A stretch of 60,694 nucleotides of DNA. Source: a virus. Lineage: Duplodnaviria > Caudoviricetes. The position numbers were made by a program, and so were the translations under genes. Below are positions 1 through 60,694 of this stretch, piece by piece. The stretch lies in IMG/VR virus record IMGVR_UViG_3300044630_003799, positions 1 through 60,694 of that record, one strand, 5' to 3'. The notes beneath the pieces are model-generated. The model did no database searches and was not told the DNA's origin. It saw only the letters and a list, made by a program, of their open reading frames with translations. How positions within the stretch are numbered: position 1 is the first letter of the stretch; every line of letters starts with the position of its first letter.

Positions 1-99
1 TAAAAATTCATCTTGTTCTATTTTGTCCCATTCTGGTTGATATACTGGATAAATTACAGACATACCACCATCATCATTTTTATATATTATCACTTTCAT
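1..99 (-). CDS. partial ORF (runs off the left end), probable tail fibre assembly/chaperone protein
   Basis: ATG at 99, reads MKVIIYKNDDGGMSVIYP...; lies directly downstream of a tail fibre gene. Confidence 0.4.
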   Translation of the reverse strand, partial: MKVIIYKNDDGGMSVIYPVYQPEWDKIEQDEFL

Positions 100-103
100 A
101 ATT

Positions 104-2761
104 TTATCTAAAGAATACTGCTCTTACGGCGACTGCATCATACAATTGTGCGCCGTGAATATATTCACAAACTAAACGACAACTACCAGCAACTTGAGCA
201 TTTGTTTGTCTGGCGACAGCTAATACTAATTGATTAAGACTTGAGGCAGATGTATAATCTAATGTAACAGTTCCAGCTACAACATAATTAGCATCTACAA
301 ATGCGCTCGTAAAGTTTACTGTGTAATCACCTACTCCATTATCAGTTAGACTTCCTACATTATGATTAGCATTAATTGCAATTGTTCCTGTTCCATTAAA
401 ATGCACCCAAGCTTTAGCTGTATTTATAGCTGTTATAGCAGAAGAAAATGTTTTAGCTCCTGTTATCGTTTGAGTTGTTGAAACATAAACGCCATCTGTT
501 ACTGCGCCAGCAGTTAAGCTTGAAGCAGTGCCTGATAAAGATCCACCCAAAGTTAAATTTCCAGAAGTAGTAACTGTTCCAGATAAAGTTATTCCAGATA
601 CAGCTCCAGTTCCACCAACGCTTGTGACTGTACCACTTCCTGTTCCAATACCAAGATTAGTTCTAGCTTGTGCCGCTGTTGTTGCTCCAGTGCCGCCATT
701 TGCTATTGCGACCGTTCCAGTAACATTATCTGCATATCTTGCAGAATCTACACGAACACCATATGTATTTACCCCATTCCAACCCATTAATGTTGGATAC
801 GTTCCAGTCCAAGCTACATCTGGATTTGTATTACTTATTGTACCACCAGCAGGAGAAGTAGAATTTGAAGCATCAAAAATGGTATGACCATTACCATAAT
901 GCTTCCATGAAAGTTGTCCAACAACTGCCGTAATTGTTCCATTTGTTGACCAATTAGTTCTATTTGTGCTTAGATTTGTAGCGGTAGCAGCGTTACCACT
1001 TGTATTTTGATTTAATGTTGGAACATCAGCCGCTTGTATGGTAGACATGATTACATTAGTTCCATTACCGCGTAAATAACTACCACTAGTAACTGCGCCA
1101 GCAAATGCATTCATTGCCAATTGAGCAGTTAATGCTGAAACTGTATTATCGGCATTTATTCTTGGAAAAGTTATTGCGCCTGGATTTGTTAACGTGAAGA
1201 AATTTCCTCCAGCAGTTGTCGCTCCAAGATTTGTTCTAGCGTTCGCTGCGGTTGTGGCTCCAGTTCCACCATTCGCTACTGCAACCGTTCCAGTTACATT
1301 CGCGGCATTTCCAGTACACGAACCAGAACTTCCAGATACATTTCCAGTTACGTTTCCAGTCAAATTACCAGAGAATGTTGCAACAACAGTCCCAGAACAA
1401 GTAATCGCACTAGAACCGCTTCTATATAATCTTGCTCCAGTATCATCGCCAAATTGCAATCCTCCAGTTGCGGCTGTTGGAGCGCCAGTATTAATTTGGA
1501 GTAAAGTAGCTGGAGATGAAGTACCAATACCTAAATTTCCAGGTATATTACTTATATAATCTGCGCCTCTATAATAATTTTGAGCTACATATACTTTGAA
1601 ATCTCTGAAATAGATTCTTTGTCTATATAAACTAACCAATACTCTTACCCATTCATAATCATTCTGATTATTAAGATCTGTTTGTTTAATTAGATTCCAA
1701 ATTCCATTTCTATAAACGTAATGTAAAGCTCCTCTTGCTTTTAATACAGTTTTAAACCTCCACCAAGCATTTTTTGTATCAAAAGTATAATCAGCACCAC
1801 TACTACCGCCATTAGTATAAACGCTTAGTGCAGCATTATCTTGATACGTTAAATTTGCTGGCGTTTGATTATAATTATAATTTACAGATTCTCCACCAAC
1901 AAAACCAATCATACAATAAATATCTGTACCACTATTAACTTGAGCAAAAGATTCGTATTCAAGAGTTAAACCTTCGACTCTTAAGAATTTGCATTTGCTT
2001 AATATACCTCTACTCCAATCATTGCTAGTTCCAGCATCAATATACCAAGATCCATCACCATAATCATTAACTGTAGGAACAATGGTTAAACCAGTAGTAT
2101 CCCAATCATTTACTGCTCTATTTGCTCCTCTAAAGGAATATTGATTTTGACCAAAAATATGAGGCACAGTTACTATGCCACCTGGACCAAGAGATAATCC
2201 GTCAATCCAAGCGTCATTTGCAATATTACTTACTCGTAATACTAATGATGAACCATAAGTATTAGGATAAATTAAATTACCTAAAGTCTGTAAATAAGTT
2301 CCTGCTAATATAGCATCGCCAGTTCTAAAGCTATTTGAAGCAAATACAAATCCAGATGCAGATCTATATAATCTAGCAGTTGTATCACTACCAAATTGTA
2401 TTCCATCAGTAGCCCCTGTTGGCGTTCCGCTTCCTAATTGAAGTCTTGTAACTTGACTTGTTGTACCTACACCAATAAAACCATTAGTTTTATTAATTGT
2501 AAAAGAACCAAAATCGGCAGAAAGATTAAAATAACTTCCGCTATTATCTCCAACGCCAAGACTCCAAACGGTAGATCCACCTGAATATAATCTTAATACA
2601 GATGTAGCAGTAGAATGATTTATACTTAACTGCCCAGAAAGCGTTCCTCCTGTTAATGGCAATTTAGTAGAATCTGTAGCAGATGTTGCCGTAGCAGCAT
2701 TACCAGTAATGCTACCATTAATCGCATTAGTGACTGTTAATTCATTTAATTTTAATGACAT
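104..2761 (-). CDS. tail fibre protein (885 aa)
   Basis: Gly/Thr/Ala-rich GNAATAT and ANGGTGATTA repeats, GIGT repeats, C-terminal AKAWVHFNG...GDYTVNF fibre-tip motif. Confidence 0.8.
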   Translation of the reverse strand: MSLKLNELTVTNAINGSITGNAATATSATDSTKLPLTGGTLSGQLSINHSTATSVLRLYSGGSTVWSLGVGDNSGSYFNLSADFGSFTINKTNGFIGVGTTSQVTRLQLGSGTPTGATDGIQFGSDTTARLYRSASGFVFASNSFRTGDAILAGTYLQTLGNLIYPNTYGSSLVLRVSNIANDAWIDGLSLGPGGIVTVPHIFGQNQYSFRGANRAVNDWDTTGLTIVPTVNDYGDGSWYIDAGTSNDWSRGILSKCKFLRVEGLTLEYESFAQVNSGTDIYCMIGFVGGESVNYNYNQTPANLTYQDNAALSVYTNGGSSGADYTFDTKNAWWRFKTVLKARGALHYVYRNGIWNLIKQTDLNNQNDYEWVRVLVSLYRQRIYFRDFKVYVAQNYYRGADYISNIPGNLGIGTSSPATLLQINTGAPTAATGGLQFGDDTGARLYRSGSSAITCSGTVVATFSGNLTGNVTGNVSGSSGSCTGNAANVTGTVAVANGGTGATTAANARTNLGATTAGGNFFTLTNPGAITFPRINADNTVSALTAQLAMNAFAGAVTSGSYLRGNGTNVIMSTIQAADVPTLNQNTSGNAATATNLSTNRTNWSTNGTITAVVGQLSWKHYGNGHTIFDASNSTSPAGGTISNTNPDVAWTGTYPTLMGWNGVNTYGVRVDSARYADNVTGTVAIANGGTGATTAAQARTNLGIGTGSGTVTSVGGTGAVSGITLSGTVTTSGNLTLGGSLSGTASSLTAGAVTDGVYVSTTQTITGAKTFSSAITAINTAKAWVHFNGTGTIAINANHNVGSLTDNGVGDYTVNFTSAFVDANYVVAGTVTLDYTSASSLNQLVLAVARQTNAQVAGSCRLVCEYIHGAQLYDAVAVRAVFFR

Positions 2762-2773
2762 AAATTTATTCTA

Positions 2774-5700
2774 TTAAATCATCCTTCTAAATTTAAATAT
2801 ATAATTTGAAGCTCCAGATGTAGCTACACTGGATATAATTTGTAATTTTAAAACTCCAGACACTCCTCTTAATGTTCTCAAGTTAATATATATTCCATTT
2901 GGCGCATGACCAGATTTATGTAATGGAATTTCATCATAATTTGTGCTATTAGTTGCCCCTGCATACCAATACATAATTCCTGTATAAGTTTCGTTATAAT
3001 GACCTCCTGAAACAGCATAATTATCTACATTTAAAGTTAATATATAAGCTCCTGATACTAAATCAGATCCTGCTGATATACCTGTATCTATCCAACTTGT
3101 AGTAACTGTCAATGACTTTGTAACTGTTACTAAACTGAAAAGATCACCAGCAGTTCCATCTGTATCGTTTCTTACATATCTTGCTGCAACAGCACCGCCT
3201 AATTGAGAAGCGTTTGTAGCGGTAGCAGCATTTCCTGTACAAGATCCAGAGCTTCCAGTTGTGTTTTGGTTTAAAGTTGGAACGTCTGATGCTTGTATAG
3301 CGGACATTACGACATTTGTTCCATTGCCTCGTAAGTATTGAGCATTCGTAACTGCTCCAGCCAACGCATTGATTGCCAACTGAGCAGTTGTAGCTCCTGT
3401 TCCGCCATTAGCAATCGCTACTGTTCCAGTAACATTTGCAGCAGTGCCGCTGATATTTACTCCATTTAAAGTCAATGCAGCAGAAGCGCGATTTATAGCA
3501 ACTGATGTAGTTCCAATAAAAAATGATTGATCAGTAAATGCTACATCTTTAAAAGATGAATAAGCTACAGATGTGCCAAAACCAGCCTGATAAATACGCA
3601 TTCCAATAGCGTCTTTACGGAACATTACTAAATTATCATTTCCACCAGTCGCATCACTATATGATCTTAAATGTAAATAATCTGCATATGGCGAACTATC
3701 ATTATTAGCCCAAGAAGTAAAACCAAATCTTAATCTAAATGCATCATCTTCATTTGAAGATATTGTCCTATTGTCTCTACTAGTTAAACGATCTGAAGTT
3801 GTAGCAAGAGAAGCTGTAGCAGCATTTCCAGTTGTACTTTGATTCAACGTTGGAACGTCTGCCGCTTGTATTGTGGACATGACCACATTGGTTCCGTTTC
3901 CGCGCAAATAACTACCGCTTGTAACCGCGCCAGCAAACGCATTCATCGCAGCTTGGGCGGAAGTTTGACCACTTCCACCATTTGCAAGCGCAACTACTCC
4001 AGTAACATTTGTTGCATTTCCAGTTAAATTACCAGAGAATGTGGCGGCGATAGTTCCAGAGCAAGTAATTATACCTGAAGCAGATCTGTATAATCTTGTT
4101 CCTGTGTCACCACCAAATTGAATGCCGCCTGTTGCTGCTGTCGGAGTTCCAGTTCCAATTTGTAATAATGTAGCAGGACTATCTGTACCAATACCAACAT
4201 TACCATCTGACTTAATACGCATCTTTTCTGTTGGTAATGTATTTGTAGCGTTTGTAGCAAAAATCAAAGCTTGAGCATTATCTCCAGCACCTCCTAAATC
4301 AATCCTTGATCCAACATAAGAATAAGCATTAACATTCGTAGTTGTATTTGTAAAAGCAATTACAGATCCAGTATTAAAAGTATCAGAAGAAGCAGAACTG
4401 CGAATTCTAGTTATTATATTTACTGCGGCATTAGTTCCTGGTCCTATAATATCTAATTCATATTGAGGATTGTTTGTTCCAATTCCAACTCTATTATTTC
4501 TTAATACAAAATCATTCGCGCCGTATTGACCCATGACAACTCTGTCATCAGCAAAAACTTCTAACACAGGTAAACCTGCGCTATTATTTACAGACATTAA
4601 ACTATCAGATAAATCATCGACAACTGAAAATAACGTGCCGTTCGTACCATCTACTCTTAAAGCTGCTGCACCAGAGATTGCTTCATTTATATGAAGTTGA
4701 GCTAATGGAGAAGTTACTCCTATACCTACATTACCATCTGTAGCAATGCGCATTCTTTCTTGCTGACCAGCAAACATTCTTATTAATTGAGTTCCAGCAT
4801 CTAAAAATGCTCCCGTTCCATCAGTTCCTACATAAAAACCATAAGCAGACGAACCAAAACAACCAGATCCATTAACATCAAGAATTGAATTTAATCTAAT
4901 TGTAGTTTTACTAATTCCTACGCTTCCTTGTACTAGCAGTCCATTTGTTGGCGCAGCAGTATTATAACCGCTACCAATACTCACTGAACCATTAACGTGC
5001 AATTTATTATTTGGACTTGCATTTCCTATACCGATATTACCATTTTGCTTAATACGCATGGTTTCGGTTCTGTTATACAAAGTTTCGTTTACATATCCAT
5101 TTTGAAATATATGATCTTGAAAAGTTCCATATATCATGCTGTCTGAACCTGCACTTGCTCCCGAGTTTCCAAACACAACATAACCACCTATATTATTATC
5201 CAAAAAGATTAAACCAGCATATGTTCCGTTATCTACTGTATTTCTAAATGTTAGATAATTACTTGTATTAGAATCAATCAATATATTTGTACCTGTAGGA
5301 ACTGTTCCAGTTCCAGTTGGTGAAGATGCGCGAATATTTAATAATCCGACTGGAGCAGTTGTGCCTATACCAACATTACCACCTTGCTCATTAAAGAAAG
5401 AATTTCCACCAGCAAGTCCCAATCTATGATTTCTAGTCCATGTAGATCCATCGCTAGATGATATTCCTCCAAATTCAATAAGACCATCACTTATATGATT
5501 AAGAGAAAAAATTCTCATTCCCGCATTAGAAGGCGCAAGTCCAAATCCTACTCTAATATTCGCCCCAGTTTCTCCAATCAATAAAACTTGACCGACGTTA
5601 TTAGCTTTAGCAAGATCCAATAAAACTCTTGGAGATGCTACTCCTATGCCAACATTTCCACCATGAGGTTGTAAACTAAAATCATAATAAGTTGCAGTGT

Positions 5701-8209
5701 CTGTTCTTCTTTGTTGCAATGCTCCTTTTCCATCACCATAAGTTGCGAACATTGTTCCATAAGCAACATCAGAATTTGATATAATTAAGGAAGGATCTGT
5801 TGGATTTGTCGCGCTTAAACTTGGCGATGTAGTTGTTGCAGATATTTGTAATCTACCATAATTAACAGAATTTGATCCTATAGCTACACTTCCATTTATT
5901 GCAACTGGACCTGAATCTCTTGTTAACTGAACTTTTCTTATCTTCCAACCTCCAATATATGTAAGTATTGTACCACCAGTATAATTATATATAATGTATG
6001 GACGAATATATCTTACAGGACCGCCATCACTTGTATTATATGGAGTATGACTTGTTGGTAATACTAATGTTCCGCTATATTTTGTCCATGTACTATTTGA
6101 TGGAATTGTTTGATTAGACGCAATAAAATAACCACTTGGAGCAGTATTTAATCCCGCATTAGCATCTATCATCTTTTTATCTTTATCAAAACGTTGCACA
6201 CCGCAATAAATCACTCCTGCTGTTCCCGCTGCTCCAGTAGCTCTATAAGCCCATATTTCTCCGTATATTGTTTCACCCGCTTGAACAGGTATAAGGTCTG
6301 ACATTGCTGCTTCACCATAAGCACTAACAGAAAGAACTTTACTAAATGGTGCGGTAGTATTAGTTAAAGTCGTAAATGTAGGAGCAGTTCCTGAAATGCT
6401 TAAAATGCTACTTAAAGTTTCTGATTCAATATATGGCTGTAAATTAAAATAATTAAAATCATCTGTCTGGACAGCTTCGTTATAAACAATTCCACCAAAT
6501 CTTGTAGTTCCATTAACATCCAATTTATAAGATGGAAGTACTACTCCTATTCCGACATTACCATCATTTTGGATGGTCATTTTTATATCACCAATAGAAG
6601 ATCTACTACCACTTATACTTGACGTATCATTTGTACTATCATTATAAAAATGAATCGCGCCTCTACCATTAGTCAAATGTCTTTCATAACCAATACCCGC
6701 TTTTATCGATCTTGTTTCTGCTCCTCCAGTGACATCAAAAGAGTATGTTGGTATTGGACTATTATTATTAAAATTTGTTGCAAGATAATTAAAAGTTAAA
6801 GCGTTTGCAGAAAAATAACTTTCTACTTTTGCATTAGAAGTTGTTACTCCAATACCTACATTTCCTGCGGTATCAATTGTCATTCTAACAACCGGCGAAT
6901 TACCAGGAACTCCATCATTTTGTTTTGTAAAAAATTGAAGATAACCACCCCAACCATCTATTGGATTTGCAAGTATTCTAGCAAGATTTGCATCGCCAGT
7001 AAGACTTGTTGTTGCGCTTTGAGATAAATAAAAATTTATTGATGGACCTGTATTACCTGCTACAGCACTAACTCCAGTTCTTAATAACCCAAATGTGTTT
7101 GCTGATGAATTTCCTACACTGAGCGGTTGAAGATTGCTTATAACACCTATGCCTACGCTACCACTGCTATTAATACGCATTACTTCACTAGTTGTTACCG
7201 CGCTTCCAATAGCTACAGTTTGTGATGCGCCAATATACCAACGATGCGTACCACCATCTTGAGTATAAGCGCTTCTTGGTATCGCAATTGATGTTGCGCT
7301 TAAAAATGCTCCTGTACCAGAAGTAGAAGGAGTTACTGCGTATCCTAAAACTGGACCGCCGCTGCTTTGCTCCGTTCCTAATACAGTTAAAGCTCCAGCA
7401 GTATAATATCCAGCAATTATTGTTGATCCACTAGTTGATGAAGCTGTGCCAGAAGTTATAGATCCACTTCTTACATCTAATTTTGTTAATGGACTTGCCG
7501 TGCCTATCCCGACATTTCCAGTTCCATGAGGAGATAGAATAATATTACCATTACCTGCGGCAGTGGCTAAAGTTAAAGCTCCTGTATCAGTCTGAATAGT
7601 TTGAGCGCCGCTAGATTGTAAAATACCAGCAGCAGTAATAACCCATCTTTCATTATTGCCAGTTCTAAAATGCAATACTTGGCCTGATGCCGCATTTAAA
7701 AATGTTTCTCCAGCAGGACTTTGCAAAAGAACATAGTTTGCACTATTTGAGCTTAAAGAATTATTTTGTAGATAAATATAAGTAGGATCAAACGGCCAAG
7801 TTCCCAACTCTAATAAACCAACTCTTGCAGTCGCAGTAATTCCTCTTACGTCTAATTTATAAGCAGGAGAACTTGTACCAATGCCGACTTTATTTGCGCT
7901 TATTACAAAATCATTTGCTCCATATTGACCAGCAATTACGCTATTATTTGCAAAAACCTCAAAAACTGGCAAACCACCAATTGTATTTACAGACATCAAA
8001 GAATTAGAAAGATCATCTATAACTTCAAAAAGAGTGCCATTTACACCTTCCGCTTTAAATGCTGAACCTAAAGATGTTGAAGATAATACATTAAGATTGC
8101 TATTAAAATTAAAGGCTGTACCAGATATATTTAATCTCTTGGTAGAGTTAGATCCATCAGTAAAATCTATTTTACTACTTGCTGGCGTTATTAATACATC
8201 GCTTGGCAT
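2774..8209 (-). CDS. long tail fibre protein (1811 aa)
   Basis: many (M)RI..GNVGIG(T) beta-repeat units typical of phage fibres; modules shared with the other two fibre genes. Confidence 0.8.
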   Translation of the reverse strand: MPSDVLITPASSKIDFTDGSNSTKRLNISGTAFNFNSNLNVLSSTSLGSAFKAEGVNGTLFEVIDDLSNSLMSVNTIGGLPVFEVFANNSVIAGQYGANDFVISANKVGIGTSSPAYKLDVRGITATARVGLLELGTWPFDPTYIYLQNNSLSSNSANYVLLQSPAGETFLNAASGQVLHFRTGNNERWVITAAGILQSSGAQTIQTDTGALTLATAAGNGNIILSPHGTGNVGIGTASPLTKLDVRSGSITSGTASSTSGSTIIAGYYTAGALTVLGTEQSSGGPVLGYAVTPSTSGTGAFLSATSIAIPRSAYTQDGGTHRWYIGASQTVAIGSAVTTSEVMRINSSGSVGIGVISNLQPLSVGNSSANTFGLLRTGVSAVAGNTGPSINFYLSQSATTSLTGDANLARILANPIDGWGGYLQFFTKQNDGVPGNSPVVRMTIDTAGNVGIGVTTSNAKVESYFSANALTFNYLATNFNNNSPIPTYSFDVTGGAETRSIKAGIGYERHLTNGRGAIHFYNDSTNDTSSISGSRSSIGDIKMTIQNDGNVGIGVVLPSYKLDVNGTTRFGGIVYNEAVQTDDFNYFNLQPYIESETLSSILSISGTAPTFTTLTNTTAPFSKVLSVSAYGEAAMSDLIPVQAGETIYGEIWAYRATGAAGTAGVIYCGVQRFDKDKKMIDANAGLNTAPSGYFIASNQTIPSNSTWTKYSGTLVLPTSHTPYNTSDGGPVRYIRPYIIYNYTGGTILTYIGGWKIRKVQLTRDSGPVAINGSVAIGSNSVNYGRLQISATTTSPSLSATNPTDPSLIISNSDVAYGTMFATYGDGKGALQQRRTDTATYYDFSLQPHGGNVGIGVASPRVLLDLAKANNVGQVLLIGETGANIRVGFGLAPSNAGMRIFSLNHISDGLIEFGGISSSDGSTWTRNHRLGLAGGNSFFNEQGGNVGIGTTAPVGLLNIRASSPTGTGTVPTGTNILIDSNTSNYLTFRNTVDNGTYAGLIFLDNNIGGYVVFGNSGASAGSDSMIYGTFQDHIFQNGYVNETLYNRTETMRIKQNGNIGIGNASPNNKLHVNGSVSIGSGYNTAAPTNGLLVQGSVGISKTTIRLNSILDVNGSGCFGSSAYGFYVGTDGTGAFLDAGTQLIRMFAGQQERMRIATDGNVGIGVTSPLAQLHINEAISGAAALRVDGTNGTLFSVVDDLSDSLMSVNNSAGLPVLEVFADDRVVMGQYGANDFVLRNNRVGIGTNNPQYELDIIGPGTNAAVNIITRIRSSASSDTFNTGSVIAFTNTTTNVNAYSYVGSRIDLGGAGDNAQALIFATNATNTLPTEKMRIKSDGNVGIGTDSPATLLQIGTGTPTAATGGIQFGGDTGTRLYRSASGIITCSGTIAATFSGNLTGNATNVTGVVALANGGSGQTSAQAAMNAFAGAVTSGSYLRGNGTNVVMSTIQAADVPTLNQSTTGNAATASLATTSDRLTSRDNRTISSNEDDAFRLRFGFTSWANNDSSPYADYLHLRSYSDATGGNDNLVMFRKDAIGMRIYQAGFGTSVAYSSFKDVAFTDQSFFIGTTSVAINRASAALTLNGVNISGTAANVTGTVAIANGGTGATTAQLAINALAGAVTNAQYLRGNGTNVVMSAIQASDVPTLNQNTTGSSGSCTGNAATATNASQLGGAVAARYVRNDTDGTAGDLFSLVTVTKSLTVTTSWIDTGISAGSDLVSGAYILTLNVDNYAVSGGHYNETYTGIMYWYAGATNSTNYDEIPLHKSGHAPNGIYINLRTLRGVSGVLKLQIISSVATSGASNYIFKFRRMI

Positions 8210-8234
8210 ATATCCTTATATTTTAGTTACACTT

Positions 8235-9431
8235 TTATAATCCGAATCTACCTTTAGTAGCATTAAAGTTTTGAAGAACTTCTGCGGCAGATAATGATCT
8301 ATTATATATCTGTCCTGCATTTATATATCCTTTAAAATATTCTGAGTTTGAAACTCCTCCTGTTAAATGACCAAAGTAATTATAATTGCCCCAACCAGAA
8401 GGAATATTCGCGCTTGTTCCTACATTTACTCCATTTAAATAAAGAGTTGATATAGTTCCATTACATGTGAATGTTATATTATACCAAGTATTAACAGAAA
8501 CAGTAGATGAAGAAGTTATAGATGGTGTACCAAGCCAAGCACTTCCATTTCCAATATAAACAACTAAATTTCCCGCGCCATTTCTATTTAGTGATATTGC
8601 TAAAGTATTATGTGGGTATCCATTAAAAAAAGAATTAAAAGATTTAGTTTGATCTGTATATTTAGCATACCCAGAGATTGTTATTGGAGTAGATAAAGTT
8701 TGACTAACTGGAATATAATTACTGCTTCCATTAAAATATAAGTTTCCATCACTATCAAATCCAGCATTTGTTAAATCAATTGTATTTGAATTATTATATA
8801 AATTTAATAATCCTTGAGTTGATGTTCTTGTCCCATTTGTAAAAGATGTTGGATATGATTTTTTCTCCCATTGAAGACCATTTATATATAATACTCCAGC
8901 AGATGCGCTATATCCCCAAGATGGACCATCAACAACAATTGCATTTGTATATGCTTCATTTATTCTAGTTGTTGTATAATTATATCTCCAAGTTCCATCT
9001 GCTATAATTGTACTTCTATCAGCTAAAATAGTTGTATTATATGCTCTAGACCAATCACTTGTATAAAATCCACCAACTCCAAAATTAGTAATTCCTGCTG
9101 GTGCTATTGTTTTATACCAATAACTTGTTGTCCAAATATCGTTAGCAGAACCTGTCCAAACATTATTATATGTACTTTCCCAGCCATTCCATTGATTAGA
9201 ACTTCCTGTTTTTATAAACTTCCATGTTTTAGAGTTTGCAATTGGACCAGCATCACTCGTACTTGATACATCAGTATTAGTTCCACTTACCGTCCAAGGA
9301 TCAGGCTGATTTGAAATTGTAAAATATCTATTTTCAGTTGGTGCGCCAATAAATGAATTTCTAGTATCTCCAACGTCATAAGAAAATACTAATCCATCTT
9401 CTATTAAATTTGGTCCTAATGATGCAGCCAT
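8235..9431 (-). CDS. LamG/concanavalin-like virion protein with an inserted carbohydrate-binding-like domain
   Basis: GLVFSYD N-terminus, LYLNG motif, C-terminal YNRSLSAAEVLQNFNATKGRFGL. Confidence 0.75.
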   Translation of the reverse strand: MAASLGPNLIEDGLVFSYDVGDTRNSFIGAPTENRYFTISNQPDPWTVSGTNTDVSSTSDAGPIANSKTWKFIKTGSSNQWNGWESTYNNVWTGSANDIWTTSYWYKTIAPAGITNFGVGGFYTSDWSRAYNTTILADRSTIIADGTWRYNYTTTRINEAYTNAIVVDGPSWGYSASAGVLYINGLQWEKKSYPTSFTNGTRTSTQGLLNLYNNSNTIDLTNAGFDSDGNLYFNGSSNYIPVSQTLSTPITISGYAKYTDQTKSFNSFFNGYPHNTLAISLNRNGAGNLVVYIGNGSAWLGTPSITSSSTVSVNTWYNITFTCNGTISTLYLNGVNVGTSANIPSGWGNYNYFGHLTGGVSNSEYFKGYINAGQIYNRSLSAAEVLQNFNATKGRFGL

Positions 9432-9436
9432 AAATT

Positions 9437-10135
9437 TTATAATTCGAATCTAGCTTTTGTAGCGTTATAATTTTGCAATATTTGAGATGCGGATAAAGTT
9501 GTATTATACAAATGTACTTGAGCTATAGATCCAGGAAAATACTGCGCCGCTCCAGTTCCTATTGCTATTCTTTTTTCATCTGTATTATTAATCATTGTAT
9601 ACGCAGCAGTACCAAGATTAGAAATTGCCGCGCCATTTACATATAAAGTTCCGCCATTTATACTATTACTTACTTTAACAAAAGATATATAATACCAAGA
9701 ATTTGGGGCGATAACATTATTATTTGATTCACAAATAAATGTATTTATTCCTGTTACTAATATTCTATTTGTTCCACCGCTTCCAGTTCCTACTTCAAAT
9801 TGCCAACAACCTGTAGTGTTATTTGTTCTAGTGGAAAAAATTCCATATCTCGCTGATAAGTTTGTCGCTTTTATCCACGCGCAAATTGTAAATGTATCTG
9901 CAACTTGTAATGAAGAAGAATTTGCTATAGCAATATATTGATTAGTTCCATTAAAAACTATATTTCCAATATTTGAGCTACTAAAAGTTGGACTATTAGT
10001 TAAAGTTCCAGTATTACTATTTCTACTTATATCTATCCAAGATGTTCCAGATCCAATATAACTATTGTAATCTCCAGCATCATACGCTAATATTAATCCA
10101 GTATTTATTAATCTTGGTCCTCTAGATATTGCCAT
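9437..10135 (-). CDS. LamG-like virion protein (minimal form, no insert)
   Basis: GLILAYDAG..SY.GSGTSWIDIS, FTICAWIK, LYVNG, QNYNATKARFEL. Confidence 0.8.
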   Translation of the reverse strand: MAISRGPRLINTGLILAYDAGDYNSYIGSGTSWIDISRNSNTGTLTNSPTFSSSNIGNIVFNGTNQYIAIANSSSLQVADTFTICAWIKATNLSARYGIFSTRTNNTTGCWQFEVGTGSGGTNRILVTGINTFICESNNNVIAPNSWYYISFVKVSNSINGGTLYVNGAAISNLGTAAYTMINNTDEKRIAIGTGAAQYFPGSIAQVHLYNTTLSASQILQNYNATKARFEL

Positions 10136-10137
10136 AA

Positions 10138-11400
10138 TTATAATCCAAATCTTGCTTTTGAAGCATTATAAAGTTGAAGAGATTCTGTCGCTGATAAAGC
10201 TCTATTATAAAATAAAACTTGAGATATACTTCCTTCAAAAGTATGATTGCCTTGATTCCCACCCGCCGTAGTTCCTATAGTTGGAGCATATCCTGCTTGC
10301 ATTCCTTGTACTCCAATATTCAAAGCCCCTTTATCTACTCCATTAAAATATCCTCTTCCAGCAGATCCATTCCAAGTTATTACTACATGATTCCAAGTAT
10401 TTGTATTTACAGAACCAATTGATAATTGCGTTTTACTTCCTCTTATGCCTACCACACAATAATATGGAGCTAACGATCCAGCACTTGTCGTTGCATCTCC
10501 TCCACTCACAAATAAAGCTAAAGTTTCAGCGCCACCAATTCCACCTCCATCACCAACTATACAATAAGAACAATTGCCTCCATTATTTGCTGAATTTCTT
10601 GTCGTAGTTGGAGAAATTGGAAATTTAAACCAAGCAGAAACCGTCCAAGCATATCCTACATCTGCATAAAAATTATTCGTAGAATATGTAAAAAATCCAG
10701 AAGTTGTAGTTATAGAAGCGTATTGAGTAGACCCATTCAATACGAAAGAATTATTAGAATATGTTGGCAAATTATTAATTACAAATGAATTAGCATTTCC
10801 ACTAAAGTCGCGCCAAACTGCATCTCCATAATAATATGGATTAAAAGTTGTTGCGGCAGAAGATCTTTCCACTTGAACACTATCCCACCAAATATTAATT
10901 CCTGCTCCACCTGTATCTGGACCATCTAATCTAAATTGTACATATCTAGTATATGTATTTGTTAAAGTATAACTAAAACTAAATCTTTGCCAAGATGTTG
11001 TAATTGATAAAGTTCCTGCGGCGTAATCTGGCGAATTGTAAACAGATCCAGTAACATCTGCTCCATAAATAAAAATTTGTCCAGTTGTATTTACACTAGC
11101 TTTTGCGTAAATACTAACCGTCCAAGTTTGTCCACTTAAAGCAGACGCTAAATTTTGATTAAATGTATTATGAGCGGTATATGGATCATTTCCTGTCACA
11201 ATCATTTTCATTGGAACTGATCCGTATTGCCTAGTGATAGTAGTATCTCTAGAAAGAGTGCATTGATTTCCAGAACCCATATACACCCAAGCAAGTAAAT
11301 CTATTGGATTAGGATAAACGTTTGGGCTATAGCTATTTAAATCCGCCGCATCCAGCGCAGAAAGCAATCCATTCGTTACTATTTTAGGACCATACTGCAT
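10138..11400 (-). CDS. LamG-like virion protein with a CBM-like insert
   Basis: family N- and C-terminal motifs; insert contains WTVSIYAKA..WQRFSFS. Confidence 0.75.
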   Translation of the reverse strand: MQYGPKIVTNGLLSALDAADLNSYSPNVYPNPIDLLAWVYMGSGNQCTLSRDTTITRQYGSVPMKMIVTGNDPYTAHNTFNQNLASALSGQTWTVSIYAKASVNTTGQIFIYGADVTGSVYNSPDYAAGTLSITTSWQRFSFSYTLTNTYTRYVQFRLDGPDTGGAGINIWWDSVQVERSSAATTFNPYYYGDAVWRDFSGNANSFVINNLPTYSNNSFVLNGSTQYASITTTSGFFTYSTNNFYADVGYAWTVSAWFKFPISPTTTRNSANNGGNCSYCIVGDGGGIGGAETLALFVSGGDATTSAGSLAPYYCVVGIRGSKTQLSIGSVNTNTWNHVVITWNGSAGRGYFNGVDKGALNIGVQGMQAGYAPTIGTTAGGNQGNHTFEGSISQVLFYNRALSATESLQLYNASKARFGL

Positions 11401-11419
11401 ATATTATTATTTTACACTG

Positions 11420-13462
11420 TTATAATCCAAATCTTCCTTTTGTAGCATTGTAATTTTGTAATACTTCTGAAGCAGATAAAGCTCTATTATATATTCTAGC
11501 TAAAGCGCAATAACAAGATGTTATTTCACCACCACTATCACCTAAAATGTAAAGAGTACCTGATGTAGCTATAGTAGAATTATAAGTTCCAGACCCAATT
11601 GAAACTCCATTAACATAAGCAATACATGCAGATCCTGCTCCATTAGCTAAAGTATAAACTAACTGATACCAAGTTCCAACGGTGAGATTTGCTGTGAAAT
11701 TCAAATCTGGATATACATGAACTGTGTTTGTTGACGTTCCAAATAATATTCTTTCTCCACCTCCATCATCAAACCATGTTTGCCATCCTAATGAAAATGA
11801 TTTAGAATTAATCCATATTTCATAAGTTCTAGAAGCTGGAAACGGAAAAGAAGTTATTCTAAAGCCTTGATCATTAGTATCATTTGTTTCAAAAGTTCTT
11901 ACTCCATTATAGGAAACCCAATTTGCAGAAGTAAGATTAGACATAGTTGCTTGATATCCATTACCACTAACATCATACCATGTTGTACCTGCTCCAGCAT
12001 AACTATATATATTATCAGCATCAAGATTTAATACTAATCCTTGTTGAACTATTGTATTTGCAAATTTTGACTTTTGAGCTTCGTAATTTTGCAATACTTC
12101 TGCGGCGCTTAATGCTTTATTATATATATGTACTGGTCCATATAAACCTTTGAACCAATAACTACTATTTAAATCCGCTGTATTTGCTATAGTCATATTT
12201 GTAGCAGTATCGACATTAAGCACAGTTGCAGCCGATGCTAATGATTCATATACTCCGTTTATATAAAAATGACCATTATTAGTTGCTCCATTTTGTCGCA
12301 CCATTACGATATTAGCCCAAACACCTTCTAAACTAGACCATGTATTTGTTGTAAATATTTCCGAACTACTACTTCCATTAGCAGTTGACCAAAGAAATTT
12401 GTTAACGCTATTGTTCCACGCAAATCCATAACCAGCAGCAGCAGCAGCAGCATTTTTACTTGTAATTATAAGCTTAAATGTTGGAGTACCCGTTTGAGTT
12501 AATATTTTTACCCATGTACTTATAGTAAAATTACTGGTTCCCATTCTGATACTAGATGCATTTCCTAAATTAACATAATCGCTTGTTCCATTAAATGTTA
12601 ATGCTCCTTTGTTATAAAAATCATAATCTGGCATATTAGCAACAGTTGCATTGCCAAATAATCCATGATTATTATTGTTACTCAAATCAACTATACTTCT
12701 ATCAGTATTAGATATACCCCATTTTTGTCCAAGATATGTGTGAACCAATCTTCTTTCTGTGACCGTTAGAACTCTATTGAAAACAATAATTTCTGCAACT
12801 TCGCAAGTGCTTGTTTCATTAGAATAGTAATTTATTCCTAATTTTCTCAGTCCTCCACTAGCAGCAGTACTATTAGTAACTATAGCAGTTCCATTGCTGT
12901 ATATATTTGCTAAATCAGTGTTAGCGCCAGCAGGAGGCCCACTATAATCTCCCATATATACTCTCCAGACAGTATCATTTCCATAAACTTGATAACTAAC
13001 CCAACCTTCTGCATAATATTGATTTACATATCCGCCCCAATGTCCTAATAGCCAATTGCCTCCACCACTATCTAAATTACAAGTTAATACTCTTTGATTA
13101 GTCCCACTGGTATATCTGCTAACAACAAATACAGTACTTGTAGTAGAAGATAAATCAATAACATCATTTCCAATTGTTTGAACGGCTGTAAACGCCAAAA
13201 CTTTTCTTGAATTTAAAAAAACACTTCTTGTTGGACCATTAACTTTTGGAACCATGTGATAATTGTATCCACTCTTATCTCTCCATTGACTAACTGTTGT
13301 GCCAGAGCTATAACTAAATGTAGTATCATCAGCAGCGTCCATCCACATGACCAATCCATTTTTTACTGGAAGATCAGTTGTCGGATACGATTTATTTTGT
13401 GACGCATCTAAACACATCACTAAAGAGTCAGTAACTATTTTTGGAGAGTAAATTTTCGACAT
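11420..13462 (-). CDS. multi-LamG virion protein (nested plus tandem LamG domains)
   Basis: three (G/S)LV..DA starts; two YN(K/R)ALSA.EVLQNY ends plus an internal VFNRVLT end. Confidence 0.75.
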   Translation of the reverse strand: MSKIYSPKIVTDSLVMCLDASQNKSYPTTDLPVKNGLVMWMDAADDTTFSYSSGTTVSQWRDKSGYNYHMVPKVNGPTRSVFLNSRKVLAFTAVQTIGNDVIDLSSTTSTVFVVSRYTSGTNQRVLTCNLDSGGGNWLLGHWGGYVNQYYAEGWVSYQVYGNDTVWRVYMGDYSGPPAGANTDLANIYSNGTAIVTNSTAASGGLRKLGINYYSNETSTCEVAEIIVFNRVLTVTERRLVHTYLGQKWGISNTDRSIVDLSNNNNHGLFGNATVANMPDYDFYNKGALTFNGTSDYVNLGNASSIRMGTSNFTISTWVKILTQTGTPTFKLIITSKNAAAAAAGYGFAWNNSVNKFLWSTANGSSSSEIFTTNTWSSLEGVWANIVMVRQNGATNNGHFYINGVYESLASAATVLNVDTATNMTIANTADLNSSYWFKGLYGPVHIYNKALSAAEVLQNYEAQKSKFANTIVQQGLVLNLDADNIYSYAGAGTTWYDVSGNGYQATMSNLTSANWVSYNGVRTFETNDTNDQGFRITSFPFPASRTYEIWINSKSFSLGWQTWFDDGGGERILFGTSTNTVHVYPDLNFTANLTVGTWYQLVYTLANGAGSACIAYVNGVSIGSGTYNSTIATSGTLYILGDSGGEITSCYCALARIYNRALSASEVLQNYNATKGRFGL

Positions 13463-13465
13463 ATT

Positions 13466-14665
13466 TTATAATCCGAATCTTGTTCTTGTTGCTTGAAAAT
13501 TTTGAGATACTTCAGCTTGAGTTAATGCTTTATTATACATTCTCACTAATCCAAATTGAACATTAGGCCAATTAGCTCCTAAATAACTAATTATAAAAGC
13601 ATTAGAAGTATTATAACTTAAAGTTCCATTTGGGATAGAGTTTGCCGTAGAAGCTACTCCATTAAAATAACTTCTTATAGCATCTCCCGGTTTAAAAGTA
13701 AAAACTACATGTTTAAAAACAGAAGTTGATATAGTTTCATTTGTATTACATCTGTATTCTACTCCATCAACGAAATGTAAAGCTCTAATTAATTGTCCGC
13801 CTGTTTCTAAAAATATAAGAGGACTATAAGAGGCATAAGGATTTATTCCAAACAAATGATTCCATCCTGCTGTAGTTGTTACAGCCTTAACAACCATTTC
13901 AATCGTTAATTCTGTTATTGGTCTTAAAGAGCTTACATTCGTAATAGAAACATAATCATCAACACCATCAAATAAAATATTTCCTTTATTAGAAACATTA
14001 GATGTAGGACCATTTGTTAATGTTCCATTGTTTGCATTACCACTTAAATCATACCACAACCCTATATTACTTGTTGAGTTGAATGTACTGTTTCCAGTAT
14101 CGACATTTGTCAATTCTACTTTTGGATTTCTATAATAAATCGTACCAGTATCAGCTAATCTTGTCGCTCCACAAGCGCCAGGATATAAATACATGTTTAA
14201 ATTTCCACTTGTGCTTATTGGTCCAAATGTAAAAGACCTACGCTGCCAAACATTTTGTAATGTATTTGCTATTCCAATAGACGCACCAGCAACTCCTTCA
14301 AAATTAGCGAGATAATCTGTACTTGGATAATTTGTTGCTCCAGTAACTAAATAATCAAAACTAAAAGTAGCATAACTTCCTGCAATTACTGGCGTAGAAT
14401 TTCCATGATAATGACACCCATTTACTCCCAGAGCATAACTATATACCACATCATTTGGCCTTATAGTATAACCACCAATTACAGTGCCAGTTGCTACTCT
14501 TTGAAAAGTTCCAGTGCCATTAATAGCAAAAGTAACATTTTCTGTTATAAGACCACTTCCATATGAAATAAATCTATTAGTAGAATAACTTTTGCCGTTT
14601 CCAGCGTCTAAATTTAACACCAATCCACTACTAACTATTTGCGGCCCATTATTTACTGTACTCAT
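13466..14665 (-). CDS. LamG-like virion protein with an inserted domain
   Basis: GLVLNLDAGNGKSY...WYDLSGN...YNKALTQAEVSQNFQATRTRFGL. Confidence 0.75.
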   Translation of the reverse strand: MSTVNNGPQIVSSGLVLNLDAGNGKSYSTNRFISYGSGLITENVTFAINGTGTFQRVATGTVIGGYTIRPNDVVYSYALGVNGCHYHGNSTPVIAGSYATFSFDYLVTGATNYPSTDYLANFEGVAGASIGIANTLQNVWQRRSFTFGPISTSGNLNMYLYPGACGATRLADTGTIYYRNPKVELTNVDTGNSTFNSTSNIGLWYDLSGNANNGTLTNGPTSNVSNKGNILFDGVDDYVSITNVSSLRPITELTIEMVVKAVTTTAGWNHLFGINPYASYSPLIFLETGGQLIRALHFVDGVEYRCNTNETISTSVFKHVVFTFKPGDAIRSYFNGVASTANSIPNGTLSYNTSNAFIISYLGANWPNVQFGLVRMYNKALTQAEVSQNFQATRTRFGL

Positions 14666-14668
14666 ATT

Positions 14669-16243
14669 TTATACTCCATATGTTGCACGGGTTGCATTGA
14701 AATTTTGTAATACTTCTGATGCAGTTAAAGCCCTGCTATAAGCTCTTGCAGTTGAAACAATACTATTACTAGCATAATCTGTAGATGCTGCACCAATATA
14801 ATATGGAGTTGTCGATGCGTACTGTCTTAATTGTTTGGTCAGCGTTGCGCTTGATTGAGAAACTCCATTAATATATAAATATCTCATAGCATTTTCCACA
14901 TCTGTCACAAAAACTCCATGATACCAAACATTTAAACTTAAAGTCACTCCAATATTTGATGCAGTTACATCATTATACCATGTTGTAGCATAAATAATAT
15001 TAGGAGTACCCTTATCATGATAAAATCCGCTATGATATCCTTGTCTTCCAAAAAAATATCCTCCATATAATCCCGGCGGAGTTCCCAATAATTTAAACCA
15101 ACATTCATATGTATGACTGTTATTACTTAAATTATCTAATACAGAATTAGCAATTGGAGTTGTTATTGCTCCTTGAGCATTTGCATTAAAATAATATCCT
15201 CCGCCATCAAAAGCAATCGCAGAACTAGTAAGATCAATATTATAACCATTTCCACTCATGTCTAATAAACCACCACCGCCACCAACTGTATTTGCAGAAC
15301 GAGAAGTAATAGCAAATTCTGAAGCGTAACCTTTTTGCTCTAATTGCATCTCTGCTATATCAACCGAAGTTGGCGCACTGTGATTGCTCCAAAAATAAAA
15401 AAATATCGCCCCTCCAGTTGCAGATGATGTAAATGTTTGAGTCCATTTCTGCCATCCAGATGTCAAAGCGGGACTATAATAACCTCCACCTCCAGTAGCT
15501 GTTCCAGTAAAATATAAAGTAAAATAAATATTATTTCCTATCGCAGCTTGGGCGCTGGCTCTAACATAACAACTAAATGTATATACAGTATTTGCTGTGT
15601 ATGCAGGTTGGACTCCATAAGCCATTCCATCTAAAGCGTCACTTCTAAACCAATTTAATCTTAAACAATCATGATATCTATTATCAAAAGCAAAACCATT
15701 AGTAACAGTAGTTTTGATCAATCCAGAATTCGGTAAATGAGCTTCTGACCGCCACATTGTTGGAAAACTTGTAGCATTAATACTGATTCTTGTGTCAGAG
15801 TTTATAGAAGATAAAACTTGGTCTACTGTTTTCGAAGCGTCATTAGTTCCATCATATTGATGTAAAGTAAAAGTCGTCGAAGATAACCTTTTAAAATAAT
15901 AATCAGTATTAGCAGTGACTCCTCCTCCTGTAGTCTGAGGTCTAATTACATCAAAAGTAGCAAGAGAATTAAATAAAGATGTCGGAGAAGACACTGTAAC
16001 AACATTACTTGTAATAGAAGCTATAGTACCTATAGAAAAAAAAGCTCCATTATTATAAGCCGTTCTTACTTCATATGTTCCCCAACTATTTCCAGAAGAT
16101 GGATAAGAATTAGCTGATCCACCACTATAAGTGCCAATTAAATTTGTAGTAGCTTGACCGGGAAAACTTTTAGAAAATTCACGATTATAATATAACTGCA
16201 AATCTTTCTTTACTATTCCTCTATTACCATGTTGGATACTCAT
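14669..16243 (-). CDS. LamG-like virion protein with CBM-like inserts
   Basis: YTFSCYVR..WQKWTQTF insert; C-terminal YSRALTASEVLQNFNATRATYGV. Confidence 0.7.
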   Translation of the reverse strand: MSIQHGNRGIVKKDLQLYYNREFSKSFPGQATTNLIGTYSGGSANSYPSSGNSWGTYEVRTAYNNGAFFSIGTIASITSNVVTVSSPTSLFNSLATFDVIRPQTTGGGVTANTDYYFKRLSSTTFTLHQYDGTNDASKTVDQVLSSINSDTRISINATSFPTMWRSEAHLPNSGLIKTTVTNGFAFDNRYHDCLRLNWFRSDALDGMAYGVQPAYTANTVYTFSCYVRASAQAAIGNNIYFTLYFTGTATGGGGYYSPALTSGWQKWTQTFTSSATGGAIFFYFWSNHSAPTSVDIAEMQLEQKGYASEFAITSRSANTVGGGGGLLDMSGNGYNIDLTSSAIAFDGGGYYFNANAQGAITTPIANSVLDNLSNNSHTYECWFKLLGTPPGLYGGYFFGRQGYHSGFYHDKGTPNIIYATTWYNDVTASNIGVTLSLNVWYHGVFVTDVENAMRYLYINGVSQSSATLTKQLRQYASTTPYYIGAASTDYASNSIVSTARAYSRALTASEVLQNFNATRATYGV

Positions 16244-19200
16244 AGTTTTTCCTCCACTATCAATTTAGGTACATCTTTTCTTTCTGCGGTAAAGTCCCAG
16301 AAAAATTCAATGTCCTTAGCTTTTTCATACCAAGATTTATCATATTTAATTACAATCTTATTATCTTGTATAATTATATCTTCTACATAAAATACTTTTG
16401 AGCATTTATATGCAGTAATTTGTACGTTAACTGTATTTTCATCTATTAAAAGTTTAACATAATCAGGAAGAATAATCTCGGCGCGAACTCCATTTGTTTT
16501 TCCTTTGCCAGTTAATCTTATGCCGTGATATGGAGACTCAAGAGATCCATATACTAAATCATGTTCTGGTTTAGTTGGATGAGGTATTCTAAATGACTTT
16601 GTTGTTGCTGAAAATGCGCCAGTATTTGGATTATATCTAATTTTTGTACTAGCTTTTAATGGAGTATTGCCAGTAATATTCGCGCCAAAATATAAATAAT
16701 ATGATGAATTTGTTGCGTCATCAGTTGCTATAGTTACATTTGTAGCATTTTCTATAGCATTTGAACCTATAATCGTCGCAACATTTGCTCCAGTTAATTC
16801 TTCTATAATTCCTGAGCCAGCAGTTATTCTTCCTAAAACTCTAGCAGTCGCGCTAACATTTTGTATTTTAGCATAAGTGACTCCAGCGTCATTTAAAGAA
16901 ATTGCTGGTGTAGTTCCGCCAGAACTTGTAATAGGAGCAGTTCCAGTTACACTTGTTACTGTACCACTTCCTGTACCCGCTCCAATTGCCGTTCTGAATG
17001 TTGCCGCATCTAATGCCGAGACTGTATTATCAGCATTAATTCTAGGAAATGTTATTGCAGATGGATTTGTTAATGTAAAAAAATTCCCACCGACAGTTGT
17101 TGCCCCAAGAGCAGATCTTCCATCAGTACTGCTTAATGCGCTTACAGATCCAGAGGTTGCAGTTAATCTTCCTATTACAACAGGGCCAGTAACATCTTGT
17201 ATTTTAGCGAAAGTGACATTTGAATTAAGAATTTTTGCAGTTGTAACTCCATCAGTTGCTATAGAAATATCTGGTGTAGTTCCGCCTGAACTGGCTAATC
17301 CGCCACTTCCAGTGACGCTTGTTACTGTACCATTTCCAGTTCCTGCGCCAATATCACTTCTAACTTGCGCGGCAGTTCTTGAAATTAATACGCCATTTGC
17401 GTCAGTTGTTAAGAATATTGTAGCGGCAGAACCAGAAGCTGATATGCTACGAACTCTAGCAGTTCCATTTATATCTAATTTACTAGAAGGAGTTGTTGTT
17501 CCTATTCCAATGCTTCCGCCACCAGTTAAAACAAAAGCTGGAATAGTTGAGCTAAATCCTGTAGCAAATATACCAAGATCTCCAACGGCATTTGTAGCAT
17601 TAGCTAATAAATGCTGAATAACAAATTTTGTTGCATAATCTGAATCTCCACTAAGCCATGCTCTAAAACGAATTCCGCTTCTAGGATCTGTTGACCAACC
17701 ATCATTTGTAGATGGAGTGTTTGCCGCACTAAATGTTTTCGCATTTATGAACAATCCAACTCTACCATATTCATTAGTATTATTTTGAAGAATTAAATAT
17801 TTTGATGAATCGAATTCTGTTCCTGTATAGAAAGCAGAGTCAGATCCATATCCAAATACTATTCCGCCATTAACATGTAACTTATTGCTAGGACTTGTTG
17901 TACCTATACCAACATTATTAGTACCTACTGCAATTGTCATCGCTGTAGAATTATCAGGAGCAAATTTGATGCTGCGAACGCCTGACGTTGTACCAATTAC
18001 AAGAGCATCACTATAATTAGATTCAATATATCCTGAACGACCATTTGCTACATCATCTGTAATTGTAATTCTTGTTGCAGCCGCCGAATTAGAAATATGT
18101 AATTTACTAGATGGTGAATTTGTACCTATACCAACATTACCAGTTCCATGAGGAGACAAAACTATATGACCATTACCTGCGGCAGTAGCTATAGTTAAAT
18201 TACCCGTATCAGTTTGAATGGTTTGTGCGCCACTTGATTGTAAAACGCCAGCAGAAGTAATTATCCATTTATCAGTATTTGCTATTCTAAATCTTATAGA
18301 CTGACTAGTAGAAGCATTTATATATGTTATACCATTATTTGATTGCAATACGGCGTAGTTTGCTCCGCTGCTTTGATCTAACGCTGAATTAGCGAACATC
18401 GCTAAAGAATTAGTAACGGGCCATGAACCGATTAATACACTTCCAATTCTTGATAATGCGGCAGTTGCAGGAATATCTAATTGATATATAGGATTAACTG
18501 TTCCTACGCCAACTTTATTATTTCTGACAACAAGATCATTTTGTCCATATTGTCCCATTACGACTCTATCATCCGCAAATACTTCAAGCACTGGAAGACC
18601 AGCGCTATTATTTACGCTCATCAAACTATCGCTCAAATCATCGGTAACGCTAAATAACGTACCATTAGTTCCATCGGCGCGAATTAAAGTTGCACCTGAT
18701 ACAGTTGAATTAACGTGCAATCTTGCTAATGGAATATTATTTCCAATACCAACATTACCATCACTTCTTTTAACAAAAAATCCTTTTGCGATATTACTTC
18801 CAAAATCAGGATCTATCCAAAAACCAGAAAATGCTGATGTATATCTATAACCATAGAACATCAAATCATTATTGCTTGTATCTTGCGCTCTCAATCCCCA
18901 ATAACCAGCCGAACCATCACCAGTTGCTGGAGCTTTTAACGATATTATAGGATAATCAGAAGCTTCAAATCTAATCATGCCATTTTGACTGACATGGCTT
19001 CCTACAATATGAAGCTTAGTAGTTGGACTAGAAATTCCAATACCAACATTTCCTTCGACAAGTAATCCATTTGTTGGCGCAGCAACATTATATCCACTTC
19101 CAATACTTGCAGATCCAGCAATATGTAATTTATTATTTGGAGTAGATGTAATACCAATACCGACATTTCCAGTAGTAGATAAAATATGTTGAGAAGCACT

Positions 19201-22200
19201 AGCGCCAAGATATAAATTACCACTATCAGTTCTTATTGTGCTATTTCCAACTCCTCCATCTCCTGTTCTAGCAGAAGAATTTGAAAACATTACTATCTTA
19301 TTTGCGCCTTGATCATTGCCGATAAATAATGCGGCATAAGCAGAACTTCCAGAATTTATATTTCTAATAGCTTGAATATGACCAGCATTTATATCTTTAT
19401 AAACATCTAAAGCGTAAATTGCATTTGTAGTACCTATACCAACATTTCCGCTTCCCATGAAGCGAACACGTTCAACTGGAGCCGCTCCAGCTATATCATT
19501 CAATGAAAATGCAAGATCCATATTCGTTGCACTTCTTATTGCATCAATAAACACTTTGCCGCCATTAGTATTATTAAATGGATCTGATGTAGACGCAGCA
19601 ATAAATCTAACTGTTGTTCCTGCGGTAGTATCCGCATTCATTGCTCTGATGGATTCAAATATTCCACCAGCGACCGTTTTCATTAAGTGAAGCGATCCAT
19701 CTGCTATACGAGATTCAGAAGATGTATAAGTAGAAGTATTTACTGCTCCTCCATTAACAACAAATTTACTTAAAACACTTGTAGTTCCAACACCAACGTT
19801 TGCACTTGATCTTATTATGGAAATAGCATTAGTATCACTATCGATTAAAGCGTCAGCATTTTCATGTACTCCAATATGAAAAAGATTATTAGATCCATCA
19901 TAATGTAAATACGCGCCTTGATAAAATGGAGTTGCACCAGTTACAACTTCAGTAAATCTTATTCTTCCAGATTCAAATTGATTTATAGCATTACCGCCAA
20001 GATTAATAATTGGACCAGAATCTTTATTATCTCCAGCTTGAATTGTTAATTTATTATTTGGAGTGCTGTTTCCAATTCCGACGCTGCCATTTAATAATGT
20101 ATATCCAGTTCCGCTTGGAGTTAAAACTATATTTTGATTAGATCCTCCAGCGGTTATTGTTATACCACTTGAACCAGTTATATTTCCAACAGATGTTAAA
20201 TTTCCACTTACATTTTGTGTTCCATTAAAACTTTGTCCCCAGAAAGTATATGTACCAGATAAACTTCCAGCAGATCCAGAAACACTTCCATTTATAGTAT
20301 TTGTAACTGTTAAATTAGCTAAAGTACCAACGCTTGTTAAACTAGAATTAACAACCCCAGAACCCAATGTAGTTGAACTTAAAACATCAGTTCCATTTAT
20401 TCTATAAGATTTTCCATTCGCAATATTAAGATGCTCAGATAAAGTCCAAGCATCAGTAGAATCAACCCAAATAATTGTTTTATCTGTTGTTCCTTTTAAT
20501 GTTATTCCACCGCCATCAGCGGTAACATCTGTAGCGCCACCAACACTAAAAACAATAGATCCTGTTGTAGCGTGAACAGGAGACACTGTAAATTGAGTCG
20601 CGCTAGTTATACTAGAAATAACTGGATTTGCTCCAAAAGCTCCCGTACCAGAAATTTTAGTTAACGCTTGACCAACTATTAATCCGCTTGTACTACTTAC
20701 TATTACATTAGCATCACCAGCATCTATATTAACAGTAGAAGATAAAGATGCAATTGCTATTACCGCGCCTAATTCAATATTTTTATCATCAACAGACAAT
20801 GTGCTAGAATTAATTGTAACTGTGCTTCCATTTACAGTTAAGTTGCCAGATACAATTACATTATCTTTAAAAGTTTTATTTCCAGCAAAAGTTTGAGCGC
20901 CAATAGAAACGCCACCAGCTTGAACATCAGAAGCATTTTGTAAACCAATTGAAACAGCGGAAGATCCATTATAACTAGTTCCAGTTAATGGAGAACTAAT
21001 AGTTAATGCATTTGCAAGCGAACCAGCAGTTGTCGCACTTCCTACACTTAGTGAAGATTGATTTGCCCAAGTTGGCGCACCAGTTCCACCAGAAAGTAAA
21101 ACTTGATTTGCAGTTCCAGCCGCGCTAAATAATGTTGTATTTGGGCCTGATTGATACGGAATTTGTCCAGCATTTCCTGCTTCAATATTTTCAGTTCTAG
21201 TTACAGCATTTAATCCTATAACAGTAACAACTCCTGATCCATCTAATTCTTGTACAGGACCAGTTGAAGCAGATGTTCTTCCTAAAATTCTTAAAGTAGG
21301 AATATCTGCTAATTTAGCAATAGTTAAAGCTCCATCTGCTATTGAAAGCGTAATTGTTTTATCAGCAGAAGCATTTGCTGTAAAAGTAGGAGTTGTACTA
21401 AGTGAAATGCCGCCACTTCCAGCTAAAGTTAAAGTATTATTATATACTGTAGGAATATCAGTAAGCGTAGCTAAAGTTCCTGTAGTTGGAAGTGTTAAAC
21501 TAGTTGTACCTGTAGTTGTAAAAGTTAAAGCAAAATTTCCAGAAGTAGTAAAACTATTTGCTAAAGAAATGGCTTTACCATTTATTTGTATAAGTCCAGT
21601 TCCTTTAGGTATTAAATTTAAACCAATATTTGTATCGTCGCCAGTTGCTGAAATAGAAGGAGAGCCAGATGTTGCCGCATTAGATATTGTTAATTCATTT
21701 ACAGCACTAGCAACAGATGATGGAAATTTAATTAGCTCATTATTATTTGCATCAAGAATAAATGAACGGTTTTTCCAAAGAGAAGTTGTTGAATCGTAAA
21801 TTAAAAATTGTCCTCCTAACGCAGTAGTAATTTGTACATCCGACAAATCATCCAAAGCTCCAGCCGCTGATCCTCCTCCAGAAACCGAAGAAGAACTTAA
21901 ACTTCTTGAAAGACCAGCTTGCAAAAATTTAGCATTACTTGCACTGCTTAAATCTGTAATTCCTTGTTTTACAATTAAATATCCAAGAAAAACAGTATCT
22001 CTAGCAGTAAATGGTGATTCAGAAAAACTTTCATTTGGTAAAGCAGTTAAAGCGTCTCCTAAAGTTGGATAAGTAGCAACGCCATAATAATTTACCAATC
22101 TATCATCAATCTTTGGAAATAAATAAAATCTTTGAATTGTCCAATATCCAGATGTTACAGAAGCTAATGTACCAGTTCCATTATCATAATTATTAGGATC

Positions 22201-22944
22201 TATTGCTGTATAAAGAGATCCCGAATTGCTATCGAAAGTAAATCCTCCAGTTCCATTTGCGCGTACCCTTGCAAATTTAACATCTGTATATGAAGTTATT
22301 GTAGCTATATCTGGTTCAAATTGATCTGTAGTATAATTGCATCCAATTAACAAAGCACTTCCTGAAGAGCGATTTATTTTAAGATTTGCTCCATTAGAAG
22401 ATATTACCAATCCGCTTCTTTTTATTGGGCCAAATGAATTATATAATTCATACAACCTATGAGCATCTCCATAAGCAGCATTTTGAGAATTAATTACAGC
22501 ATTAACAGTAGAACTATTTAAATGAACTACAATGCCTATAACTATATAATCTTTAAATACTTGATCAGAAAACACAGTGTCTGATTGTATTAATGCGCCA
22601 AATTGATCTATATATAAATAAGTAAACTGTTTTGTGGCTAAATAAGTTAATGAAACATTAGTAAATGCATTCCAAGATACATTTGTTAAAGTAGTAACTA
22701 CTTCTGAGCTTACAACTGATCTTGAATAAATTTGTCCAGTACCAGCGGTTACACTTATCGTATTTCCAGACCCAATACTTAGTACGCCTCCAGTTAATAT
22801 TCCGCTATCCTCATTTAGATCGGCTTGCCAAGCAGTTCCATCCCCTGTTGAATGTAAAGAATATCCTTTCGCACCAAGAGAATTATTCTTGTCAAAAAGG
22901 TTTCCTAAGAGACGTAAATTTTGAGTCCTAAATGCCTGTGCCAT
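16240..22944 (-). CDS. very long tail fibre (2234 aa) with a probable C-terminal intramolecular chaperone/autocleavage domain
   Basis: GNVGIGT repeats; LTVNGSTVTINSSTLSVDDKNIELG motif; C-terminal KSFRIPHP...LVYGSLESP motif. Confidence 0.8.
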   Translation of the reverse strand: MAQAFRTQNLRLLGNLFDKNNSLGAKGYSLHSTGDGTAWQADLNEDSGILTGGVLSIGSGNTISVTAGTGQIYSRSVVSSEVVTTLTNVSWNAFTNVSLTYLATKQFTYLYIDQFGALIQSDTVFSDQVFKDYIVIGIVVHLNSSTVNAVINSQNAAYGDAHRLYELYNSFGPIKRSGLVISSNGANLKINRSSGSALLIGCNYTTDQFEPDIATITSYTDVKFARVRANGTGGFTFDSNSGSLYTAIDPNNYDNGTGTLASVTSGYWTIQRFYLFPKIDDRLVNYYGVATYPTLGDALTALPNESFSESPFTARDTVFLGYLIVKQGITDLSSASNAKFLQAGLSRSLSSSSVSGGGSAAGALDDLSDVQITTALGGQFLIYDSTTSLWKNRSFILDANNNELIKFPSSVASAVNELTISNAATSGSPSISATGDDTNIGLNLIPKGTGLIQINGKAISLANSFTTSGNFALTFTTTGTTSLTLPTTGTLATLTDIPTVYNNTLTLAGSGGISLSTTPTFTANASADKTITLSIADGALTIAKLADIPTLRILGRTSASTGPVQELDGSGVVTVIGLNAVTRTENIEAGNAGQIPYQSGPNTTLFSAAGTANQVLLSGGTGAPTWANQSSLSVGSATTAGSLANALTISSPLTGTSYNGSSAVSIGLQNASDVQAGGVSIGAQTFAGNKTFKDNVIVSGNLTVNGSTVTINSSTLSVDDKNIELGAVIAIASLSSTVNIDAGDANVIVSSTSGLIVGQALTKISGTGAFGANPVISSITSATQFTVSPVHATTGSIVFSVGGATDVTADGGGITLKGTTDKTIIWVDSTDAWTLSEHLNIANGKSYRINGTDVLSSTTLGSGVVNSSLTSVGTLANLTVTNTINGSVSGSAGSLSGTYTFWGQSFNGTQNVSGNLTSVGNITGSSGITITAGGSNQNIVLTPSGTGYTLLNGSVGIGNSTPNNKLTIQAGDNKDSGPIINLGGNAINQFESGRIRFTEVVTGATPFYQGAYLHYDGSNNLFHIGVHENADALIDSDTNAISIIRSSANVGVGTTSVLSKFVVNGGAVNTSTYTSSESRIADGSLHLMKTVAGGIFESIRAMNADTTAGTTVRFIAASTSDPFNNTNGGKVFIDAIRSATNMDLAFSLNDIAGAAPVERVRFMGSGNVGIGTTNAIYALDVYKDINAGHIQAIRNINSGSSAYAALFIGNDQGANKIVMFSNSSARTGDGGVGNSTIRTDSGNLYLGASASQHILSTTGNVGIGITSTPNNKLHIAGSASIGSGYNVAAPTNGLLVEGNVGIGISSPTTKLHIVGSHVSQNGMIRFEASDYPIISLKAPATGDGSAGYWGLRAQDTSNNDLMFYGYRYTSAFSGFWIDPDFGSNIAKGFFVKRSDGNVGIGNNIPLARLHVNSTVSGATLIRADGTNGTLFSVTDDLSDSLMSVNNSAGLPVLEVFADDRVVMGQYGQNDLVVRNNKVGVGTVNPIYQLDIPATAALSRIGSVLIGSWPVTNSLAMFANSALDQSSGANYAVLQSNNGITYINASTSQSIRFRIANTDKWIITSAGVLQSSGAQTIQTDTGNLTIATAAGNGHIVLSPHGTGNVGIGTNSPSSKLHISNSAAATRITITDDVANGRSGYIESNYSDALVIGTTSGVRSIKFAPDNSTAMTIAVGTNNVGIGTTSPSNKLHVNGGIVFGYGSDSAFYTGTEFDSSKYLILQNNTNEYGRVGLFINAKTFSAANTPSTNDGWSTDPRSGIRFRAWLSGDSDYATKFVIQHLLANATNAVGDLGIFATGFSSTIPAFVLTGGGSIGIGTTTPSSKLDINGTARVRSISASGSAATIFLTTDANGVLISRTAAQVRSDIGAGTGNGTVTSVTGSGGLASSGGTTPDISIATDGVTTAKILNSNVTFAKIQDVTGPVVIGRLTATSGSVSALSSTDGRSALGATTVGGNFFTLTNPSAITFPRINADNTVSALDAATFRTAIGAGTGSGTVTSVTGTAPITSSGGTTPAISLNDAGVTYAKIQNVSATARVLGRITAGSGIIEELTGANVATIIGSNAIENATNVTIATDDATNSSYYLYFGANITGNTPLKASTKIRYNPNTGAFSATTKSFRIPHPTKPEHDLVYGSLESPYHGIRLTGKGKTNGVRAEIILPDYVKLLIDENTVNVQITAYKCSKVFYVEDIIIQDNKIVIKYDKSWYEKAKDIEFFWDFTAERKDVPKLIVEEKL

Positions 22945-22960
22945 TTTATTATATTACACG

Positions 22961-24424
22961 TTAAAAGGTTGGAGACGCGATAATTACATCAAGTAAATAT
23001 CTATCACTTGTTGATATTGGTGCGGAAAACATTATAGTTGCATTTGTTGTTGTAGGAACTCCAGAAATTATAGCTGCATATAAATCTGAATCTATAATCT
23101 GCGCGGCAGTTCCTGTTGCTCTAACGTTTGGATTTATTATAGGAGTTCCGCTTGTAGTATTATAAGTTATTGTTTTATAAGTATCTCCAGCGCTTAAAGA
23201 ATATGATTTAGCATTAAATGTATATTCGGTAATTGGTTCATATCCACTTATTCTAACAGCATTAAAATATCCAGTACCATTAACATTTATATTATATCCC
23301 TGAACATCAATAGCTTGAGAAGGTATTGTCGTTCCGATTCCAATTGAGCTTCCGCTCTTTAAATAAAATATACCACTACCTGCTGATCCAGAATTATAAT
23401 AAACATTTGAGCCTGAATTGTAATAAGTCTTCGAAGTAGATTTAGCGTATAAATTTCCTTCAAGATCAACATATGCGCCAGTTCTTATTCTTAAATAAGA
23501 ATTATTATTAAATATTTCATAAGAACCACTATTAAAATCATTATGAGAAGACGCGCTAAATGATTGATAAGCTCCATTTAAAACCGAAAGATTATTAGAT
23601 CCAGAAACGTATAAATTATTAGAAAATATACCACTGCCGCTGAAATTAAATAAACTTGATGCCCCGAGATTTAAAGTTTGATTTACAATTAGATTTTCAG
23701 CTTCACCAGTTCTATTTATTTTTGTATATCCAGAAAGATTAGTAGGAGTTAAGAAATCTTGTTTAGATCCAGAAAAAATTACCGCGCCAGAATTAAAATT
23801 AACGCCACTATTAAAATTATTATTTCCACTAAAATAATTTACTCCAGCGGAATAAATATTTCCAGTAAAACTTGAGTTTCCTGAAAATCTATTATCGCCT
23901 ACAAAATAATTTGTAGTAGATCCTCCTGCGTTAACACCAAAAACGTTATTTCCTAATAAAGCAGCATCACCACTAAAAGTAGATTTACTAGTTCCTACGC
24001 TAAAAGTACTAGTAACAACTACTGCGCTGTTAAAAGTAGAAGTATCAGTAAAAGTAGTTGGGTCATTAAATACTGCCGCGCCATCTGAAGTAAAAGTTCC
24101 AGATACAGTTAAATTATTTTGAAAGTATCCAGTTTTAAAAGTTGATATTCCTGAGACTAAAGAGTTTCCGCTTACAATTAAGTTTTTATATCCAGTAATA
24201 TCTCCAGAGAATTTTGCGCCAGAATAAAAGAGAGCTTCTTGAACAAAAGTAACATCATTATTAAAATTAACATCGCCGCTGAAATTCGCTTTACCAGTAA
24301 CAAATAGATCTTTGTATACAGACACAGAATTTGCGCCAGTTGCGCCAACACCTAAAAATCCTGTAACGTAACTTCCGATTTCTCCAGATTTTATCTGTTT
24401 AAGACCTATTAAACTCTGCGGCAT
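22961..24424 (-). CDS. beta-repeat fibre-like virion protein, paralogue of 32131..33294
   Basis: FSG/FNS repeats; first 19 aa identical to 32131..33294. Confidence 0.6.
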   Translation of the reverse strand: MPQSLIGLKQIKSGEIGSYVTGFLGVGATGANSVSVYKDLFVTGKANFSGDVNFNNDVTFVQEALFYSGAKFSGDITGYKNLIVSGNSLVSGISTFKTGYFQNNLTVSGTFTSDGAAVFNDPTTFTDTSTFNSAVVVTSTFSVGTSKSTFSGDAALLGNNVFGVNAGGSTTNYFVGDNRFSGNSSFTGNIYSAGVNYFSGNNNFNSGVNFNSGAVIFSGSKQDFLTPTNLSGYTKINRTGEAENLIVNQTLNLGASSLFNFSGSGIFSNNLYVSGSNNLSVLNGAYQSFSASSHNDFNSGSYEIFNNNSYLRIRTGAYVDLEGNLYAKSTSKTYYNSGSNVYYNSGSAGSGIFYLKSGSSIGIGTTIPSQAIDVQGYNINVNGTGYFNAVRISGYEPITEYTFNAKSYSLSAGDTYKTITYNTTSGTPIINPNVRATGTAAQIIDSDLYAAIISGVPTTTNATIMFSAPISTSDRYLLDVIIASPTF

Positions 24425-24498
24425 AAATTAAATTACACTATATATATGAAAAAAGGCCATCATTTCTGACAGCCTTTCAATTTTGTTTTATTATTTTC

Positions 24499-24846
24499 TT
24501 ATCTGCCTTCGGCGAGAATCTTTAAAACTTCTCTTGAAATATTTTGTTCAGCAGCTTTTGTTTCTGGAGGTCTCTTATATCCATTTACATGCTTTCTAAA
24601 TTCTGAAAGCAAAGTCTTCTTTAGTAAAGATGTATTATCAATAGGCACCAATCCAAGCTTTGAAGCATGACTCCAAAGATCAGTTTTATTCATTTCATTA
24701 ATCTTATTGGAATAAATATCTTCATCCATTGTTCCATACTTACTCATGCCTTCATCTCCCCAAATTTGCTCTAATGTAGAAGGAATAAACTTTTGCTCCA
24801 TACCGTGAGATTGAGATAGTTCTTCTAACTTTTTCTTCTTAGCCAT
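24499..24846 (-). CDS. hypothetical protein (115 aa)
   Basis: ORF in the late-gene strand, downstream of the capsid gene. Confidence 0.6.
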   Translation of the reverse strand: MAKKKKLEELSQSHGMEQKFIPSTLEQIWGDEGMSKYGTMDEDIYSNKINEMNKTDLWSHASKLGLVPIDNTSLLKKTLLSEFRKHVNGYKRPPETKAAEQNISREVLKILAEGR

Positions 24847-24879
24847 ACATTTTATTATAGAATAATTATATTTATAAAC

Positions 24880-24910
24880 AAAAAAAATCGGGGAGGATTT
24901 CTCCTCCCCG
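24880..24910 (-). terminator. intrinsic terminator after the major capsid gene
   Basis: CGGGGAGGA-4nt-TCCTCCCCG hairpin followed by a T-run on the minus strand. Confidence 0.85.
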
Positions 24911-24929
24911 ACTGTGAAAGAACTAACTA

Positions 24930-26051
24930 TTAGGCATTACATAGTGAGATGCCGACAATAGCACGGGCATCCAAGCACATACGGCCTTCCTCAATGAATC
25001 CGTAGAAACCAGTCTTATCAATTCTGTTGTTATTGAATTGATCGTCTGGGATAGCAGTGAATGTACCACCGCTCTCGGCTTGACGAGCTACAGGGCGAAC
25101 GAATGCACCCTTGCTGTTGTCGATACCAATGATGATTTCGTCACCAGAACCATCGAAGTCAGCACTTCCAGCGACATTTCCGAGGTTGTTTCCAGAGCCA
25201 AGGAATGTGCCGAACAATGTGTTGTACTTCTTACCTGTACCGAGTTCAAGAAGCTCAGTGAGGTTGATTCCGAAGATTGAACCAGCACCAGCAGCGCGAT
25301 AGATCTCTTCGCGAACACCTTCAGGCAATTGAGGAGCAGAAGCGCCAGTGGTCAATGGAGTGAAGGAGAAAGCGCGGACGCGTTGCATAACTTCAGGAGA
25401 AACATAAAGATCAGTTACACCCTTACTGAATGGGGCAGCAGGAGTACCACCATCATAGTCAGAGTTAATTCTCTTCATGCGGGTCATAAGAGCGTTCAAG
25501 TCAGCCAATCCGAATGTGGTTGAAGCGCTTGTGATAACGTGCTTTAGAGCAGAGCTACCCTTTGGAGTAGTAGAAGCAGTAGCGAGAGCCTTCAAGAGAA
25601 CGGCCCAAGCATTGCGCTCTTGCTTAACGAGAACTTCGTTAGACATACGCTCTACAGCCTTGCTAACTACGTCGAGGCGTGAACGACGAGCGTAACGCTT
25701 CAAGAAGCTAACAGCGCTGTCCAAACGATAGGTTTGGAACTTGACTTCTCCGCCGCCAGTTACTTCTGAGGTTGGAAGACCACCAGCAGAGTTTTGAGCA
25801 TAGACAGTGATATATCCAGAAGTCTCATTGTAATAGAGGTCGAGTGGATATGAAGGAGCGTCATCTTCATCATACTCAGCATCGGTATATACAGTGCTGG
25901 CAGTACCAGCCTTGTATAGAAGTTGTTGTACGACAGGTCCGAGGAAAGCGGCGAAAGCCTCTTGAGCTTCTCTGGCAACGATAGCGTTACGAGAACCCAT
26001 AGCCTTGATTAGCTCAACTTGCTCAGGTGTATTCTTTAGTTTAATTTTCAT
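24930..26051 (-). CDS. major capsid protein
   Basis: 373 aa; biased codon usage suggesting high expression; DLYVSPE motif; protease-decoration-capsid gene order; followed by a strong terminator. Confidence 0.75.
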   Translation of the reverse strand: MKIKLKNTPEQVELIKAMGSRNAIVAREAQEAFAAFLGPVVQQLLYKAGTASTVYTDAEYDEDDAPSYPLDLYYNETSGYITVYAQNSAGGLPTSEVTGGGEVKFQTYRLDSAVSFLKRYARRSRLDVVSKAVERMSNEVLVKQERNAWAVLLKALATASTTPKGSSALKHVITSASTTFGLADLNALMTRMKRINSDYDGGTPAAPFSKGVTDLYVSPEVMQRVRAFSFTPLTTGASAPQLPEGVREEIYRAAGAGSIFGINLTELLELGTGKKYNTLFGTFLGSGNNLGNVAGSADFDGSGDEIIIGIDNSKGAFVRPVARQAESGGTFTAIPDDQFNNNRIDKTGFYGFIEEGRMCLDARAIVGISLCNA

Positions 26052-26088
26052 ATAATATATTCCTTAAATTTAATTGTTAGCTTGTTAA

Positions 26089-26661
26089 TTAGGCGACTGA
26101 GGTCTCAAGGAATGAGTTGAAGTTTAGGAGAGTTAGTGTGCAGCCGTTTGTATCGGCACCACCCAAACAGATACCAACTTGCTTGGCTCCGCTTACGCTT
26201 CCGATTGAAAGCTCACCAGCGCCAGAGGTGTGAATCTTGGCTCCAGCGGCAGGAGTTCCATTGATACCGCTCAAAAGGAACATACCCTTAGTAGCGATAG
26301 GAACGGTTTGTCCAGGAATTACAGCGCCGATTTCAGCGGCCTTACGAGGATTGAACTTGAGTTGCTCACCATTTTCATCAAGATTCTTAACGTCTTGAAG
26401 AAGAATGCCGATTGGGGTATCAGTTTGTCCACAAAGTTCAACTGTGGCAGGAGCGTTAAATCTTGGAGAAGTAACGTTTCCGAAAGAAGCTCCAACCTCA
26501 GAGTCGAGAGTCAACTCATCAGTTGCTTTCCATCCTGATTGAATCTTGACTACTGCGCCTTTGTTGGCAATAGTAGCTGTAGTTAGGTCTGCGGTTTTAA
26601 AAGCGAACAATCCGATTACATCGTGTTCGCTAACTTGTCTAAATGGTCTTAGTGTAGCCAT
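26089..26661 (-). CDS. head decoration/cement protein
   Basis: 190 aa between protease and capsid genes; PIGILL..V.IATKG motif typical of decoration proteins. Confidence 0.6.
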   Translation of the reverse strand: MATLRPFRQVSEHDVIGLFAFKTADLTTATIANKGAVVKIQSGWKATDELTLDSEVGASFGNVTSPRFNAPATVELCGQTDTPIGILLQDVKNLDENGEQLKFNPRKAAEIGAVIPGQTVPIATKGMFLLSGINGTPAAGAKIHTSGAGELSIGSVSGAKQVGICLGGADTNGCTLTLLNFNSFLETSVA

Positions 26662-26694
26662 ATTATTTTTTCCTTATGTATTTTATTTGTTAGT

Positions 26695-28155
26695 TTATAG
26701 TTGGACTTCAAATCCTTCTACGCTGAAAGCCTTCTTGTATTTATCAACAAGACTTTCAGAAGCTTGACTGGAGTTGGGAATAGCGTTGTCGTTAACGACA
26801 GCGTTATCGATGGCATTTTCAACTGCATCTGAAACTTCAGAAGCGTTGGCGGAAGCCATTACCTTACCCTTTTCCGATACTTCTTGAACTACTGGAGCGG
26901 GTTTCTTGCCCTTTAGTAGTACGCCCATCTTCTTCTTATAAGCAGCGAAAGCGTCTTCGCCCATTTCAGAAATATCACCAGCAATAATCTCGCGCTCTTC
27001 AGAAGAAAGTTCGAACTCGCCATCGAAACCAGCCATTCTTTGGTTAAAGAGTTCTTGCTTTGCTTTAGCTTCATTTTCCTTTTGGATTTCAGCTAAAACT
27101 TGATTAACTTTTTCGTACTCAGCCTTTAGTGTCTCAAGTTCCTTTGTCAATGAATCGGCCTTTTCGATAGAAGCTTTGATAGCCTCTTGTGATTGATTCT
27201 TCTCAATTTCAAATTGATCTGAAGCCTTTTTAATTTCTTCAGAAATGAAATCAGAGATAACTGATGCGGAAACCTGCTTTAGGCTTTCATCAGTAATGTC
27301 AGAAATTGCATTAATCTTCATAACTTTATTATTATTATCTACAGTATTTTTATTATTTTGTGAAATATCTTTTTGTTCTACTGCCTCAGAAGCTTCAACT
27401 TTCATGTCTTGTTCAGGCTTGATAGTTAAAATTCCTTTGACATCAGCGGCTGGAGTTTCGGTAATACCAACTCCAAGAGGAACAACTTTATCAATGATTT
27501 TGCGGTATATTTTTTTACCGCCATCTATTGTTCCGCTACCACCGAAAGCTTTTAAATAACCTTTATATTTTTCGATTTGATCTGGTTCAGAAATAACTTC
27601 AGCAGAAGCTATATTCTTCTCATTATTATCTAGTAATAGTAGGTTATAGTTTGAAAATCCTAATTCCCAAGAAGTAGAAATAGATAGATAATCTTCGCTT
27701 GAAGGATCTGAAGAATTTTCTACTAACTTAGTAATTCTTGGATTAACTACTTTCCATAATACGCCGCCAAGAGTGATATTAAATGGTCCATCCATCTTAG
27801 AAACTTCTTCTTCTGACAATGGACGATCTGTACCAAACTCACTAAATCCAGCTTTTAGAATAGTACCAATTACCTTTTCTCTATTATGTTCAATATTAAT
27901 AGGTTTGTTAATAAAATTCTTATAAATTTCAACGGCGGTTTTTGTATCAATAACATCATTATTTCTATTAACTCTATTTGCGACACAGGCGTTAAAAGCA
28001 ATTGGCAAAAGATCGATGTTTGAAGCAGAATCTACTTCTGGAACAAACGCGCCAATCTTTTCTAGACTTGCTAGTGCTAGATTAAAATCAAAATCTTCTG
28101 AATGAAGAGTTTTAATTTCAGAACTAAAAATTGATTGAAATGGGAAATCTTCCAT
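26695..28155 (-). CDS. prohead protease fused to a coiled-coil scaffold
   Basis: FINKPINIEH, SWELGF and GVGITETPAA motifs, then an E/K-rich coiled coil. Confidence 0.7.
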   Translation of the reverse strand: MEDFPFQSIFSSEIKTLHSEDFDFNLALASLEKIGAFVPEVDSASNIDLLPIAFNACVANRVNRNNDVIDTKTAVEIYKNFINKPINIEHNREKVIGTILKAGFSEFGTDRPLSEEEVSKMDGPFNITLGGVLWKVVNPRITKLVENSSDPSSEDYLSISTSWELGFSNYNLLLLDNNEKNIASAEVISEPDQIEKYKGYLKAFGGSGTIDGGKKIYRKIIDKVVPLGVGITETPAADVKGILTIKPEQDMKVEASEAVEQKDISQNNKNTVDNNNKVMKINAISDITDESLKQVSASVISDFISEEIKKASDQFEIEKNQSQEAIKASIEKADSLTKELETLKAEYEKVNQVLAEIQKENEAKAKQELFNQRMAGFDGEFELSSEEREIIAGDISEMGEDAFAAYKKKMGVLLKGKKPAPVVQEVSEKGKVMASANASEVSDAVENAIDNAVVNDNAIPNSSQASESLVDKYKKAFSVEGFEVQL

Positions 28156-28156
28156 A

Positions 28157-28522
28157 TTACTTAAGAGTTAGTAGGTATTTAGTTTTATTTACACTTGCTA
28201 GAATTTCATCTCTAACATTTAAAAGATCAGAGTCTTTTGCTGGATTTAAATCCGCAGGAAGCACAACTGTTAGATAAGTGATAAAAGTATCTAAAGCTTG
28301 AAGTGGATTAGATGCTTTATAATTAGCTAAAGTTAATACGAAATTGCCATTAGCAATAATGCGGCCATATTTACCCATATAAACTTCTACAAATTCATCG
28401 ATCTTTTCAGAAAGATTGCTATACAATTCTCCAAAAGTTTTATGCTCGGCATAACCATAAGTCTGCCAATGGTAAATCTTGATTTGATTTTGGAACTCTA
28501 ACATGTTAGAAAGTATATTCAT
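28157..28522 (-). CDS. ferritin/Dps-like four-helix protein (DUF5856-like)
   Basis: KIYHWQT..AEHK...LY...IDEFVEVYMGKYGR motif. Confidence 0.6.
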   Translation of the reverse strand: MNILSNMLEFQNQIKIYHWQTYGYAEHKTFGELYSNLSEKIDEFVEVYMGKYGRIIANGNFVLTLANYKASNPLQALDTFITYLTVVLPADLNPAKDSDLLNVRDEILASVNKTKYLLTLK

Positions 28523-28539
28523 ATATTTAATAATTTATA

Positions 28540-29601
28540 TTACCATTGAACTTTATCGTATCTTTGTTGATACTCTTTTTCATCTTCTGAAAAATCTCCT
28601 CCTTTTTCTCCGTGTTCAGCTTCTGGAGGGTTAATTTTTTTAGAAATTTTTTCTAATTCTTTAAGAACTTTTGGAGAAAGTGTTGAAGGATCATATTTTT
28701 TAGCATCATATTTTCTTAATTGATCTTTTGTTTTTGTAAGCATATCTCCCTTTTTATAATTTGCGCCATCATTAGCAACTTCATAAGTAATTACTTGTCC
28801 AGCATCGTCAGGAAGATCTTTAATAGCTTTTACAATTCCCATACTTCCATAATGTTTGCACTTAGAATTGATATTCATTACGGCGCAACCTTCTTCCATA
28901 TCATTTGAATCATCTTCTTCTACTTCCATTTCTCCATCTTCCGAAGCATATCCTTGTTTTGGATAAGCCATATAATCATAAATACTATTTACATGATGCT
29001 CTAATAAAGATATCTCTGCTAATATCCAAGGATCAGAAGCTCTTGCAGCAATCATTGGATTACTCTTTATCAAAGCTATAGCTTTAGAACATTTATCAAC
29101 CGCGCCTTCAAATACACTAACAGCCATTTCAGCGGCTTCTTGAGTATTAAAAAGCATTTCTTCCTCATCTTTTTCTACTGCGATATCATCAGCTAAAGCT
29201 AATTCTGGATTGATCTTTAACAACTCTTCTTTATCCCAAAAAGTTTCTCCGTCCCAATGTTCTTGATATGTATCTACAGAGGCTTTAGTTAAACTGGTAA
29301 CGCTTGGCTTACTCCAAAATCTGCAACTCCAATAACGAGCTTTCCATTTTGGACCGGGATTACTGTCACATTGATGACGAGCGCGGAAACTCTTTCTACG
29401 AGCAGGATCATCTCGCTTGATTTCCATATTTGGATCGCCAAAATTTACTTTGACGACGTTGCCCTTTTCATTTTTTACATATACAGAAAACTTCTTAGGA
29501 CCACCGGAAGTTCTAAAAGGCTTGTTTAAAGTCTTTTTCTCTTTTGCGGCTAAAGAAATTTTATTAGAAAAATCTAATTCTATTTGATTATTATAGTTCA
29601 T
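28540..29601 (-). CDS. head-region protein with a basic N-terminal domain (DUF5754-like)
   Basis: KKFSVYVKN..VKVNFGDPNM...RRKSFRARHQC...ARYWSC motif. Confidence 0.5.
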   Translation of the reverse strand: MNYNNQIELDFSNKISLAAKEKKTLNKPFRTSGGPKKFSVYVKNEKGNVVKVNFGDPNMEIKRDDPARRKSFRARHQCDSNPGPKWKARYWSCRFWSKPSVTSLTKASVDTYQEHWDGETFWDKEELLKINPELALADDIAVEKDEEEMLFNTQEAAEMAVSVFEGAVDKCSKAIALIKSNPMIAARASDPWILAEISLLEHHVNSIYDYMAYPKQGYASEDGEMEVEEDDSNDMEEGCAVMNINSKCKHYGSMGIVKAIKDLPDDAGQVITYEVANDGANYKKGDMLTKTKDQLRKYDAKKYDPSTLSPKVLKELEKISKKINPPEAEHGEKGGDFSEDEKEYQQRYDKVQW

Positions 29602-30262
29602 ACCAGAATTTGTTTGAGTTATCTTCTTCGTCTAAATAAAGTTCTTCTACATTTTCAAAGTCGTAATTCAAATCGTATTCTTTGATATCAGCTTCAGCTT
29701 GATCAAAATCTATATCTTCTAATTCCCAAGAATCTGATATATCAATAGAAGTTGAACTGCGAGCAACATCAGAATCTGCTTTTCTATAAGAATCTTTGAC
29801 AGATTTACCTGCCATCATTCTTAAAAACATATTGACCCGCGCCGCAGCCCAACCGCCTCTAGTCATTCCCGGTCTATGAGAAGAACTAAATGCACCAGCG
29901 CCTCTACGATACACTTTCTTTAACTGAGTTAAATTAACTTTTCTAGAATGCTTCGCATTATGATTCTTCACTTTATTTTTAAGCATCTCTATAACTTTAG
30001 TAGAGAAAGTAATTGCGTCTCCACTTGTTCCAGCAGATCCAGGCTTATTTTTAGAAGAACCTTTTCTTTTTTCAGAAGGTTTAGCTGGAGTCTGTGCGCC
30101 GCTTTTTGGCCCAGATCTTTTAGCCTCTATTTCAACATCAAGCTTTTCTAATTTTGGCAATACAAAATTTTCCCCAGAAACAATAGCATCTTCAACAACA
30201 GGTTTAACCTCTTGTTTCTTATACTCTATCTCAATTGGATCGTTAAATGCTTCTGAATTCAT
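29591..30262 (-). CDS. head-region basic protein (DUF5824-like)
   Basis: LKKVYRRGAGAF..SHRPG....WAAARVN motif. Confidence 0.5.
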   Translation of the reverse strand: MNSEAFNDPIEIEYKKQEVKPVVEDAIVSGENFVLPKLEKLDVEIEAKRSGPKSGAQTPAKPSEKRKGSSKNKPGSAGTSGDAITFSTKVIEMLKNKVKNHNAKHSRKVNLTQLKKVYRRGAGAFSSSHRPGMTRGGWAAARVNMFLRMMAGKSVKDSYRKADSDVARSSTSIDISDSWELEDIDFDQAEADIKEYDLNYDFENVEELYLDEEDNSNKFWYEL

Positions 30263-30293
30263 TTATTTTTATTATATTACACTAATTTAGTAA

Positions 30294-32129
30294 TTATAAT
30301 TTACTATTTAATAAAATTGAAGCCATAAATGGATCAAGTCCATGCTTAATTGCAATATCATTTACTTCATTTATTCTATCTGTATTTGAATCTATAGGAT
30401 TATTACAGTATTTTTCGACGTTTTGCTCCCAAGATTCTACAGATTCGTTCGCTATAATTATTTTAGAGATTTCTTCGGCAACTTGTTTTTGATTATCATT
30501 TAATTTTTTCTTATTGTGTTTTTTCTTCAAAAAGTTTTCTACAGATCCTTGAAGCTGCTGAAATTTAATGACATTATCTTTAACCTTAATAAAGCTATAA
30601 TTATCTTCTTGAGCTTTAATTTGCTGTTTAATTTTTGTTGTTCCTGCTGGTCTTCCTGCTTCTGGACCAGATTTAGCTCCGCCAATAATTGGAGTGTAAA
30701 GCCCTTCGTCTCTTAAATCTTTTGTCATTCTTTGAGACTCTAGAGAAGTTTCTTGATCTGGAAGAACGCCAGTTTCGATAGCCTTGAGAGTTTCTTCTGG
30801 AGTAAGAACACCAAGCTCCAAAAGTCTTGTATAAACACGATTTTGAGTTGTGTTATCTTTCAAATTAACTTCTTCGAAATAAGGAATTGGATAACCTCTA
30901 AATCCAAGAGCTTTAGATATTCTCTTTATTTCAGGAATTAAAAAGTCATTCAAGAAAGCTTGACGACCTTGATTTAATCGCGCCAAAAATACATCGATTT
31001 TAGCTTCTTGATTAGAGAATTTTTCACCTCCGACAAGAATATTATTGAGGCCAAGATTAATGTCATTATTGACTGTTTCATATTTTTTAGGATCTAATAA
31101 ATCAGCGATTTTAGGAACTACGAATTCAGCTTTAGTAGTATAATCAGCAATAAGAACGCGACCTACAGATTCATTTTCAAATAGCTTTTGCATCGACTCA
31201 AGATTCTTTTGGTTGATACCGCCTTTTTCTGGTTCAGCACCCATTGTCACAAGCAGAATGGCTTGTTGCATTGTGCGAGCAATAGCCATATCCATCTTCT
31301 TTAATTCAGCCTTGAAATTAATATCTTCAAGAACTGGATATCCCATTGGAACAGCAAAAGGTTCGTAATCTTGCTTTTTATAAAATACAGATTTAAATCT
31401 TTCTGGATTAAGAGTAATTCTTAAAGAACCAATCTTGGAAGTCTTAATAAGATGCTGCGTATCAGCATCGAAACTATCAAAAATTTGTTTATCTTCTTCA
31501 GTAGTAATAACTCTTAATCTGCTCAACTCATATTCGCTTAGAACTTTATAATATTTACCAGTTAAATATGAAGTTCCGCTAGAGAATTGAATATCTACAG
31601 GATTAATAATAACATAACGAACTGGGATCTTAACGCTAGAAAGACTTAATGGCCCTCTTCCTAACAATTGGACTAATCTATTTGTATCTTCTTCTTGAAT
31701 AACTCCTTCAAAACGATATATAAATACATTTCCAGAACGGTAATATTCTCTAAAAAATCTATCTTGGAAGCTCCAAAGATTAATTTTTTTAAATAAAGCA
31801 TCAAAGAAATCTCTAGACTTTTTTGTTCCTCCTTGAAAATATAAATTGCTGACAGAAAATTCTGTCATTAAATCAATAACGTTTCTGAATTGAGCGAAAT
31901 TATAATAAGCTTTTTGACACAAGATTGTGGCGTCTTTTATGTCAATTGTACTTCTATCAGCAAAATTAGTGCGAGTATATTTAAATGGCATTAAGCCATC
32001 ATCAATATTCTTAAACTTGTCTGTTCTTTCTATAGATCCAGCCTTGTTTCTTCTTGTGCTTGTCACTGAAGAAGAAGCTGTCGAAACCATTAAAGGCTCT
32101 GTTTCTTGAGATTTAAGTTTTGATTTCAT
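30294..32129 (-). CDS. portal protein (probable)
   Basis: 611 aa, located between terminase and protease; REYYRSGNVFIY motif resembles portals. Confidence 0.6.
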   Translation of the reverse strand: MKSKLKSQETEPLMVSTASSSVTSTRRNKAGSIERTDKFKNIDDGLMPFKYTRTNFADRSTIDIKDATILCQKAYYNFAQFRNVIDLMTEFSVSNLYFQGGTKKSRDFFDALFKKINLWSFQDRFFREYYRSGNVFIYRFEGVIQEEDTNRLVQLLGRGPLSLSSVKIPVRYVIINPVDIQFSSGTSYLTGKYYKVLSEYELSRLRVITTEEDKQIFDSFDADTQHLIKTSKIGSLRITLNPERFKSVFYKKQDYEPFAVPMGYPVLEDINFKAELKKMDMAIARTMQQAILLVTMGAEPEKGGINQKNLESMQKLFENESVGRVLIADYTTKAEFVVPKIADLLDPKKYETVNNDINLGLNNILVGGEKFSNQEAKIDVFLARLNQGRQAFLNDFLIPEIKRISKALGFRGYPIPYFEEVNLKDNTTQNRVYTRLLELGVLTPEETLKAIETGVLPDQETSLESQRMTKDLRDEGLYTPIIGGAKSGPEAGRPAGTTKIKQQIKAQEDNYSFIKVKDNVIKFQQLQGSVENFLKKKHNKKKLNDNQKQVAEEISKIIIANESVESWEQNVEKYCNNPIDSNTDRINEVNDIAIKHGLDPFMASILLNSKL

Positions 32130-32130
32130 T

Positions 32131-33294
32131 TTAAGCTATCCACTTTCTTATCGCCAATACATGATAAGTTACACCGTTTATAGTTAATTGTTGGACATAT
32201 AGTTGACCAGTAGGAACATTCGTAGAAGTTGGAATAGATCCATCAGCTTGAGTATATATTCCTGTTTCGACGCTAAATTTCGCGCCACTCTTGATGACAA
32301 AATTAGAATCTTTATATAAAGTCTCTTTTGAGCCGCTCTTTATTTCTAGAAATGAACCACTATTTAAATTAATATATGATTCATTATAATCTGAAACGCC
32401 ACTTAATTGAGCTGCGTCAGAATCTGATAATTGAAGAGAATTTCCTCTAAGTATTAAATCATTTCCAGCTCCAGATACATAAATATCATTATAAAAAAAT
32501 GATTGACCACTATTAGTTAACGTAGCTGAACTTGGAAGTTTTAAAGAAGAAGTTACTTGAAGTGATTCTCCAGTTGTATTTCCTAGCAAAGAGACATCTC
32601 CTGAGAAAGTTGTTTTTGTAGCGAACGCTTGACCAGTTCCGCTAAATATTATATTACCGCTATTAAATGATACTCCACTATTAAAGTTTGTTATTCCTGA
32701 AAAATAATTTGTTCCTGCGTAATAATTACTTCCAGAGAAATTAGCATTTCCAGAAAAAATATTATTTCCAATTAAATATGTATTTGTGGTTCCACCTGCG
32801 CTTGTCCCAAGGCGAACATCGCCTAAAGATTGGAAATTTCCACTAAAAACAGTATTAACAACTCCAACGCTTAATGTATCAGTTATCACTATTGGATCAT
32901 TAAATGTAGATGTAGAATTAAATGTAGCGGCAGCATCAAATCTAGAAGCTCCAGAAAATCCAGCAGCACCAGATACAGTGAATGTATCTTCCATTATAAC
33001 TGGATTATCAAAAGAAGCATCTCCATCAAATCTAGCATTTCCAGTTACATTTAAAGTTCCTAAACCTGTAATGTTTCCTGACACTAACAATCCAGAAGCA
33101 ATTTGAAAATCTTCTCTAGCGTAAGAAGTATCTTTTAAATCAGCAGCGCCGCTTACTGTAAGAGAGCTATTAAAGACAGAAGGCTTGGAAGTATAAACTG
33201 TTGCGCCAGTGCTTGCTACACCTAAAGCTCCAGTAATATAACTACCAATTTCGCCAGACTTAATCTGCTTTAAACCTATAAGACTTTGCGGCAT
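32131..33294 (-). CDS. beta-repeat fibre-like protein, paralogue of 22961..24424
   Basis: identical N-terminal MPQSLIGLKQIKSGEIGSY; shared GxNYFSG..NFNSGV.FNSG..IFSG block. Confidence 0.6.
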   Translation of the reverse strand: MPQSLIGLKQIKSGEIGSYITGALGVASTGATVYTSKPSVFNSSLTVSGAADLKDTSYAREDFQIASGLLVSGNITGLGTLNVTGNARFDGDASFDNPVIMEDTFTVSGAAGFSGASRFDAAATFNSTSTFNDPIVITDTLSVGVVNTVFSGNFQSLGDVRLGTSAGGTTNTYLIGNNIFSGNANFSGSNYYAGTNYFSGITNFNSGVSFNSGNIIFSGTGQAFATKTTFSGDVSLLGNTTGESLQVTSSLKLPSSATLTNSGQSFFYNDIYVSGAGNDLILRGNSLQLSDSDAAQLSGVSDYNESYINLNSGSFLEIKSGSKETLYKDSNFVIKSGAKFSVETGIYTQADGSIPTSTNVPTGQLYVQQLTINGVTYHVLAIRKWIA

Positions 33295-33313
33295 TTTTAT
33301 TAATTACACCTTT

Positions 33314-35140
33314 TTATATCATTCTTGGCGAAAAAGTAGATACTTCTTTTACTTTTGAAGAAGCTTCTAACTCAAAATAGAACTTTGTCGCCCAATTTGC
33401 TAACATTAATGTAGTATAATTATCTTTTCTAGCTCTATTAGGAGACATATCTCTTTTTAAATGTTGAGGTAGATCAAAGGATTGAGATCCTTTGGCAGAA
33501 GATTTTACTTCTATTAACGCGCATTGCTTTTTCGTCTGATATATAATATTATCTTGGAATTCAATGAAATCTAAAATAGATTCATGACCGACATTATCTA
33601 AATTAACATGACAAGAACTTTGTATATCAAAAGCTTCATTATTAGCAGAAGTTCTAGATGCAAACCAAACTTTTTTATGGTCAATACAAGCTTGTAAATA
33701 GTTATTTGCTTTACGAATGAAATCAGTAGTGAAATTTTGTTTAAAACAAATCGCGCCTTTTTCTACGTTATATTCTCTCGCAGCTTTGCGCGTCATGTTT
33801 ATATATTCATTTCCTTCAAGAGATGTATCAGCTTCAAAGAATCCTAAATTAATATTAGACTTCTTGAATAATTCACTTTCTCTTGCGCTATCAATAAACT
33901 GATAACCAGCATTATCAATGCATATCATGACTATATTAAAACTAGTCATCAAATAATGAAGATAAGTTATATGAGCTTTTAAATTACCACCAGCAACAGC
34001 GTAACCATGAACGAGAGTTCCTTGTTTACGCTCTTCATCTAATTCAAAAACAGACATAGCAAAATAGTCAGAACTTGGACTATTAGAAAAGCTTGGATCA
34101 ATTCCTAGAATATATTTAGTATTAGATTTTCCTTTGATTAATGTATATGGAGCTTCTCCATCAGGAATAGTGCATTCATGCATCTTTTTTGCGCTAAAAT
34201 ATCCATCACTACCATCAGTAAATTGAGCGCAATATTCTCGCAAAAATGAACTGTGAGAAGTGCCGCCATTTTGAGCTTCTTCAATGACGGTATTATCAAT
34301 CATGTGAGTTGGCAAAGCTTCATAACTCATTTGAGCTATAAAATAAGTAGCATCGCCTTTTTCATTTGAATAAATCTTATCGTTCCACTCTTTATAAGTT
34401 TTATATAAGTTCTCGAAAGTAAAAGACGCAGAAGATAAAGCGATCATCTTAGAAGTATTTGGAAAGACCATTCTTTCCGCTTCAGTCATATGACCATCTT
34501 TAATTAATTTATCCTCAATTTCTCTAATTTCCATACGCTCTTTCATGTTCTGAGGAGCGACAAGGAATGGCATCAATACAGTTTTAATAATATCTTCAGG
34601 TAATAGAAGATACTCGTCTAGTAATAGAATATTGGCGCGAAAACCACGAATCTTTTCTCCGTTGAGAGGTATGGCTGTAATGGAACCTCCATTAATTTGC
34701 CATTCATATTGATCGTTTCGTTTGGCTTTCACGCCGAAAGCTTGTTGAAGAAGTTCGCCGCCTTTTGAATCGACAATCTTCTCTAAATAGTTAAAAATAA
34801 AACGCGCAGTTCTAAATGTAGGGCCAGCAATTAGAATTTTTGTATTTGGTTCAAATACGCATTGCAAAAAGCAGAACACGCCACCAAGGAATGTTTTACC
34901 GCAACCACGGCCAAGAACATTCATGCAGAAATTACGGTTCATCATTCCTTTGAGAATCATCTCTTGGAATGGTGCGAGTTTTATTCCTGAAAGTAATTCA
35001 GTAGTAAATCCTACATTGTTTCTTAGAAACTTGGCGAGAGTAATACGAGCTTCTTTATCATCAAGTTCTCCTTTAAGAAGCTTATACTCTTCATTTAAAT
35101 CAGGAAAATCTGATTTATATTTGTCTGGACAGTAAATCAT
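33314..35140 (-). CDS. terL: terminase large subunit
   Basis: Walker A GRGCGKT, Walker B LLLDE, LSSA coupling motif, FLREYCAQF, nuclease ILGIDP and KDNY motifs. Confidence 0.85.
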   Translation of the reverse strand: MIYCPDKYKSDFPDLNEEYKLLKGELDDKEARITLAKFLRNNVGFTTELLSGIKLAPFQEMILKGMMNRNFCMNVLGRGCGKTFLGGVFCFLQCVFEPNTKILIAGPTFRTARFIFNYLEKIVDSKGGELLQQAFGVKAKRNDQYEWQINGGSITAIPLNGEKIRGFRANILLLDEYLLLPEDIIKTVLMPFLVAPQNMKERMEIREIEDKLIKDGHMTEAERMVFPNTSKMIALSSASFTFENLYKTYKEWNDKIYSNEKGDATYFIAQMSYEALPTHMIDNTVIEEAQNGGTSHSSFLREYCAQFTDGSDGYFSAKKMHECTIPDGEAPYTLIKGKSNTKYILGIDPSFSNSPSSDYFAMSVFELDEERKQGTLVHGYAVAGGNLKAHITYLHYLMTSFNIVMICIDNAGYQFIDSARESELFKKSNINLGFFEADTSLEGNEYINMTRKAAREYNVEKGAICFKQNFTTDFIRKANNYLQACIDHKKVWFASRTSANNEAFDIQSSCHVNLDNVGHESILDFIEFQDNIIYQTKKQCALIEVKSSAKGSQSFDLPQHLKRDMSPNRARKDNYTTLMLANWATKFYFELEASSKVKEVSTFSPRMI

Positions 35141-36066
35141 AACTTCTGTATATCATATAATAGCTGAAGATCGTAATTTAATGATATATCTTTATTGATA
35201 AATATCTTTTCTATCACTCTTACGCATTCTTCTCTTCCATCTACAAATAAAAACTGCACGTTCTTATATGTAGTCATTAATGTTCTGACTTTATGAAATA
35301 TAAAATCAGGATTGACTTTTGTATTTCTAGCTATATATGGAAGATAATTAAATCTCAGACACGTTGCTAAATCATTCTCAACTACCACAACAATAGAACT
35401 ATTATTCTCGGCGGCTCTTTCTATCTCCCGGCAAAATCTATCGTACCCTGCGGCTAAAGTTCCAATAAAATCCTTAAGCGACTTTCTTTCGATAAATGTA
35501 TTTCCAGAAACTTCTAAATTTTCAAAACAATAATCTCCAAAGTCTAATTTCTTTACTTGAGTTAACCTAGAAAACTCCAAAGGCTTTTGCTCTCTTGTAT
35601 CTACATATATACAATAATCATCAACTATAGAATCAATTAAAATCAGATCTTTTGGATTTAAAAACTTCTTTTCAAAGCCGTTATTGTCACAGTAATCATA
35701 ATAATCGCCAATAACAGTTTCTAAAAAGTTGATACTAGGAATTCCAGAAGACTTTAATTCTACTTGAGAGAATGGATATATAGACTTTTTCTTTTCTTGA
35801 CGTTTTTGCAACAAGCCTTTGCAGTAATCTCCAACTATTTTAGGGTCAGAAGACTTCGCCCATTTCTTAAAGTTTATTTTTGAATTAAAATCAGACTCGA
35901 AATACTGATCTTTATTCTTAAATTCAATAAGTTCACCAGTCAGCAAATCCTTACGAGGATAATAATGCTGATAATAATCTGATACTGAAATTTTATGAGA
36001 TTTTAAATGAGCATGTAAACTTTTATCATTATCAAAATCTTTATTACAGAACTTACAATTAACCAT
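35137..36066 (-). CDS. C2H2 zinc finger plus ERCC4/XPF-type nuclease
   Basis: CKFC..H...H at the N-terminus; VDTREQ, GDY and IERKS..DF motifs. Confidence 0.75.
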   Translation of the reverse strand: MVNCKFCNKDFDNDKSLHAHLKSHKISVSDYYQHYYPRKDLLTGELIEFKNKDQYFESDFNSKINFKKWAKSSDPKIVGDYCKGLLQKRQEKKKSIYPFSQVELKSSGIPSINFLETVIGDYYDYCDNNGFEKKFLNPKDLILIDSIVDDYCIYVDTREQKPLEFSRLTQVKKLDFGDYCFENLEVSGNTFIERKSLKDFIGTLAAGYDRFCREIERAAENNSSIVVVVENDLATCLRFNYLPYIARNTKVNPDFIFHKVRTLMTTYKNVQFLFVDGREECVRVIEKIFINKDISLNYDLQLLYDIQKL

Positions 36067-37138
36067 TCAATATCTCCTGTTTAGAAATACCTAATATGCG
36101 GCATTTTAATTCATCCATGCCTTCTAGCTTCGTAATTTCTTCGTCCAGCGTTCTCTTTCTCATTTCAGCGAGTTTGAGCATCTTCATTCTTGATTCTTCT
36201 TCTTTCCAAGCTTGAATAAGATTAACAATACTAGCGTTTTGCTTTATCTGACTGCCTAATCTATCGGCGCGTTTAGTTTTTAGGTCATTAACAAGCTTCT
36301 GTTGACGACTAACGCATTGATTATATTCTTGCTGCGCTGTATTTATAGACTCAACAAGACCCATGGAAATTCTAGCGTCATTATCTGCGGCTCCTTCCAA
36401 TAATCTCTGCAACTTTTCTACTCTTCTCTGAATACTAGAAGCAATAACAACTTCTGAAGACAATATAATATATTGATCTACTTCTTCTTCTGTAAGATCA
36501 TTCTTGTCGTATGTATAACGAACGAAAGAGCTTTCAAAAAGATCTCTATCAACATTACTGTCATAAGAATTAATTTGATGCACGAATCTATAAGTATTGA
36601 TATACTTTAATAGACATTCTAGATCTTTCTTGTGTCTAGAGTTTAGAGTTTCGCGCTTTAAATTCAAGTCATATACATATCTATTGACTTTATTAATCGC
36701 TTTATCTAAAGAACGAGGAGAAACATAATCTTCTTGAGCTATTTCTTCTTGCTCTTTATAAATCTCTTCAGGAAGAATGTTTTCAGAAATAAATTTGGCG
36801 ACAATTCTAGTTTCATTGTTCAAATTAGACAATGTAGGATTGTCAAATATGATTCGCGTTATTTCTAACGCCTTCATTGTTTTGGCGTTATTTAAAATGA
36901 ACTGTTTATTTTCGTCAGTTAAATCTGGCGCTTTTTTTGATTTATATTCATGAGTACCTCTAGCTTTTAAACTTCTTTTTGCTAGAAATGCTTGAACATA
37001 TTTACCTTCTTTACAACGACCATCTAAATCTGGCTGATTTGGGTACGCTAATCTTATTAACTCTATCAGTGAAGGAGGATCATCAGGACGATTATTCCAT
37101 TCATTAACGATAATATTCTGTTGCTCTTCAGTTAACAT
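36059..37138 (-). CDS. hypothetical helical protein, possibly terminase small subunit
   Basis: position upstream of the nuclease and terL genes; coiled-coil C-terminus; function inferred from position only. Confidence 0.35.
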   Translation of the reverse strand: MLTEEQQNIIVNEWNNRPDDPPSLIELIRLAYPNQPDLDGRCKEGKYVQAFLAKRSLKARGTHEYKSKKAPDLTDENKQFILNNAKTMKALEITRIIFDNPTLSNLNNETRIVAKFISENILPEEIYKEQEEIAQEDYVSPRSLDKAINKVNRYVYDLNLKRETLNSRHKKDLECLLKYINTYRFVHQINSYDSNVDRDLFESSFVRYTYDKNDLTEEEVDQYIILSSEVVIASSIQRRVEKLQRLLEGAADNDARISMGLVESINTAQQEYNQCVSRQQKLVNDLKTKRADRLGSQIKQNASIVNLIQAWKEEESRMKMLKLAEMRKRTLDEEITKLEGMDELKCRILGISKQEILNG

Positions 37139-37139
37139 A

Positions 37140-37829
37140 TTAATAAACGTCTATTCCGCCATTATGGATATTTACCTTTATCTTCTTGATAATAGCTTTT
37201 TGCATGTTCTTTATCTGCTTATATCCAGGATTTCTATTTTCTTCTGTACTCTTATATCCCATCTTTTTAGCCGCTTGCTTTTCTGTCATTTTCTTTATAT
37301 ACAACATTTCATATAGTTTCCATTCTAACGGCTTCAAAAACTTCTTCATCTTCTCGTCTAGATCTAATTTAAACTTATCTATATCAATAGAATCTTGATA
37401 ACTTGTATCGACGCAATTTTCTAAAGACTCAAAAGAGACTGGCATATTTAAATTATATGCATGCTTCTTATTTTTCTCCCATTCTTTGTATAATGGGCAA
37501 TTTGAACATTGTTTTCCGAACTTTTTGCACCCTTCATCTGGTTCAGCTTCTGGACATTGGGCGCAAGGTTTAATAAAATTCAGATAATTATTGCGGATTA
37601 AATTCTTTATCTGATTTGATATGATTCTATTTACCCAAGGAGCCAATGGCTTTTTTGGATTATAAAGATGCCACTTTTTATATATATGAATACGAATGAT
37701 CTGAGAAACGTCATCAAAATCTATCCAAGTTAAACTGGATAGATTCCATTTATTCCTTCTTTTACTTATTTCGTTGTCGATTATGCTTATCGACTCTTCG
37801 AAAGAAGGTGATGACTTTTTCTTTTTCAT
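37140..37829 (-). CDS. phage sigma-70-family sigma factor (probably late) with a Cys-rich insertion
   Basis: region-2-like DFDDVSQ...WVNRIISNQIKNLIR; region-4-like HTH TEKQAAKKMGY; CAQC..C..CSNC insert. Confidence 0.65.
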   Translation of the reverse strand: MKKKKSSPSFEESISIIDNEISKRRNKWNLSSLTWIDFDDVSQIIRIHIYKKWHLYNPKKPLAPWVNRIISNQIKNLIRNNYLNFIKPCAQCPEAEPDEGCKKFGKQCSNCPLYKEWEKNKKHAYNLNMPVSFESLENCVDTSYQDSIDIDKFKLDLDEKMKKFLKPLEWKLYEMLYIKKMTEKQAAKKMGYKSTEENRNPGYKQIKNMQKAIIKKIKVNIHNGGIDVY

Positions 37830-38227
37830 TATTGATTTTTAATCGACCCTGCTTCTCTTCTGAAGTCATCCATAGAATATCCGCCGCCTTCATTACTTCT
37901 TTGAAATACTTCGCCGCCTGTTGAAGATCCAATTACATTCTCAATTTTTACTTTTTGCCCATGATCTTTTTCAATTTCTACGTCTAACTTAGAAGCACTA
38001 AATGCCAAATCTGTGTCAATTGGTGCGCCATCATCATCTTCATCCATATCATCTTCTACAACTGGAGCGCGATATTGTGGGCGCGTAGTCTTTGGAGATG
38101 GTTTTGTTGGGGCGACAACAGAAGCCGCCGCAGATTTTGTCCCAAAAGGATTTCCGCAATTAAAGCAGAAATTGGGCTTATTAGCTGATTCGTGTGGCGA
38201 CCCACATTTTTGGCAGTATATCTTCAT
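37829..38227 (-). CDS. zinc-ribbon protein
   Basis: CQKCG...FCFNCG followed by an acidic tail. Confidence 0.6.
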   Translation of the reverse strand: MKIYCQKCGSPHESANKPNFCFNCGNPFGTKSAAASVVAPTKPSPKTTRPQYRAPVVEDDMDEDDDGAPIDTDLAFSASKLDVEIEKDHGQKVKIENVIGSSTGGEVFQRSNEGGGYSMDDFRREAGSIKNQ

Positions 38228-38244
38228 GATATATTATATTACAT

Positions 38245-38964
38245 TTATTTCGAAGATTTTAGTTTATTAACGATAAACTTCACTATTTTTGATCGAACAA
38301 TGTCTTCTTCATCAAATGTGAATGTATATATTCCCATAGCTTTACTATCTTCATCAGAGAATAAATTAAATAATTCTTCAAAGCCGCCAGCTTTATTAGA
38401 TGGCAAATCTGTTTGCATAGGATCAGCAAGAACGAAACAGCGGCTAAATTCACCTAGACGAGTAAGAACTGTGACTATTTCTTTTTTTGTGCTGTTTTGA
38501 CATTCGTCGAGGATAATAGACTTTGCCGCCCAACTCATACCGCGAGAATAATTTATTGGATACATTGAAATGCGCTCTTCTTTTTCCAACTTGTCAACTT
38601 CGGCGCGGGGTAATAGTTCATCCAACTTCTCTAGAAACGGCAGATTGTAGAACTGAAGTTTTTCACTTGCATCTCCCGGCAAGAAACCAATCTTACTATC
38701 ACTACTTTCTACAGCAGAACGAATATATATAATATCAGAGACTTTTTTCTCATTTAGTAACAATAATGAAACATAAGTAGCAATAATGCTCTTTGAAGTA
38801 CCAGCGGGACCATTAACAAATATAATGCGAGTATCTTTATTTGTAGCTAAATCTATAAATGCTTTTTGTTTATCAGTCCATTTTAAAGCTCTAACACTTA
38901 AAGAGTCCTTGATTTTTTCTCTTTGAGATACTTTTGGAGACTCGTCTTTTTTCTTTTGTTTCAT
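38245..38964 (-). CDS. phoH: PhoH-family ATPase
   Basis: GPAGTSKS (variant Walker A), IGFLPGD, RGMS, ILDECQN, LTRLG, QTDL and DIVRS motifs. Confidence 0.9.
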   Translation of the reverse strand: MKQKKKDESPKVSQREKIKDSLSVRALKWTDKQKAFIDLATNKDTRIIFVNGPAGTSKSIIATYVSLLLLNEKKVSDIIYIRSAVESSDSKIGFLPGDASEKLQFYNLPFLEKLDELLPRAEVDKLEKEERISMYPINYSRGMSWAAKSIILDECQNSTKKEIVTVLTRLGEFSRCFVLADPMQTDLPSNKAGGFEELFNLFSDEDSKAMGIYTFTFDEEDIVRSKIVKFIVNKLKSSK

Positions 38965-39046
38965 CTTATGTTATTGTAGTATTATAACGAATAAATAGAT
39001 ATATATTAAAATTACTATATGTAATAGGCGATTTCTCAGAAAATAC

Positions 39047-39282
39047 TACCCCGTATTTTTCACCCATCAAAGAATATAGAAAATACCACTTTCTTTATTT
39101 TTTCAAAAATAGGGGGGTATATACATATATTTAATTATAAACATAGATACAAGAGTAATTATTTTATTCAGAGAGAATATAGTATATACAAAAGAGATTA
39201 TTGAAGATGGGGAGAATGAAGTTAATCCCCTCCCCCCTGTTACTCAAAAGTCAAGTCTAAAATTTTTTGGAAAATGGGGGGG
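39047..39282. repeat. C-run/G-run inverted repeats at the boundary between late and early regions
   Basis: TACCCCGTATTTTT (39047) / AAAAATAGGGGGGTA (39105); CCCCTCCCCCC (39227) ... GAAAATGGGGGGG (39270). Confidence 0.5.
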
Positions 39283-39283
39283 T

Positions 39284-39320
39284 TGGCATAGGGCTTGCTA
39301 TAGTAGCAAGATGTATGCCA
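39284..39320. promoter_or_regulatory. head-to-head pair of sigma54-type -24/-12 boxes
   Basis: TGGCATAGGGCTTGCT (+, 39284) and TGGCATACATCTTGCT (-, 39305-39320). Confidence 0.7.
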
Positions 39321-39339
39321 AGTGGCGTTTTTTGACCAC

Positions 39340-39364
39340 AAAAAAAACCTCCCTTTCGGGAGGT
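39340..39364 (-). terminator. intrinsic terminator
   Basis: ACCTCCC-4nt-GGGAGGT hairpin plus T-run on the minus strand. Confidence 0.8.
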
Positions 39365-39386
39365 CTGGTCTTGACTTTCTAGTGTC

Positions 39387-39824
39387 TCAATCTGCGACGT
39401 TGACGACGTTTTCCATCTTGAAAAGTAGAAACTCGGGGTTGTCCTTTTCTGGAGTATAGGAACGAATCGTTTCTAGTTCCTTTGGCGTGGCTTCGCGGCC
39501 ATCGACAAGGTATCTGGTCGTTAACTTCGCGGAGCTAGGCAATGCGGCAATGTAAAGCTCACCTGTCACCTTGTGGCGAACAACGCCATCCTTAACCCAT
39601 TCCCACCACGTTGGCTTTCCGACAGGCTCCCGGCCTTCCTTTTCCAATCGGCGACCGTAAGAACCAATTCCTGCGACATTGGCGATGATTCGATGGTCCC
39701 TTGTGACTCGCCCCGTCAAAGGGTTGACAGGAATGCCAGAACGCCCCCCCTTGTTCATCTTATGCTCCCCCTGAAGGAGAACCGTTGCAATGTGTCCCGC
39801 TTTGATAGTGTCGATGTCGATCAT
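39387..39824 (-). CDS. hypothetical phage protein (likely start MIDIDTIK)
   Basis: GC-richer coding; TTGCAA-17-GACTCT promoter upstream; own terminator. Confidence 0.6.
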   Translation of the reverse strand: MIDIDTIKAGHIATVLLQGEHKMNKGGRSGIPVNPLTGRVTRDHRIIANVAGIGSYGRRLEKEGREPVGKPTWWEWVKDGVVRHKVTGELYIAALPSSAKLTTRYLVDGREATPKELETIRSYTPEKDNPEFLLFKMENVVNVAD

Positions 39825-40040
39825 GTTTTCTAGTGTTACGTTGTTTGCATTAACAACGTGGAAAGAGTCGCATGGGGCGAAAGAGTTTGCAACGGGTTTT
39901 TTCACTTTTCTTTTGGTAATCAATGTCCAGGCCATTAGGTAATCAAAAATACTTGGAAAAAACTATTCAAAACATCTTGACGCTCCGCCCCGTTTGCTTC
40001 ATGCTATGCATGCAAGATAAGCAATAAACAAGACAATAAC

Positions 40041-40271
40041 ATGGAAACTCCAATGGAAAAGCTTTGCAACTCTGAAATCTTCCAATTACAACAAGGTCTC
40101 GTTCTGAGAATCGAAGAATTAGAAACTCGCGTGAAAGAGTTGGAAGATATGAAGATAAATAACAACGAAATGTTAGACGTTCTGAAATATTGGCAAAAGG
40201 ATTTGAAAGAGGCTATAGCACTAAAGGAAAGATTTGACACTTCGTACAACGTAACATTCAAAAGGTATTAA
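40041..40271 (+). CDS. small coiled-coil hypothetical protein
   Basis: downstream of a TTGACG-17-CATGCT promoter. Confidence 0.6.
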   Translation: METPMEKLCNSEIFQLQQGLVLRIEELETRVKELEDMKINNNEMLDVLKYWQKDLKEAIALKERFDTSYNVTFKRY

Positions 40272-40272
40272 T

Positions 40273-40455
40273 ATGAAAGTTGAATTGTCAGGAATAGAAC
40301 TTGCTACTATCCGCTTGTCATTAATGGAAAAGATAGAAAAGGCGGAAGAATGTATCAAAATGTTACAAGATACAAATAATAAAGAATCAGAAAAGTTTTG
40401 GCTAGATATCAAAGAAAGTAATAAAAACTTGCTAGAAAGACTATACAAGATTTAA
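40273..40455 (+). CDS. small hypothetical protein
   Basis: tightly packed after the previous ORF; followed by a hairpin terminator at 40466-40494. Confidence 0.55.
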   Translation: MKVELSGIELATIRLSLMEKIEKAEECIKMLQDTNNKESEKFWLDIKESNKNLLERLYKI

Positions 40456-40509
40456 CACAAGGCCTGGGCTGTAGTAATACAGCCCTCCCTTTTTGTTTAT
40501 AAATAACGC

Positions 40510-40715
40510 AGAGTTGCAACCTGGGGGGTGGTCTAGCATAAAGCATGCCAACCTCATGTTGGCATAGAACTTGCTAGGGGGAATGAGAGTTGCAAGTCGG
40601 GGGGTGGTCCACCCCCCACTTTGCAAGTCTAAGTTGGCACGAAAGATGCTCCCCAGCAAAAAGTGTGCCAAGTCAAGGTTGGCACGATAAATGCTCCCCA
40701 GCTTAAACCATGCCA
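40510..40715. promoter_or_regulatory. composite element: one half and one full TTGCAA/G-run hairpin plus six sigma54-type boxes
   Basis: boxes at 40535(-), 40560(+), 40635(+), 40655(-), 40680(+), 40700(-), all GG-N10-GC; full hairpin at 40586-40631. Confidence 0.75.
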
Positions 40716-40855
40716 ACCTCAAAAAAAACGCGAAATTTATTTTCTTTTTTTTCTTGCTTTTCGCTTTTTGTTTTCCCTTTTTCCCAGGTTTTCGACCCCA
40801 AAAAAAACGCAAAAAAAAAGTAGACAGGAAAACGGTTTTGCCCTACCTTAAAACC

Positions 40856-41200
40856 ATGCAAAACGAATTGAGCGCGGAAAACGAAATGTCGGCCCTTGCA
40901 AATGTCTCTTTTGTTGAGACTGAAATCGAAAGGGAAACTATGTTTGAACACGGGTTTTATCACAAGAAAATTGTGTTGAATTATGATAATACAATTGTTT
41001 ATGTTGTGTTTGACACTTGTGAAGGCGAGTCTTTTGTTGAATCGGCCATTTATGATAAATCTGGTTTATCAAATGAAGATATCGAATGGATTGATAGTGA
41101 GATTGAGTGTTTCTCACAAGATTGGGCCGATAATTACAATAAAGGAATAAAGGAAGAAAACGAAGAATATTACGCTCTTGTCCGAAAAGGTATCGAATAA
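40856..41200 (+). CDS. acidic hypothetical protein (leaderless start MQNELS)
   Basis: TAGACA-17-TACCTT-6-ATG; the longer ORF call from 40691 runs through regulatory DNA. Confidence 0.6.
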   Translation: MQNELSAENEMSALANVSFVETEIERETMFEHGFYHKKIVLNYDNTIVYVVFDTCEGESFVESAIYDKSGLSNEDIEWIDSEIECFSQDWADNYNKGIKEENEEYYALVRKGIE

Positions 41201-41210
41201 ATAAAACAAA

Positions 41211-41242
41211 AAAGGTCGCTCTGATAAAACGGGGCGACCTTT
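41211..41242. terminator. hairpin terminator
   Basis: AAAGGTCGCTC...GGGCGACCTTT. Confidence 0.65.
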
Positions 41243-41282
41243 AATAAAACAAAAAATTAAATAAATAAATAAATAATACAAT

Positions 41283-41516
41283 ATGAAAAACGTTTCTATT
41301 CAAGACATTTCCTTCAAATACAACGAATATGCTGATATTATCATTGCGTTAAACGACAAAATCGAAGCAATTAATTTGTCAATTCAAACGGCGCAAAATC
41401 TAAATGTTCAGACTTCTGTTCAATATTGGAACGGGCGTAAAGCCGAAATAGTTAACACTAAAACTCGATTTGAAGAAATAATTAGAGCTATTGATAAAGC
41501 AACTTATAGCGTTTAA
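41283..41516 (+). CDS. small hypothetical protein
   Basis: ORF with an A-rich leader. Confidence 0.55.
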   Translation: MKNVSIQDISFKYNEYADIIIALNDKIEAINLSIQTAQNLNVQTSVQYWNGRKAEIVNTKTRFEEIIRAIDKATYSV

Positions 41517-41537
41517 TAATACAATAGCCCTGGGTTG

Positions 41538-41578
41538 TACTAGTACAACCTGGGGCATCCCCCCACTCTGCAACTCTA
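41538..41578. repeat. degenerate copy of the TTGCAA/G-run hairpin element
   Basis: ..GTACAACCTGGGGCATCCCCCCACTCTGCAACTCTA. Confidence 0.65.
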
Positions 41579-41737
41579 TTACAATAGTCCAGGCTATTTA
41601 TAAACACGACAAATCACTAAATATTACTATTTGTTAAATATCTGACAATCTTCGCCGATTCCTATTTGTCACTTTTAAGGTAAAATTTGCCCGAAAAAAA
41701 CCGTTGACTTTCTGAAAAACTAAAGTATTTTTGCGTC

Positions 41738-42118
41738 ATGAAAAAGATTTTCGCCCTATTTGCTCTGTCTATTTCAATCAATGCGGCTAACCTTGATCCG
41801 TTTTTTGCTGCCCTTGGCAAGGTAGAGTCAAGCGGCAATGCAAAAGCTATCAATAAAAAAGAATATGCTTTGGGTATTTATCAAATCCGCGCAAATTATT
41901 TCAAAGATTCAAATATTAAAGGAAGTCACGAAGATGTTTACAATCCTATTATTGCAAGGCGCGTGTGTGAATCCTATTTCAAGCGATATGCTCCCGAAGC
42001 GTATGTAAAAGGAGATTTTGAGACTCTCGCCCGTCTTCACAATGGGGGACCGTCTTTTGTCAAGCGCAAATCTTCAACTGATAATTATTGGAACAAAATC
42101 AAAAAGAATCTTTATTAA
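41738..42118 (+). CDS. secreted lysozyme-like muramidase (i-type/destabilase-like)
   Basis: signal peptide; VESSG catalytic Glu; G.YQI...Y..D and ARLHNGGP motifs. Confidence 0.7.
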   Translation: MKKIFALFALSISINAANLDPFFAALGKVESSGNAKAINKKEYALGIYQIRANYFKDSNIKGSHEDVYNPIIARRVCESYFKRYAPEAYVKGDFETLARLHNGGPSFVKRKSSTDNYWNKIKKNLY

Positions 42119-42277
42119 TAAAATAATATGAATAACGATAATTTTGATAAACTCTTTAATATTGTTTTGGGCCTTACTTGTATTAATGTTATTCTTGGCG
42201 TTATTGTAGTATGCGTGGCTCTTAATATTTTTTAAAAATTGTTTTGACTTGCGCCGTGTCAAGAGCAAAAATCACTC

Positions 42278-42463
42278 ATGACAAAAAATTGGACTCCGCG
42301 CTCTGAAAGATGGACAACCTCAGAGCGTCAAGAAAAAAAATTGCAAGCGCAAAATGCGCGGCAAATTCGGTGGATGTTCTGGCGTGAAAGTCAAGTGATT
42401 CGTGAACAAATCGAAAAAGAATTATCTGAAAAATTGATTGCAAAACGTGCGGCACTGGAGTAA
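42278..42463 (+). CDS. small basic hypothetical protein
   Basis: TTGACT promoter directly upstream; its 3' end encodes the next gene's promoter. Confidence 0.5.
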   Translation: MTKNWTPRSERWTTSERQEKKLQAQNARQIRWMFWRESQVIREQIEKELSEKLIAKRAALE

Positions 42464-42472
42464 ATTGTCCCC

Positions 42473-43114
42473 ATGCAAAACGAGATGACGGTCAAACAAG
42501 CGGTTGAGTTCGTGGGCGGGTTTTCTGCACCCAGCAAAATGCCTTGTCAAGGGTTTTCAATCCCGGCGTGGCTTTGCAAAACAGGAATGAAGCTTAGGAA
42601 TGTTTCCGGTTCTATCTGTTCAAAGTGTTATGCGTTAAAGGGTCGCTATGTTTTCCCCAATGTTAAAAATGCATTGATTCGTCGTGTTAATAAAATAAAT
42701 GATCCATTGTGGGTTACCGCAATGACAATTGCAATCAATGGTACAGAATCTTCTGGTTACTTTCGGTGGCATGATAGTGGCGATATTCAATCTCTAGAAC
42801 ATTTGACAAAGATTTGTCAGATTGCAAAGAATCTTCCTAACATTGATTTTTGGCTTCCGACTCGCGAATATTCAATCGTTGCCGAATATGTTAAACAGAA
42901 CGGCGCGTTTCCTGAGAATCTCACTGTGAGACTGTCTGCTCTTATGATAAATGGTCAACCTCCTTTTGCTATTGCAAATAGACTTGGTCTTGTGACAAGC
43001 GGTGTGTCTGACACTGGTTTCACTTGTCCTAGTCCGTCACAAGGCAATAAATGTTTGAATTGCCGCGCTTGTTGGAATAAATACGTTGCCAATGTTAACT
43101 ATAAAACGCACTAA
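42473..43114 (+). CDS. Gp88-like Cys-rich phage protein
   Basis: C..CSKCYA, FRWHDSGD and C-terminal CP....CLNCRACW motifs. Confidence 0.75.
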   Translation: MQNEMTVKQAVEFVGGFSAPSKMPCQGFSIPAWLCKTGMKLRNVSGSICSKCYALKGRYVFPNVKNALIRRVNKINDPLWVTAMTIAINGTESSGYFRWHDSGDIQSLEHLTKICQIAKNLPNIDFWLPTREYSIVAEYVKQNGAFPENLTVRLSALMINGQPPFAIANRLGLVTSGVSDTGFTCPSPSQGNKCLNCRACWNKYVANVNYKTH

Positions 43115-43116
43115 TT

Positions 43117-43326
43117 ATGATTCCCGTTTCTTTTGGTTACAAAGTTTCTGTTGAAATAGTTCGTGACATTGCAAATGATATTGCTAAAGTCAATATCCAC
43201 TCTCCACTATCTAAGAATAAAGTATGGACAATGCCTCACAGTTACAAATCTAGTCAATTCTCAGATTATCAAATAATAAATGACGCAAATTTCATTTCTG
43301 TTATGAATAAGCGTTTTCCTAAATAA
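43117..43326 (+). CDS. small hypothetical protein
   Basis: tightly packed ORF. Confidence 0.5.
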   Translation: MIPVSFGYKVSVEIVRDIANDIAKVNIHSPLSKNKVWTMPHSYKSSQFSDYQIINDANFISVMNKRFPK

Positions 43327-43327
43327 T

Positions 43328-43516
43328 ATGAAAAAGCATCGTTTAATTCGTTTAATAAAAGATCGTGGCTGTGTTATCACTAGAATGTTTTTGCCAAAAG
43401 ATACAGTAGTTTATGCAAATCATCTAGTCGAAGACGTGTGGTCCATCACACTTGGCAAAGATAATAACATAGCGATTTCTGTTTTAGAATACGAGCATTT
43501 TGAGTTTGTTGAATAA
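43328..43516 (+). CDS. small hypothetical protein
   Basis: tightly packed ORF. Confidence 0.5.
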   Translation: MKKHRLIRLIKDRGCVITRMFLPKDTVVYANHLVEDVWSITLGKDNNIAISVLEYEHFEFVE

Positions 43517-43634
43517 ATAATAACATGGAATTAATAGCAATTCTTTTGTTAGTGTTTTTGCTTTTAATGTTCGCGCCAAAGAAAAAATAATACGCGCCCT
43601 GGTTAGTGACAAATCGCTGTTTATAAACAGCGAC

Positions 43635-43682
43635 AGAGTTGCAACATGGGGGGACCCCCCTACCCCCTACCTTGCAAGTCTA
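43635..43682. repeat. TTGCAA/G-run hairpin element
   Basis: AGAGTTGCAA-CATGGGGGGACCCCCCTACCCCCTACC-TTGCAAGTCTA. Confidence 0.8.
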
Positions 43683-43800
43683 CCACAAATTGCGACCGAT
43701 GTCAAGCATTATTTTTGATTAATCGAACGTATTTCCAGGTACTTAATTAAAATTTGAAAAATTCTTTGACTCCTTCGATTTTCCCCTGTAGTCTGTAGAC

Positions 43801-43986
43801 ATGAAAATTAAAACTGAAATTGACATTAACGACATTGTTGTTCTGAAGATCGCCCTTGGCAACGCTGAACGGCGCATTAACGAACTCATGAATGACAAGC
43901 CAGACTGGCGCAAGCTTTATGATCTTGACAAAGAATCTGTCGAAAAAGCGAAAAAAATTGTTGCAAATCTGGTCGCGAACAGCTAA
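43801..43986 (+). CDS. small hypothetical protein (leaderless)
   Basis: TTGACT...TAGTCT-6-ATG. Confidence 0.6.
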   Translation: MKIKTEIDINDIVVLKIALGNAERRINELMNDKPDWRKLYDLDKESVEKAKKIVANLVANS

Positions 43987-43995
43987 GATCTTGTC

Positions 43996-44190
43996 ATGAA
44001 ATACGAATTGATCATCGCGACCGACACTTGCGACAGTTTCTTGAATTACCCACACACTCGCGAAGGTCTTGAAAAAGCTTTTGACAGAGTGAACAAAGTA
44101 AGGTCAAAAGACGGCTTTCAATATGCGCGAATCATTTCAGACCGAGATGGCGAAGTTTTCGCCCTTGACATGAGCGTCACAATAAATTAA
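43996..44190 (+). CDS. small hypothetical protein (leaderless)
   Basis: TTGCAA-17-TAAGAT-6-ATG. Confidence 0.55.
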   Translation: MKYELIIATDTCDSFLNYPHTREGLEKAFDRVNKVRSKDGFQYARIISDRDGEVFALDMSVTIN

Positions 44191-44377
44191 TTTTCTCAAT
44201 TTTGTGTGGCATGGTGCGTAGGGAGATCCTACGACAGGGAGTTTTTTCAAGCTGTATCTTGACTTTTTGACCCGCATGAAACACCACACATTCTCCTTTT
44301 TATTGCAAAAAAAAATTGACATTGCGCCAAAAATGATCTAGTCTTTTTCCGTTGGTTAAAAAAATATTGCTAAAAAA

Positions 44378-45229
44378 ATGAAAAACACAGTCAAAAATGC
44401 GATCCGTCACCTTGTCACAAAAGCTTACGAAGTTTTTGCAAAAGACAAAAATAATATCAGTGTTGTATCACTTCCCGGTAGTGTGTGGGAGTTTGAAACG
44501 TCTGTGATTAATCACAAAGATTTTGCTGATAATTTCAGCAAGTCTTACAATCTGGATATGCAACTTGCGGAGTGTGATAACAATATCTATGATAGTAATT
44601 TGCGCCCGATATCTACTTTGTTTCCCCATAACAAAGTGAGTTCCTATGCTCTTTCTCGGGACTTTGTTAAATACTACAATCAATACCTTAATACAGATAT
44701 CGTCAAAAAGGCTAAATCAGATAATATCTTTGCGTGGTTTGACTTTTGTGGTAATCCTACTACACAAAGCCTGGAATTGATTAACACTGCTATCGGCAAG
44801 AATGTTACTTATGTCTTCACTTTCAATACACACTGGCGTTGCGACACTAATGTTGATCGCGACGTTCTGAGCTTCGCGAAGTCTATTGATAATAAGCCTG
44901 TTGCAATTCACACTTTTATAGAGAAAATCGCTCTTAATGCTGGTTTGACAATTGTTTGGTCGTTTGAATACATCTCTAATCACAATCCCATGATTACTAT
45001 CTGTATCAGCAATGACGCAAATGTTATCGCTGAAAAGTCATTCAATATCAATACTGTCGCCTCTAAGGTGAAAAAGGTTAAAGTCATTAATAAACCTACA
45101 AAGCGCGATTTGTCCGCTGTTTATGTTGATGTAAAGGCAAAGGTTGATGATAAATCTATCTGTGTCAAGCACAATATCACTGTTGGAACACTCGCTGCTG
45201 TTAAAGCTTGGGTGACAATGGGTAAGTAA
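44378..45229 (+). CDS. hypothetical protein, possible SAM-dependent methyltransferase-like fold
   Basis: SLPG..E and FAWFDFCG motifs; TTGACA-17-TAGTCT promoter; terminator at 45250-45280. Confidence 0.4.
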   Translation: MKNTVKNAIRHLVTKAYEVFAKDKNNISVVSLPGSVWEFETSVINHKDFADNFSKSYNLDMQLAECDNNIYDSNLRPISTLFPHNKVSSYALSRDFVKYYNQYLNTDIVKKAKSDNIFAWFDFCGNPTTQSLELINTAIGKNVTYVFTFNTHWRCDTNVDRDVLSFAKSIDNKPVAIHTFIEKIALNAGLTIVWSFEYISNHNPMITICISNDANVIAEKSFNINTVASKVKKVKVINKPTKRDLSAVYVDVKAKVDDKSICVKHNITVGTLAAVKAWVTMGK

Positions 45230-45249
45230 TACAAATAGATAGTCAAATA

Positions 45250-45280
45250 ACTCCACTGTGAATAACAGTGGGGTTTTTTT
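45250..45280 (+). terminator. intrinsic terminator
   Basis: ACTCCACTGT...ACAGTGGGGT plus T-run. Confidence 0.75.
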
Positions 45281-45294
45281 GTTTATAAATAACA

Positions 45295-45342
45295 TAGACT
45301 TGCAACATGGGGGGAGGGGCATCCCCCCAACCTGCAACTCTA
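45295..45342. repeat. TTGCAA/G-run hairpin element
   Basis: TAGACTTGCAA-CATGGGGGGAGGGGCATCCCCCCAAC-CTGCAACTCTA. Confidence 0.8.
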
Positions 45343-45501
45343 ATATCATAACACTATATATATATCACTATACCCAGGTCTTATTTACATGTATTTCGGT
45401 AAAATATGGCAAAATTTGCCGATGTATTTAGATGTTTTATTTTAAAATTTGGACGATTTATTTAATAAAAAACCCTCACTATTTAGTGAAGGTTATTGTA
45501 T

Positions 45502-45987
45502 TTATTTCTTGGTTTGTTTTCTAGTACCAGTAACTTCGTACACTCCCCAATCAATCTTATTTACTCCAAATACATAATCTTCTGGAATAGTCAAATAATG
45601 TACTTGAATAAAGTGTTTGATGGCTCGCTTGGCGTTATTGTCTGAGTGATAACGCTTGCCGACAATCGGCGGAGAGAACTTAGTATTTTTGCGCGGATCT
45701 TTCAATCCCTTTTTCTCATTTCTTTTCGCGACCTTCGCCGCCTCTTTTGCAAGCATTCTTTCCTTGCTTTCTCGGGCGAGCTTGTTTCTCAACGCATTTC
45801 CACGAAGAGGCTTGACAGGTTCAGGGGCATCTGGATTAACTTCCTCGTCGTTCTTGAGTCCGCGACGACGTTCCCACGCCTTAAACTTCTCGTCGAAGTC
45901 TTGAAAGAGACCCATTGGAAGGTCAGCACCGCCGACATCCCACCACGCAAAAGACTGTCTAATAGTTCCGCGATATTGGTCACTCAT
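45502..45987 (-). CDS. basic hypothetical protein
   Basis: 161-aa K/R-rich ORF followed by a hairpin at 45466-45494. Confidence 0.55.
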   Translation of the reverse strand: MSDQYRGTIRQSFAWWDVGGADLPMGLFQDFDEKFKAWERRRGLKNDEEVNPDAPEPVKPLRGNALRNKLARESKERMLAKEAAKVAKRNEKKGLKDPRKNTKFSPPIVGKRYHSDNNAKRAIKHFIQVHYLTIPEDYVFGVNKIDWGVYEVTGTRKQTKK

Positions 45988-46044
45988 CTTTTTTTGGAGA
46001 TATAATTAGTAGAATAAATACAACAAGGAGGATAACAAATAATA

Positions 46045-46236
46045 TCATTCTGGCGGCAAAACTTGTTCAAACTCGACACTAGATCCACTCAGATCCCGAA
46101 TCAGTTCGCGACTAACACTATCAAGAGTGCGCCGCCCAGTCAACTGAAAAAATACACTCTCTTGTTTTTTATCTACAAATTTCTCACGGCGGACACCATA
46201 GATGTTCTGAGTATAATACTTAATTGTCATTTTCAT
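46045..46236 (-). CDS. small hypothetical phage protein
   Basis: QNIYG...QLTGRRTL motif seen in small phage proteins. Confidence 0.5.
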   Translation of the reverse strand: MKMTIKYYTQNIYGVRREKFVDKKQESVFFQLTGRRTLDSVSRELIRDLSGSSVEFEQVLPPE

Positions 46237-46277
46237 TTTTTTTATTCTTTCTGTTGTATAGTTTTTTGTTTTTGTGT

Positions 46278-46823
46278 TTAACGGTAGATGGTGGCAGAGA
46301 TTTGCGAAGTGACTTGAACAGTTGGAGCGTTGACGGTAACTTTTTCATATAGCTTTTTCCATCGAATCTCAGTTTTGCAAGTCATGCATTGATACTTAGC
46401 TCGGTTTTTCAAAATACGATTATGTTTAGTAGTAGAAATAAAAATACGGTCATTGCAATTACAAAAATATTGATGGCGAGTAACAACCTCGAAAGTGTGA
46501 CAGCGAGTTGGCTCTTGACCAATAACACGCATAACTTTCTCCCATTCACAGCCATGTGGTGCAATAGTATATCCATAAACATGACGCGCAATAAGGTGTG
46601 CAGCTTCGTGACCGGGAGTATCATTGATAAAAGCATCTCCATTGGCATGAAGCATATCATTGTTGAGAGCAATTTTATTCAAAAAACACTGAGCATAACC
46701 AGCGCGACGACCCTTCAGCTTGAAGCTGACCGTCGGGAAGTTGAAGCTCATGTTGTAAAACTTGGAAGCCATGTCGAAGGCTTCGTTGATTCGTTTGATC
46801 GCTTTCGCTTGCAGTTCAGTCAT
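46278..46823 (-). CDS. SprT-like zinc metalloprotease
   Basis: HEAAH zincin motif, PHG.EW..VM, C-terminal CNC/C..C Zn ribbon; leaderless start MTELQ at 46823. Confidence 0.85.
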   Translation of the reverse strand: MTELQAKAIKRINEAFDMASKFYNMSFNFPTVSFKLKGRRAGYAQCFLNKIALNNDMLHANGDAFINDTPGHEAAHLIARHVYGYTIAPHGCEWEKVMRVIGQEPTRCHTFEVVTRHQYFCNCNDRIFISTTKHNRILKNRAKYQCMTCKTEIRWKKLYEKVTVNAPTVQVTSQISATIYR

Positions 46824-46916
46824 GCGTTGACAATAGCACCTTGCAGTGTAAGGGCAAGGGAAAAAGTAAAAAAAGTGCGTCAAGCAAAAAAAATAATTTT
46901 CGCATCGACCTGGAGT

Positions 46917-47085
46917 TGGCACGGTTTCTGCCTGAGCAAGATGTATGCCAAGTAGAGTTGCAAAGTGGGGGGTAGGCTACCCCCCAAAGGGGGCAACTCT
47001 ATACTATACCATACCCCCAGAATCTTGTCAACACTTTAAAATATTTATTTCCAGGTTATTTGGCAACCTTGGCACGATCTTTGCT
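46917..47085. promoter_or_regulatory. composite element: sigma54 box pair, hairpin element and a single sigma54 box
   Basis: boxes at 46917(+), 46935(-), 47070(+); hairpin at 46953-47001. Confidence 0.75.
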
Positions 47086-47206
47086 TGTGTCGCCTCCAGG
47101 CTGTCGCGAAAAAAAACTTCGAAAAACTTCAAAAAAACCTTGCGGATATTTTCCCCATCCTATACCTTGTCCTCGTCAGTCAACATTAACACATTGCAAA
47201 AACATT

Positions 47207-48247
47207 ATGGCTCATCAAATTGAAGTTCGCGACATTCAAGCTGGCATCGAACAGGCTTGGCACGGTCTCACCAAGGTTGTCCCCATCGTCACTTTCGACG
47301 ATGCGTTCCCTTTCGAGATCGAACGCCTTCCGTTGCTGGTCGCGAACGACACTCCCTTGGAAGGCTGGTCGTTCTTCAAGTGCAGCGACGACGGCAAACC
47401 CGCTGGCGTTCCCGTGTTCGAATCGTACAACGCTCTTTCCAACGCTCGCTTCTGGGAGATCGTGCAGAATGCGGTGGGCGGTACGGGTGCGGTCATCGAA
47501 TCCGCTGGCTCCATTTACGACCGTTGTCGCCGGTTTGTGACGGTGAAGCTTGGCACTGACCTCGACACTTTCAATGTGGGCGGTCGCGAGTTCAAGAACC
47601 GCTTCAGCCTCCTCGACAGCATCGACGGCAGCACCAACTTCTACGGGGTCAACTCCTCGACCTGCGTCGTTTGCGCGAACACCTTCGCGGTCGTCATGGG
47701 CGACACCAGCGGCGAATTCCGGTTCAAGATCCGCCACTCCAAGAACCTCCTTCCCAAGATTGAGAACATGGAGAAGGCCATCGACCAGTTTGTGGGCGTG
47801 ACCGCTCAGTTCAAGAAGGCGTTGGTGATCGCGAACGAAATCCCCGTCACTCCCACCGATGCTCGCTCGCTGTTCGCTGGATGGGCAGCGACCGACACCA
47901 ACGGAATGTCCTCGCGGTCATTCAACACCGTCACCCGCCTGACTGAGCTTTTCAATCGGGGCGCTGGAAACAACGGCGAGACGCTCCTCGACGCCTTCTC
48001 TGCCGTCACCGATTACTATTCTCATGAGTCGAGCGGCGGCGCTGATCAACCCGGCTTCCGCATGAAGCAGACCATTTCCAGCGAGTTTGGGTCTGGGTCG
48101 CGCAAGAAGCAGGATTTCTTCGCGAACCTCTTCACCGCGAAAGGCAAGGAAGATCCGATCTTTCAACGTGACTCTTTCGACAGCCTCGTCAGCAGGGGGC
48201 GGACGGTGATCAAGACGATGGAAGAGATTGAAGTGGCCGCGAACTAA
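47207..48247 (+). CDS. DUF932/TIGR03299-like phage/plasmid protein
   Basis: AWHGL N-terminus; IESAG, DS.DGS, VVCANT, IRHS and AFSAVTDY motifs; TTGCGG-17-TACCTT promoter; about 60% GC. Confidence 0.8.
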   Translation: MAHQIEVRDIQAGIEQAWHGLTKVVPIVTFDDAFPFEIERLPLLVANDTPLEGWSFFKCSDDGKPAGVPVFESYNALSNARFWEIVQNAVGGTGAVIESAGSIYDRCRRFVTVKLGTDLDTFNVGGREFKNRFSLLDSIDGSTNFYGVNSSTCVVCANTFAVVMGDTSGEFRFKIRHSKNLLPKIENMEKAIDQFVGVTAQFKKALVIANEIPVTPTDARSLFAGWAATDTNGMSSRSFNTVTRLTELFNRGAGNNGETLLDAFSAVTDYYSHESSGGADQPGFRMKQTISSEFGSGSRKKQDFFANLFTAKGKEDPIFQRDSFDSLVSRGRTVIKTMEEIEVAAN

Positions 48248-48264
48248 GCCACAAAGTCAAACAC

Positions 48265-48290
48265 AAACCCACCGAAAGGTGGGTTTTTTT
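48265..48290 (+). terminator. intrinsic terminator
   Basis: AAACCCACC-GAAA-GGTGGGTTTTTTT. Confidence 0.9.
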
Positions 48291-48310
48291 GTTGCCCAGA
48301 ACCTGGGCTT

Positions 48311-48398
48311 TGGCATGCATCTTGCTGGGGGCAGGAATCGTGCCAAGTAGACTTGCAGACTGGGGGGTGGTGGGGGTTCCCCCTGACTTGCAACTCTA
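48311..48398. promoter_or_regulatory. composite element: sigma54 box pair plus hairpin element
   Basis: boxes at 48311(+) and 48330(-); hairpin TAGACTTGCAG...TTGCAACTCTA at 48348-48398. Confidence 0.75.
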
Positions 48399-48648
48399 AT
48401 ACAATTAACAAAAAAAATAGCCATATAGATTTTACTCTATACGGCATATCTCCTTATTTAATCTTTATCTGGTAAAATTTACTTCAGACAAGATCTAATT
48501 AGATTTATTACCCCTAAGATAAGTAAAGGAATTCCAATAAATATAGGAATTAAAATAATACCAAAAACTATTTGGAATAATGCTCCAGCTATATCTCCAT
48601 CTGAGCTTTTCATTATTTCGGTTATTTTATTTAAAATTTGACAAAAAC

Positions 48649-48777
48649 TAAACAGTAGAAGGCTCCGCTTTTATGATATCACGGCGCGGGTGTTTATGCT
48701 AACACAACATCATGAAGGTAGTAACAGCAGACAATCTGTTACAATATCAACTACCCTTATTTTACTTCTACTATTTA
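48649..48777 (-). ncRNA. candidate multi-stem structured RNA
   Basis: 13-bp closing stem plus internal hairpins; G-U wobble pairs favour the minus strand; intergenic. Confidence 0.35.
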
Positions 48778-48917
48778 AAATTTACATATTTCCTAGTAAT
48801 TGAGACACATCTTCTGCGCTCAAATTATATTTAATGTGTTGCACTACATCGTGGTCCACATATTTGACATAGGAAATGTTATATAAATCAAATCCTATTT
48901 TATTTACTACGACCATA

Positions 48918-49079
48918 TTATGCGGCGGCAGTTTCTGTTTCATTCTTTACTTCAGCTTCTTCTAGCTTCTTTATTTCGGAGATAAGAGTATACAATTTAT
49001 CACTGACCTCCCACAGATTACGGGTTGCGTTTTTACGAATGAACTCGTTAACAACGAACGCTTGCTCTTTATTAAGCAT
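48918..49079 (-). CDS. small hypothetical protein (53 aa, not in the ORF track)
   Basis: MLNKEQAFVVNEFIRKNATRNLWEVSD...TAAA*. Confidence 0.5.
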   Translation of the reverse strand: MLNKEQAFVVNEFIRKNATRNLWEVSDKLYTLISEIKKLEEAEVKNETETAAA

Positions 49080-49097
49080 ATATACTATATTTATTAT

Positions 49098-49352
49098 TTA
49101 CTCTTTAACAGGGACAAAACCAGGATGAGAATAGTGCATCATCTCGTAATATGGATTACAAATCTTGATAGTATCGCCAATTTTCATCTGCAAAAAGTTA
49201 GATCGTGGGCGCGGCGGCTGAATTACTACTACATTAATAAACTGCGGCATATCTTCTTTAGCATACTTTTCCATAGCATCGTAGATCTCTACGATATAAA
49301 CTTCGCCTTTGGTGGCATCTCCAGTGCGGTTGCCGATGTATTTCCACTTCAT
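49098..49352 (-). CDS. small hypothetical protein
   Basis: TTGACA-16-TAAAGT promoter upstream. Confidence 0.55.
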   Translation of the reverse strand: MKWKYIGNRTGDATKGEVYIVEIYDAMEKYAKEDMPQFINVVVIQPPRPRSNFLQMKIGDTIKICNPYYEMMHYSHPGFVPVKE

Positions 49353-49538
49353 TTTTAACTCAAGTTACATGGTTGATCTATCTGACGCGAACACTTTAGC
49401 AGACTTTCGGTGGTTGTCAAGGGGTCTTTCAAAAATTTCTTCTTGGCCTTCGAAAAAAGTGTAAAAGTTTATATGGTTTATTCTAAAGTAAACGATTCTT
49501 TTTCCTACTTTTATCAAAAAATTTAACAATTAAAATAT

Positions 49539-50507
49539 ATGAATATAGATAACTTCGCAACGCCAAATCGAAATCAATACGTATTAAAAAGATACGGATC
49601 TAATATTGCAGTAACATTTGCTAAAACAGAATTTGAAGCAGATGGAATTGATTATAATTTTACTAATGGAAATGTAGGAATAAATATTGATCCTCCTTTA
49701 CTTGTAACAGGTAAGATTACTAATATTGGTAATGTAGGTAATGCAGGAAATGTCGGAGATTATCAAGGTAAATTATTTTATTATTACGCGCAAAATACTC
49801 AAACTCAAGGAGAACAGCCATATTATCCTCCTCCCGTTTCAGGAAGCTATTGGAGATACGATGGTAATAGTGGCAGAGCAGTAACTCCAGGTACATCAGG
49901 ACAATTTCTTGCTAATACAAGTGATTTCACATTTGAATTTTTTCTACAAAAAGGTTCTCAAAATCTTTATAACGCTGGACAATTTGGATTTGGTTATCCA
50001 AACTATGGAAGCAAAAATTGGATTATTAAAGATAATGGCGGAAGTCCATTAGAATTCGTCTGGACAACTGGAGATTTTAACACTTCTTCTTTGCAATTAT
50101 GTACTGATAATTCTGTATTTGATAATTTTTCTCACGTTGCAATTGTTAGAAAAGGTGGAATTCTAAAATCTTATTTAAATGGAACTTTAGTAGATACTGA
50201 AACTGGCGCAGCAGCAGCTACAAGTTTTGATGCATCTTATGATTTCAAAATAGGCGCGGCAGATGGAGCAAATAATTATTCTACAGCTAATTTCTCAAAT
50301 ATCAGATATGTAGTAGGATCTGGCTTATATGACTCTGATTTCTCCGTACCAAATCTTCCTCTTCAAGTTGTAAATGCTTCAGGAACAAGACTATTAATTA
50401 CTGGTTTTGGAGGTACAGACTCTAGTCTTTGGGGCGCTACTATTGATTCTACTCCTAATTATTCAGGAACAACAGCAATAGTTGTAGTAGATAGTCCTTA
50501 CGCCTAA
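49539..50507 (+). CDS. orphan LamG-like virion protein
   Basis: DFTFEFF, HVAIVRKGG..SYLNG and SNIRYV motifs; GTGTAA motif at 49459. Confidence 0.7.
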   Translation: MNIDNFATPNRNQYVLKRYGSNIAVTFAKTEFEADGIDYNFTNGNVGINIDPPLLVTGKITNIGNVGNAGNVGDYQGKLFYYYAQNTQTQGEQPYYPPPVSGSYWRYDGNSGRAVTPGTSGQFLANTSDFTFEFFLQKGSQNLYNAGQFGFGYPNYGSKNWIIKDNGGSPLEFVWTTGDFNTSSLQLCTDNSVFDNFSHVAIVRKGGILKSYLNGTLVDTETGAAAATSFDASYDFKIGAADGANNYSTANFSNIRYVVGSGLYDSDFSVPNLPLQVVNASGTRLLITGFGGTDSSLWGATIDSTPNYSGTTAIVVVDSPYA

Positions 50508-50526
50508 TATATATATAGGATAAGTC

Positions 50527-50553
50527 AAGCGGAGGGTTCGCCCTCCGCTTTTT
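50527..50553. terminator. hairpin terminator between convergent genes
   Basis: AAGCGGAGGG-TTCG-CCCTCCGCTTTTT. Confidence 0.85.
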
Positions 50554-50556
50554 TAT

Positions 50557-51474
50557 TTATTTATTCAATAACGCACAACCTTTGGCCGTAATAAGCCTTT
50601 GACCATCTATTTCTATATATCCTTTAGACAATAGATAATTCTCATGATCTTTCTGAATACTATTTCTACTCAGTCCAGTACGAGCAGACAATGATTGCAA
50701 TGACTGCCGCCCTTCTTTTCTCAATATATTTAGTATTCTCCATTCAATCTGGCTGCAACCTTCTGGTAAGATACTAAGAGTGTCGCACAGATCTTTCACT
50801 TCTACCATAGAGAAATGATTTATATTCCTGGATTTACTATAAAACTGTATATCTTTAACTCGTTGCACACAGTTTCGCGCATTACCTCTAAAAGTAGATG
50901 AAATATAATCTAATGCATCATCTGCGAAAGTTATATTTACAAGATTATTAAGGAAAATTTGGCTCAAATCTCCTTGACTGTAATTATCAAAGTCTACTGT
51001 AATAAGGCGATCTTTGAACGGTGCGAAGATCTTGTCGCTTTCAGTCGTGGCAAAAAGAAAAGAATGCTTTTTAAAATCAAAAACATATGCAGTTTCTTTG
51101 TGGATAATAGTCTTTTCATGTCCAGATTCTGTATTAAAGATAGACAGAAAAACCATGATCAACTCTTTTGGCAATGCATGAGCCTCGTCAAAAAAGATAG
51201 TTACTTCTTTATCTAGTATAAAAGGTAGATAAATTTGCTCGAAAAACTGATTAACTCCTTTAACTGTAGAACTATTTATTTCTACAAAGGTGCGCTTGTT
51301 ACCTTCATTATTTAAAATATTGCGGCCAAATTCACGCGCAAATTCAGTCTTACCAAGACCTTTCGCGCCCACAAAATTTAAAAATGGTACAATAGAAGTA
51401 CTGTTATAAGCCTCTAGGTAAAAACCTAGTTTCTTTTTAACTGAATCCTGCCCAACAAGTTTATCAAATGCCAT
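50557..51474 (-). CDS. ruvB: RuvB-like AAA+ branch-migration helicase
   Basis: FDKLVGQ, GAKGLGKT, FFDEAH, ATTE, F.DR and RGNAR motifs; C-terminal winged helix ENYLL..GYI. Confidence 0.8.
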   Translation of the reverse strand: MAFDKLVGQDSVKKKLGFYLEAYNSTSIVPFLNFVGAKGLGKTEFAREFGRNILNNEGNKRTFVEINSSTVKGVNQFFEQIYLPFILDKEVTIFFDEAHALPKELIMVFLSIFNTESGHEKTIIHKETAYVFDFKKHSFLFATTESDKIFAPFKDRLITVDFDNYSQGDLSQIFLNNLVNITFADDALDYISSTFRGNARNCVQRVKDIQFYSKSRNINHFSMVEVKDLCDTLSILPEGCSQIEWRILNILRKEGRQSLQSLSARTGLSRNSIQKDHENYLLSKGYIEIDGQRLITAKGCALLNK

Positions 51475-51479
51475 ATATA

Positions 51480-51704
51480 TTAAGATACTTTGAACTCAAT
51501 TTTCTCAGACTCTTCTGAGGCCTGAGTAGTCTCGTCGAACGTGGTCATCTTGTCAATATCCAACAACCAAGTTCTTGAAACTTTAACTTCTGTACACTTA
51601 ATTTTGTCTAGCTTTTGCAATAGATCATCAATGTTGATGTTCACAACGTTAGGAACAGATGGTCCTTTGGGGCGTCCACGGCCTCGCTTCAATACTTCAT
51701 TCAT
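51480..51704 (-). CDS. small AT-hook DNA-binding protein (leaderless)
   Basis: KRGRGRPKG; TTGACA-17-TAATCT-7-ATG. Confidence 0.6.
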   Translation of the reverse strand: MNEVLKRGRGRPKGPSVPNVVNINIDDLLQKLDKIKCTEVKVSRTWLLDIDKMTTFDETTQASEESEKIEFKVS

Positions 51705-51773
51705 GACCGCCAGATTAACACGGAAATATGGTGGTGTCAAGGGGTAAAAATCATGCACCGCGCCAGAATATTT

Positions 51774-51956
51774 TTATTCCTCTAAATTTTGTATCTGCTT
51801 TAATTCGTACACCAACCTTATTTTTAAATTATTTAATTCTTTTATTGTTTGCGCTCTTTCTTTTTCTGTTTCACAATGAATTAACTTATTTAGAAGATCA
51901 TCAGTCATCTTCATGAAAAATTCAGATGTTTCTTTATTTAGCGGCTTTATTTCCAT
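51774..51956 (-). CDS. small hypothetical protein
   Basis: 60-aa helical ORF. Confidence 0.4.
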   Translation of the reverse strand: MEIKPLNKETSEFFMKMTDDLLNKLIHCETEKERAQTIKELNNLKIRLVYELKQIQNLEE

Positions 51957-51960
51957 CTAT

Positions 51961-52850
51961 GTTATTATTCTCTATATATAGGAAAAAGAACAAAATAACT
52001 ATCGCGCCGCATCTTTTATCCTTATTTCGCTAAAATACGGCAAACTTGGAGTTATTATTTATTCTATATATATAGGGGAAAAGACAAATTAACTCTTATT
52101 TAGGAATTATATGGCAAACTTGGGCGGGTTATTCTTTCTTCTATATAGGGAAAAGTACATTATTTGATCTTATTTCGGCAAAATATGGCAAACTTGGCCG
52201 CGCCGCCGCCTTATTTAGTCTGTTTTATTTAATCTTTATAGTTAATTATTCTTTTATTCTATATATAGGGAAAAAGACAATATATTCGTTTTTATTCTTT
52301 TCTCTATAGGGAAAAAGACAATTTAATTCATTTTATTCATTTCTGTATAGGGAAAAAGACAATATTTAAGAAAATTTGATTAATCTTTGGGCGCAAATAT
52401 AGTTCTATTTAGTGTTATAAAGGGAATAAAAGGAACTAAAAGTGTTAAAAAGGGCCAAAAATGATATAAAGTGCGAATAAAATAAATAAATGTCGCGCAC
52501 TACCCATTCTCTCCATCATTACATCTAATTACATCTAATTATATCTTATCATATCTACATATATCTTCTTCTATCTATTATTATCTACCTATATTTCTAT
52601 ATATTTTATCTATATATATTTGGGTATAAAAACAACAGAAAACCCCACAAAAGTGGGGTTTATTGGGTGTTTTAACCGTCTCTTTTAGTAAATCCTTTCA
52701 CTACATAATATACAAAAACTGCTATTAAAATTGTCATTTCTATCACTATATATCCTGTCTTTTTTTATCCATATTACCTATTTATTTTATTATTCTACTT
52801 ACTGATATCTATCTACATCTATATACCTATTTCTTTATATATCTACTGTT
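51961..52850. repeat. AT-rich non-coding region with iterated repeats, putative replication origin
   Basis: six copies of a TATAGG(G)AAAA(A)GACAA-like motif, three of A(T/C)GGCAAACTTGG, phased A-tracts at 52418-52485. Confidence 0.6.
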
Positions 52851-52853
52851 AAT

Positions 52854-53105
52854 TTACTCTTCTTCTTCTATATCCTTGCTTCCTCTTTCATCTAATTCCA
52901 TCATAGCTTCATCAGATTCTATGTTTTCTAAGCTATCTGACAACGCCATAATTGCACAATCTATATTCTCATTAAATTCTTCTTCTAATTCAGCTTCAAT
53001 AAAGCCGCCGAAATTATCTATCTCTTTCTTGACTGATTTGATAGAAGATATGATTGTTTCTACTTTGGATTTTATATATTCGTAGTCTCTATTGTTCATG
53101 TTCAT
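52854..53105 (-). CDS. acidic hypothetical protein
   Basis: ORF in a packed minus-strand cluster. Confidence 0.5.
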   Translation of the reverse strand: MNMNNRDYEYIKSKVETIISSIKSVKKEIDNFGGFIEAELEEEFNENIDCAIMALSDSLENIESDEAMMELDERGSKDIEEEE

Positions 53106-53358
53106 TTAATGTCCTCTTATTTAGAGATACACTCAATGAGTAAGAATTCTCGCCCTTTTCTGAGACTGTTTTTATTTTAATTAAATCGACGATTTTACCT
53201 CTGTATTCTACGTCGTTTATGTATCTGTCTTTATTACTTTCAGACAATAGATGTATACAAATCTCGCCGCAAAATAAGCCGAAGATTTCTGACCAATCTA
53301 CGGCTGTATCGTTATTTACTATTGTTTTAAAATAATGATCTTGTTCATAATCATTCAT
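53089..53358 (-). CDS. hypothetical protein
   Basis: packed ORF. Confidence 0.5.
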   Translation of the reverse strand: MNDYEQDHYFKTIVNNDTAVDWSEIFGLFCGEICIHLLSESNKDRYINDVEYRGKIVDLIKIKTVSEKGENSYSLSVSLNKRTLNEHEQ

Positions 53359-53678
53359 TTATATTTAATTACCTCTCCTTTAAAATCTGTACGTTCTTCT
53401 ACGCTCCATTTAGCGTTTACAGGTATACATACAATATCTACACAAGAATACTTGTCAGATGCCGCGCCGTCAAGCTCTTCTATAACTTGAATAAGCTTTA
53501 AACTATCTCTGGGAATATCATCCTCTAAGAAAAGATTTTCAGGATCTACATACTCCGAATAGAAGTTCTTAGTCTCTTCATCTTTGACTAAATTAAAACC
53601 GCAAAGTTCAGCGTATCTGAACATAGCTTTATCGGAAAGCAAAAAGATTCCGTATTTTGCATAAGCTATTTTCTTCAT
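53355..53678 (-). CDS. conserved phage hypothetical protein
   Basis: IPRD...LIQVIEEL..AA....IV.IP motif common in phages. Confidence 0.6.
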   Translation of the reverse strand: MKKIAYAKYGIFLLSDKAMFRYAELCGFNLVKDEETKNFYSEYVDPENLFLEDDIPRDSLKLIQVIEELDGAASDKYSCVDIVCIPVNAKWSVEERTDFKGEVIKYK

Positions 53679-53839
53679 AGGTACTTTCTAATAAGATCTT
53701 TAAAGAATATAAATCCTATCGCAGTGATAGTCAATCCAGTAATAATCGGGGAAATATGTATATGAAATAATACAGATAACAGCATTGATACAGCTAAACC
53801 TATTGCCGCCGCCATTATTGTAAATATAATATCACTCAT
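53675..53839 (-). CDS. small two-TM membrane protein (not in the ORF track)
   Basis: MSDIIFTIMAAAIGLAVSMLLSVLF...; ATGA overlaps with the neighbouring genes. Confidence 0.5.
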   Translation of the reverse strand: MSDIIFTIMAAAIGLAVSMLLSVLFHIHISPIITGLTITAIGFIFFKDLIRKYL

Positions 53840-54426
53840 TTGAGTTCAACTATCTTAGCGGAAAAATCGCTCTTGTCAAGCTTGTTTAAGTCGTGTTTAG
53901 CGGAAAGCAAATAACTTGAAGGTCCATTTCTATGAGGTAATGGCTTGATAGAAGGTACATATTCATGCCAAAAATATTCATCAGTTTTGATTTTTGGAAA
54001 AAGATCAGCATCATGAGCTATAACATATTCAGAACAATTTAAGAATTTTTTCATAGCGTATGGCCTTGAAACTCGCCAAATATTTTCCAAAGTCGCATGA
54101 TCTACTAAAACAAAAGCCCAAATATCTTGGCTGAGATCATTTATTAATTTATTCCAACTATCTATTGTATTATTTACATATAAAAATTTATGATTTTCAG
54201 ATTCTAATTTTGAATATTTATTTAGCCAATTGTAATCATCATCTACAGTTACCAGTTTTCTATTTGAATTTAGAATTGAACTGTTTAATAAAATCGTGCT
54301 GCCGTCTCCTGCTCCTAATTCTAAAATATTACCAGAAGTATTTTCTATAGCCCAAATTATCAAAGGTTGATGCGTCGAATAAGCATTTGTCTCGTAATCT
54401 AAAATAATATTATTATATTTTTTCAT
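53836..54426 (-). CDS. class I SAM-dependent methyltransferase-like protein
   Basis: ILELGAGDGST motif I; VLVD and IAHD strands. Confidence 0.65.
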   Translation of the reverse strand: MKKYNNIILDYETNAYSTHQPLIIWAIENTSGNILELGAGDGSTILLNSSILNSNRKLVTVDDDYNWLNKYSKLESENHKFLYVNNTIDSWNKLINDLSQDIWAFVLVDHATLENIWRVSRPYAMKKFLNCSEYVIAHDADLFPKIKTDEYFWHEYVPSIKPLPHRNGPSSYLLSAKHDLNKLDKSDFSAKIVELK

Positions 54427-54560
54427 TTAATTTCAACTATCTTAGCAGGAAAATCCTTTTTGACAAGCTCTAAAGTCATTTTCGCAAGGTCTAAGCTCTT
54501 GAATCGGGCGTATTCTTCCCATTTGCCGCCATCCTTGATCATAACAACGTATTTTTGCAT
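54423..54560 (-). CDS. small hypothetical protein (45 aa, not in the ORF track)
   Basis: MQKYVVMIKDGGKWEEY...DFPAKIVEIK*; TTGACA-17-TACCTT promoter upstream. Confidence 0.5.
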   Translation of the reverse strand: MQKYVVMIKDGGKWEEYARFKSLDLAKMTLELVKKDFPAKIVEIK

Positions 54561-54787
54561 ATCTTTTAATCTGTCTGTAACCTATTTGTAATCCCAAATG
54601 GTTAAAATAAGGTAGCATGACCTGCCCACACTGTCAAGCCCCTTTCTCAGTCAAAGCAAAATTCCTCGCCAAAACTTGCGGTTGTGACGAGGATGAACGA
54701 TTTTTAAATTTTGAAGACTGGTATTTTACTATTTTCGGGATAAGTATTTATGATCTTATCTAGTTGATATAGATCATGCTATATTTC

Positions 54788-55768
54788 TCATTCAAGAACT
54801 ACATTATTATTACGCTTTTCTATTCTGCCAATAATGGTACAAGGTATATGTTCAGATAGTTTTGCTATGCAATGATTTACATCATTAACTGATACAATCC
54901 AAGTCATACCAATTCCCATATTAAATACTTTATACATTTCTTCATCAGGAATATCACCGGCAGATTGAATGCGTTTAAAAATATCTGGTACAGTCCAGCT
55001 TCTTTTTTGAATTACTGCTTTGAACTGAGGCGGCAATGTGCGTGGAATATTATCAATCAGTCCGCCACCTGTAATATGAGCGGCGGCTTTGATAAATTGT
55101 CTACAAGCATTAAAAGCTTGAAGATAACTAAGATGAATACTTAACAATTCTCCAGCATATTTATCAACAAGACTGTCGCCTAATGCTTTTCTCGCTAATG
55201 TATATCCATTTGTATGCAAACCATTGCTTTGCAAACCGATAATATAATCACCTTCAATTACTTTGCTACCATCAATAATGTTATCTTGATCAACAACACC
55301 AACGATTGTACCACTAAGATCATATTCGTTTTCTGCATATAAATCAGGAAGTTGAGCGGTTTCACCGCCAATCAAAGCGCAATTATTATAAGAACAAGCA
55401 TCAGAAAATCCTAATAGAAGTTCATTAAATACTTCTTCATTCAATTTATTCATTCCAATATAATCTAAGAAGAATAATGGTTCTGCACCTGTTACAATAA
55501 TATCATTAACGCAGTGATTAACTAGATCATGCGCGACATCATAATGAGTATCATATTTAAAAGCAAGTTTTAGCTTGCTTCCAACGCCGTCTGTGCTAGA
55601 AACAAGAACAGGATTCTTGTATTTACTTGTATCTAGCTTAAAAAGACCGCCGAAACCGCCGATCTTACCTAAAACTTCGGGGCGTGTTGCATTTTTAACT
55701 ATATTAGGTATGCTAGATTTAAGTCTATTACCTAAATCAATATTTACTCCAGCTTTTGAATAATTCAT
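54788..55768 (-). CDS. purM: phosphoribosylformylglycinamidine cyclo-ligase (AIR synthetase), auxiliary metabolic gene
   Basis: Y..AGVNID.G, GGFGGLF, STDGVGSKL, NDI...GAEPLFFLDY, GGETA, SNGLHTNG, HITGGG and FNMGIG motifs. Confidence 0.95.
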   Translation of the reverse strand: MNYSKAGVNIDLGNRLKSSIPNIVKNATRPEVLGKIGGFGGLFKLDTSKYKNPVLVSSTDGVGSKLKLAFKYDTHYDVAHDLVNHCVNDIIVTGAEPLFFLDYIGMNKLNEEVFNELLLGFSDACSYNNCALIGGETAQLPDLYAENEYDLSGTIVGVVDQDNIIDGSKVIEGDYIIGLQSNGLHTNGYTLARKALGDSLVDKYAGELLSIHLSYLQAFNACRQFIKAAAHITGGGLIDNIPRTLPPQFKAVIQKRSWTVPDIFKRIQSAGDIPDEEMYKVFNMGIGMTWIVSVNDVNHCIAKLSEHIPCTIIGRIEKRNNNVVLE

Positions 55769-55770
55769 AT

Positions 55771-56112
55771 TTATTTAACTTTGTCGTAATCTAGTATATA
55801 TAAACCGCCACTGACAGAAGCTCGCCAAAATAAAGGCCAAAATAGAGTATTTTGCATTGCAGATATTACCATTTCATTGCTGCTCCAACCACCAGTGGCA
55901 ATTCTTAGAGCAGTAAATGGTTTATCTCTTAAGAGATCGTTATTGTAGTTTTTTACGATTTGCCAGCTTCCAGAATATTTATTGAAAGCACACTCGCAAA
56001 ATTCAAGAAACTCTTTAGGACTCCAGCCATTCTTTTCATACCAATAAGATATGGCATCAAGAGTTTCATCAGACGGATCACCATCACTATCAAAAGTAGG
56101 ATTTTTTTTCAT
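55771..56112 (-). CDS. conserved phage hypothetical protein
   Basis: DGDPS.ETL..I and ATGGWSSNE motifs. Confidence 0.6.
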   Translation of the reverse strand: MKKNPTFDSDGDPSDETLDAISYWYEKNGWSPKEFLEFCECAFNKYSGSWQIVKNYNNDLLRDKPFTALRIATGGWSSNEMVISAMQNTLFWPLFWRASVSGGLYILDYDKVK

Positions 56113-56684
56113 AGGCTATCGTATAAATCTTTTATCCACTTATTGCGCTGCTTGATATTACTAAGATCTTTAGCTTCATATTCTTCATGATACTTGATAG
56201 ATCTATTGTGTTCTGCAAGCTTCTTTTTTACATAATCTTTGTAAGTCATAGCATAAAGAGAAGCCAATTCGCTTTCATAAAAACTAACTCCACAATCAAA
56301 ACTGCTTGAATCAGTCAACTGTTCAATCATAAAAGCTTTTAGTCTCTCATGTTCTTTAGTGGGCGGTTGCCAATTCTTGGCTTTTTCAAGAATATCGGAG
56401 TAACGCTTTTTTAGTTCGTTTTTTTCTTTGATGCTTTTTTCGTAATCAGCTATCGTTTCCTTAATGTAAGAATCAAATTGAGCCTTAGTAGGCTTTTTGA
56501 ATTTCTTTAGCTCCTTTAGCTTCTCTGTATGATAAGACTCTTCTGGCATGATCTTTGGCTTTACGTCAGCAGGATCATCGCGTTGCATTACGCAAGCACC
56601 AAAAGCTCTAGCACAACCTAGGGCGAAGTCCTTGAATGTTACTTCTTTACCGTAATATATATTTTCTGTATATCCAGAGGGCAT
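56109..56684 (-). CDS. conserved phage hypothetical protein
   Basis: MPSGYT...FALGCARAFGA...RDDP and WQPPT.EH..LK.FMIEQL motifs. Confidence 0.65.
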   Translation of the reverse strand: MPSGYTENIYYGKEVTFKDFALGCARAFGACVMQRDDPADVKPKIMPEESYHTEKLKELKKFKKPTKAQFDSYIKETIADYEKSIKEKNELKKRYSDILEKAKNWQPPTKEHERLKAFMIEQLTDSSSFDCGVSFYESELASLYAMTYKDYVKKKLAEHNRSIKYHEEYEAKDLSNIKQRNKWIKDLYDSL

Positions 56685-56686
56685 AA

Positions 56687-57157
56687 TTATTCTTTATTTA
56701 GGTTTAGTTTGCGGAGTTCTTTATCGTCTACAAAAACAAAATCGTCCTTAATCTTTAAAGATTCGTGATGGGTTTTTTGCCAGCCTTTAACATTATAGCC
56801 AACATTTTCAGTCTTACCAGTAGTTTCACAAATATATCCGCTAAGATATTCAACAAATGATATCACTGCGGCAATATGTTCATCACCGCCGCTATAATAA
56901 AATCTAAGAGTTCTAAATTTTTCTTTTACTTGAAAAGCTTTAACTTGAGGTATCTCTTTATATTCTTCAGGATATTTATTAACCCAAGAATTATTGCTAT
57001 TGATATAATTTTGAATATATTGACTAAGGCGCACTAGTATATTAAACCAGCCATCGTCGCATTCAAAACCAAATAAAGTATACGGATGATTTTCCCCGCA
57101 ATTTGTGTAGATTTCAGGAAAAGTTTTCTGCAAATACTCTTCTCTTTCTTTTGTCAT
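56687..57157 (-). CDS. conserved phage hypothetical protein
   Basis: GFECDDGW...QVKEKF.TLRFY...ICE.TG motif. Confidence 0.65.
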   Translation of the reverse strand: MTKEREEYLQKTFPEIYTNCGENHPYTLFGFECDDGWFNILVRLSQYIQNYINSNNSWVNKYPEEYKEIPQVKAFQVKEKFRTLRFYYSGGDEHIAAVISFVEYLSGYICETTGKTENVGYNVKGWQKTHHESLKIKDDFVFVDDKELRKLNLNKE

Positions 57158-57159
57158 AA

Positions 57160-57567
57160 TTAGAATTTAATTTTCTTAGACTTTCTGCTGCAATTCCATG
57201 AGTCAGGCGCAAAATAAACTATCGCTTGATATTTCAGATTTTGAAAACAAACATAATCCATTTTCTTATTAAAATCATCGTAATCCAACTTAACTGAAAT
57301 ACGAGGATTCATTTGGCAATCGTCAATTTTATATGGGTAATCTCTAAACTCTAATTCTACGCCCACAATTTTATCGCTGCTGTAAGTAACGCAGCCTTGC
57401 GAAGCGTATTTGAGTTTATGGCTACCTGTTTTACTATTCCAATCAACGACAACAGCAACAAAGCCATTCTCCATTTCATAAGCGTCAAGAATTTTTGCGC
57501 CGAAACCAATTTTGGTGAGATGATCAATTTCCTGATCAATAAAACTGAACTCAAGGTATGCTCTCAT
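57160..57567 (-). CDS. hypothetical protein (leaderless)
   Basis: TTGACG-16-CATAAT-6-ATG. Confidence 0.55.
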   Translation of the reverse strand: MRAYLEFSFIDQEIDHLTKIGFGAKILDAYEMENGFVAVVVDWNSKTGSHKLKYASQGCVTYSSDKIVGVELEFRDYPYKIDDCQMNPRISVKLDYDDFNKKMDYVCFQNLKYQAIVYFAPDSWNCSRKSKKIKF

Positions 57568-57597
57568 GTGGGCATTATGGCAGAAATTTGCGAGTCG

Positions 57598-57930
57598 TCA
57601 AGAAATATCCTCAATCGTCACTTGACAATTTAAGAAGTCTTTTTTATTTAAAATAAACATATACTTTTCAAGATATATATATTCGCTAGTTTTATCGTTT
57701 AATTGTTTGTGAACATCGCTTACTATCAATCCCAAATTATTTTTAGCCTTATCTTGTAGGTCATTTATTTCATCAGGGTCGCTGGTTTGAATATTACAAG
57801 AAAAATCATTAGAATAAGACTTACCATTTTGAAGATATGTAATCTGTAAATTTACTTTTTTCTTATGTATTTTTGCATAAGTGGGGACAGACATGGCTGC
57901 AATTTTTGGGGTTTTTTTATTGAAGAACAT
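57598..57930 (-). CDS. hypothetical protein, paralogue of 59262..59639
   Basis: DVHKQLNDKTSEY...KKDFLN; likely start MFFNKK at 57930. Confidence 0.55.
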   Translation of the reverse strand: MFFNKKTPKIAAMSVPTYAKIHKKKVNLQITYLQNGKSYSNDFSCNIQTSDPDEINDLQDKAKNNLGLIVSDVHKQLNDKTSEYIYLEKYMFILNKKDFLNCQVTIEDIS

Positions 57931-57937
57931 ATTGTTT

Positions 57938-58297
57938 TTATTTTTTTTGCATGGCGAAGTCTTCAAGATCAACTTCAACGTATTCTATAATGCCAAGATT
58001 TTCAAGTTCATCTCTCAGTTTTTTAATTTCATCAGACGGAACATAAAAATAAGGATGTCTATTACTAGCATTTAAAAGATACTTATAGATAGACTCAGTA
58101 ATAATTTTACCATGAAAATGAAGCAAAAGAGCAGCTTTAGCAAATCCTTTATTGCGCCAAACTGTTTTTTTGCTGGCTGTAGTAATAAATTCGCCATTAA
58201 ATTTAATTCGACATGGACGAGTTCTTACGGTTTTAGGGAACTTTGCTTTTTCAAAAGTAGCATCAATTGCAGCAATGACTTCAGGAGGTATATTCAT
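57938..58297 (-). CDS. hypothetical protein
   Basis: packed ORF containing KTVW..KGFAKAAL. Confidence 0.55.
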   Translation of the reverse strand: MNIPPEVIAAIDATFEKAKFPKTVRTRPCRIKFNGEFITTASKKTVWRNKGFAKAALLLHFHGKIITESIYKYLLNASNRHPYFYVPSDEIKKLRDELENLGIIEYVEVDLEDFAMQKK

Positions 58298-58298
58298 A

Positions 58299-58730
58299 TT
58301 ACTTCTTAGTCACATATTCAAGGATATAAACTCGGGGAGCGAGTTTGATTTGAATGATTGTTTCAATATTGGGTTTTATATGCAAAAAAGTAACAAGACA
58401 AAACATGACCACAGAAAACATAAAACCAAGAGCCACTGGAACAATTTCTTCAGGATAATCAATCTCTGTATTTTTAATTTTTTTTAAGAGAAAACGAGCA
58501 ATGCAAAAAAGAACAATTGCTGCAATAGTATAGGCTACAACATTAAATATCGCCTCGCCCATTTTCCAAGACAGAAACTCTTGAACAACAATCGGGGCTT
58601 GTTCAACAGCAAAGTCAACAGCTTTTGCCAAGCCAACTTTACTTGTTGCGTACATTTCAGATCCAGCATCTTTGACTCCTTTGAGGACATCAATAAGAAT
58701 ACTATTTACGGTTTCTTGAGTGTTTGTCAT
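58299..58730 (-). CDS. membrane protein (two TM segments)
   Basis: EQAP.VVQEFL.W...IKLAPRVYILEY; promoter TTGACA-17-CATACT near 58792-58820. Confidence 0.6.
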   Translation of the reverse strand: MTNTQETVNSILIDVLKGVKDAGSEMYATSKVGLAKAVDFAVEQAPIVVQEFLSWKMGEAIFNVVAYTIAAIVLFCIARFLLKKIKNTEIDYPEEIVPVALGFMFSVVMFCLVTFLHIKPNIETIIQIKLAPRVYILEYVTKK

Positions 58731-58859
58731 TTTTAAGCTTTTTCTTTGCGATTTCGGATAATGGAAGAATCTTTTCTAACTGTCGGAGGGCAGTATGGTC
58801 GTCTTTCAGGGCATTGTCAAGGCGATCTTTCAAGGTGGCGAGCTTATTTTTTTCGCTAT

Positions 58860-59084
58860 TCATGTAATCAAACCGGGATAAGCATTAGGATGGGTATCTG
58901 AATAAATATGAATAATACCGTCCCAATCGCCAGAAATAAGCCCCGGTAGTCGAAGGTTTTCTTTCATGTCAACCACTTCATCAAATATATGGTGCATCCA
59001 TTCTTTTTCTGAATGATAAGAACCTTCAGTATAATATTTGCCGCTTCTTTTGAAGTAAGTTAGTTTAATTAGATGTTTCATCAA
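58860..59084 (-). CDS. small phage hypothetical protein
   Basis: LTYFK.SGKYY.EG motif. Confidence 0.55.
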   Translation of the reverse strand: MMKHLIKLTYFKRSGKYYTEGSYHSEKEWMHHIFDEVVDMKENLRLPGLISGDWDGIIHIYSDTHPNAYPGLIT

Positions 59085-59281
59085 TGTGCTTTTTGTAATT
59101 TATAATCAGGTATTTGTCCAGCCATCCAAAAAAAGTCTTCCTCAAAAGAATAATAAAAAGTCTGTTCAGTGACAGGATTGTAAGCTTCAATTACAATTCT
59201 ATCATTAATTTCGCGCTGCTTGCCACGAAATTCATATTGAGGATATTTCTTTTTTATTTCTTCAGGAACGTGGATGTTCAT
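59081..59281 (-). CDS. small hypothetical protein
   Basis: packed, overlapping ORF. Confidence 0.5.
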   Translation of the reverse strand: MNIHVPEEIKKKYPQYEFRGKQREINDRIVIEAYNPVTEQTFYYSFEEDFFWMAGQIPDYKLQKAH

Positions 59282-59639
59282 TTGTCTTTTTGTAATTATA
59301 TACTATTCTGGCGTTTACAAAATCGCTTTTCTTTAATAGCATTGATTCGCCGACACAAACATAATCGCTAGATTTGTCATTTAGTTTTTCATGAATGTCT
59401 TTTATGATTGCATTCAATATCTTAACTTGTTTTTCTTTGCTTTCGTTGAAAAGCTGTTCGTTTTCTGCTTTTATTGTATAATTAGTATTATAGATATACA
59501 ATTGTTTACCCAGTAAATATTCTATTTCTAATGATATTTTTACATAGTGCTGCTCAGGAAACAGTGTTTCAATTTTTGGCGTTTCGGGTTCCGAGGGTTT
59601 TTTCTTGAATATGTTTAATATGTTCATTTTATTCTTCAA
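59262..59639 (-). CDS. hypothetical protein, paralogue of 57598..57930
   Basis: DIHEKLNDKSSDY...KKSDFVN. Confidence 0.55.
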   Translation of the reverse strand: MKNKMNILNIFKKKPSEPETPKIETLFPEQHYVKISLEIEYLLGKQLYIYNTNYTIKAENEQLFNESKEKQVKILNAIIKDIHEKLNDKSSDYVCVGESMLLKKSDFVNARIVYNYKKTNEHPRS

Positions 59640-59877
59640 TTATTTCTGCGTCAAGTAAATCTGTTCCTAGGATATAAGGCAATGAAATGTATTGAGTGCA
59701 GCCTTCATAAGAGTTATTAGCTTCTTTAACCCATTTATCGCATTCTTCTTTAGAATTAAAACAAATAGTCATCATTCTTCCAGCAGCATAACCATATTTA
59801 CTATGCGGAGACCAACGGAGTTTTTTGAATTTAATAGTAGTCATGTTTTCTGCTTTATTAGGATGTTCAATAGACAT
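59629..59877 (-). CDS. small hypothetical protein
   Basis: 3' part of the 129-aa ORF call; start trimmed to avoid a long overlap. Confidence 0.4.
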   Translation of the reverse strand: MSIEHPNKAENMTTIKFKKLRWSPHSKYGYAAGRMMTICFNSKEECDKWVKEANNSYEGCTQYISLPYILGTDLLDAEIIEE

Positions 59878-60313
59878 AATCTGTATGATTGCACTTATTA
59901 CACTGCACACCTCGTTTAGGAGGATATGTCGCCAACATAGCATTAGGATTAGAATAAAACATTTCTTCTCCACACTTTGGACAAGCAAAGCCAGAGTTGA
60001 GATTATTGACTGCGGCAAAATTAATATATGCTTGTTTATTATGTTCCTCCAAAGACTTTAAACTCTTTTTTGGGACTTCTGTTTGCTTTCTAACATATTC
60101 CTCGACTTTAAGCAATCTCTCATATAAAGATGCGATTCTATTATGAGCGCACTTTAGCGTTTCGTGAAATCTATAACCTTCTCGCTTCTCTGTAATAGTG
60201 GGTGTTCCTCCTCGCTCGTCACTATAAAAACATCCACACCCGAAAAAAGAATGGTATTCGCCTTTTATCTCAAGTGAGCCACAATTTGGGCAGATTCTTA
60301 CATTGTTATTCAT
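59867..60313 (-). CDS. zinc-ribbon protein
   Basis: CPNCG, CGC, CPKCG and CNKC motifs. Confidence 0.55.
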   Translation of the reverse strand: MNNNVRICPNCGSLEIKGEYHSFFGCGCFYSDERGGTPTITEKREGYRFHETLKCAHNRIASLYERLLKVEEYVRKQTEVPKKSLKSLEEHNKQAYINFAAVNNLNSGFACPKCGEEMFYSNPNAMLATYPPKRGVQCNKCNHTDYVY

Positions 60314-60694
60314 ATTATTTTAATATAACGATTCTTACTTTAGCTACCTTTGTTTTCGAGTTGGTTAAAAAGTATCTAGTATTTGGTTTTTCTGTACTAA
60401 TATTAGTATTCATATTATTTATAATATGATTAGTTTAGTATATATTCTCTACGCACTGAATCAAATGAATAATCAAATTCACGCAATGGAGAATTCGGCA
60501 AAACAACAAGTTCATCGGTTTCTGTATTGTATCCGTGACTCACCATTTTGGTATTTGTTTCTTTATCAAGATAAGTAATTAGAATAATCATATACTTAGA
60601 CTACTCGTTCAACTTTTACCACACTTGTTTCAAATCTATGTTCCACATACTTAATTGCTTGAATCATAGTATCTGAAAAATGTTCAACAACCAA

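What the first reader, a model, noticed from the sequence alone, without database searches (positions are those of the whole stretch)
39240..48400. A 9-kb early-type gene module divided by composite non-coding elements (hairpin, paired sigma54 boxes, oriented CCWGG): candidate undescribed system
Seen: between the late operon and the replication/AMG arm, self-contained cassettes (own sigma70 promoter, short genes, intrinsic terminator) alternate with GC-rich intergenic elements at about 39.3, 40.5-40.7, 41.55, 43.65, 45.3, 46.95 and 48.35 kb, i.e. every 1-2 kb. The elements combine three independent motifs, reported separately below; the hairpin and sigma54 boxes were not seen elsewhere in the window. 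Cargo includes a SprT-like protease, a DUF932-like protein, a Gp88-like protein, a secreted lysozyme and many tiny proteins, which is what a host-takeover/anti-defence module would be expected to carry. Established analogy: the T5 first-step-transfer region and the SPO1 host-takeover module are first-injected segments with strong promoters, and T5 carries a repeat-rich injection-stop signal. Inference: this is a first-injected or terminal region whose elements act as host-protein docking stations (staged DNA entry, transcription insulation or sigma54 titration), or as recombination sites that shuffle cassettes in an integron-like way. I do not know of a described phage element with this three-part architecture.
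Basis: partly seen in the sequence, partly recalled or inferred. Interest (0 to 1): 0.9.

Follow-up and report, generated by a model that had tools for sequence, protein, structure and literature searches.

The report
Phage cassette region with sigma-54-type boundaries
A lake phage keeps its small accessory genes in self-contained cassettes separated by repeated hairpin elements, at which its relatives have swapped, lost and reordered cassettes; T4-type phages are known to do the same, but here the elements also carry textbook binding sites for the bacterial sigma-54 polymerase, whose role is unknown.

Summary
Sigma54-type boxes occur 13 times against 0.73 expected, 12 of them in 39284-48345. 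The hairpin-arm motif occurs 11 times against 0.07 expected, all in 40510-48397. Seven intergenic elements separate cassettes that have their own promoters and terminators.

The architecture has a precedent: the PeSLs of T4-type phages, which combine an early promoter with a stem-loop that is 'frequently polyG followed by polyC' and mediate modular shuffling (PMC2839356). The predicted test came out positive:
- Against relative L010, box cores changed at 0/56 positions and hairpins at 2/67, but coding DNA at 234/1361.
- Four of 6 relatives lose homology inside the first element.
- L124 has cassettes reordered, missing and unevenly diverged, with G/C-run elements at the junctions.

No integrase, Y1 transposase, sigma54 activator or phage sigma54 was found, and nothing shows a terminal position.

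The three-part combination is specific to this lineage. The sigma54-type boxes are the widespread part: face-to-face pairs occur in 17 other viral stretches. What reads them is untested. This scan has noted such box arrays before in other phages.

Verdict: a new variant of a known kind, with an unexplained sigma54 component.

The parts
39225..39330 (.). Element E1. Holds a C-run/G7 remnant and a face-to-face sigma54-type pair: 39284-39299 (+) and 39305-39320 (-). It marks the boundary between the late operon (PhoH 38245-38964) and the variable region.
   Evidence: The pair is kept 4.17-4.48 kb upstream of TerL in 10 of 12 relatives that reach that far. Homology of L032, L040, L046 and L052 ends at 39278-39288.
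39345..39935 (-). Terminator (39366-39345) and a GC-rich 182-aa gene of unknown function (39387-39935; GC3 0.55).
   Evidence: An RNA-library contig covers 39365-39699.
39977..40485 (+). Cassette A. Candidate -35/-10 read by eye, genes 40041-40271 and 40273-40455, terminator 40466-40485.
40490..40716 (.). Element E2, in order:
- TTTATAAA block
- half hairpin 40510-40531
- back-to-back boxes 40535-40550 (-) and 40560-40575 (+)
- hairpin 40586-40631
- boxes 40635 (+), 40655 (-), 40680 (+)
- a worn box at about 40700 (-)
   Evidence: L010 and L023 carry one more 45-bp -/+ unit here.
40821..41516 (+). Cassette with genes 40856-41200 (114 aa) and 41283-41516 (77 aa). No family was found for either.
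   Evidence: RNA-library contigs cover 40897-41189 and 41307-41479.
41520..41607 (.). Element E3. CCTGG twice, a hairpin with a worn left arm (41540-41578), CCAGG at 41589, and a TTTATAAA block.
   Evidence: Fold z is only -0.9.
41704..42235 (+). Cassette B. Promoter-like site 41704-41731, a lysozyme with a signal-peptide-like start (SLT/Destabilase, 41738-42118), and a 35-aa hydrophobic ORF.
42244..43591 (+). Cassette C:
- promoter-like site 42244-42272
- 61-aa gene
- GP88 (PF17338) 42473-43114
- DUF7300 43117-43326
- 62-aa gene
- a tiny hydrophobic ORF
   Evidence: This cassette is 87-92% identical in nucleotides to L124, while its neighbours are 71-75%.
43598..43739 (.). Element E4. CCTGG, a short stem around TTTATAAA, hairpin 43635-43682, and CCAGG at 43735.
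   Evidence: (z -3.4). A contig of run X13 joins 43590 to 45367.
43766..45275 (+). Cassettes D and E.
- D: TTGACT-N17-TAGTCT at 43766-43794, genes 43801-43986 and 43996-44190.
- E: TTGACA-N17-TAGTCT at 44316-44344, a 283-aa gene at 44378-45229, terminator 45249-45275.
   Evidence: (promoters read by eye). In L124, D lies before C and E is absent.
45276..45378 (.). Element E5. TTTATAAA block, hairpin 45296-45342, and CCAGG at 45374. It lies between convergent terminators.
   Evidence: D12: 42 nt, 88% identical to 40490-40531; z -3.3.
45471..46822 (-). Cassette F. Terminator 45494-45471, a 161-aa gene at 45502-45987, a 63-aa gene at 46045-46236, and a SprT-like protease at 46278-46822.
46909..47100 (.). 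Element E6, in order:
- CCTGG
- face-to-face boxes 46917-46932 (+) and 46935-46950 (-)
- hairpin 46954-47002
- CCAGG at 47051
- single consensus box 47070-47085 (+)
- CCAGG at 47096
   Evidence: (z -4.4).
47139..48286 (+). Cassette G. GC-rich DUF932 gene at 47207-48247 (GC3 0.76) with a candidate promoter and terminator 48265-48286.
   Evidence: A box lies 137 nt before the ATG here and 134 nt before it in the distant relative L134.
48300..48445 (.). Element E7. CCTGG, face-to-face boxes 48311-48326 (+) and 48330-48345 (-), and hairpin 48349-48398, followed by the minus-strand terminator 48445-48420.
   Evidence: Fold z is only -0.6.

Best explanation
The stretch 39.2-48.4 kb is the hyperplastic accessory-gene region of a roughly 150-kb freshwater phage. 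It lies between the head of the late operon and the replication arm.

Its genes sit in self-contained cassettes, each with a sigma70-type promoter (often only 5-6 nt before the ATG) and mostly an intrinsic terminator.

The intergenic elements are repeated boundary modules that work like the PeSLs of T4-type phages:
- A poly-G/poly-C stem-loop next to the terminator insulates neighbouring cassettes.
- Stretches of about 40-65 nt are near-identical between copies. These give homologous recombination a substrate, so cassettes are swapped, deleted, duplicated and reordered between co-infecting relatives.

In this lineage the modules also carry sigma54-type -24/-12 sites. I take these to be read by the host's sigma54 RNA polymerase, which binds such sites without firing. 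They would then act either as activator-dependent extra promoters or as parked polymerase at the boundary.

Shown: the motifs, their confinement to this region, their conservation, and breakpoints at the elements.
For: Motif enrichment and confinement.

Precedent. [quoted passage not shown] PeSLs are concentrated in hyperplastic regions ahead of ORFans, and recombination between them causes insertions, deletions and replacements (PMC2839356, abstract and section 13; PMC4122927, abstract and passages, including variants built on another promoter class).

Elements conserved, cassettes diverged. Window against L010 over 38965-41335:
- box core 0/56 positions changed
- box spacer 4/56
- hairpin 2/67
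- coding 234/1361
- other intergenic 50/831
Against L023 the figures are 0/56, 1/56, 2/67, 39/1361 and 33/831.

Breakpoints at elements:
- Of 6 relatives with at least 5.2 kb upstream of TerL, 4 lose homology at 39278-39288 inside E1. One keeps the next gene. One loses homology at 38940, about 285 nt before E1, and resumes in the GP88 cassette.
- L124 has the order B-x-D-C-F against B-C-D-E-F here. Per-cassette nucleotide identity is 71-75% except C at 87-92%. G/C-run elements sit at every junction.
- A contig of run X13 joins 43590 to 45367 with a side of 52 letters.

Repeats. 42 nt at 88% identity between 40490-40531 and 45276-45317, plus the hairpin families.

Composition. The genes between E1 and E7 have GC3 0.22-0.76, against 0.11-0.26 for most late genes (the capsid-region genes 24930-26661 reach 0.37-0.42).

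Sigma54 reading:
- Positions my pattern left free match the known sites. Position 7 is a purine in 12 of the 12 boxes inside the region. Position 12 is mostly T. Position 16 is T in 10 of 12. Compare the bound Salmonella sites listed in PMC3844500, table passage.
- The same consensus, TGGCACG-N4-TTGCT, recurs in 10 box sets from phages of 35-63% GC.
- In a pair only the consensus positions mirror each other, not the spacers. That argues for two protein sites rather than a selected stem.
- Phage sigma54 promoters are known in YuA (PMC10914365, passages).
Against: - Hairpin and promoter are not fused as in PeSLs. They lie 84-190 nt apart. Canonical terminators already precede several hairpins, so the hairpin is not needed for termination.
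- Two of the 6 hairpins fold no better than shuffles.
- The phage is not T4-type.
- Conservation of the elements could come from gene conversion rather than function.
- Only a few relatives cover the region, and the exact hairpin family was found in only 2 other contigs out of 16 pattern hits.
- For sigma54: the host is unknown. No activator was found in 9 related records, though 7 are under 70% complete and the other two are 80% and 88%.
- Face-to-face boxes 3-5 bp apart cannot both be occupied or fire productively. Six of the 12 boxes point at no gene.
- One complete relative, G001, has boundary palindromes without any box.
Confidence: 0.55

Rival explanations
1. The boxes are true enhancer-dependent sigma54 promoters, and the palindromes are enhancers for an activator. 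The activator would be a host bEBP, or a phage one encoded in the missing 60% of the genome. Selected cassettes (DUF932, the SprT operon, the 40856 gene, PhoH and the late operon) would then get a conditional second promoter.
For: - The consensus match is strong.
- Six of 12 boxes point at a gene start within 350 nt: 39305- at PhoH; 40560+, 40635+ and 40680+ at 40856; 46935- at SprT; 47070+ at DUF932.
- The box lies 137 nt before the DUF932 ATG here and 134 nt before it in L134, whose protein is only 34% identical.
- Hairpin centres lie 53-118 nt from the predicted starts.
- In L127 a palindrome, an A/T-tract stretch resembling an IHF site (consensus recalled) and a box follow each other as in textbook sigma54 promoters.
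- YuA is a precedent (PMC10914365).
Against: - No bEBP in 9 records. The two PF00158 hits are a clamp loader-sized ORF below the cut-off and a ClpA/B-type ATPase.
- No NtrC-like site: 5 matches against 10.5 expected, none in the elements.
- Half the boxes face terminators or each other.
- Box orientation around the palindromes is not constant in L134.
- The cassettes already have sigma70-type promoters.
Confidence: 0.2
2. Boxes and hairpin arms are operators of phage-encoded DNA-binding proteins, not of sigma54. A global regulator would bind asymmetric sites scattered over the early region, singly or as mirror pairs, in the way recalled for the C1 repressor operators of phage P1.
For: - Sites occur singly, face-to-face and back-to-back, as with asymmetric operators.
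- The four sub-sites of a pair lie about 10-11 bp apart, on one face of the helix.
- Hairpin arms are two copies of a 10-nt word, AGASTTGCAA.
- A related word, GYAAGTC, recurs in the palindromes of L127 and L134.
- In the window lineage and in L124, L127 and L129, CCWGG clusters near the boxes: 5 of 28, 5 of 15, 11 of 18 and 8 of 18 sites lie within 2-8% of the sequence. Read by eye, it often sits just upstream of a box. Sigma54 is not known to require this.
Against: - The box is the same in phages of 35-63% GC that share no obvious regulator. A phage protein would be expected to drift together with its site.
- The free positions follow the sigma54 consensus.
- No DNA-binding family was found among the module's proteins.
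- GP88, the gene that first looked linked, is not: 2 of 80 GP88 loci hold 3 or more boxes.
Confidence: 0.15
3. The region is terminal and enters the cell first. Its elements would be docking or stop signals for staged DNA entry, as in the T5 first-step-transfer region, or a sink that titrates sigma54.
For: - The cargo is of the early, host-directed kind: SprT-like, DUF932, lysozyme and many tiny proteins.
- The elements share one polarity (6 of 6 hairpins have G6 before C6), whatever the gene strand.
- Many IMG/VR contigs of relatives end within about 200 nt of E1 (L033, L036, L042).
Against: - Contigs bridge every element (table 8).
- The region is internal in longer relatives.
- In the 158-kb relative with terminal repeats, the contig ends fall about 11.5 kb downstream of the TerL start, inside what is the late operon in this window. 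The repeat therefore looks like circular assembly, not a real end (inference).
- Contig ends at repeats and variable DNA are expected assembly breaks.
- Direct orientation of repeats is also what recombination would preserve.
Confidence: 0.07
4. The elements are selfish, MITE- or REP-like repeats that spread through intergenic DNA. They would have no function for the phage, and the likeness to sigma54 sites would be incidental or only tolerated.
For: - Copy number changes by one 45-bp unit between close relatives.
- The hairpin family turns over fast: L124, with 95% identical GP88, has a different G/C palindrome.
- They form a mosaic of palindromic units in alternating orientation in intergenic DNA, as recalled for enterobacterial BIMEs.
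Against: - No Y1 transposase or integrase in 5 records.
- Box cores are unchanged where the neighbouring genes differ by 17%.
- The E1 pair keeps its position in 10 of 12 relatives.
- The same box recurs across unrelated phages.
Confidence: 0.1

Closest known systems
PeSLs (promoter-early stem-loops) of T4-type phages: RB49/phi1, T4/PST, KVP40/nt-1 (Arbiol et al. 2010, PMC2839356; Comeau et al. 2014, PMC4122927)
   Same: - Repeated intergenic modules in a hyperplastic region full of small ORFans.
- A stem-loop with polyG followed by polyC.
- Sigma70-type early promoters.
- Indels, replacements and displacements between relatives that begin and end at the modules.
- A variant built on another promoter class (PmSL) is already described.
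   Different: - The phage is not T4-type.
- Hairpin and promoter are separate (84-190 nt apart), not fused in one short motif.
- Separate intrinsic terminators are present.
- The modules carry sigma54-type box pairs and oriented CCWGG, which the sections I read do not mention. Supplements were closed.
- Mini-circles were not tested.
Enhancer-dependent sigma54 (RpoN) promoters and silent sigma54 sites. These include ChIP-mapped intragenic and antisense sites in Salmonella and E. coli (PMC3844500, PMC4591121) and the sigma54 promoters of Pseudomonas phage YuA (cited in PMC10914365)
   Same: - GG and GC elements 10 nt apart, with the consensus TGGCAC(G)-N4-TTGCT.
- Many bacterial sites are also antisense or silent.
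- The holoenzyme can sit on such a site without firing.
   Different: - The sites are densely packed: 12 in 9 kb, as face-to-face and back-to-back pairs and runs.
- They lie next to G/C palindromes at cassette borders.
- No activator gene or recognised enhancer was found.
- The host and the binding protein are unknown.
T5 first-step-transfer region and SPO1 host-takeover module
   Same: A block of small early genes with strong host-type promoters and repeats.
   Different: A terminal position, staged entry and a stop signal were not shown here. Contigs bridge all the elements.
Integron cassette arrays (attC hairpins with an IntI integrase; recalled)
   Same: Short cassettes bounded by imperfect palindromes, with cassette content and order varying between relatives.
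   Different: No tyrosine recombinase in 5 records. The cassettes have their own promoters and terminators and lie on both strands. The palindromes do not show the attC core words.
Sigma54-type box arrays noted earlier in this scan in other uncultured phages (e1-5827921, e1-5319109, e1-6112404, e1-6124201, e1-3273539)
   Same: Clusters and mirror pairs of the same box at cassette borders or in the hub between early and late genes.
   Different: Here the boxes are joined to a specific polar G6/C6 hairpin and oriented CCWGG. Shuffling at the elements is documented against relatives.

Membership tests
PeSL (T4-type mobile regulatory cassette) | Sigma70-like early promoter in each module | tested here: inconclusive
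   Promoter-like sites at 41704-41731 and 42244-42272. TTGACT/TTGACA-N17-TAGTCT at 43766 and 44316 and others were read by eye. No transcript starts are available.
PeSL (T4-type mobile regulatory cassette) | Stable stem-loop, frequently polyG followed by polyC | tested here: met
   Six hairpins with G6 then C6. Four of 6 have z of -3.3 or lower.
PeSL (T4-type mobile regulatory cassette) | Promoter and stem-loop joined in one short motif (the stem-loop lies within, overlaps or directly adjoins the promoter) | tested here: not met
   The hairpins lie 84-190 nt from the next candidate -35. E5 and E7 lie between convergent terminators with no promoter beside them.
PeSL (T4-type mobile regulatory cassette) | Concentrated in a hyperplastic region, next to ORFans | tested here: met
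   All copies lie in 39.2-48.4 kb. Most neighbouring genes have no family.
PeSL (T4-type mobile regulatory cassette) | Differences between relatives (indels, replacements, displacement) begin and end at the modules | tested here: met
   4 of 6 relatives break inside E1; L124; joint 43590-45367.
PeSL (T4-type mobile regulatory cassette) | Host genome is a T4-type myovirus | tested here: not met
   Eight of the 10 late-operon proteins scanned, including the 373-aa and 486-aa proteins, have no specific Pfam family. Only TerL (Terminase_6N) and a clamp-loader-like protein resemble T4 functions.
PeSL (T4-type mobile regulatory cassette) | Cassette mini-circles formed by exchange between neighbouring modules | not testable with these tools
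   There is only a hint: L137 is a 1465-bp contig holding one DUF932 cassette with polyC/polyG at both ends. This may be an assembly artefact.
Sigma54-dependent promoter | -24 GG and -12 GC elements 10 nt apart, with the consensus TGGCAC-N5-TTGCW | tested here: met
   The free positions follow the consensus.
Sigma54-dependent promoter | Host encodes sigma54 (rpoN) | not testable with these tools
   The host is unknown. Weak hint: the bacterial assembly that holds an 87% identical DUF932 cassette contig encodes a sigma54 DNA-binding domain at 228 bits. Binning of a 1.5-kb contig is not proof of a host.
Sigma54-dependent promoter | Activator (bEBP) and an enhancer 80-150 bp upstream | tested here: inconclusive
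   No bEBP in 9 phage records. Palindrome centres lie 53-118 nt from the predicted starts. No NtrC-like site was found.
Sigma54-dependent promoter | Transcripts start about 12 nt downstream of the GC element | not testable with these tools
   Only assembled contigs of one RNA library were available.
Integron | IntI tyrosine recombinase beside the array | tested here: not met
   PF00589 found in 0 of 5 records; the controls rang in 14 of 14 genomes. The records are 21-88% complete.
Integron | Promoterless cassettes in one orientation, read from a common promoter | tested here: not met
   The cassettes have their own promoter-like sites and terminators and lie on both strands.
First-step-transfer / terminal early region (T5-like) | Lies at a physical genome end | tested here: inconclusive
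   Contigs bridge all elements and the region is internal in longer relatives. No raw-read end data were available.

The most novel reading that the evidence does not exclude
A widespread and undescribed way for phages to use a host enzyme. Paired sigma54 sites next to cruciform-prone G/C palindromes would recruit and park the host's sigma54 RNA polymerase at cassette borders and at the head of the late operon. The parked polymerase would act as a protein insulator or switch. Alternatively, once the palindrome is extruded, the double-stranded -24/-12 stem ending in a loop just after -12 would mimic the fork junction that sigma54 binds most tightly (recalled). That could give an activator-independent, structure-dependent promoter, comparable to the hairpin promoters of N4 or the single-strand promoter Frpo (both recalled).
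Probability: 0.2. Interest if true: 0.85.

Novelty: new variant of a known kind. Interest (0 to 1): 0.6.

Why it matters
It extends PeSL-type modular shuffling from T4-type phages to an unrelated and abundant lineage of lake phages. At least half of the stretch's sampled words were held in 18 runs, and there are 306 TerL relatives in IMG/VR. This gives a concrete mechanism for how accessory and possible anti-defence genes move between phages.

The sigma54-type boxes are the open part. They are conserved to the base, confined to the variable region, and recur as mirror pairs in unrelated phages. Four paper searches turned up only ordinary phage sigma54 promoters (YuA). It could be tested directly with purified holoenzyme.

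Tried and rejected
- **GP88 as the box-binding protein.** GP88 homologues stood in 8 of 24 array-bearing loci. A wider sample of 80 GP88 loci held only 27 boxes in 738 kb (control pattern 9), and 2 of 80 had 3 or more. Rejected.
- **Phage-encoded activator or sigma54.**
  - PF00158 in 9 records gave two hits. One was below the cut-off, in a 318-aa ORF that lies where L121 aligns to the window's clamp-loader gene. The other was an 805-aa ClpA/B-type ATPase.
  - PF04552 was found in 0 of 4 records.
  - L129's record was not held.
- **Integrase and Y1 transposase.** 0 of 5 records each.
- **NtrC-like enhancer word (recalled consensus).** 5 matches against 10.5 expected, none in the elements.
- **Rfam, relaxed threshold, 38.5-49.5 kb.** One chance-level hit, E 0.96. 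No tRNA.
- **GenBank phages by megablast.** No match.
- **Hairpin pattern in IMG/VR.** 16 stretches, of which only L010 and L023 are relatives; the other 14 are chance.
- **SprT protein scan.** No stretch found.
- **Three-part architecture outside this lineage.**
  - G/C-run palindromes lie near boxes in 3 of the 17 other loci found with the face-to-face pattern (L104-L120).
  - CCWGG is absent altogether from several array-bearing phages.
  - The trio is therefore specific to this lineage.
- **Hairpin right arm as a -35 with a downstream -10.** This fits only at 45333-45366 by eye, not at the other five copies. Rejected.
- **Read laying.**
  - All runs were assembled contigs, so no starts, ends or strand could be read.
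  - The RNA-library contigs cover 39365-39699, 40029-40400, 40897-41189, 41307-41479 and a few diverged pieces, and none of the elements. Absence of cover there is not evidence, and DNA carry-over is possible.
  - Depth differences between cassettes were not used, as the tool advises.
  - Joints with a side under 30 (40820-43646, 46892-47035 and others) were not counted.
- **Compensatory changes in hairpin arms.** None are informative. The conserved blocks pair and the variable linkers do not.
- **Not used.** Structure prediction, complex prediction, atlas search and protein homology searches. They would not bear on the elements.

Full report
**What the window is.**
- It is a complete IMG/VR virus record of 60,694 bp, linear, estimated 40% complete, about 34% G+C.
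- A minus-strand late operon runs from 104 to 38964. It includes a T4-type large terminase (33314-35140), an ERCC4 nuclease, a sigma70-family factor (37140-37829) and PhoH (38245-38964).
- A minus-strand arm with a clamp loader and a purM-like gene lies beyond 50.5 kb.
- The finding sits between the two.
- The phage has no near match among GenBank phages.
- It is common in lake metagenomes: 18 runs hold at least half of the stretch's sampled words, and 306 terminase relatives were confirmed in IMG/VR.

**The observation.**
- Sigma54-type boxes (TGGCAY-N6-TGC) occur 13 times against 0.73 expected. No shuffle out of 100 reaches this, and 12 lie in 39284-48345.
- The hairpin-arm word occurs 11 times against 0.07 expected, all in 40510-48397. 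This gives six hairpins and a half copy. Four of the six fold clearly better than shuffles.
- CCWGG is not enriched overall (28 against 36.8 expected). But 15 of the 28 lie in this stretch, with CCTGG to the left and CCAGG to the right of every hairpin.
- Seven elements (E1-E7) alternate with cassettes that have promoter-like sites and terminators.
- Pfam confirms the named cargo.
- Only E2, E6 and E7 hold all three motifs.

**What is already known that looks like this.** I read the abstract and section 13 of PMC2839356, and the abstract and passages of PMC4122927.
- PeSLs are repeated intergenic modules of T4-type phages.
- They are concentrated in hyperplastic regions ahead of ORFans.
- The stem-loops terminate transcription, and recombination between PeSLs produces insertions, deletions, replacements and mini-circles.
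- A variant built on the middle-promoter class is described.

The G6/C6 hairpins, the cassette layout and the small ORFans here match that description. The fusion of promoter and stem-loop does not: here they are 84-190 nt apart. The phage is not T4-type.

- Against L010 over 38965-41335, box cores changed at 0 of 56 positions, box spacers at 4 of 56 and hairpins at 2 of 67. Coding DNA changed at 234 of 1361 and other intergenic DNA at 50 of 831. Against L023 the figures are 0, 1, 2, 39 and 33.
- All seven boxes of E1-E2 are kept. The relatives carry one more 45-bp pair unit.
- Of 12 relatives (TerL at least 88% identical) that reach far enough, 10 have a box 4.17-4.48 kb upstream of the terminase start, where E1 lies.
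- Of 6 relatives that reach beyond E1, four lose all homology at 39278-39288, inside E1. One keeps the next gene. One loses homology at 38940, about 285 nt before E1, and resumes in the GP88 cassette.
- In four of these relatives the pair is followed by a different, plus-strand cassette.
- L124 (GP88 95% identical in protein) has the cassette order B-x-D-C-F against B-C-D-E-F here. Nucleotide identities are 71-75% for B, D and F but 87-92% for C. A G/C-run element sits at each junction.
- One contig of run X13 joins 43590 to 45367, the outer edges of E4 and E5.
- The genes between E1 and E7 have GC3 of 0.22-0.76, against 0.11-0.26 for most late genes (the capsid-region genes 24930-26661 reach 0.37-0.42). 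This fits traffic with phages of other composition.

**Site-specific machinery.** No tyrosine recombinase and no Y1 transposase were found in five related records. Repeats of 40-65 nt between elements are enough for homologous exchange. I therefore prefer the PeSL mechanism to an integron-like one.

**The sigma54-type boxes.** My pattern left positions 7, 12 and 16 free.
- In the 12 boxes inside the region, position 7 is always a purine, position 12 is mostly T and position 16 is T in 10. The sigma54-bound sites of Salmonella listed in PMC3844500 look the same.
- The consensus TGGCACG-N4-TTGCT recurs in ten box sets from phages of 35-63% G+C.
- A scan for the face-to-face pair found 19 viral stretches. 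Seventeen of them, L104-L120, are new loci found only by this pattern, with 2-12 boxes each. One of the 17, L105, looks like a relative of the window. At least nine of them also hold a T4-type terminase.
- In a pair only the consensus positions mirror each other, while the spacers differ. Selection therefore seems to act on two protein sites, not on a stem.
- DUF932 loci are the richest in boxes: 77 in 144 kb, with 5 of 9 loci holding 3 or more. A box lies 137 and 134 nt before the DUF932 start in this window and in a relative only 34% identical.

Against simple promoters:
- Half the boxes face a terminator or each other.
- Orientation around the palindromes varies.
- No activator was found in nine records.
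- A complete 158-kb relative has no box at all. Instead it has palindromes with face-to-face TTGACT-N17-GACAAT.
- Another relative, G003, has 46-bp perfect palindromes made of two boxes, followed by a strong sigma70-type promoter.

The boundary palindrome is therefore the constant feature. Which promoter-like word it carries changes with the lineage.

**Host.** Unknown. A 1,465-bp contig in a gammaproteobacterial assembly holds an 87% identical DUF932 cassette, bounded by polyC/polyG runs and a box. That assembly encodes sigma54. This is a weak hint only.

**Terminal position.** Not supported, but not excluded.
- Contigs of run X1 bridge all seven elements.
- The region is internal in G003.
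- The terminal repeat of G001 falls inside what is the late operon here, which suggests circular assembly.

**Generality of the trio.** G/C-run palindromes lie near boxes in 3 of the 17 other loci found with the face-to-face pattern. CCWGG clusters near boxes only in this lineage and is wholly absent from several other array-bearing phages.

**Verdict.** The recombination reading is supported in its PeSL-like form. The terminal and docking readings are untested. The element is a new variant of a known kind. The sigma54-type boxes are the part that remains unexplained and that I did not find in print (searches; only YuA-type promoters, PMC10914365). This scan has reported similar box arrays in other phages before.

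Noticed in passing
window 35137-36066 (-): An ERCC4/XPF-type nuclease with an N-terminal C2H2 zinc finger lies directly upstream of the large terminase. A structure-specific nuclease could cut extruded palindromes or debranch DNA before packaging.
   Followed up: no
window 37140-37829 (-) and upstream of the late genes: A phage sigma70-family protein, with only region 2 detected. A GTGTAAT(A)TAAT-like word lies just upstream of many late-gene start codons, so it is a candidate late promoter.
   Followed up: partly
window 47207-48247, 39387-39935, 24930-26661: Strong composition contrasts. DUF932 has GC3 0.76 and the 182-aa gene 0.55. The genes at 24930-26661 have GC3 0.37-0.42, in a genome where most late genes have GC3 0.11-0.26.
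   Followed up: partly
window 40854-40871, 42471-42488, 43994-44011; L032, L033, L040: Different cassette genes begin with nearly the same 15-18 nt (ATGCAAAACGA...). This is also true of the first variable cassette of relatives. The portable module may therefore include the first codons.
   Followed up: no
L137 1-1465: A 1.5-kb contig in a bacterial assembly consists of one DUF932 cassette (87% identical protein) with long polyC/polyG runs at both ends and a sigma54-type box after its terminator. It may be a cassette circle, or an assembly break at the hairpins.
   Followed up: partly
L122 (G001:125000-144900): The complete 158-kb relative has no sigma54-type box. It has 6-10 copies of an approximately 85-nt palindrome holding face-to-face TTGACT-N17-GACAAT words around a GC stem, at 0.7-2.2 kb spacing.
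   Followed up: partly
L121 (G003:78000-97900): Seven to eight copies of a 46-bp near-perfect palindrome, each made of two face-to-face boxes (TGGCACGAATCGTGC). Several are followed within about 80 nt by TTGACA...TATATT promoters.
   Followed up: partly
L117 13100-13600: In an unrelated phage, three TGTGGATAA words (DnaA-box-like, consensus recalled) lie next to a 12-box array and a GC palindrome that contains CCAGG.
   Followed up: no
L121, L134, L119, L109 and others: There is no CCWGG at all in 13-20 kb of several array-bearing phages of 40-59% G+C. This suggests avoidance of a CCWGG-specific restriction system. The window's lineage does not avoid it.
   Followed up: no
L127 2545-2600, 3565-3625, 5285-5380; L134 7700-7800, 9240-9335, 14768-14850: Distant DUF932-bearing phages share a 27-nt inner palindrome (GTAAGTCGTTGATAATCAAGGACTTAC type) clamped by GGGGCCCC runs between box pairs. 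Its word GYAAGTC also ends the window's hairpin arms.
   Followed up: partly
window 40535-40716 against L010 and L023: The box array of E2 differs by exactly one 45-bp -/+ unit between near-identical relatives. This is tandem-repeat-like copy-number change.
   Followed up: yes

What the first reader, a model, noticed from the sequence alone, without database searches (positions are those of the whole stretch)
39284..48345. Thirteen sigma54 (RpoN) -24/-12 boxes, mostly as convergent head-to-head pairs
Seen: TGGCA[C/T]-N7-GC[T/C] with exact GG-N10-GC spacing at 39284+, 39305-, 40535-, 40560+, 40635+, 40655-, 40680+, 40700-, 46917+, 46935-, 47070+, 48311+ and 48330-. Five pairs face each other with only 2-5 bp between the 16-bp boxes. 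AGCAAGATGTATGCCAAGT is identical at 39305 and 46935. Established: this matches the RpoN consensus YTGGCACG-N4-TTGCW, and sigma54 holoenzyme forms stable closed complexes without an activator. Inference: boxes this close cannot both be productive promoters, and the adjacent genes already have sigma70 promoters. They may therefore be decoys that titrate host sigma54-RNAP (for example suppressing sigma54-dependent stress responses such as Psp), transcription roadblocks, or anchors used during DNA entry.
Basis: partly seen in the sequence, partly recalled or inferred. Interest (0 to 1): 0.85.

Follow-up and report, generated by a model that had tools for sequence, protein, structure and literature searches.

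The report
Mirror-paired sigma-54 sites in lake phage
An uncultured lake phage packs thirteen textbook landing sites for the bacterial sigma-54 RNA polymerase, mostly as face-to-face pairs, into four gene-free spacers, a layout shared by many unrelated phages but almost absent from bacteria, and its purpose is still open.

Summary
All 13 boxes are at the stated coordinates: 15 matches against 1.06 expected, and 14 of the 15 lie in 38965-49600. Only the sigma-54 spacing is enriched (15 against 0-1 at other spacings).

Five pairs face each other across 2-5 bp. The same mirrored pair occurs in at least 118 IMG/VR phage contigs (about 46 groups, GC 27-63%) but in only 11 loci of 596 Gb of prokaryote genomes.

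Positions I did not fix in the search follow sigma-54's secondary preferences. The variable arms are not complementary, so this is not a hairpin. No protein family is shared by the eight phage records compared. No sigma-54 DNA-binding domain turned up in 40 records, and no clear activator gene either.

The claim that such close boxes cannot both be promoters does not follow. The predicted start sites lie 16-19 bp apart, the geometry of ordinary bidirectional promoters. Pairs favour strand-switch junctions, yet single boxes show no bias toward gene starts, and strong sigma-70 promoters sit beside them.

I favour activator-less docking sites over working bidirectional promoters, narrowly. This scan has reported the same motif on other phage DNA. 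Five literature searches found no paper describing it.

The parts
39284..39320 (.). Mirrored pair A: + box 39284-39299, - box 39305-39320, 5-bp spacer ATAGT. Predicted starts 39310 (+) and 39294 (-). It lies between the terminator of the 182-aa gene and the minus-strand late block (PhoH, sigma factor, terminase).
40535..40575 (.). Divergent pair B1: - box 40535-40550, + box 40560-40575, 9 bp between. The + box is a hybrid left by a 45-bp box-to-box deletion relative to the near-identical contig L014.
40635..40670 (.). Mirrored pair B2: + box 40635-40650, - box 40655-40670, spacer CCCC.
40680..40715 (.). Mirrored pair B3: + box 40680-40695, - box 40700-40715, spacer CCCC. It starts 45 bp after B2.
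46917..46950 (.). Mirrored pair C: + box 46917-46932, - box 46935-46950, spacer TG. Predicted starts 46943 (+) and 46924 (-). It lies inside the leader of the leftward sigma-70 transcript toward the SprT-like gene.
47070..47085 (+). Single box pointing at the DUF932 gene (ATG 47207). Predicted start 47096.
48311..48345 (.). Mirrored pair D: + box 48311-48326, - box 48330-48345, spacer GGG. The - box faces the DUF932 terminator (48265-48286).
40586..40630 (+). G/C hairpin element (AGAGTTGCAA..GGGGGGTGG/CCACCCCCC..TTGCAAGTCT), 10 nt after the + box at 40560. A half copy lies at 40510-40534.
46952..47002 (+). G/C hairpin element directly after pair C. Together with the pair it forms a roughly 100-bp composite module.
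48348..48398 (+). G/C hairpin element directly after pair D. Modules C and D bracket the GC-rich DUF932 cassette.
47003..47031 (-). Best sigma-70-type promoter of the region (TTGACA, 17 bp, TG-TATAGT; 11 of 12). It fires leftward through hairpin C and pair C.

Best explanation
The boxes are genuine -24/-12 sites read by the host's sigma-54 RNA polymerase, not by a phage protein and not as a hairpin.

A mirrored pair is a crossed unit. The two -12 ends abut, so one polymerase can sit on it in either orientation but probably not two at once (inferred from published footprints, recalled).

The phage brings no clear activator, the sites carry no shared enhancer, and they sit beside sigma-70 promoters and terminators at cassette and strand-switch boundaries. 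I therefore think they mainly hold sigma-54 polymerase in the stable, silent closed complex. Held there, the complex would work as a boundary or roadblock for early transcription, as a sink for the scarce host factor, or both. The sites would fire only if a host activator happens to be active.

Shown: the site identity, the layout and the spread among phages.
For: Site identity: 15 matches against 1.06 expected, and only the sigma-54 spacing is enriched. In 248 half boxes from 46 phage groups, positions that the search left free follow sigma-54's secondary preferences (published consensus recalled): purine at -20 in 97%, T at -19 in only 2%, T at -15 in 62-70%, G at -16 in 4-6%.

Not a hairpin: the variable arms pair at 2.43 of 7 positions, against 2.70 +/- 0.115 with shuffled partners. 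The Y/R position beside TTGGCA pairs in only 34% of cases. Heterotypic C/T pairs number 110 of 168.

No phage-encoded reader: the sigma-54 DNA-binding domain was found in 0 of 40 records. PF00158 passed its cut-off in 1 of 40 records and 0 of 7 complete ones, and that one match is a RuvB-like protein present in only 2 of 40 records. No blastp family is shared by all 8 records compared; the widest, 6 of 8, is tail-fibre-like. No neighbouring ORF family occurs in more than 7 of 45 locus groups.

Phage-specific layout: at least 118 IMG/VR contigs carry the mirrored pair, against 11 loci in 596 Gb of prokaryote genomes.

Not ordinary promoters: single boxes point to gene starts 42 times and to gene ends 42 times. 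The C-box orientation relative to genes is 22:22. Strong sigma-70 promoters lie in the same spacers.

In each of the 7 complete genomes most boxes cluster in one stretch of about 1-10 kb, with a few scattered strays.

Sigma-54 holoenzyme is known to bind promoters in a transcriptionally inactive state (PMC4591121, abstract in the listing).
Against: The host is unknown, so I could not show that it has sigma-54.

Nothing here measures binding or transcription. The only RNA run had contigs on neighbouring genes, not on the boxes.

Mirrored pairs are enriched at divergent junctions, 36% against 13%. The single box at 47070 sits 122 bp before the DUF932 start codon. Both fit real promoters.

Pair C lies in the leader of the sigma-70 transcript for the SprT-like gene, where a permanent roadblock would silence that gene.

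My gene calls are crude ORF calls, and small early genes are missed, which weakens the 42:42 count. Sequences within a phage group are not independent.
Confidence: 0.42

Rival explanations
1. Working bidirectional sigma-54 promoters. Each mirrored pair fires outward in both directions, one polymerase at a time, when a host enhancer-binding ATPase or an unrecognised phage activator is active. This would tie accessory and early genes to host physiology.
For: Predicted start sites are 16, 17, 17, 19 and 18 bp apart in the five pairs. That matches the 18-bp crossed geometry of sigma-70 bidirectional promoters (abstract of PMC12825309 in the listing).

Pairs sit at divergent junctions in 36% of cases against a 13% baseline. 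In G013, G016 and G018 the arrays lie in the main divergent control region.

The 47070 box and the - box at 46935 each have a gene about 100-110 nt downstream of the predicted start.

In the Clostridia-labelled MAG contig L132, three boxes each sit 123-179 bp before a metabolic gene, and one of them is a mirrored pair.
Against: No activator gene was found in 7 complete genomes. No shared enhancer is seen, and arrays pack pairs as close as 43-46 bp, leaving no room for one.

Single boxes show no bias toward gene starts, 42:42. Many boxes face terminators or nothing.

Bacteria, which hold the great majority of known sigma-54 promoters, almost never use mirrored pairs. The neighbouring genes have strong sigma-70 promoters.
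Confidence: 0.28
2. The boxes are operators of some other DNA-binding protein, phage-encoded or a host factor other than sigma-54, whose bipartite site happens to resemble the sigma-54 consensus.
For: Mirror symmetry is typical of dimeric regulators. The window's phage family encodes its own sigma-70-family factor next to the box region (this ORF family is in 34 loci of 7 groups).
Against: No protein family is common to the motif-bearing phages.

Spacers of 2, 3, 4 and 5 bp are all common (57, 44, 31 and 22 pairs), and single and divergent boxes exist. The unit is therefore the asymmetric 16-bp box, not a dyad.

Free positions copy sigma-54's minor preferences. The motif is the same in phages of 27-63% GC, which calls for a very conserved reader.
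Confidence: 0.15
3. A nucleic-acid structure or recombination element: a cruciform, an RNA hairpin or a mobile cassette end, with protein binding secondary.
For: The pairs fold at -8 to -19 kcal/mol through their conserved cores. A 45-bp box-to-box indel separates the window from L014. Modules C and D bracket the foreign-looking DUF932 cassette, as PeSL cassettes do in T4-type phages (PMC2839356, abstract read).
Against: The variable arms are, if anything, less complementary than chance, and pairs avoid perfect symmetry. No Rfam family matches the boxes; the only hit in the region is a sub-threshold Phe_leader match at 39338-39449, outside them. Recombination between repeats is an expected by-product of any repeated site.
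Confidence: 0.05

Closest known systems
Bacterial enhancer-dependent sigma-54 (RpoN) -24/-12 promoters (glnAp2, pspA type; names and consensus YTGGCACGrNNNTTGCW recalled)
   Same: The core is identical, with exact GG-N10-GC spacing. The minor base preferences match at -20, -19, -16 and -15.
   Different: The sites are mirrored pairs and dense arrays. No activator gene or shared enhancer was found. There is no orientation bias toward genes. The density is about 13 sites in 9 kb. The mirrored layout is nearly absent from bacteria.
Symmetric sigma-70 bidirectional promoters (Warman et al. 2021, cited within PMC10268837; PMC12825309)
   Same: Two crossed promoters on opposite strands with outward start sites about 18 bp apart. 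Polymerase binds in either orientation, and one binding event excludes the other (passages; abstract).
   Different: In the sigma-70 case the symmetry is a by-product of one near-palindromic -10 hexamer. Here two full 16-bp sigma-54 boxes must each be maintained, and start sites are only predicted.
Non-productive and intragenic sigma-54 binding sites of E. coli (PMC4591121, abstract seen in the search listing)
   Same: Sigma-54 holoenzyme is bound in an inactive state at sites that serve no obvious gene.
   Different: The E. coli sites are single, scattered and mostly inside genes. Here they are intergenic, paired, arrayed and specific to phages.
PeSL mobile regulatory cassettes of T4-type phages (PMC2839356, abstract read)
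   Same: Short repeated regulatory modules sit between small accessory genes and are hot spots of indels and cassette exchange: the 45-bp unit indel and the modules bracketing the DUF932 cassette.
   Different: PeSLs are a sigma-70 early promoter plus a terminator stem-loop. The module here is a sigma-54-type pair plus a G/C hairpin without a U tract.

Membership tests
sigma-54 (RpoN) -24/-12 promoter | GG and GC doublets exactly one helical turn apart (GG-N10-GC) within TGGCAC-N5-TTGC | tested here: met
   13 of 13 boxes. Only this spacing is enriched, 15 against 0-1 for N4 to N10.
sigma-54 (RpoN) -24/-12 promoter | Secondary base preferences of the published consensus (Y before TGG, purines after TGGCAC, T before TGC, W after GC; recalled) | tested here: met
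   T before TGGCA in 13 of 13. In 248 half boxes: purine at -20 in 97%, T at -19 in 2%, T at -15 in 62-70%.
sigma-54 (RpoN) -24/-12 promoter | An enhancer-binding AAA+ activator (Sigma54_activat) and its upstream binding site | tested here: not met
   PF00158 gave no match in the window, matched 0 of 7 complete records, and passed its cut-off in 1 of 40 records. That match is a RuvB-like protein without a GAFTGA motif. A host activator cannot be excluded.
sigma-54 (RpoN) -24/-12 promoter | The host encodes RpoN | not testable with these tools
   The host is unknown and there is no close cultured relative. The only hints are canonical sigma-70 promoters and a related phage-like contig binned with a MAG labelled Methylococcus.
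sigma-54 (RpoN) -24/-12 promoter | Transcription starts about 12 nt after the GC and serves a downstream gene | tested here: inconclusive
   No raw RNA reads were available, and RNA contigs did not cover the boxes. Single boxes split 42 toward a gene start and 42 toward a gene end. Pairs are enriched at divergent junctions.
symmetric bidirectional promoter | Divergent start sites about 18 bp apart on opposite strands | tested here: inconclusive
   Predicted separations are 16, 17, 17, 19 and 18 bp from the box coordinates, compared with 18 bp in the literature. The start sites are not measured.
PeSL-type mobile regulatory cassette | Repeated promoter plus stem-loop module at cassette borders, with recombination between copies | tested here: inconclusive
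   Modules align at 74% mean column identity. One 45-bp unit indel separates the window from L014. The promoter part is not the sigma-70 type.

The most novel reading that the evidence does not exclude
Many unrelated phages carry close-packed arrays of mirrored sigma-54 sites as a DNA-based takeover device. The arrays soak up the host's scarce sigma-54, or its polymerase, into silent closed complexes. This would shut down sigma-54-dependent stress and surface programmes, or insulate early cassettes, without any phage protein being needed.
Probability: 0.2. Interest if true: 0.85.

Novelty: new variant of a known kind. Interest (0 to 1): 0.68.

Why it matters
Sigma-54 is regarded as a bacterial regulator of nitrogen use, motility and envelope stress. 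Phages are not known to use it systematically.

Here a phage-specific, mirror-paired layout of perfect sigma-54 sites recurs in about 46 unrelated phage groups, from 27 to 63% GC, and no clear phage activator is found. If the host polymerase does dock there, phages either plug gene expression into host signalling in an undescribed way or disable a host sigma factor with bare DNA. Either outcome can be tested directly with purified components.

The crossed geometry also extends the idea of symmetric bidirectional promoters to the second sigma family.

Tried and rejected
Hairpin or cruciform reading: rejected, because the arms are not complementary and no Rfam family matches the boxes.

Phage-encoded sigma-54 or activator: not found. 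The RuvB-like AAA+ protein at 50557-51474 was considered as an activator and dropped. It has no GAFTGA motif and occurs in only 2 of 40 records.

Replication origin: considered because DnaA boxes adjoin the pairs in one phage group (seen by eye in the listing). For this window a first-reader note places a likely origin at 51.5-52.9 kb (I did not test it).

Terminase or packaging site: considered because the arrays lie a few kb from the terminase gene in most of the complete genomes. Dropped because terminase small subunits are too diverse to share one site.

Cultured models: terminase searches found only 25-44% relatives. The ends of Caulobacter phage RLK lack the mirrored pairs.

Expression: the RNA run X19 has contigs only on neighbouring genes, and contigs cannot show start sites. 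X20 is probably DNA. This gives no evidence either way.

Terminator association is weak: 47, 36, 28 and 15 of 576 boxes in the four configurations.

Literature: five searches returned no paper on sigma-54 box arrays in phages. Supplements were not opened.

The chance estimate for the pattern in the collections is my own rough calculation, not a tool result.

Full report
**What the window is.** The window is an IMG/VR virus record of 60,694 bp, linear, estimated about 40% complete, with about 35% GC. A minus-strand block from 104 to 38964 holds virion and packaging genes. These include the large terminase at 33314-35140, a sigma-70-family factor at 37140-37829 (Sigma70_r2, 27.2 bits) and PhoH at 38245-38964. 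From 39 to 52 kb come small genes on both strands. The DNA is found in at least 18 lake or freshwater metagenome runs that hold half or more of its sampled words. No cultured phage is close: there was no megablast match, and the terminase is at most 26% identical to any cultured phage's.

**The observation.** TGGCAYN7GCY matches 15 times, against 1.06 expected from 100 shuffles. All 13 listed boxes are exact. The two extra matches (3563-, 47242+) lie inside genes and lack the T before the -12 GC.
- All 13 boxes have an unrequested T in front (TTGGCAY).
- Fourteen of the 15 matches lie in 38965-49600, one lies in the 39-kb late block, and none lies beyond.
- Shifting the spacing by any amount from N4 to N10 leaves 0-1 matches.
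- Five pairs are convergent with 5, 4, 4, 2 and 3 bp between them. One pair is divergent (9 bp) and one box is single.
- The shared 19-mer is confirmed.
- The boxes are intergenic. The ORF that overlaps 40700 most likely starts at 40857.

**Spread.** That gave 156 hits in loci of 27-63% GC. By shared ORFs at 80% identity or more, the loci fall into 45 groups, and the window's group has 29 members. The same pattern was found in only 11 loci of 596 Gb of bacterial and archaeal genomes. At least one of those, L136, is a phage-like contig, and several lie inside coding regions. In the seven complete or near-complete phage records I fetched, most boxes cluster in one stretch of about 1-10 kb, with a few scattered strays. 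In G013, G016 and G018 that stretch is the gene-poor region where the leftward and rightward gene blocks diverge.

**Who reads it.** Three lines of evidence point to the host's sigma-54.
1. Positions that my pattern left free copy the factor's minor preferences (published consensus recalled). In 248 half boxes from 46 groups, -20 is a purine in 97%, -19 is T in only 2%, -15 is T in 62-70% and -16 is G in 4-6%.
2. The unit is the asymmetric 16-bp box, not a dyad. Spacers of 2, 3, 4 and 5 bp are all common, and divergent, tandem and single boxes exist.
3. No phage protein fits the role. The sigma-54 DNA-binding domain was found in 0 of 40 records. Sigma54_activat passed its cut-off in 1 of 40 records and 0 of 7 complete ones, and that match is a RuvB-like AAA+ protein present in only 2 of 40 records. 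No blastp family is shared by all eight records compared. No neighbouring ORF family occurs in more than 7 of 45 groups.

A hairpin reading fails. The variable arms pair at 2.43 of 7 positions, against 2.70 +/- 0.115 for shuffled partners. Pairs favour one TGGCAC box plus one TGGCAT box (110 of 168). No Rfam family matches the boxes; the one sub-threshold hit in the region lies outside them. The folding energy comes only from the conserved cores.

The main gap is that the host is unknown. Canonical sigma-70 promoters and a related contig binned with a MAG labelled Methylococcus are only hints.

**Geometry.** If transcription starts 12 nt after the C of the GC doublet, the two starts of each pair lie at these positions: 39310/39294, 40661/40644, 40706/40689, 46943/46924 and 48337/48319. 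They are 16-19 bp apart and point outward. This is the crossed layout of ordinary sigma-70 bidirectional promoters, whose starts are 18 bp apart (PMC10268837, passages) and where one polymerase excludes the other (PMC12825309, abstract in the listing).

**Promoter or docking site.**

For promoters:
- Mirrored pairs sit at divergent junctions in 36% of cases, against 13% of all junctions. They sit at convergent junctions in 18%, against 11%.
- The 47070 box and the 46935 box each have a gene about 100-110 nt after the predicted start.

Against promoters:
- Single intergenic boxes point to a gene start 42 times and to a gene end 42 times.
- The stronger C-box shows no orientation preference, 22:22.
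- Boxes at 39284, 40535 and 48330 face the terminators of the neighbouring genes.
- Pairs pack as close as 43-46 bp, which leaves no room for enhancers.
- Strong sigma-70 promoters serve the same spacers here and in G013 and G018.
- Bacteria almost never use the mirrored layout.

My ORF calls are crude, and related sequences are not independent, so these counts are indicative only. I rate silent docking (boundary, roadblock or sink) slightly above working bidirectional promoters.

**Modules and turnover.** In this phage the boxes belong to composite modules of roughly 100 bp: a + box, usually a - box, then a G/C hairpin. Modules C and D bracket the GC-rich DUF932 cassette. The near-identical contig L014 differs by a 45-bp indel that spans exactly one box-to-box unit. 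Its two substitutions inside boxes fall at a variable position and at an R-to-R position. This resembles the PeSL cassette turnover of T4-type phages (PMC2839356, abstract).

**Prior notes and literature.** This scan has reported sigma-54-type boxes in other uncultured phages. I re-derived the spread and the rarity in bacteria independently. Five literature searches found no paper on the layout.

Noticed in passing
window 37140-37829 (-): Phage-encoded sigma-70-family factor (Sigma70_r2, 27.2 bits), just upstream of the packaging genes. Its ORF family is the one most often found near the mirrored pairs (34 loci, 7 of 45 groups).
   Followed up: partly
window 47207-48247 (+): DUF932 gene in a stretch of about 47% GC within a 35% GC phage. 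It is bracketed by two homologous box-plus-hairpin modules and has its own terminator, so it looks like a recently acquired cassette. A run labelled wastewater holds a roughly 92%-identical contig across it.
   Followed up: partly
window 40569/40570 vs L014: A 45-bp indel that spans exactly one box-to-box unit separates the window from a near-identical contig. The arrays therefore expand and contract by recombination between boxes.
   Followed up: yes
window 50557-51474 (-): RuvB-like AAA+ protein with a C-terminal winged helix. A 36%-identical homologue in record G037 scores just over the Sigma54_activat cut-off, but the protein has no GAFTGA motif and occurs in only 2 of 40 records.
   Followed up: yes
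loci L012, L017, L028, L049, L072, L111: In one phage group, perfect DnaA boxes (TTATCCACA) lie about 10 bp from the mirrored pairs.
   Followed up: no
L145 8540-9000 (record G018): Repeated ACATATGT-containing motifs surround a perfect TTGACA-17-TATAAT promoter beside the mirrored pairs. This looks like an operator or iteron set.
   Followed up: no
L132 1742, 2965, 4260 (MAG labelled Clostridia): Three sigma-54-type boxes each sit 123-179 bp before a metabolic gene (Fumble/BadF-like ATPase, NAD epimerase, PHP domain). The third is a mirrored pair. This may be a real bacterial use of the layout.
   Followed up: partly
window 54788-55768 (-) and 38245-38964 (-): Auxiliary genes purM and phoH, typical of aquatic phages.
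   Followed up: no
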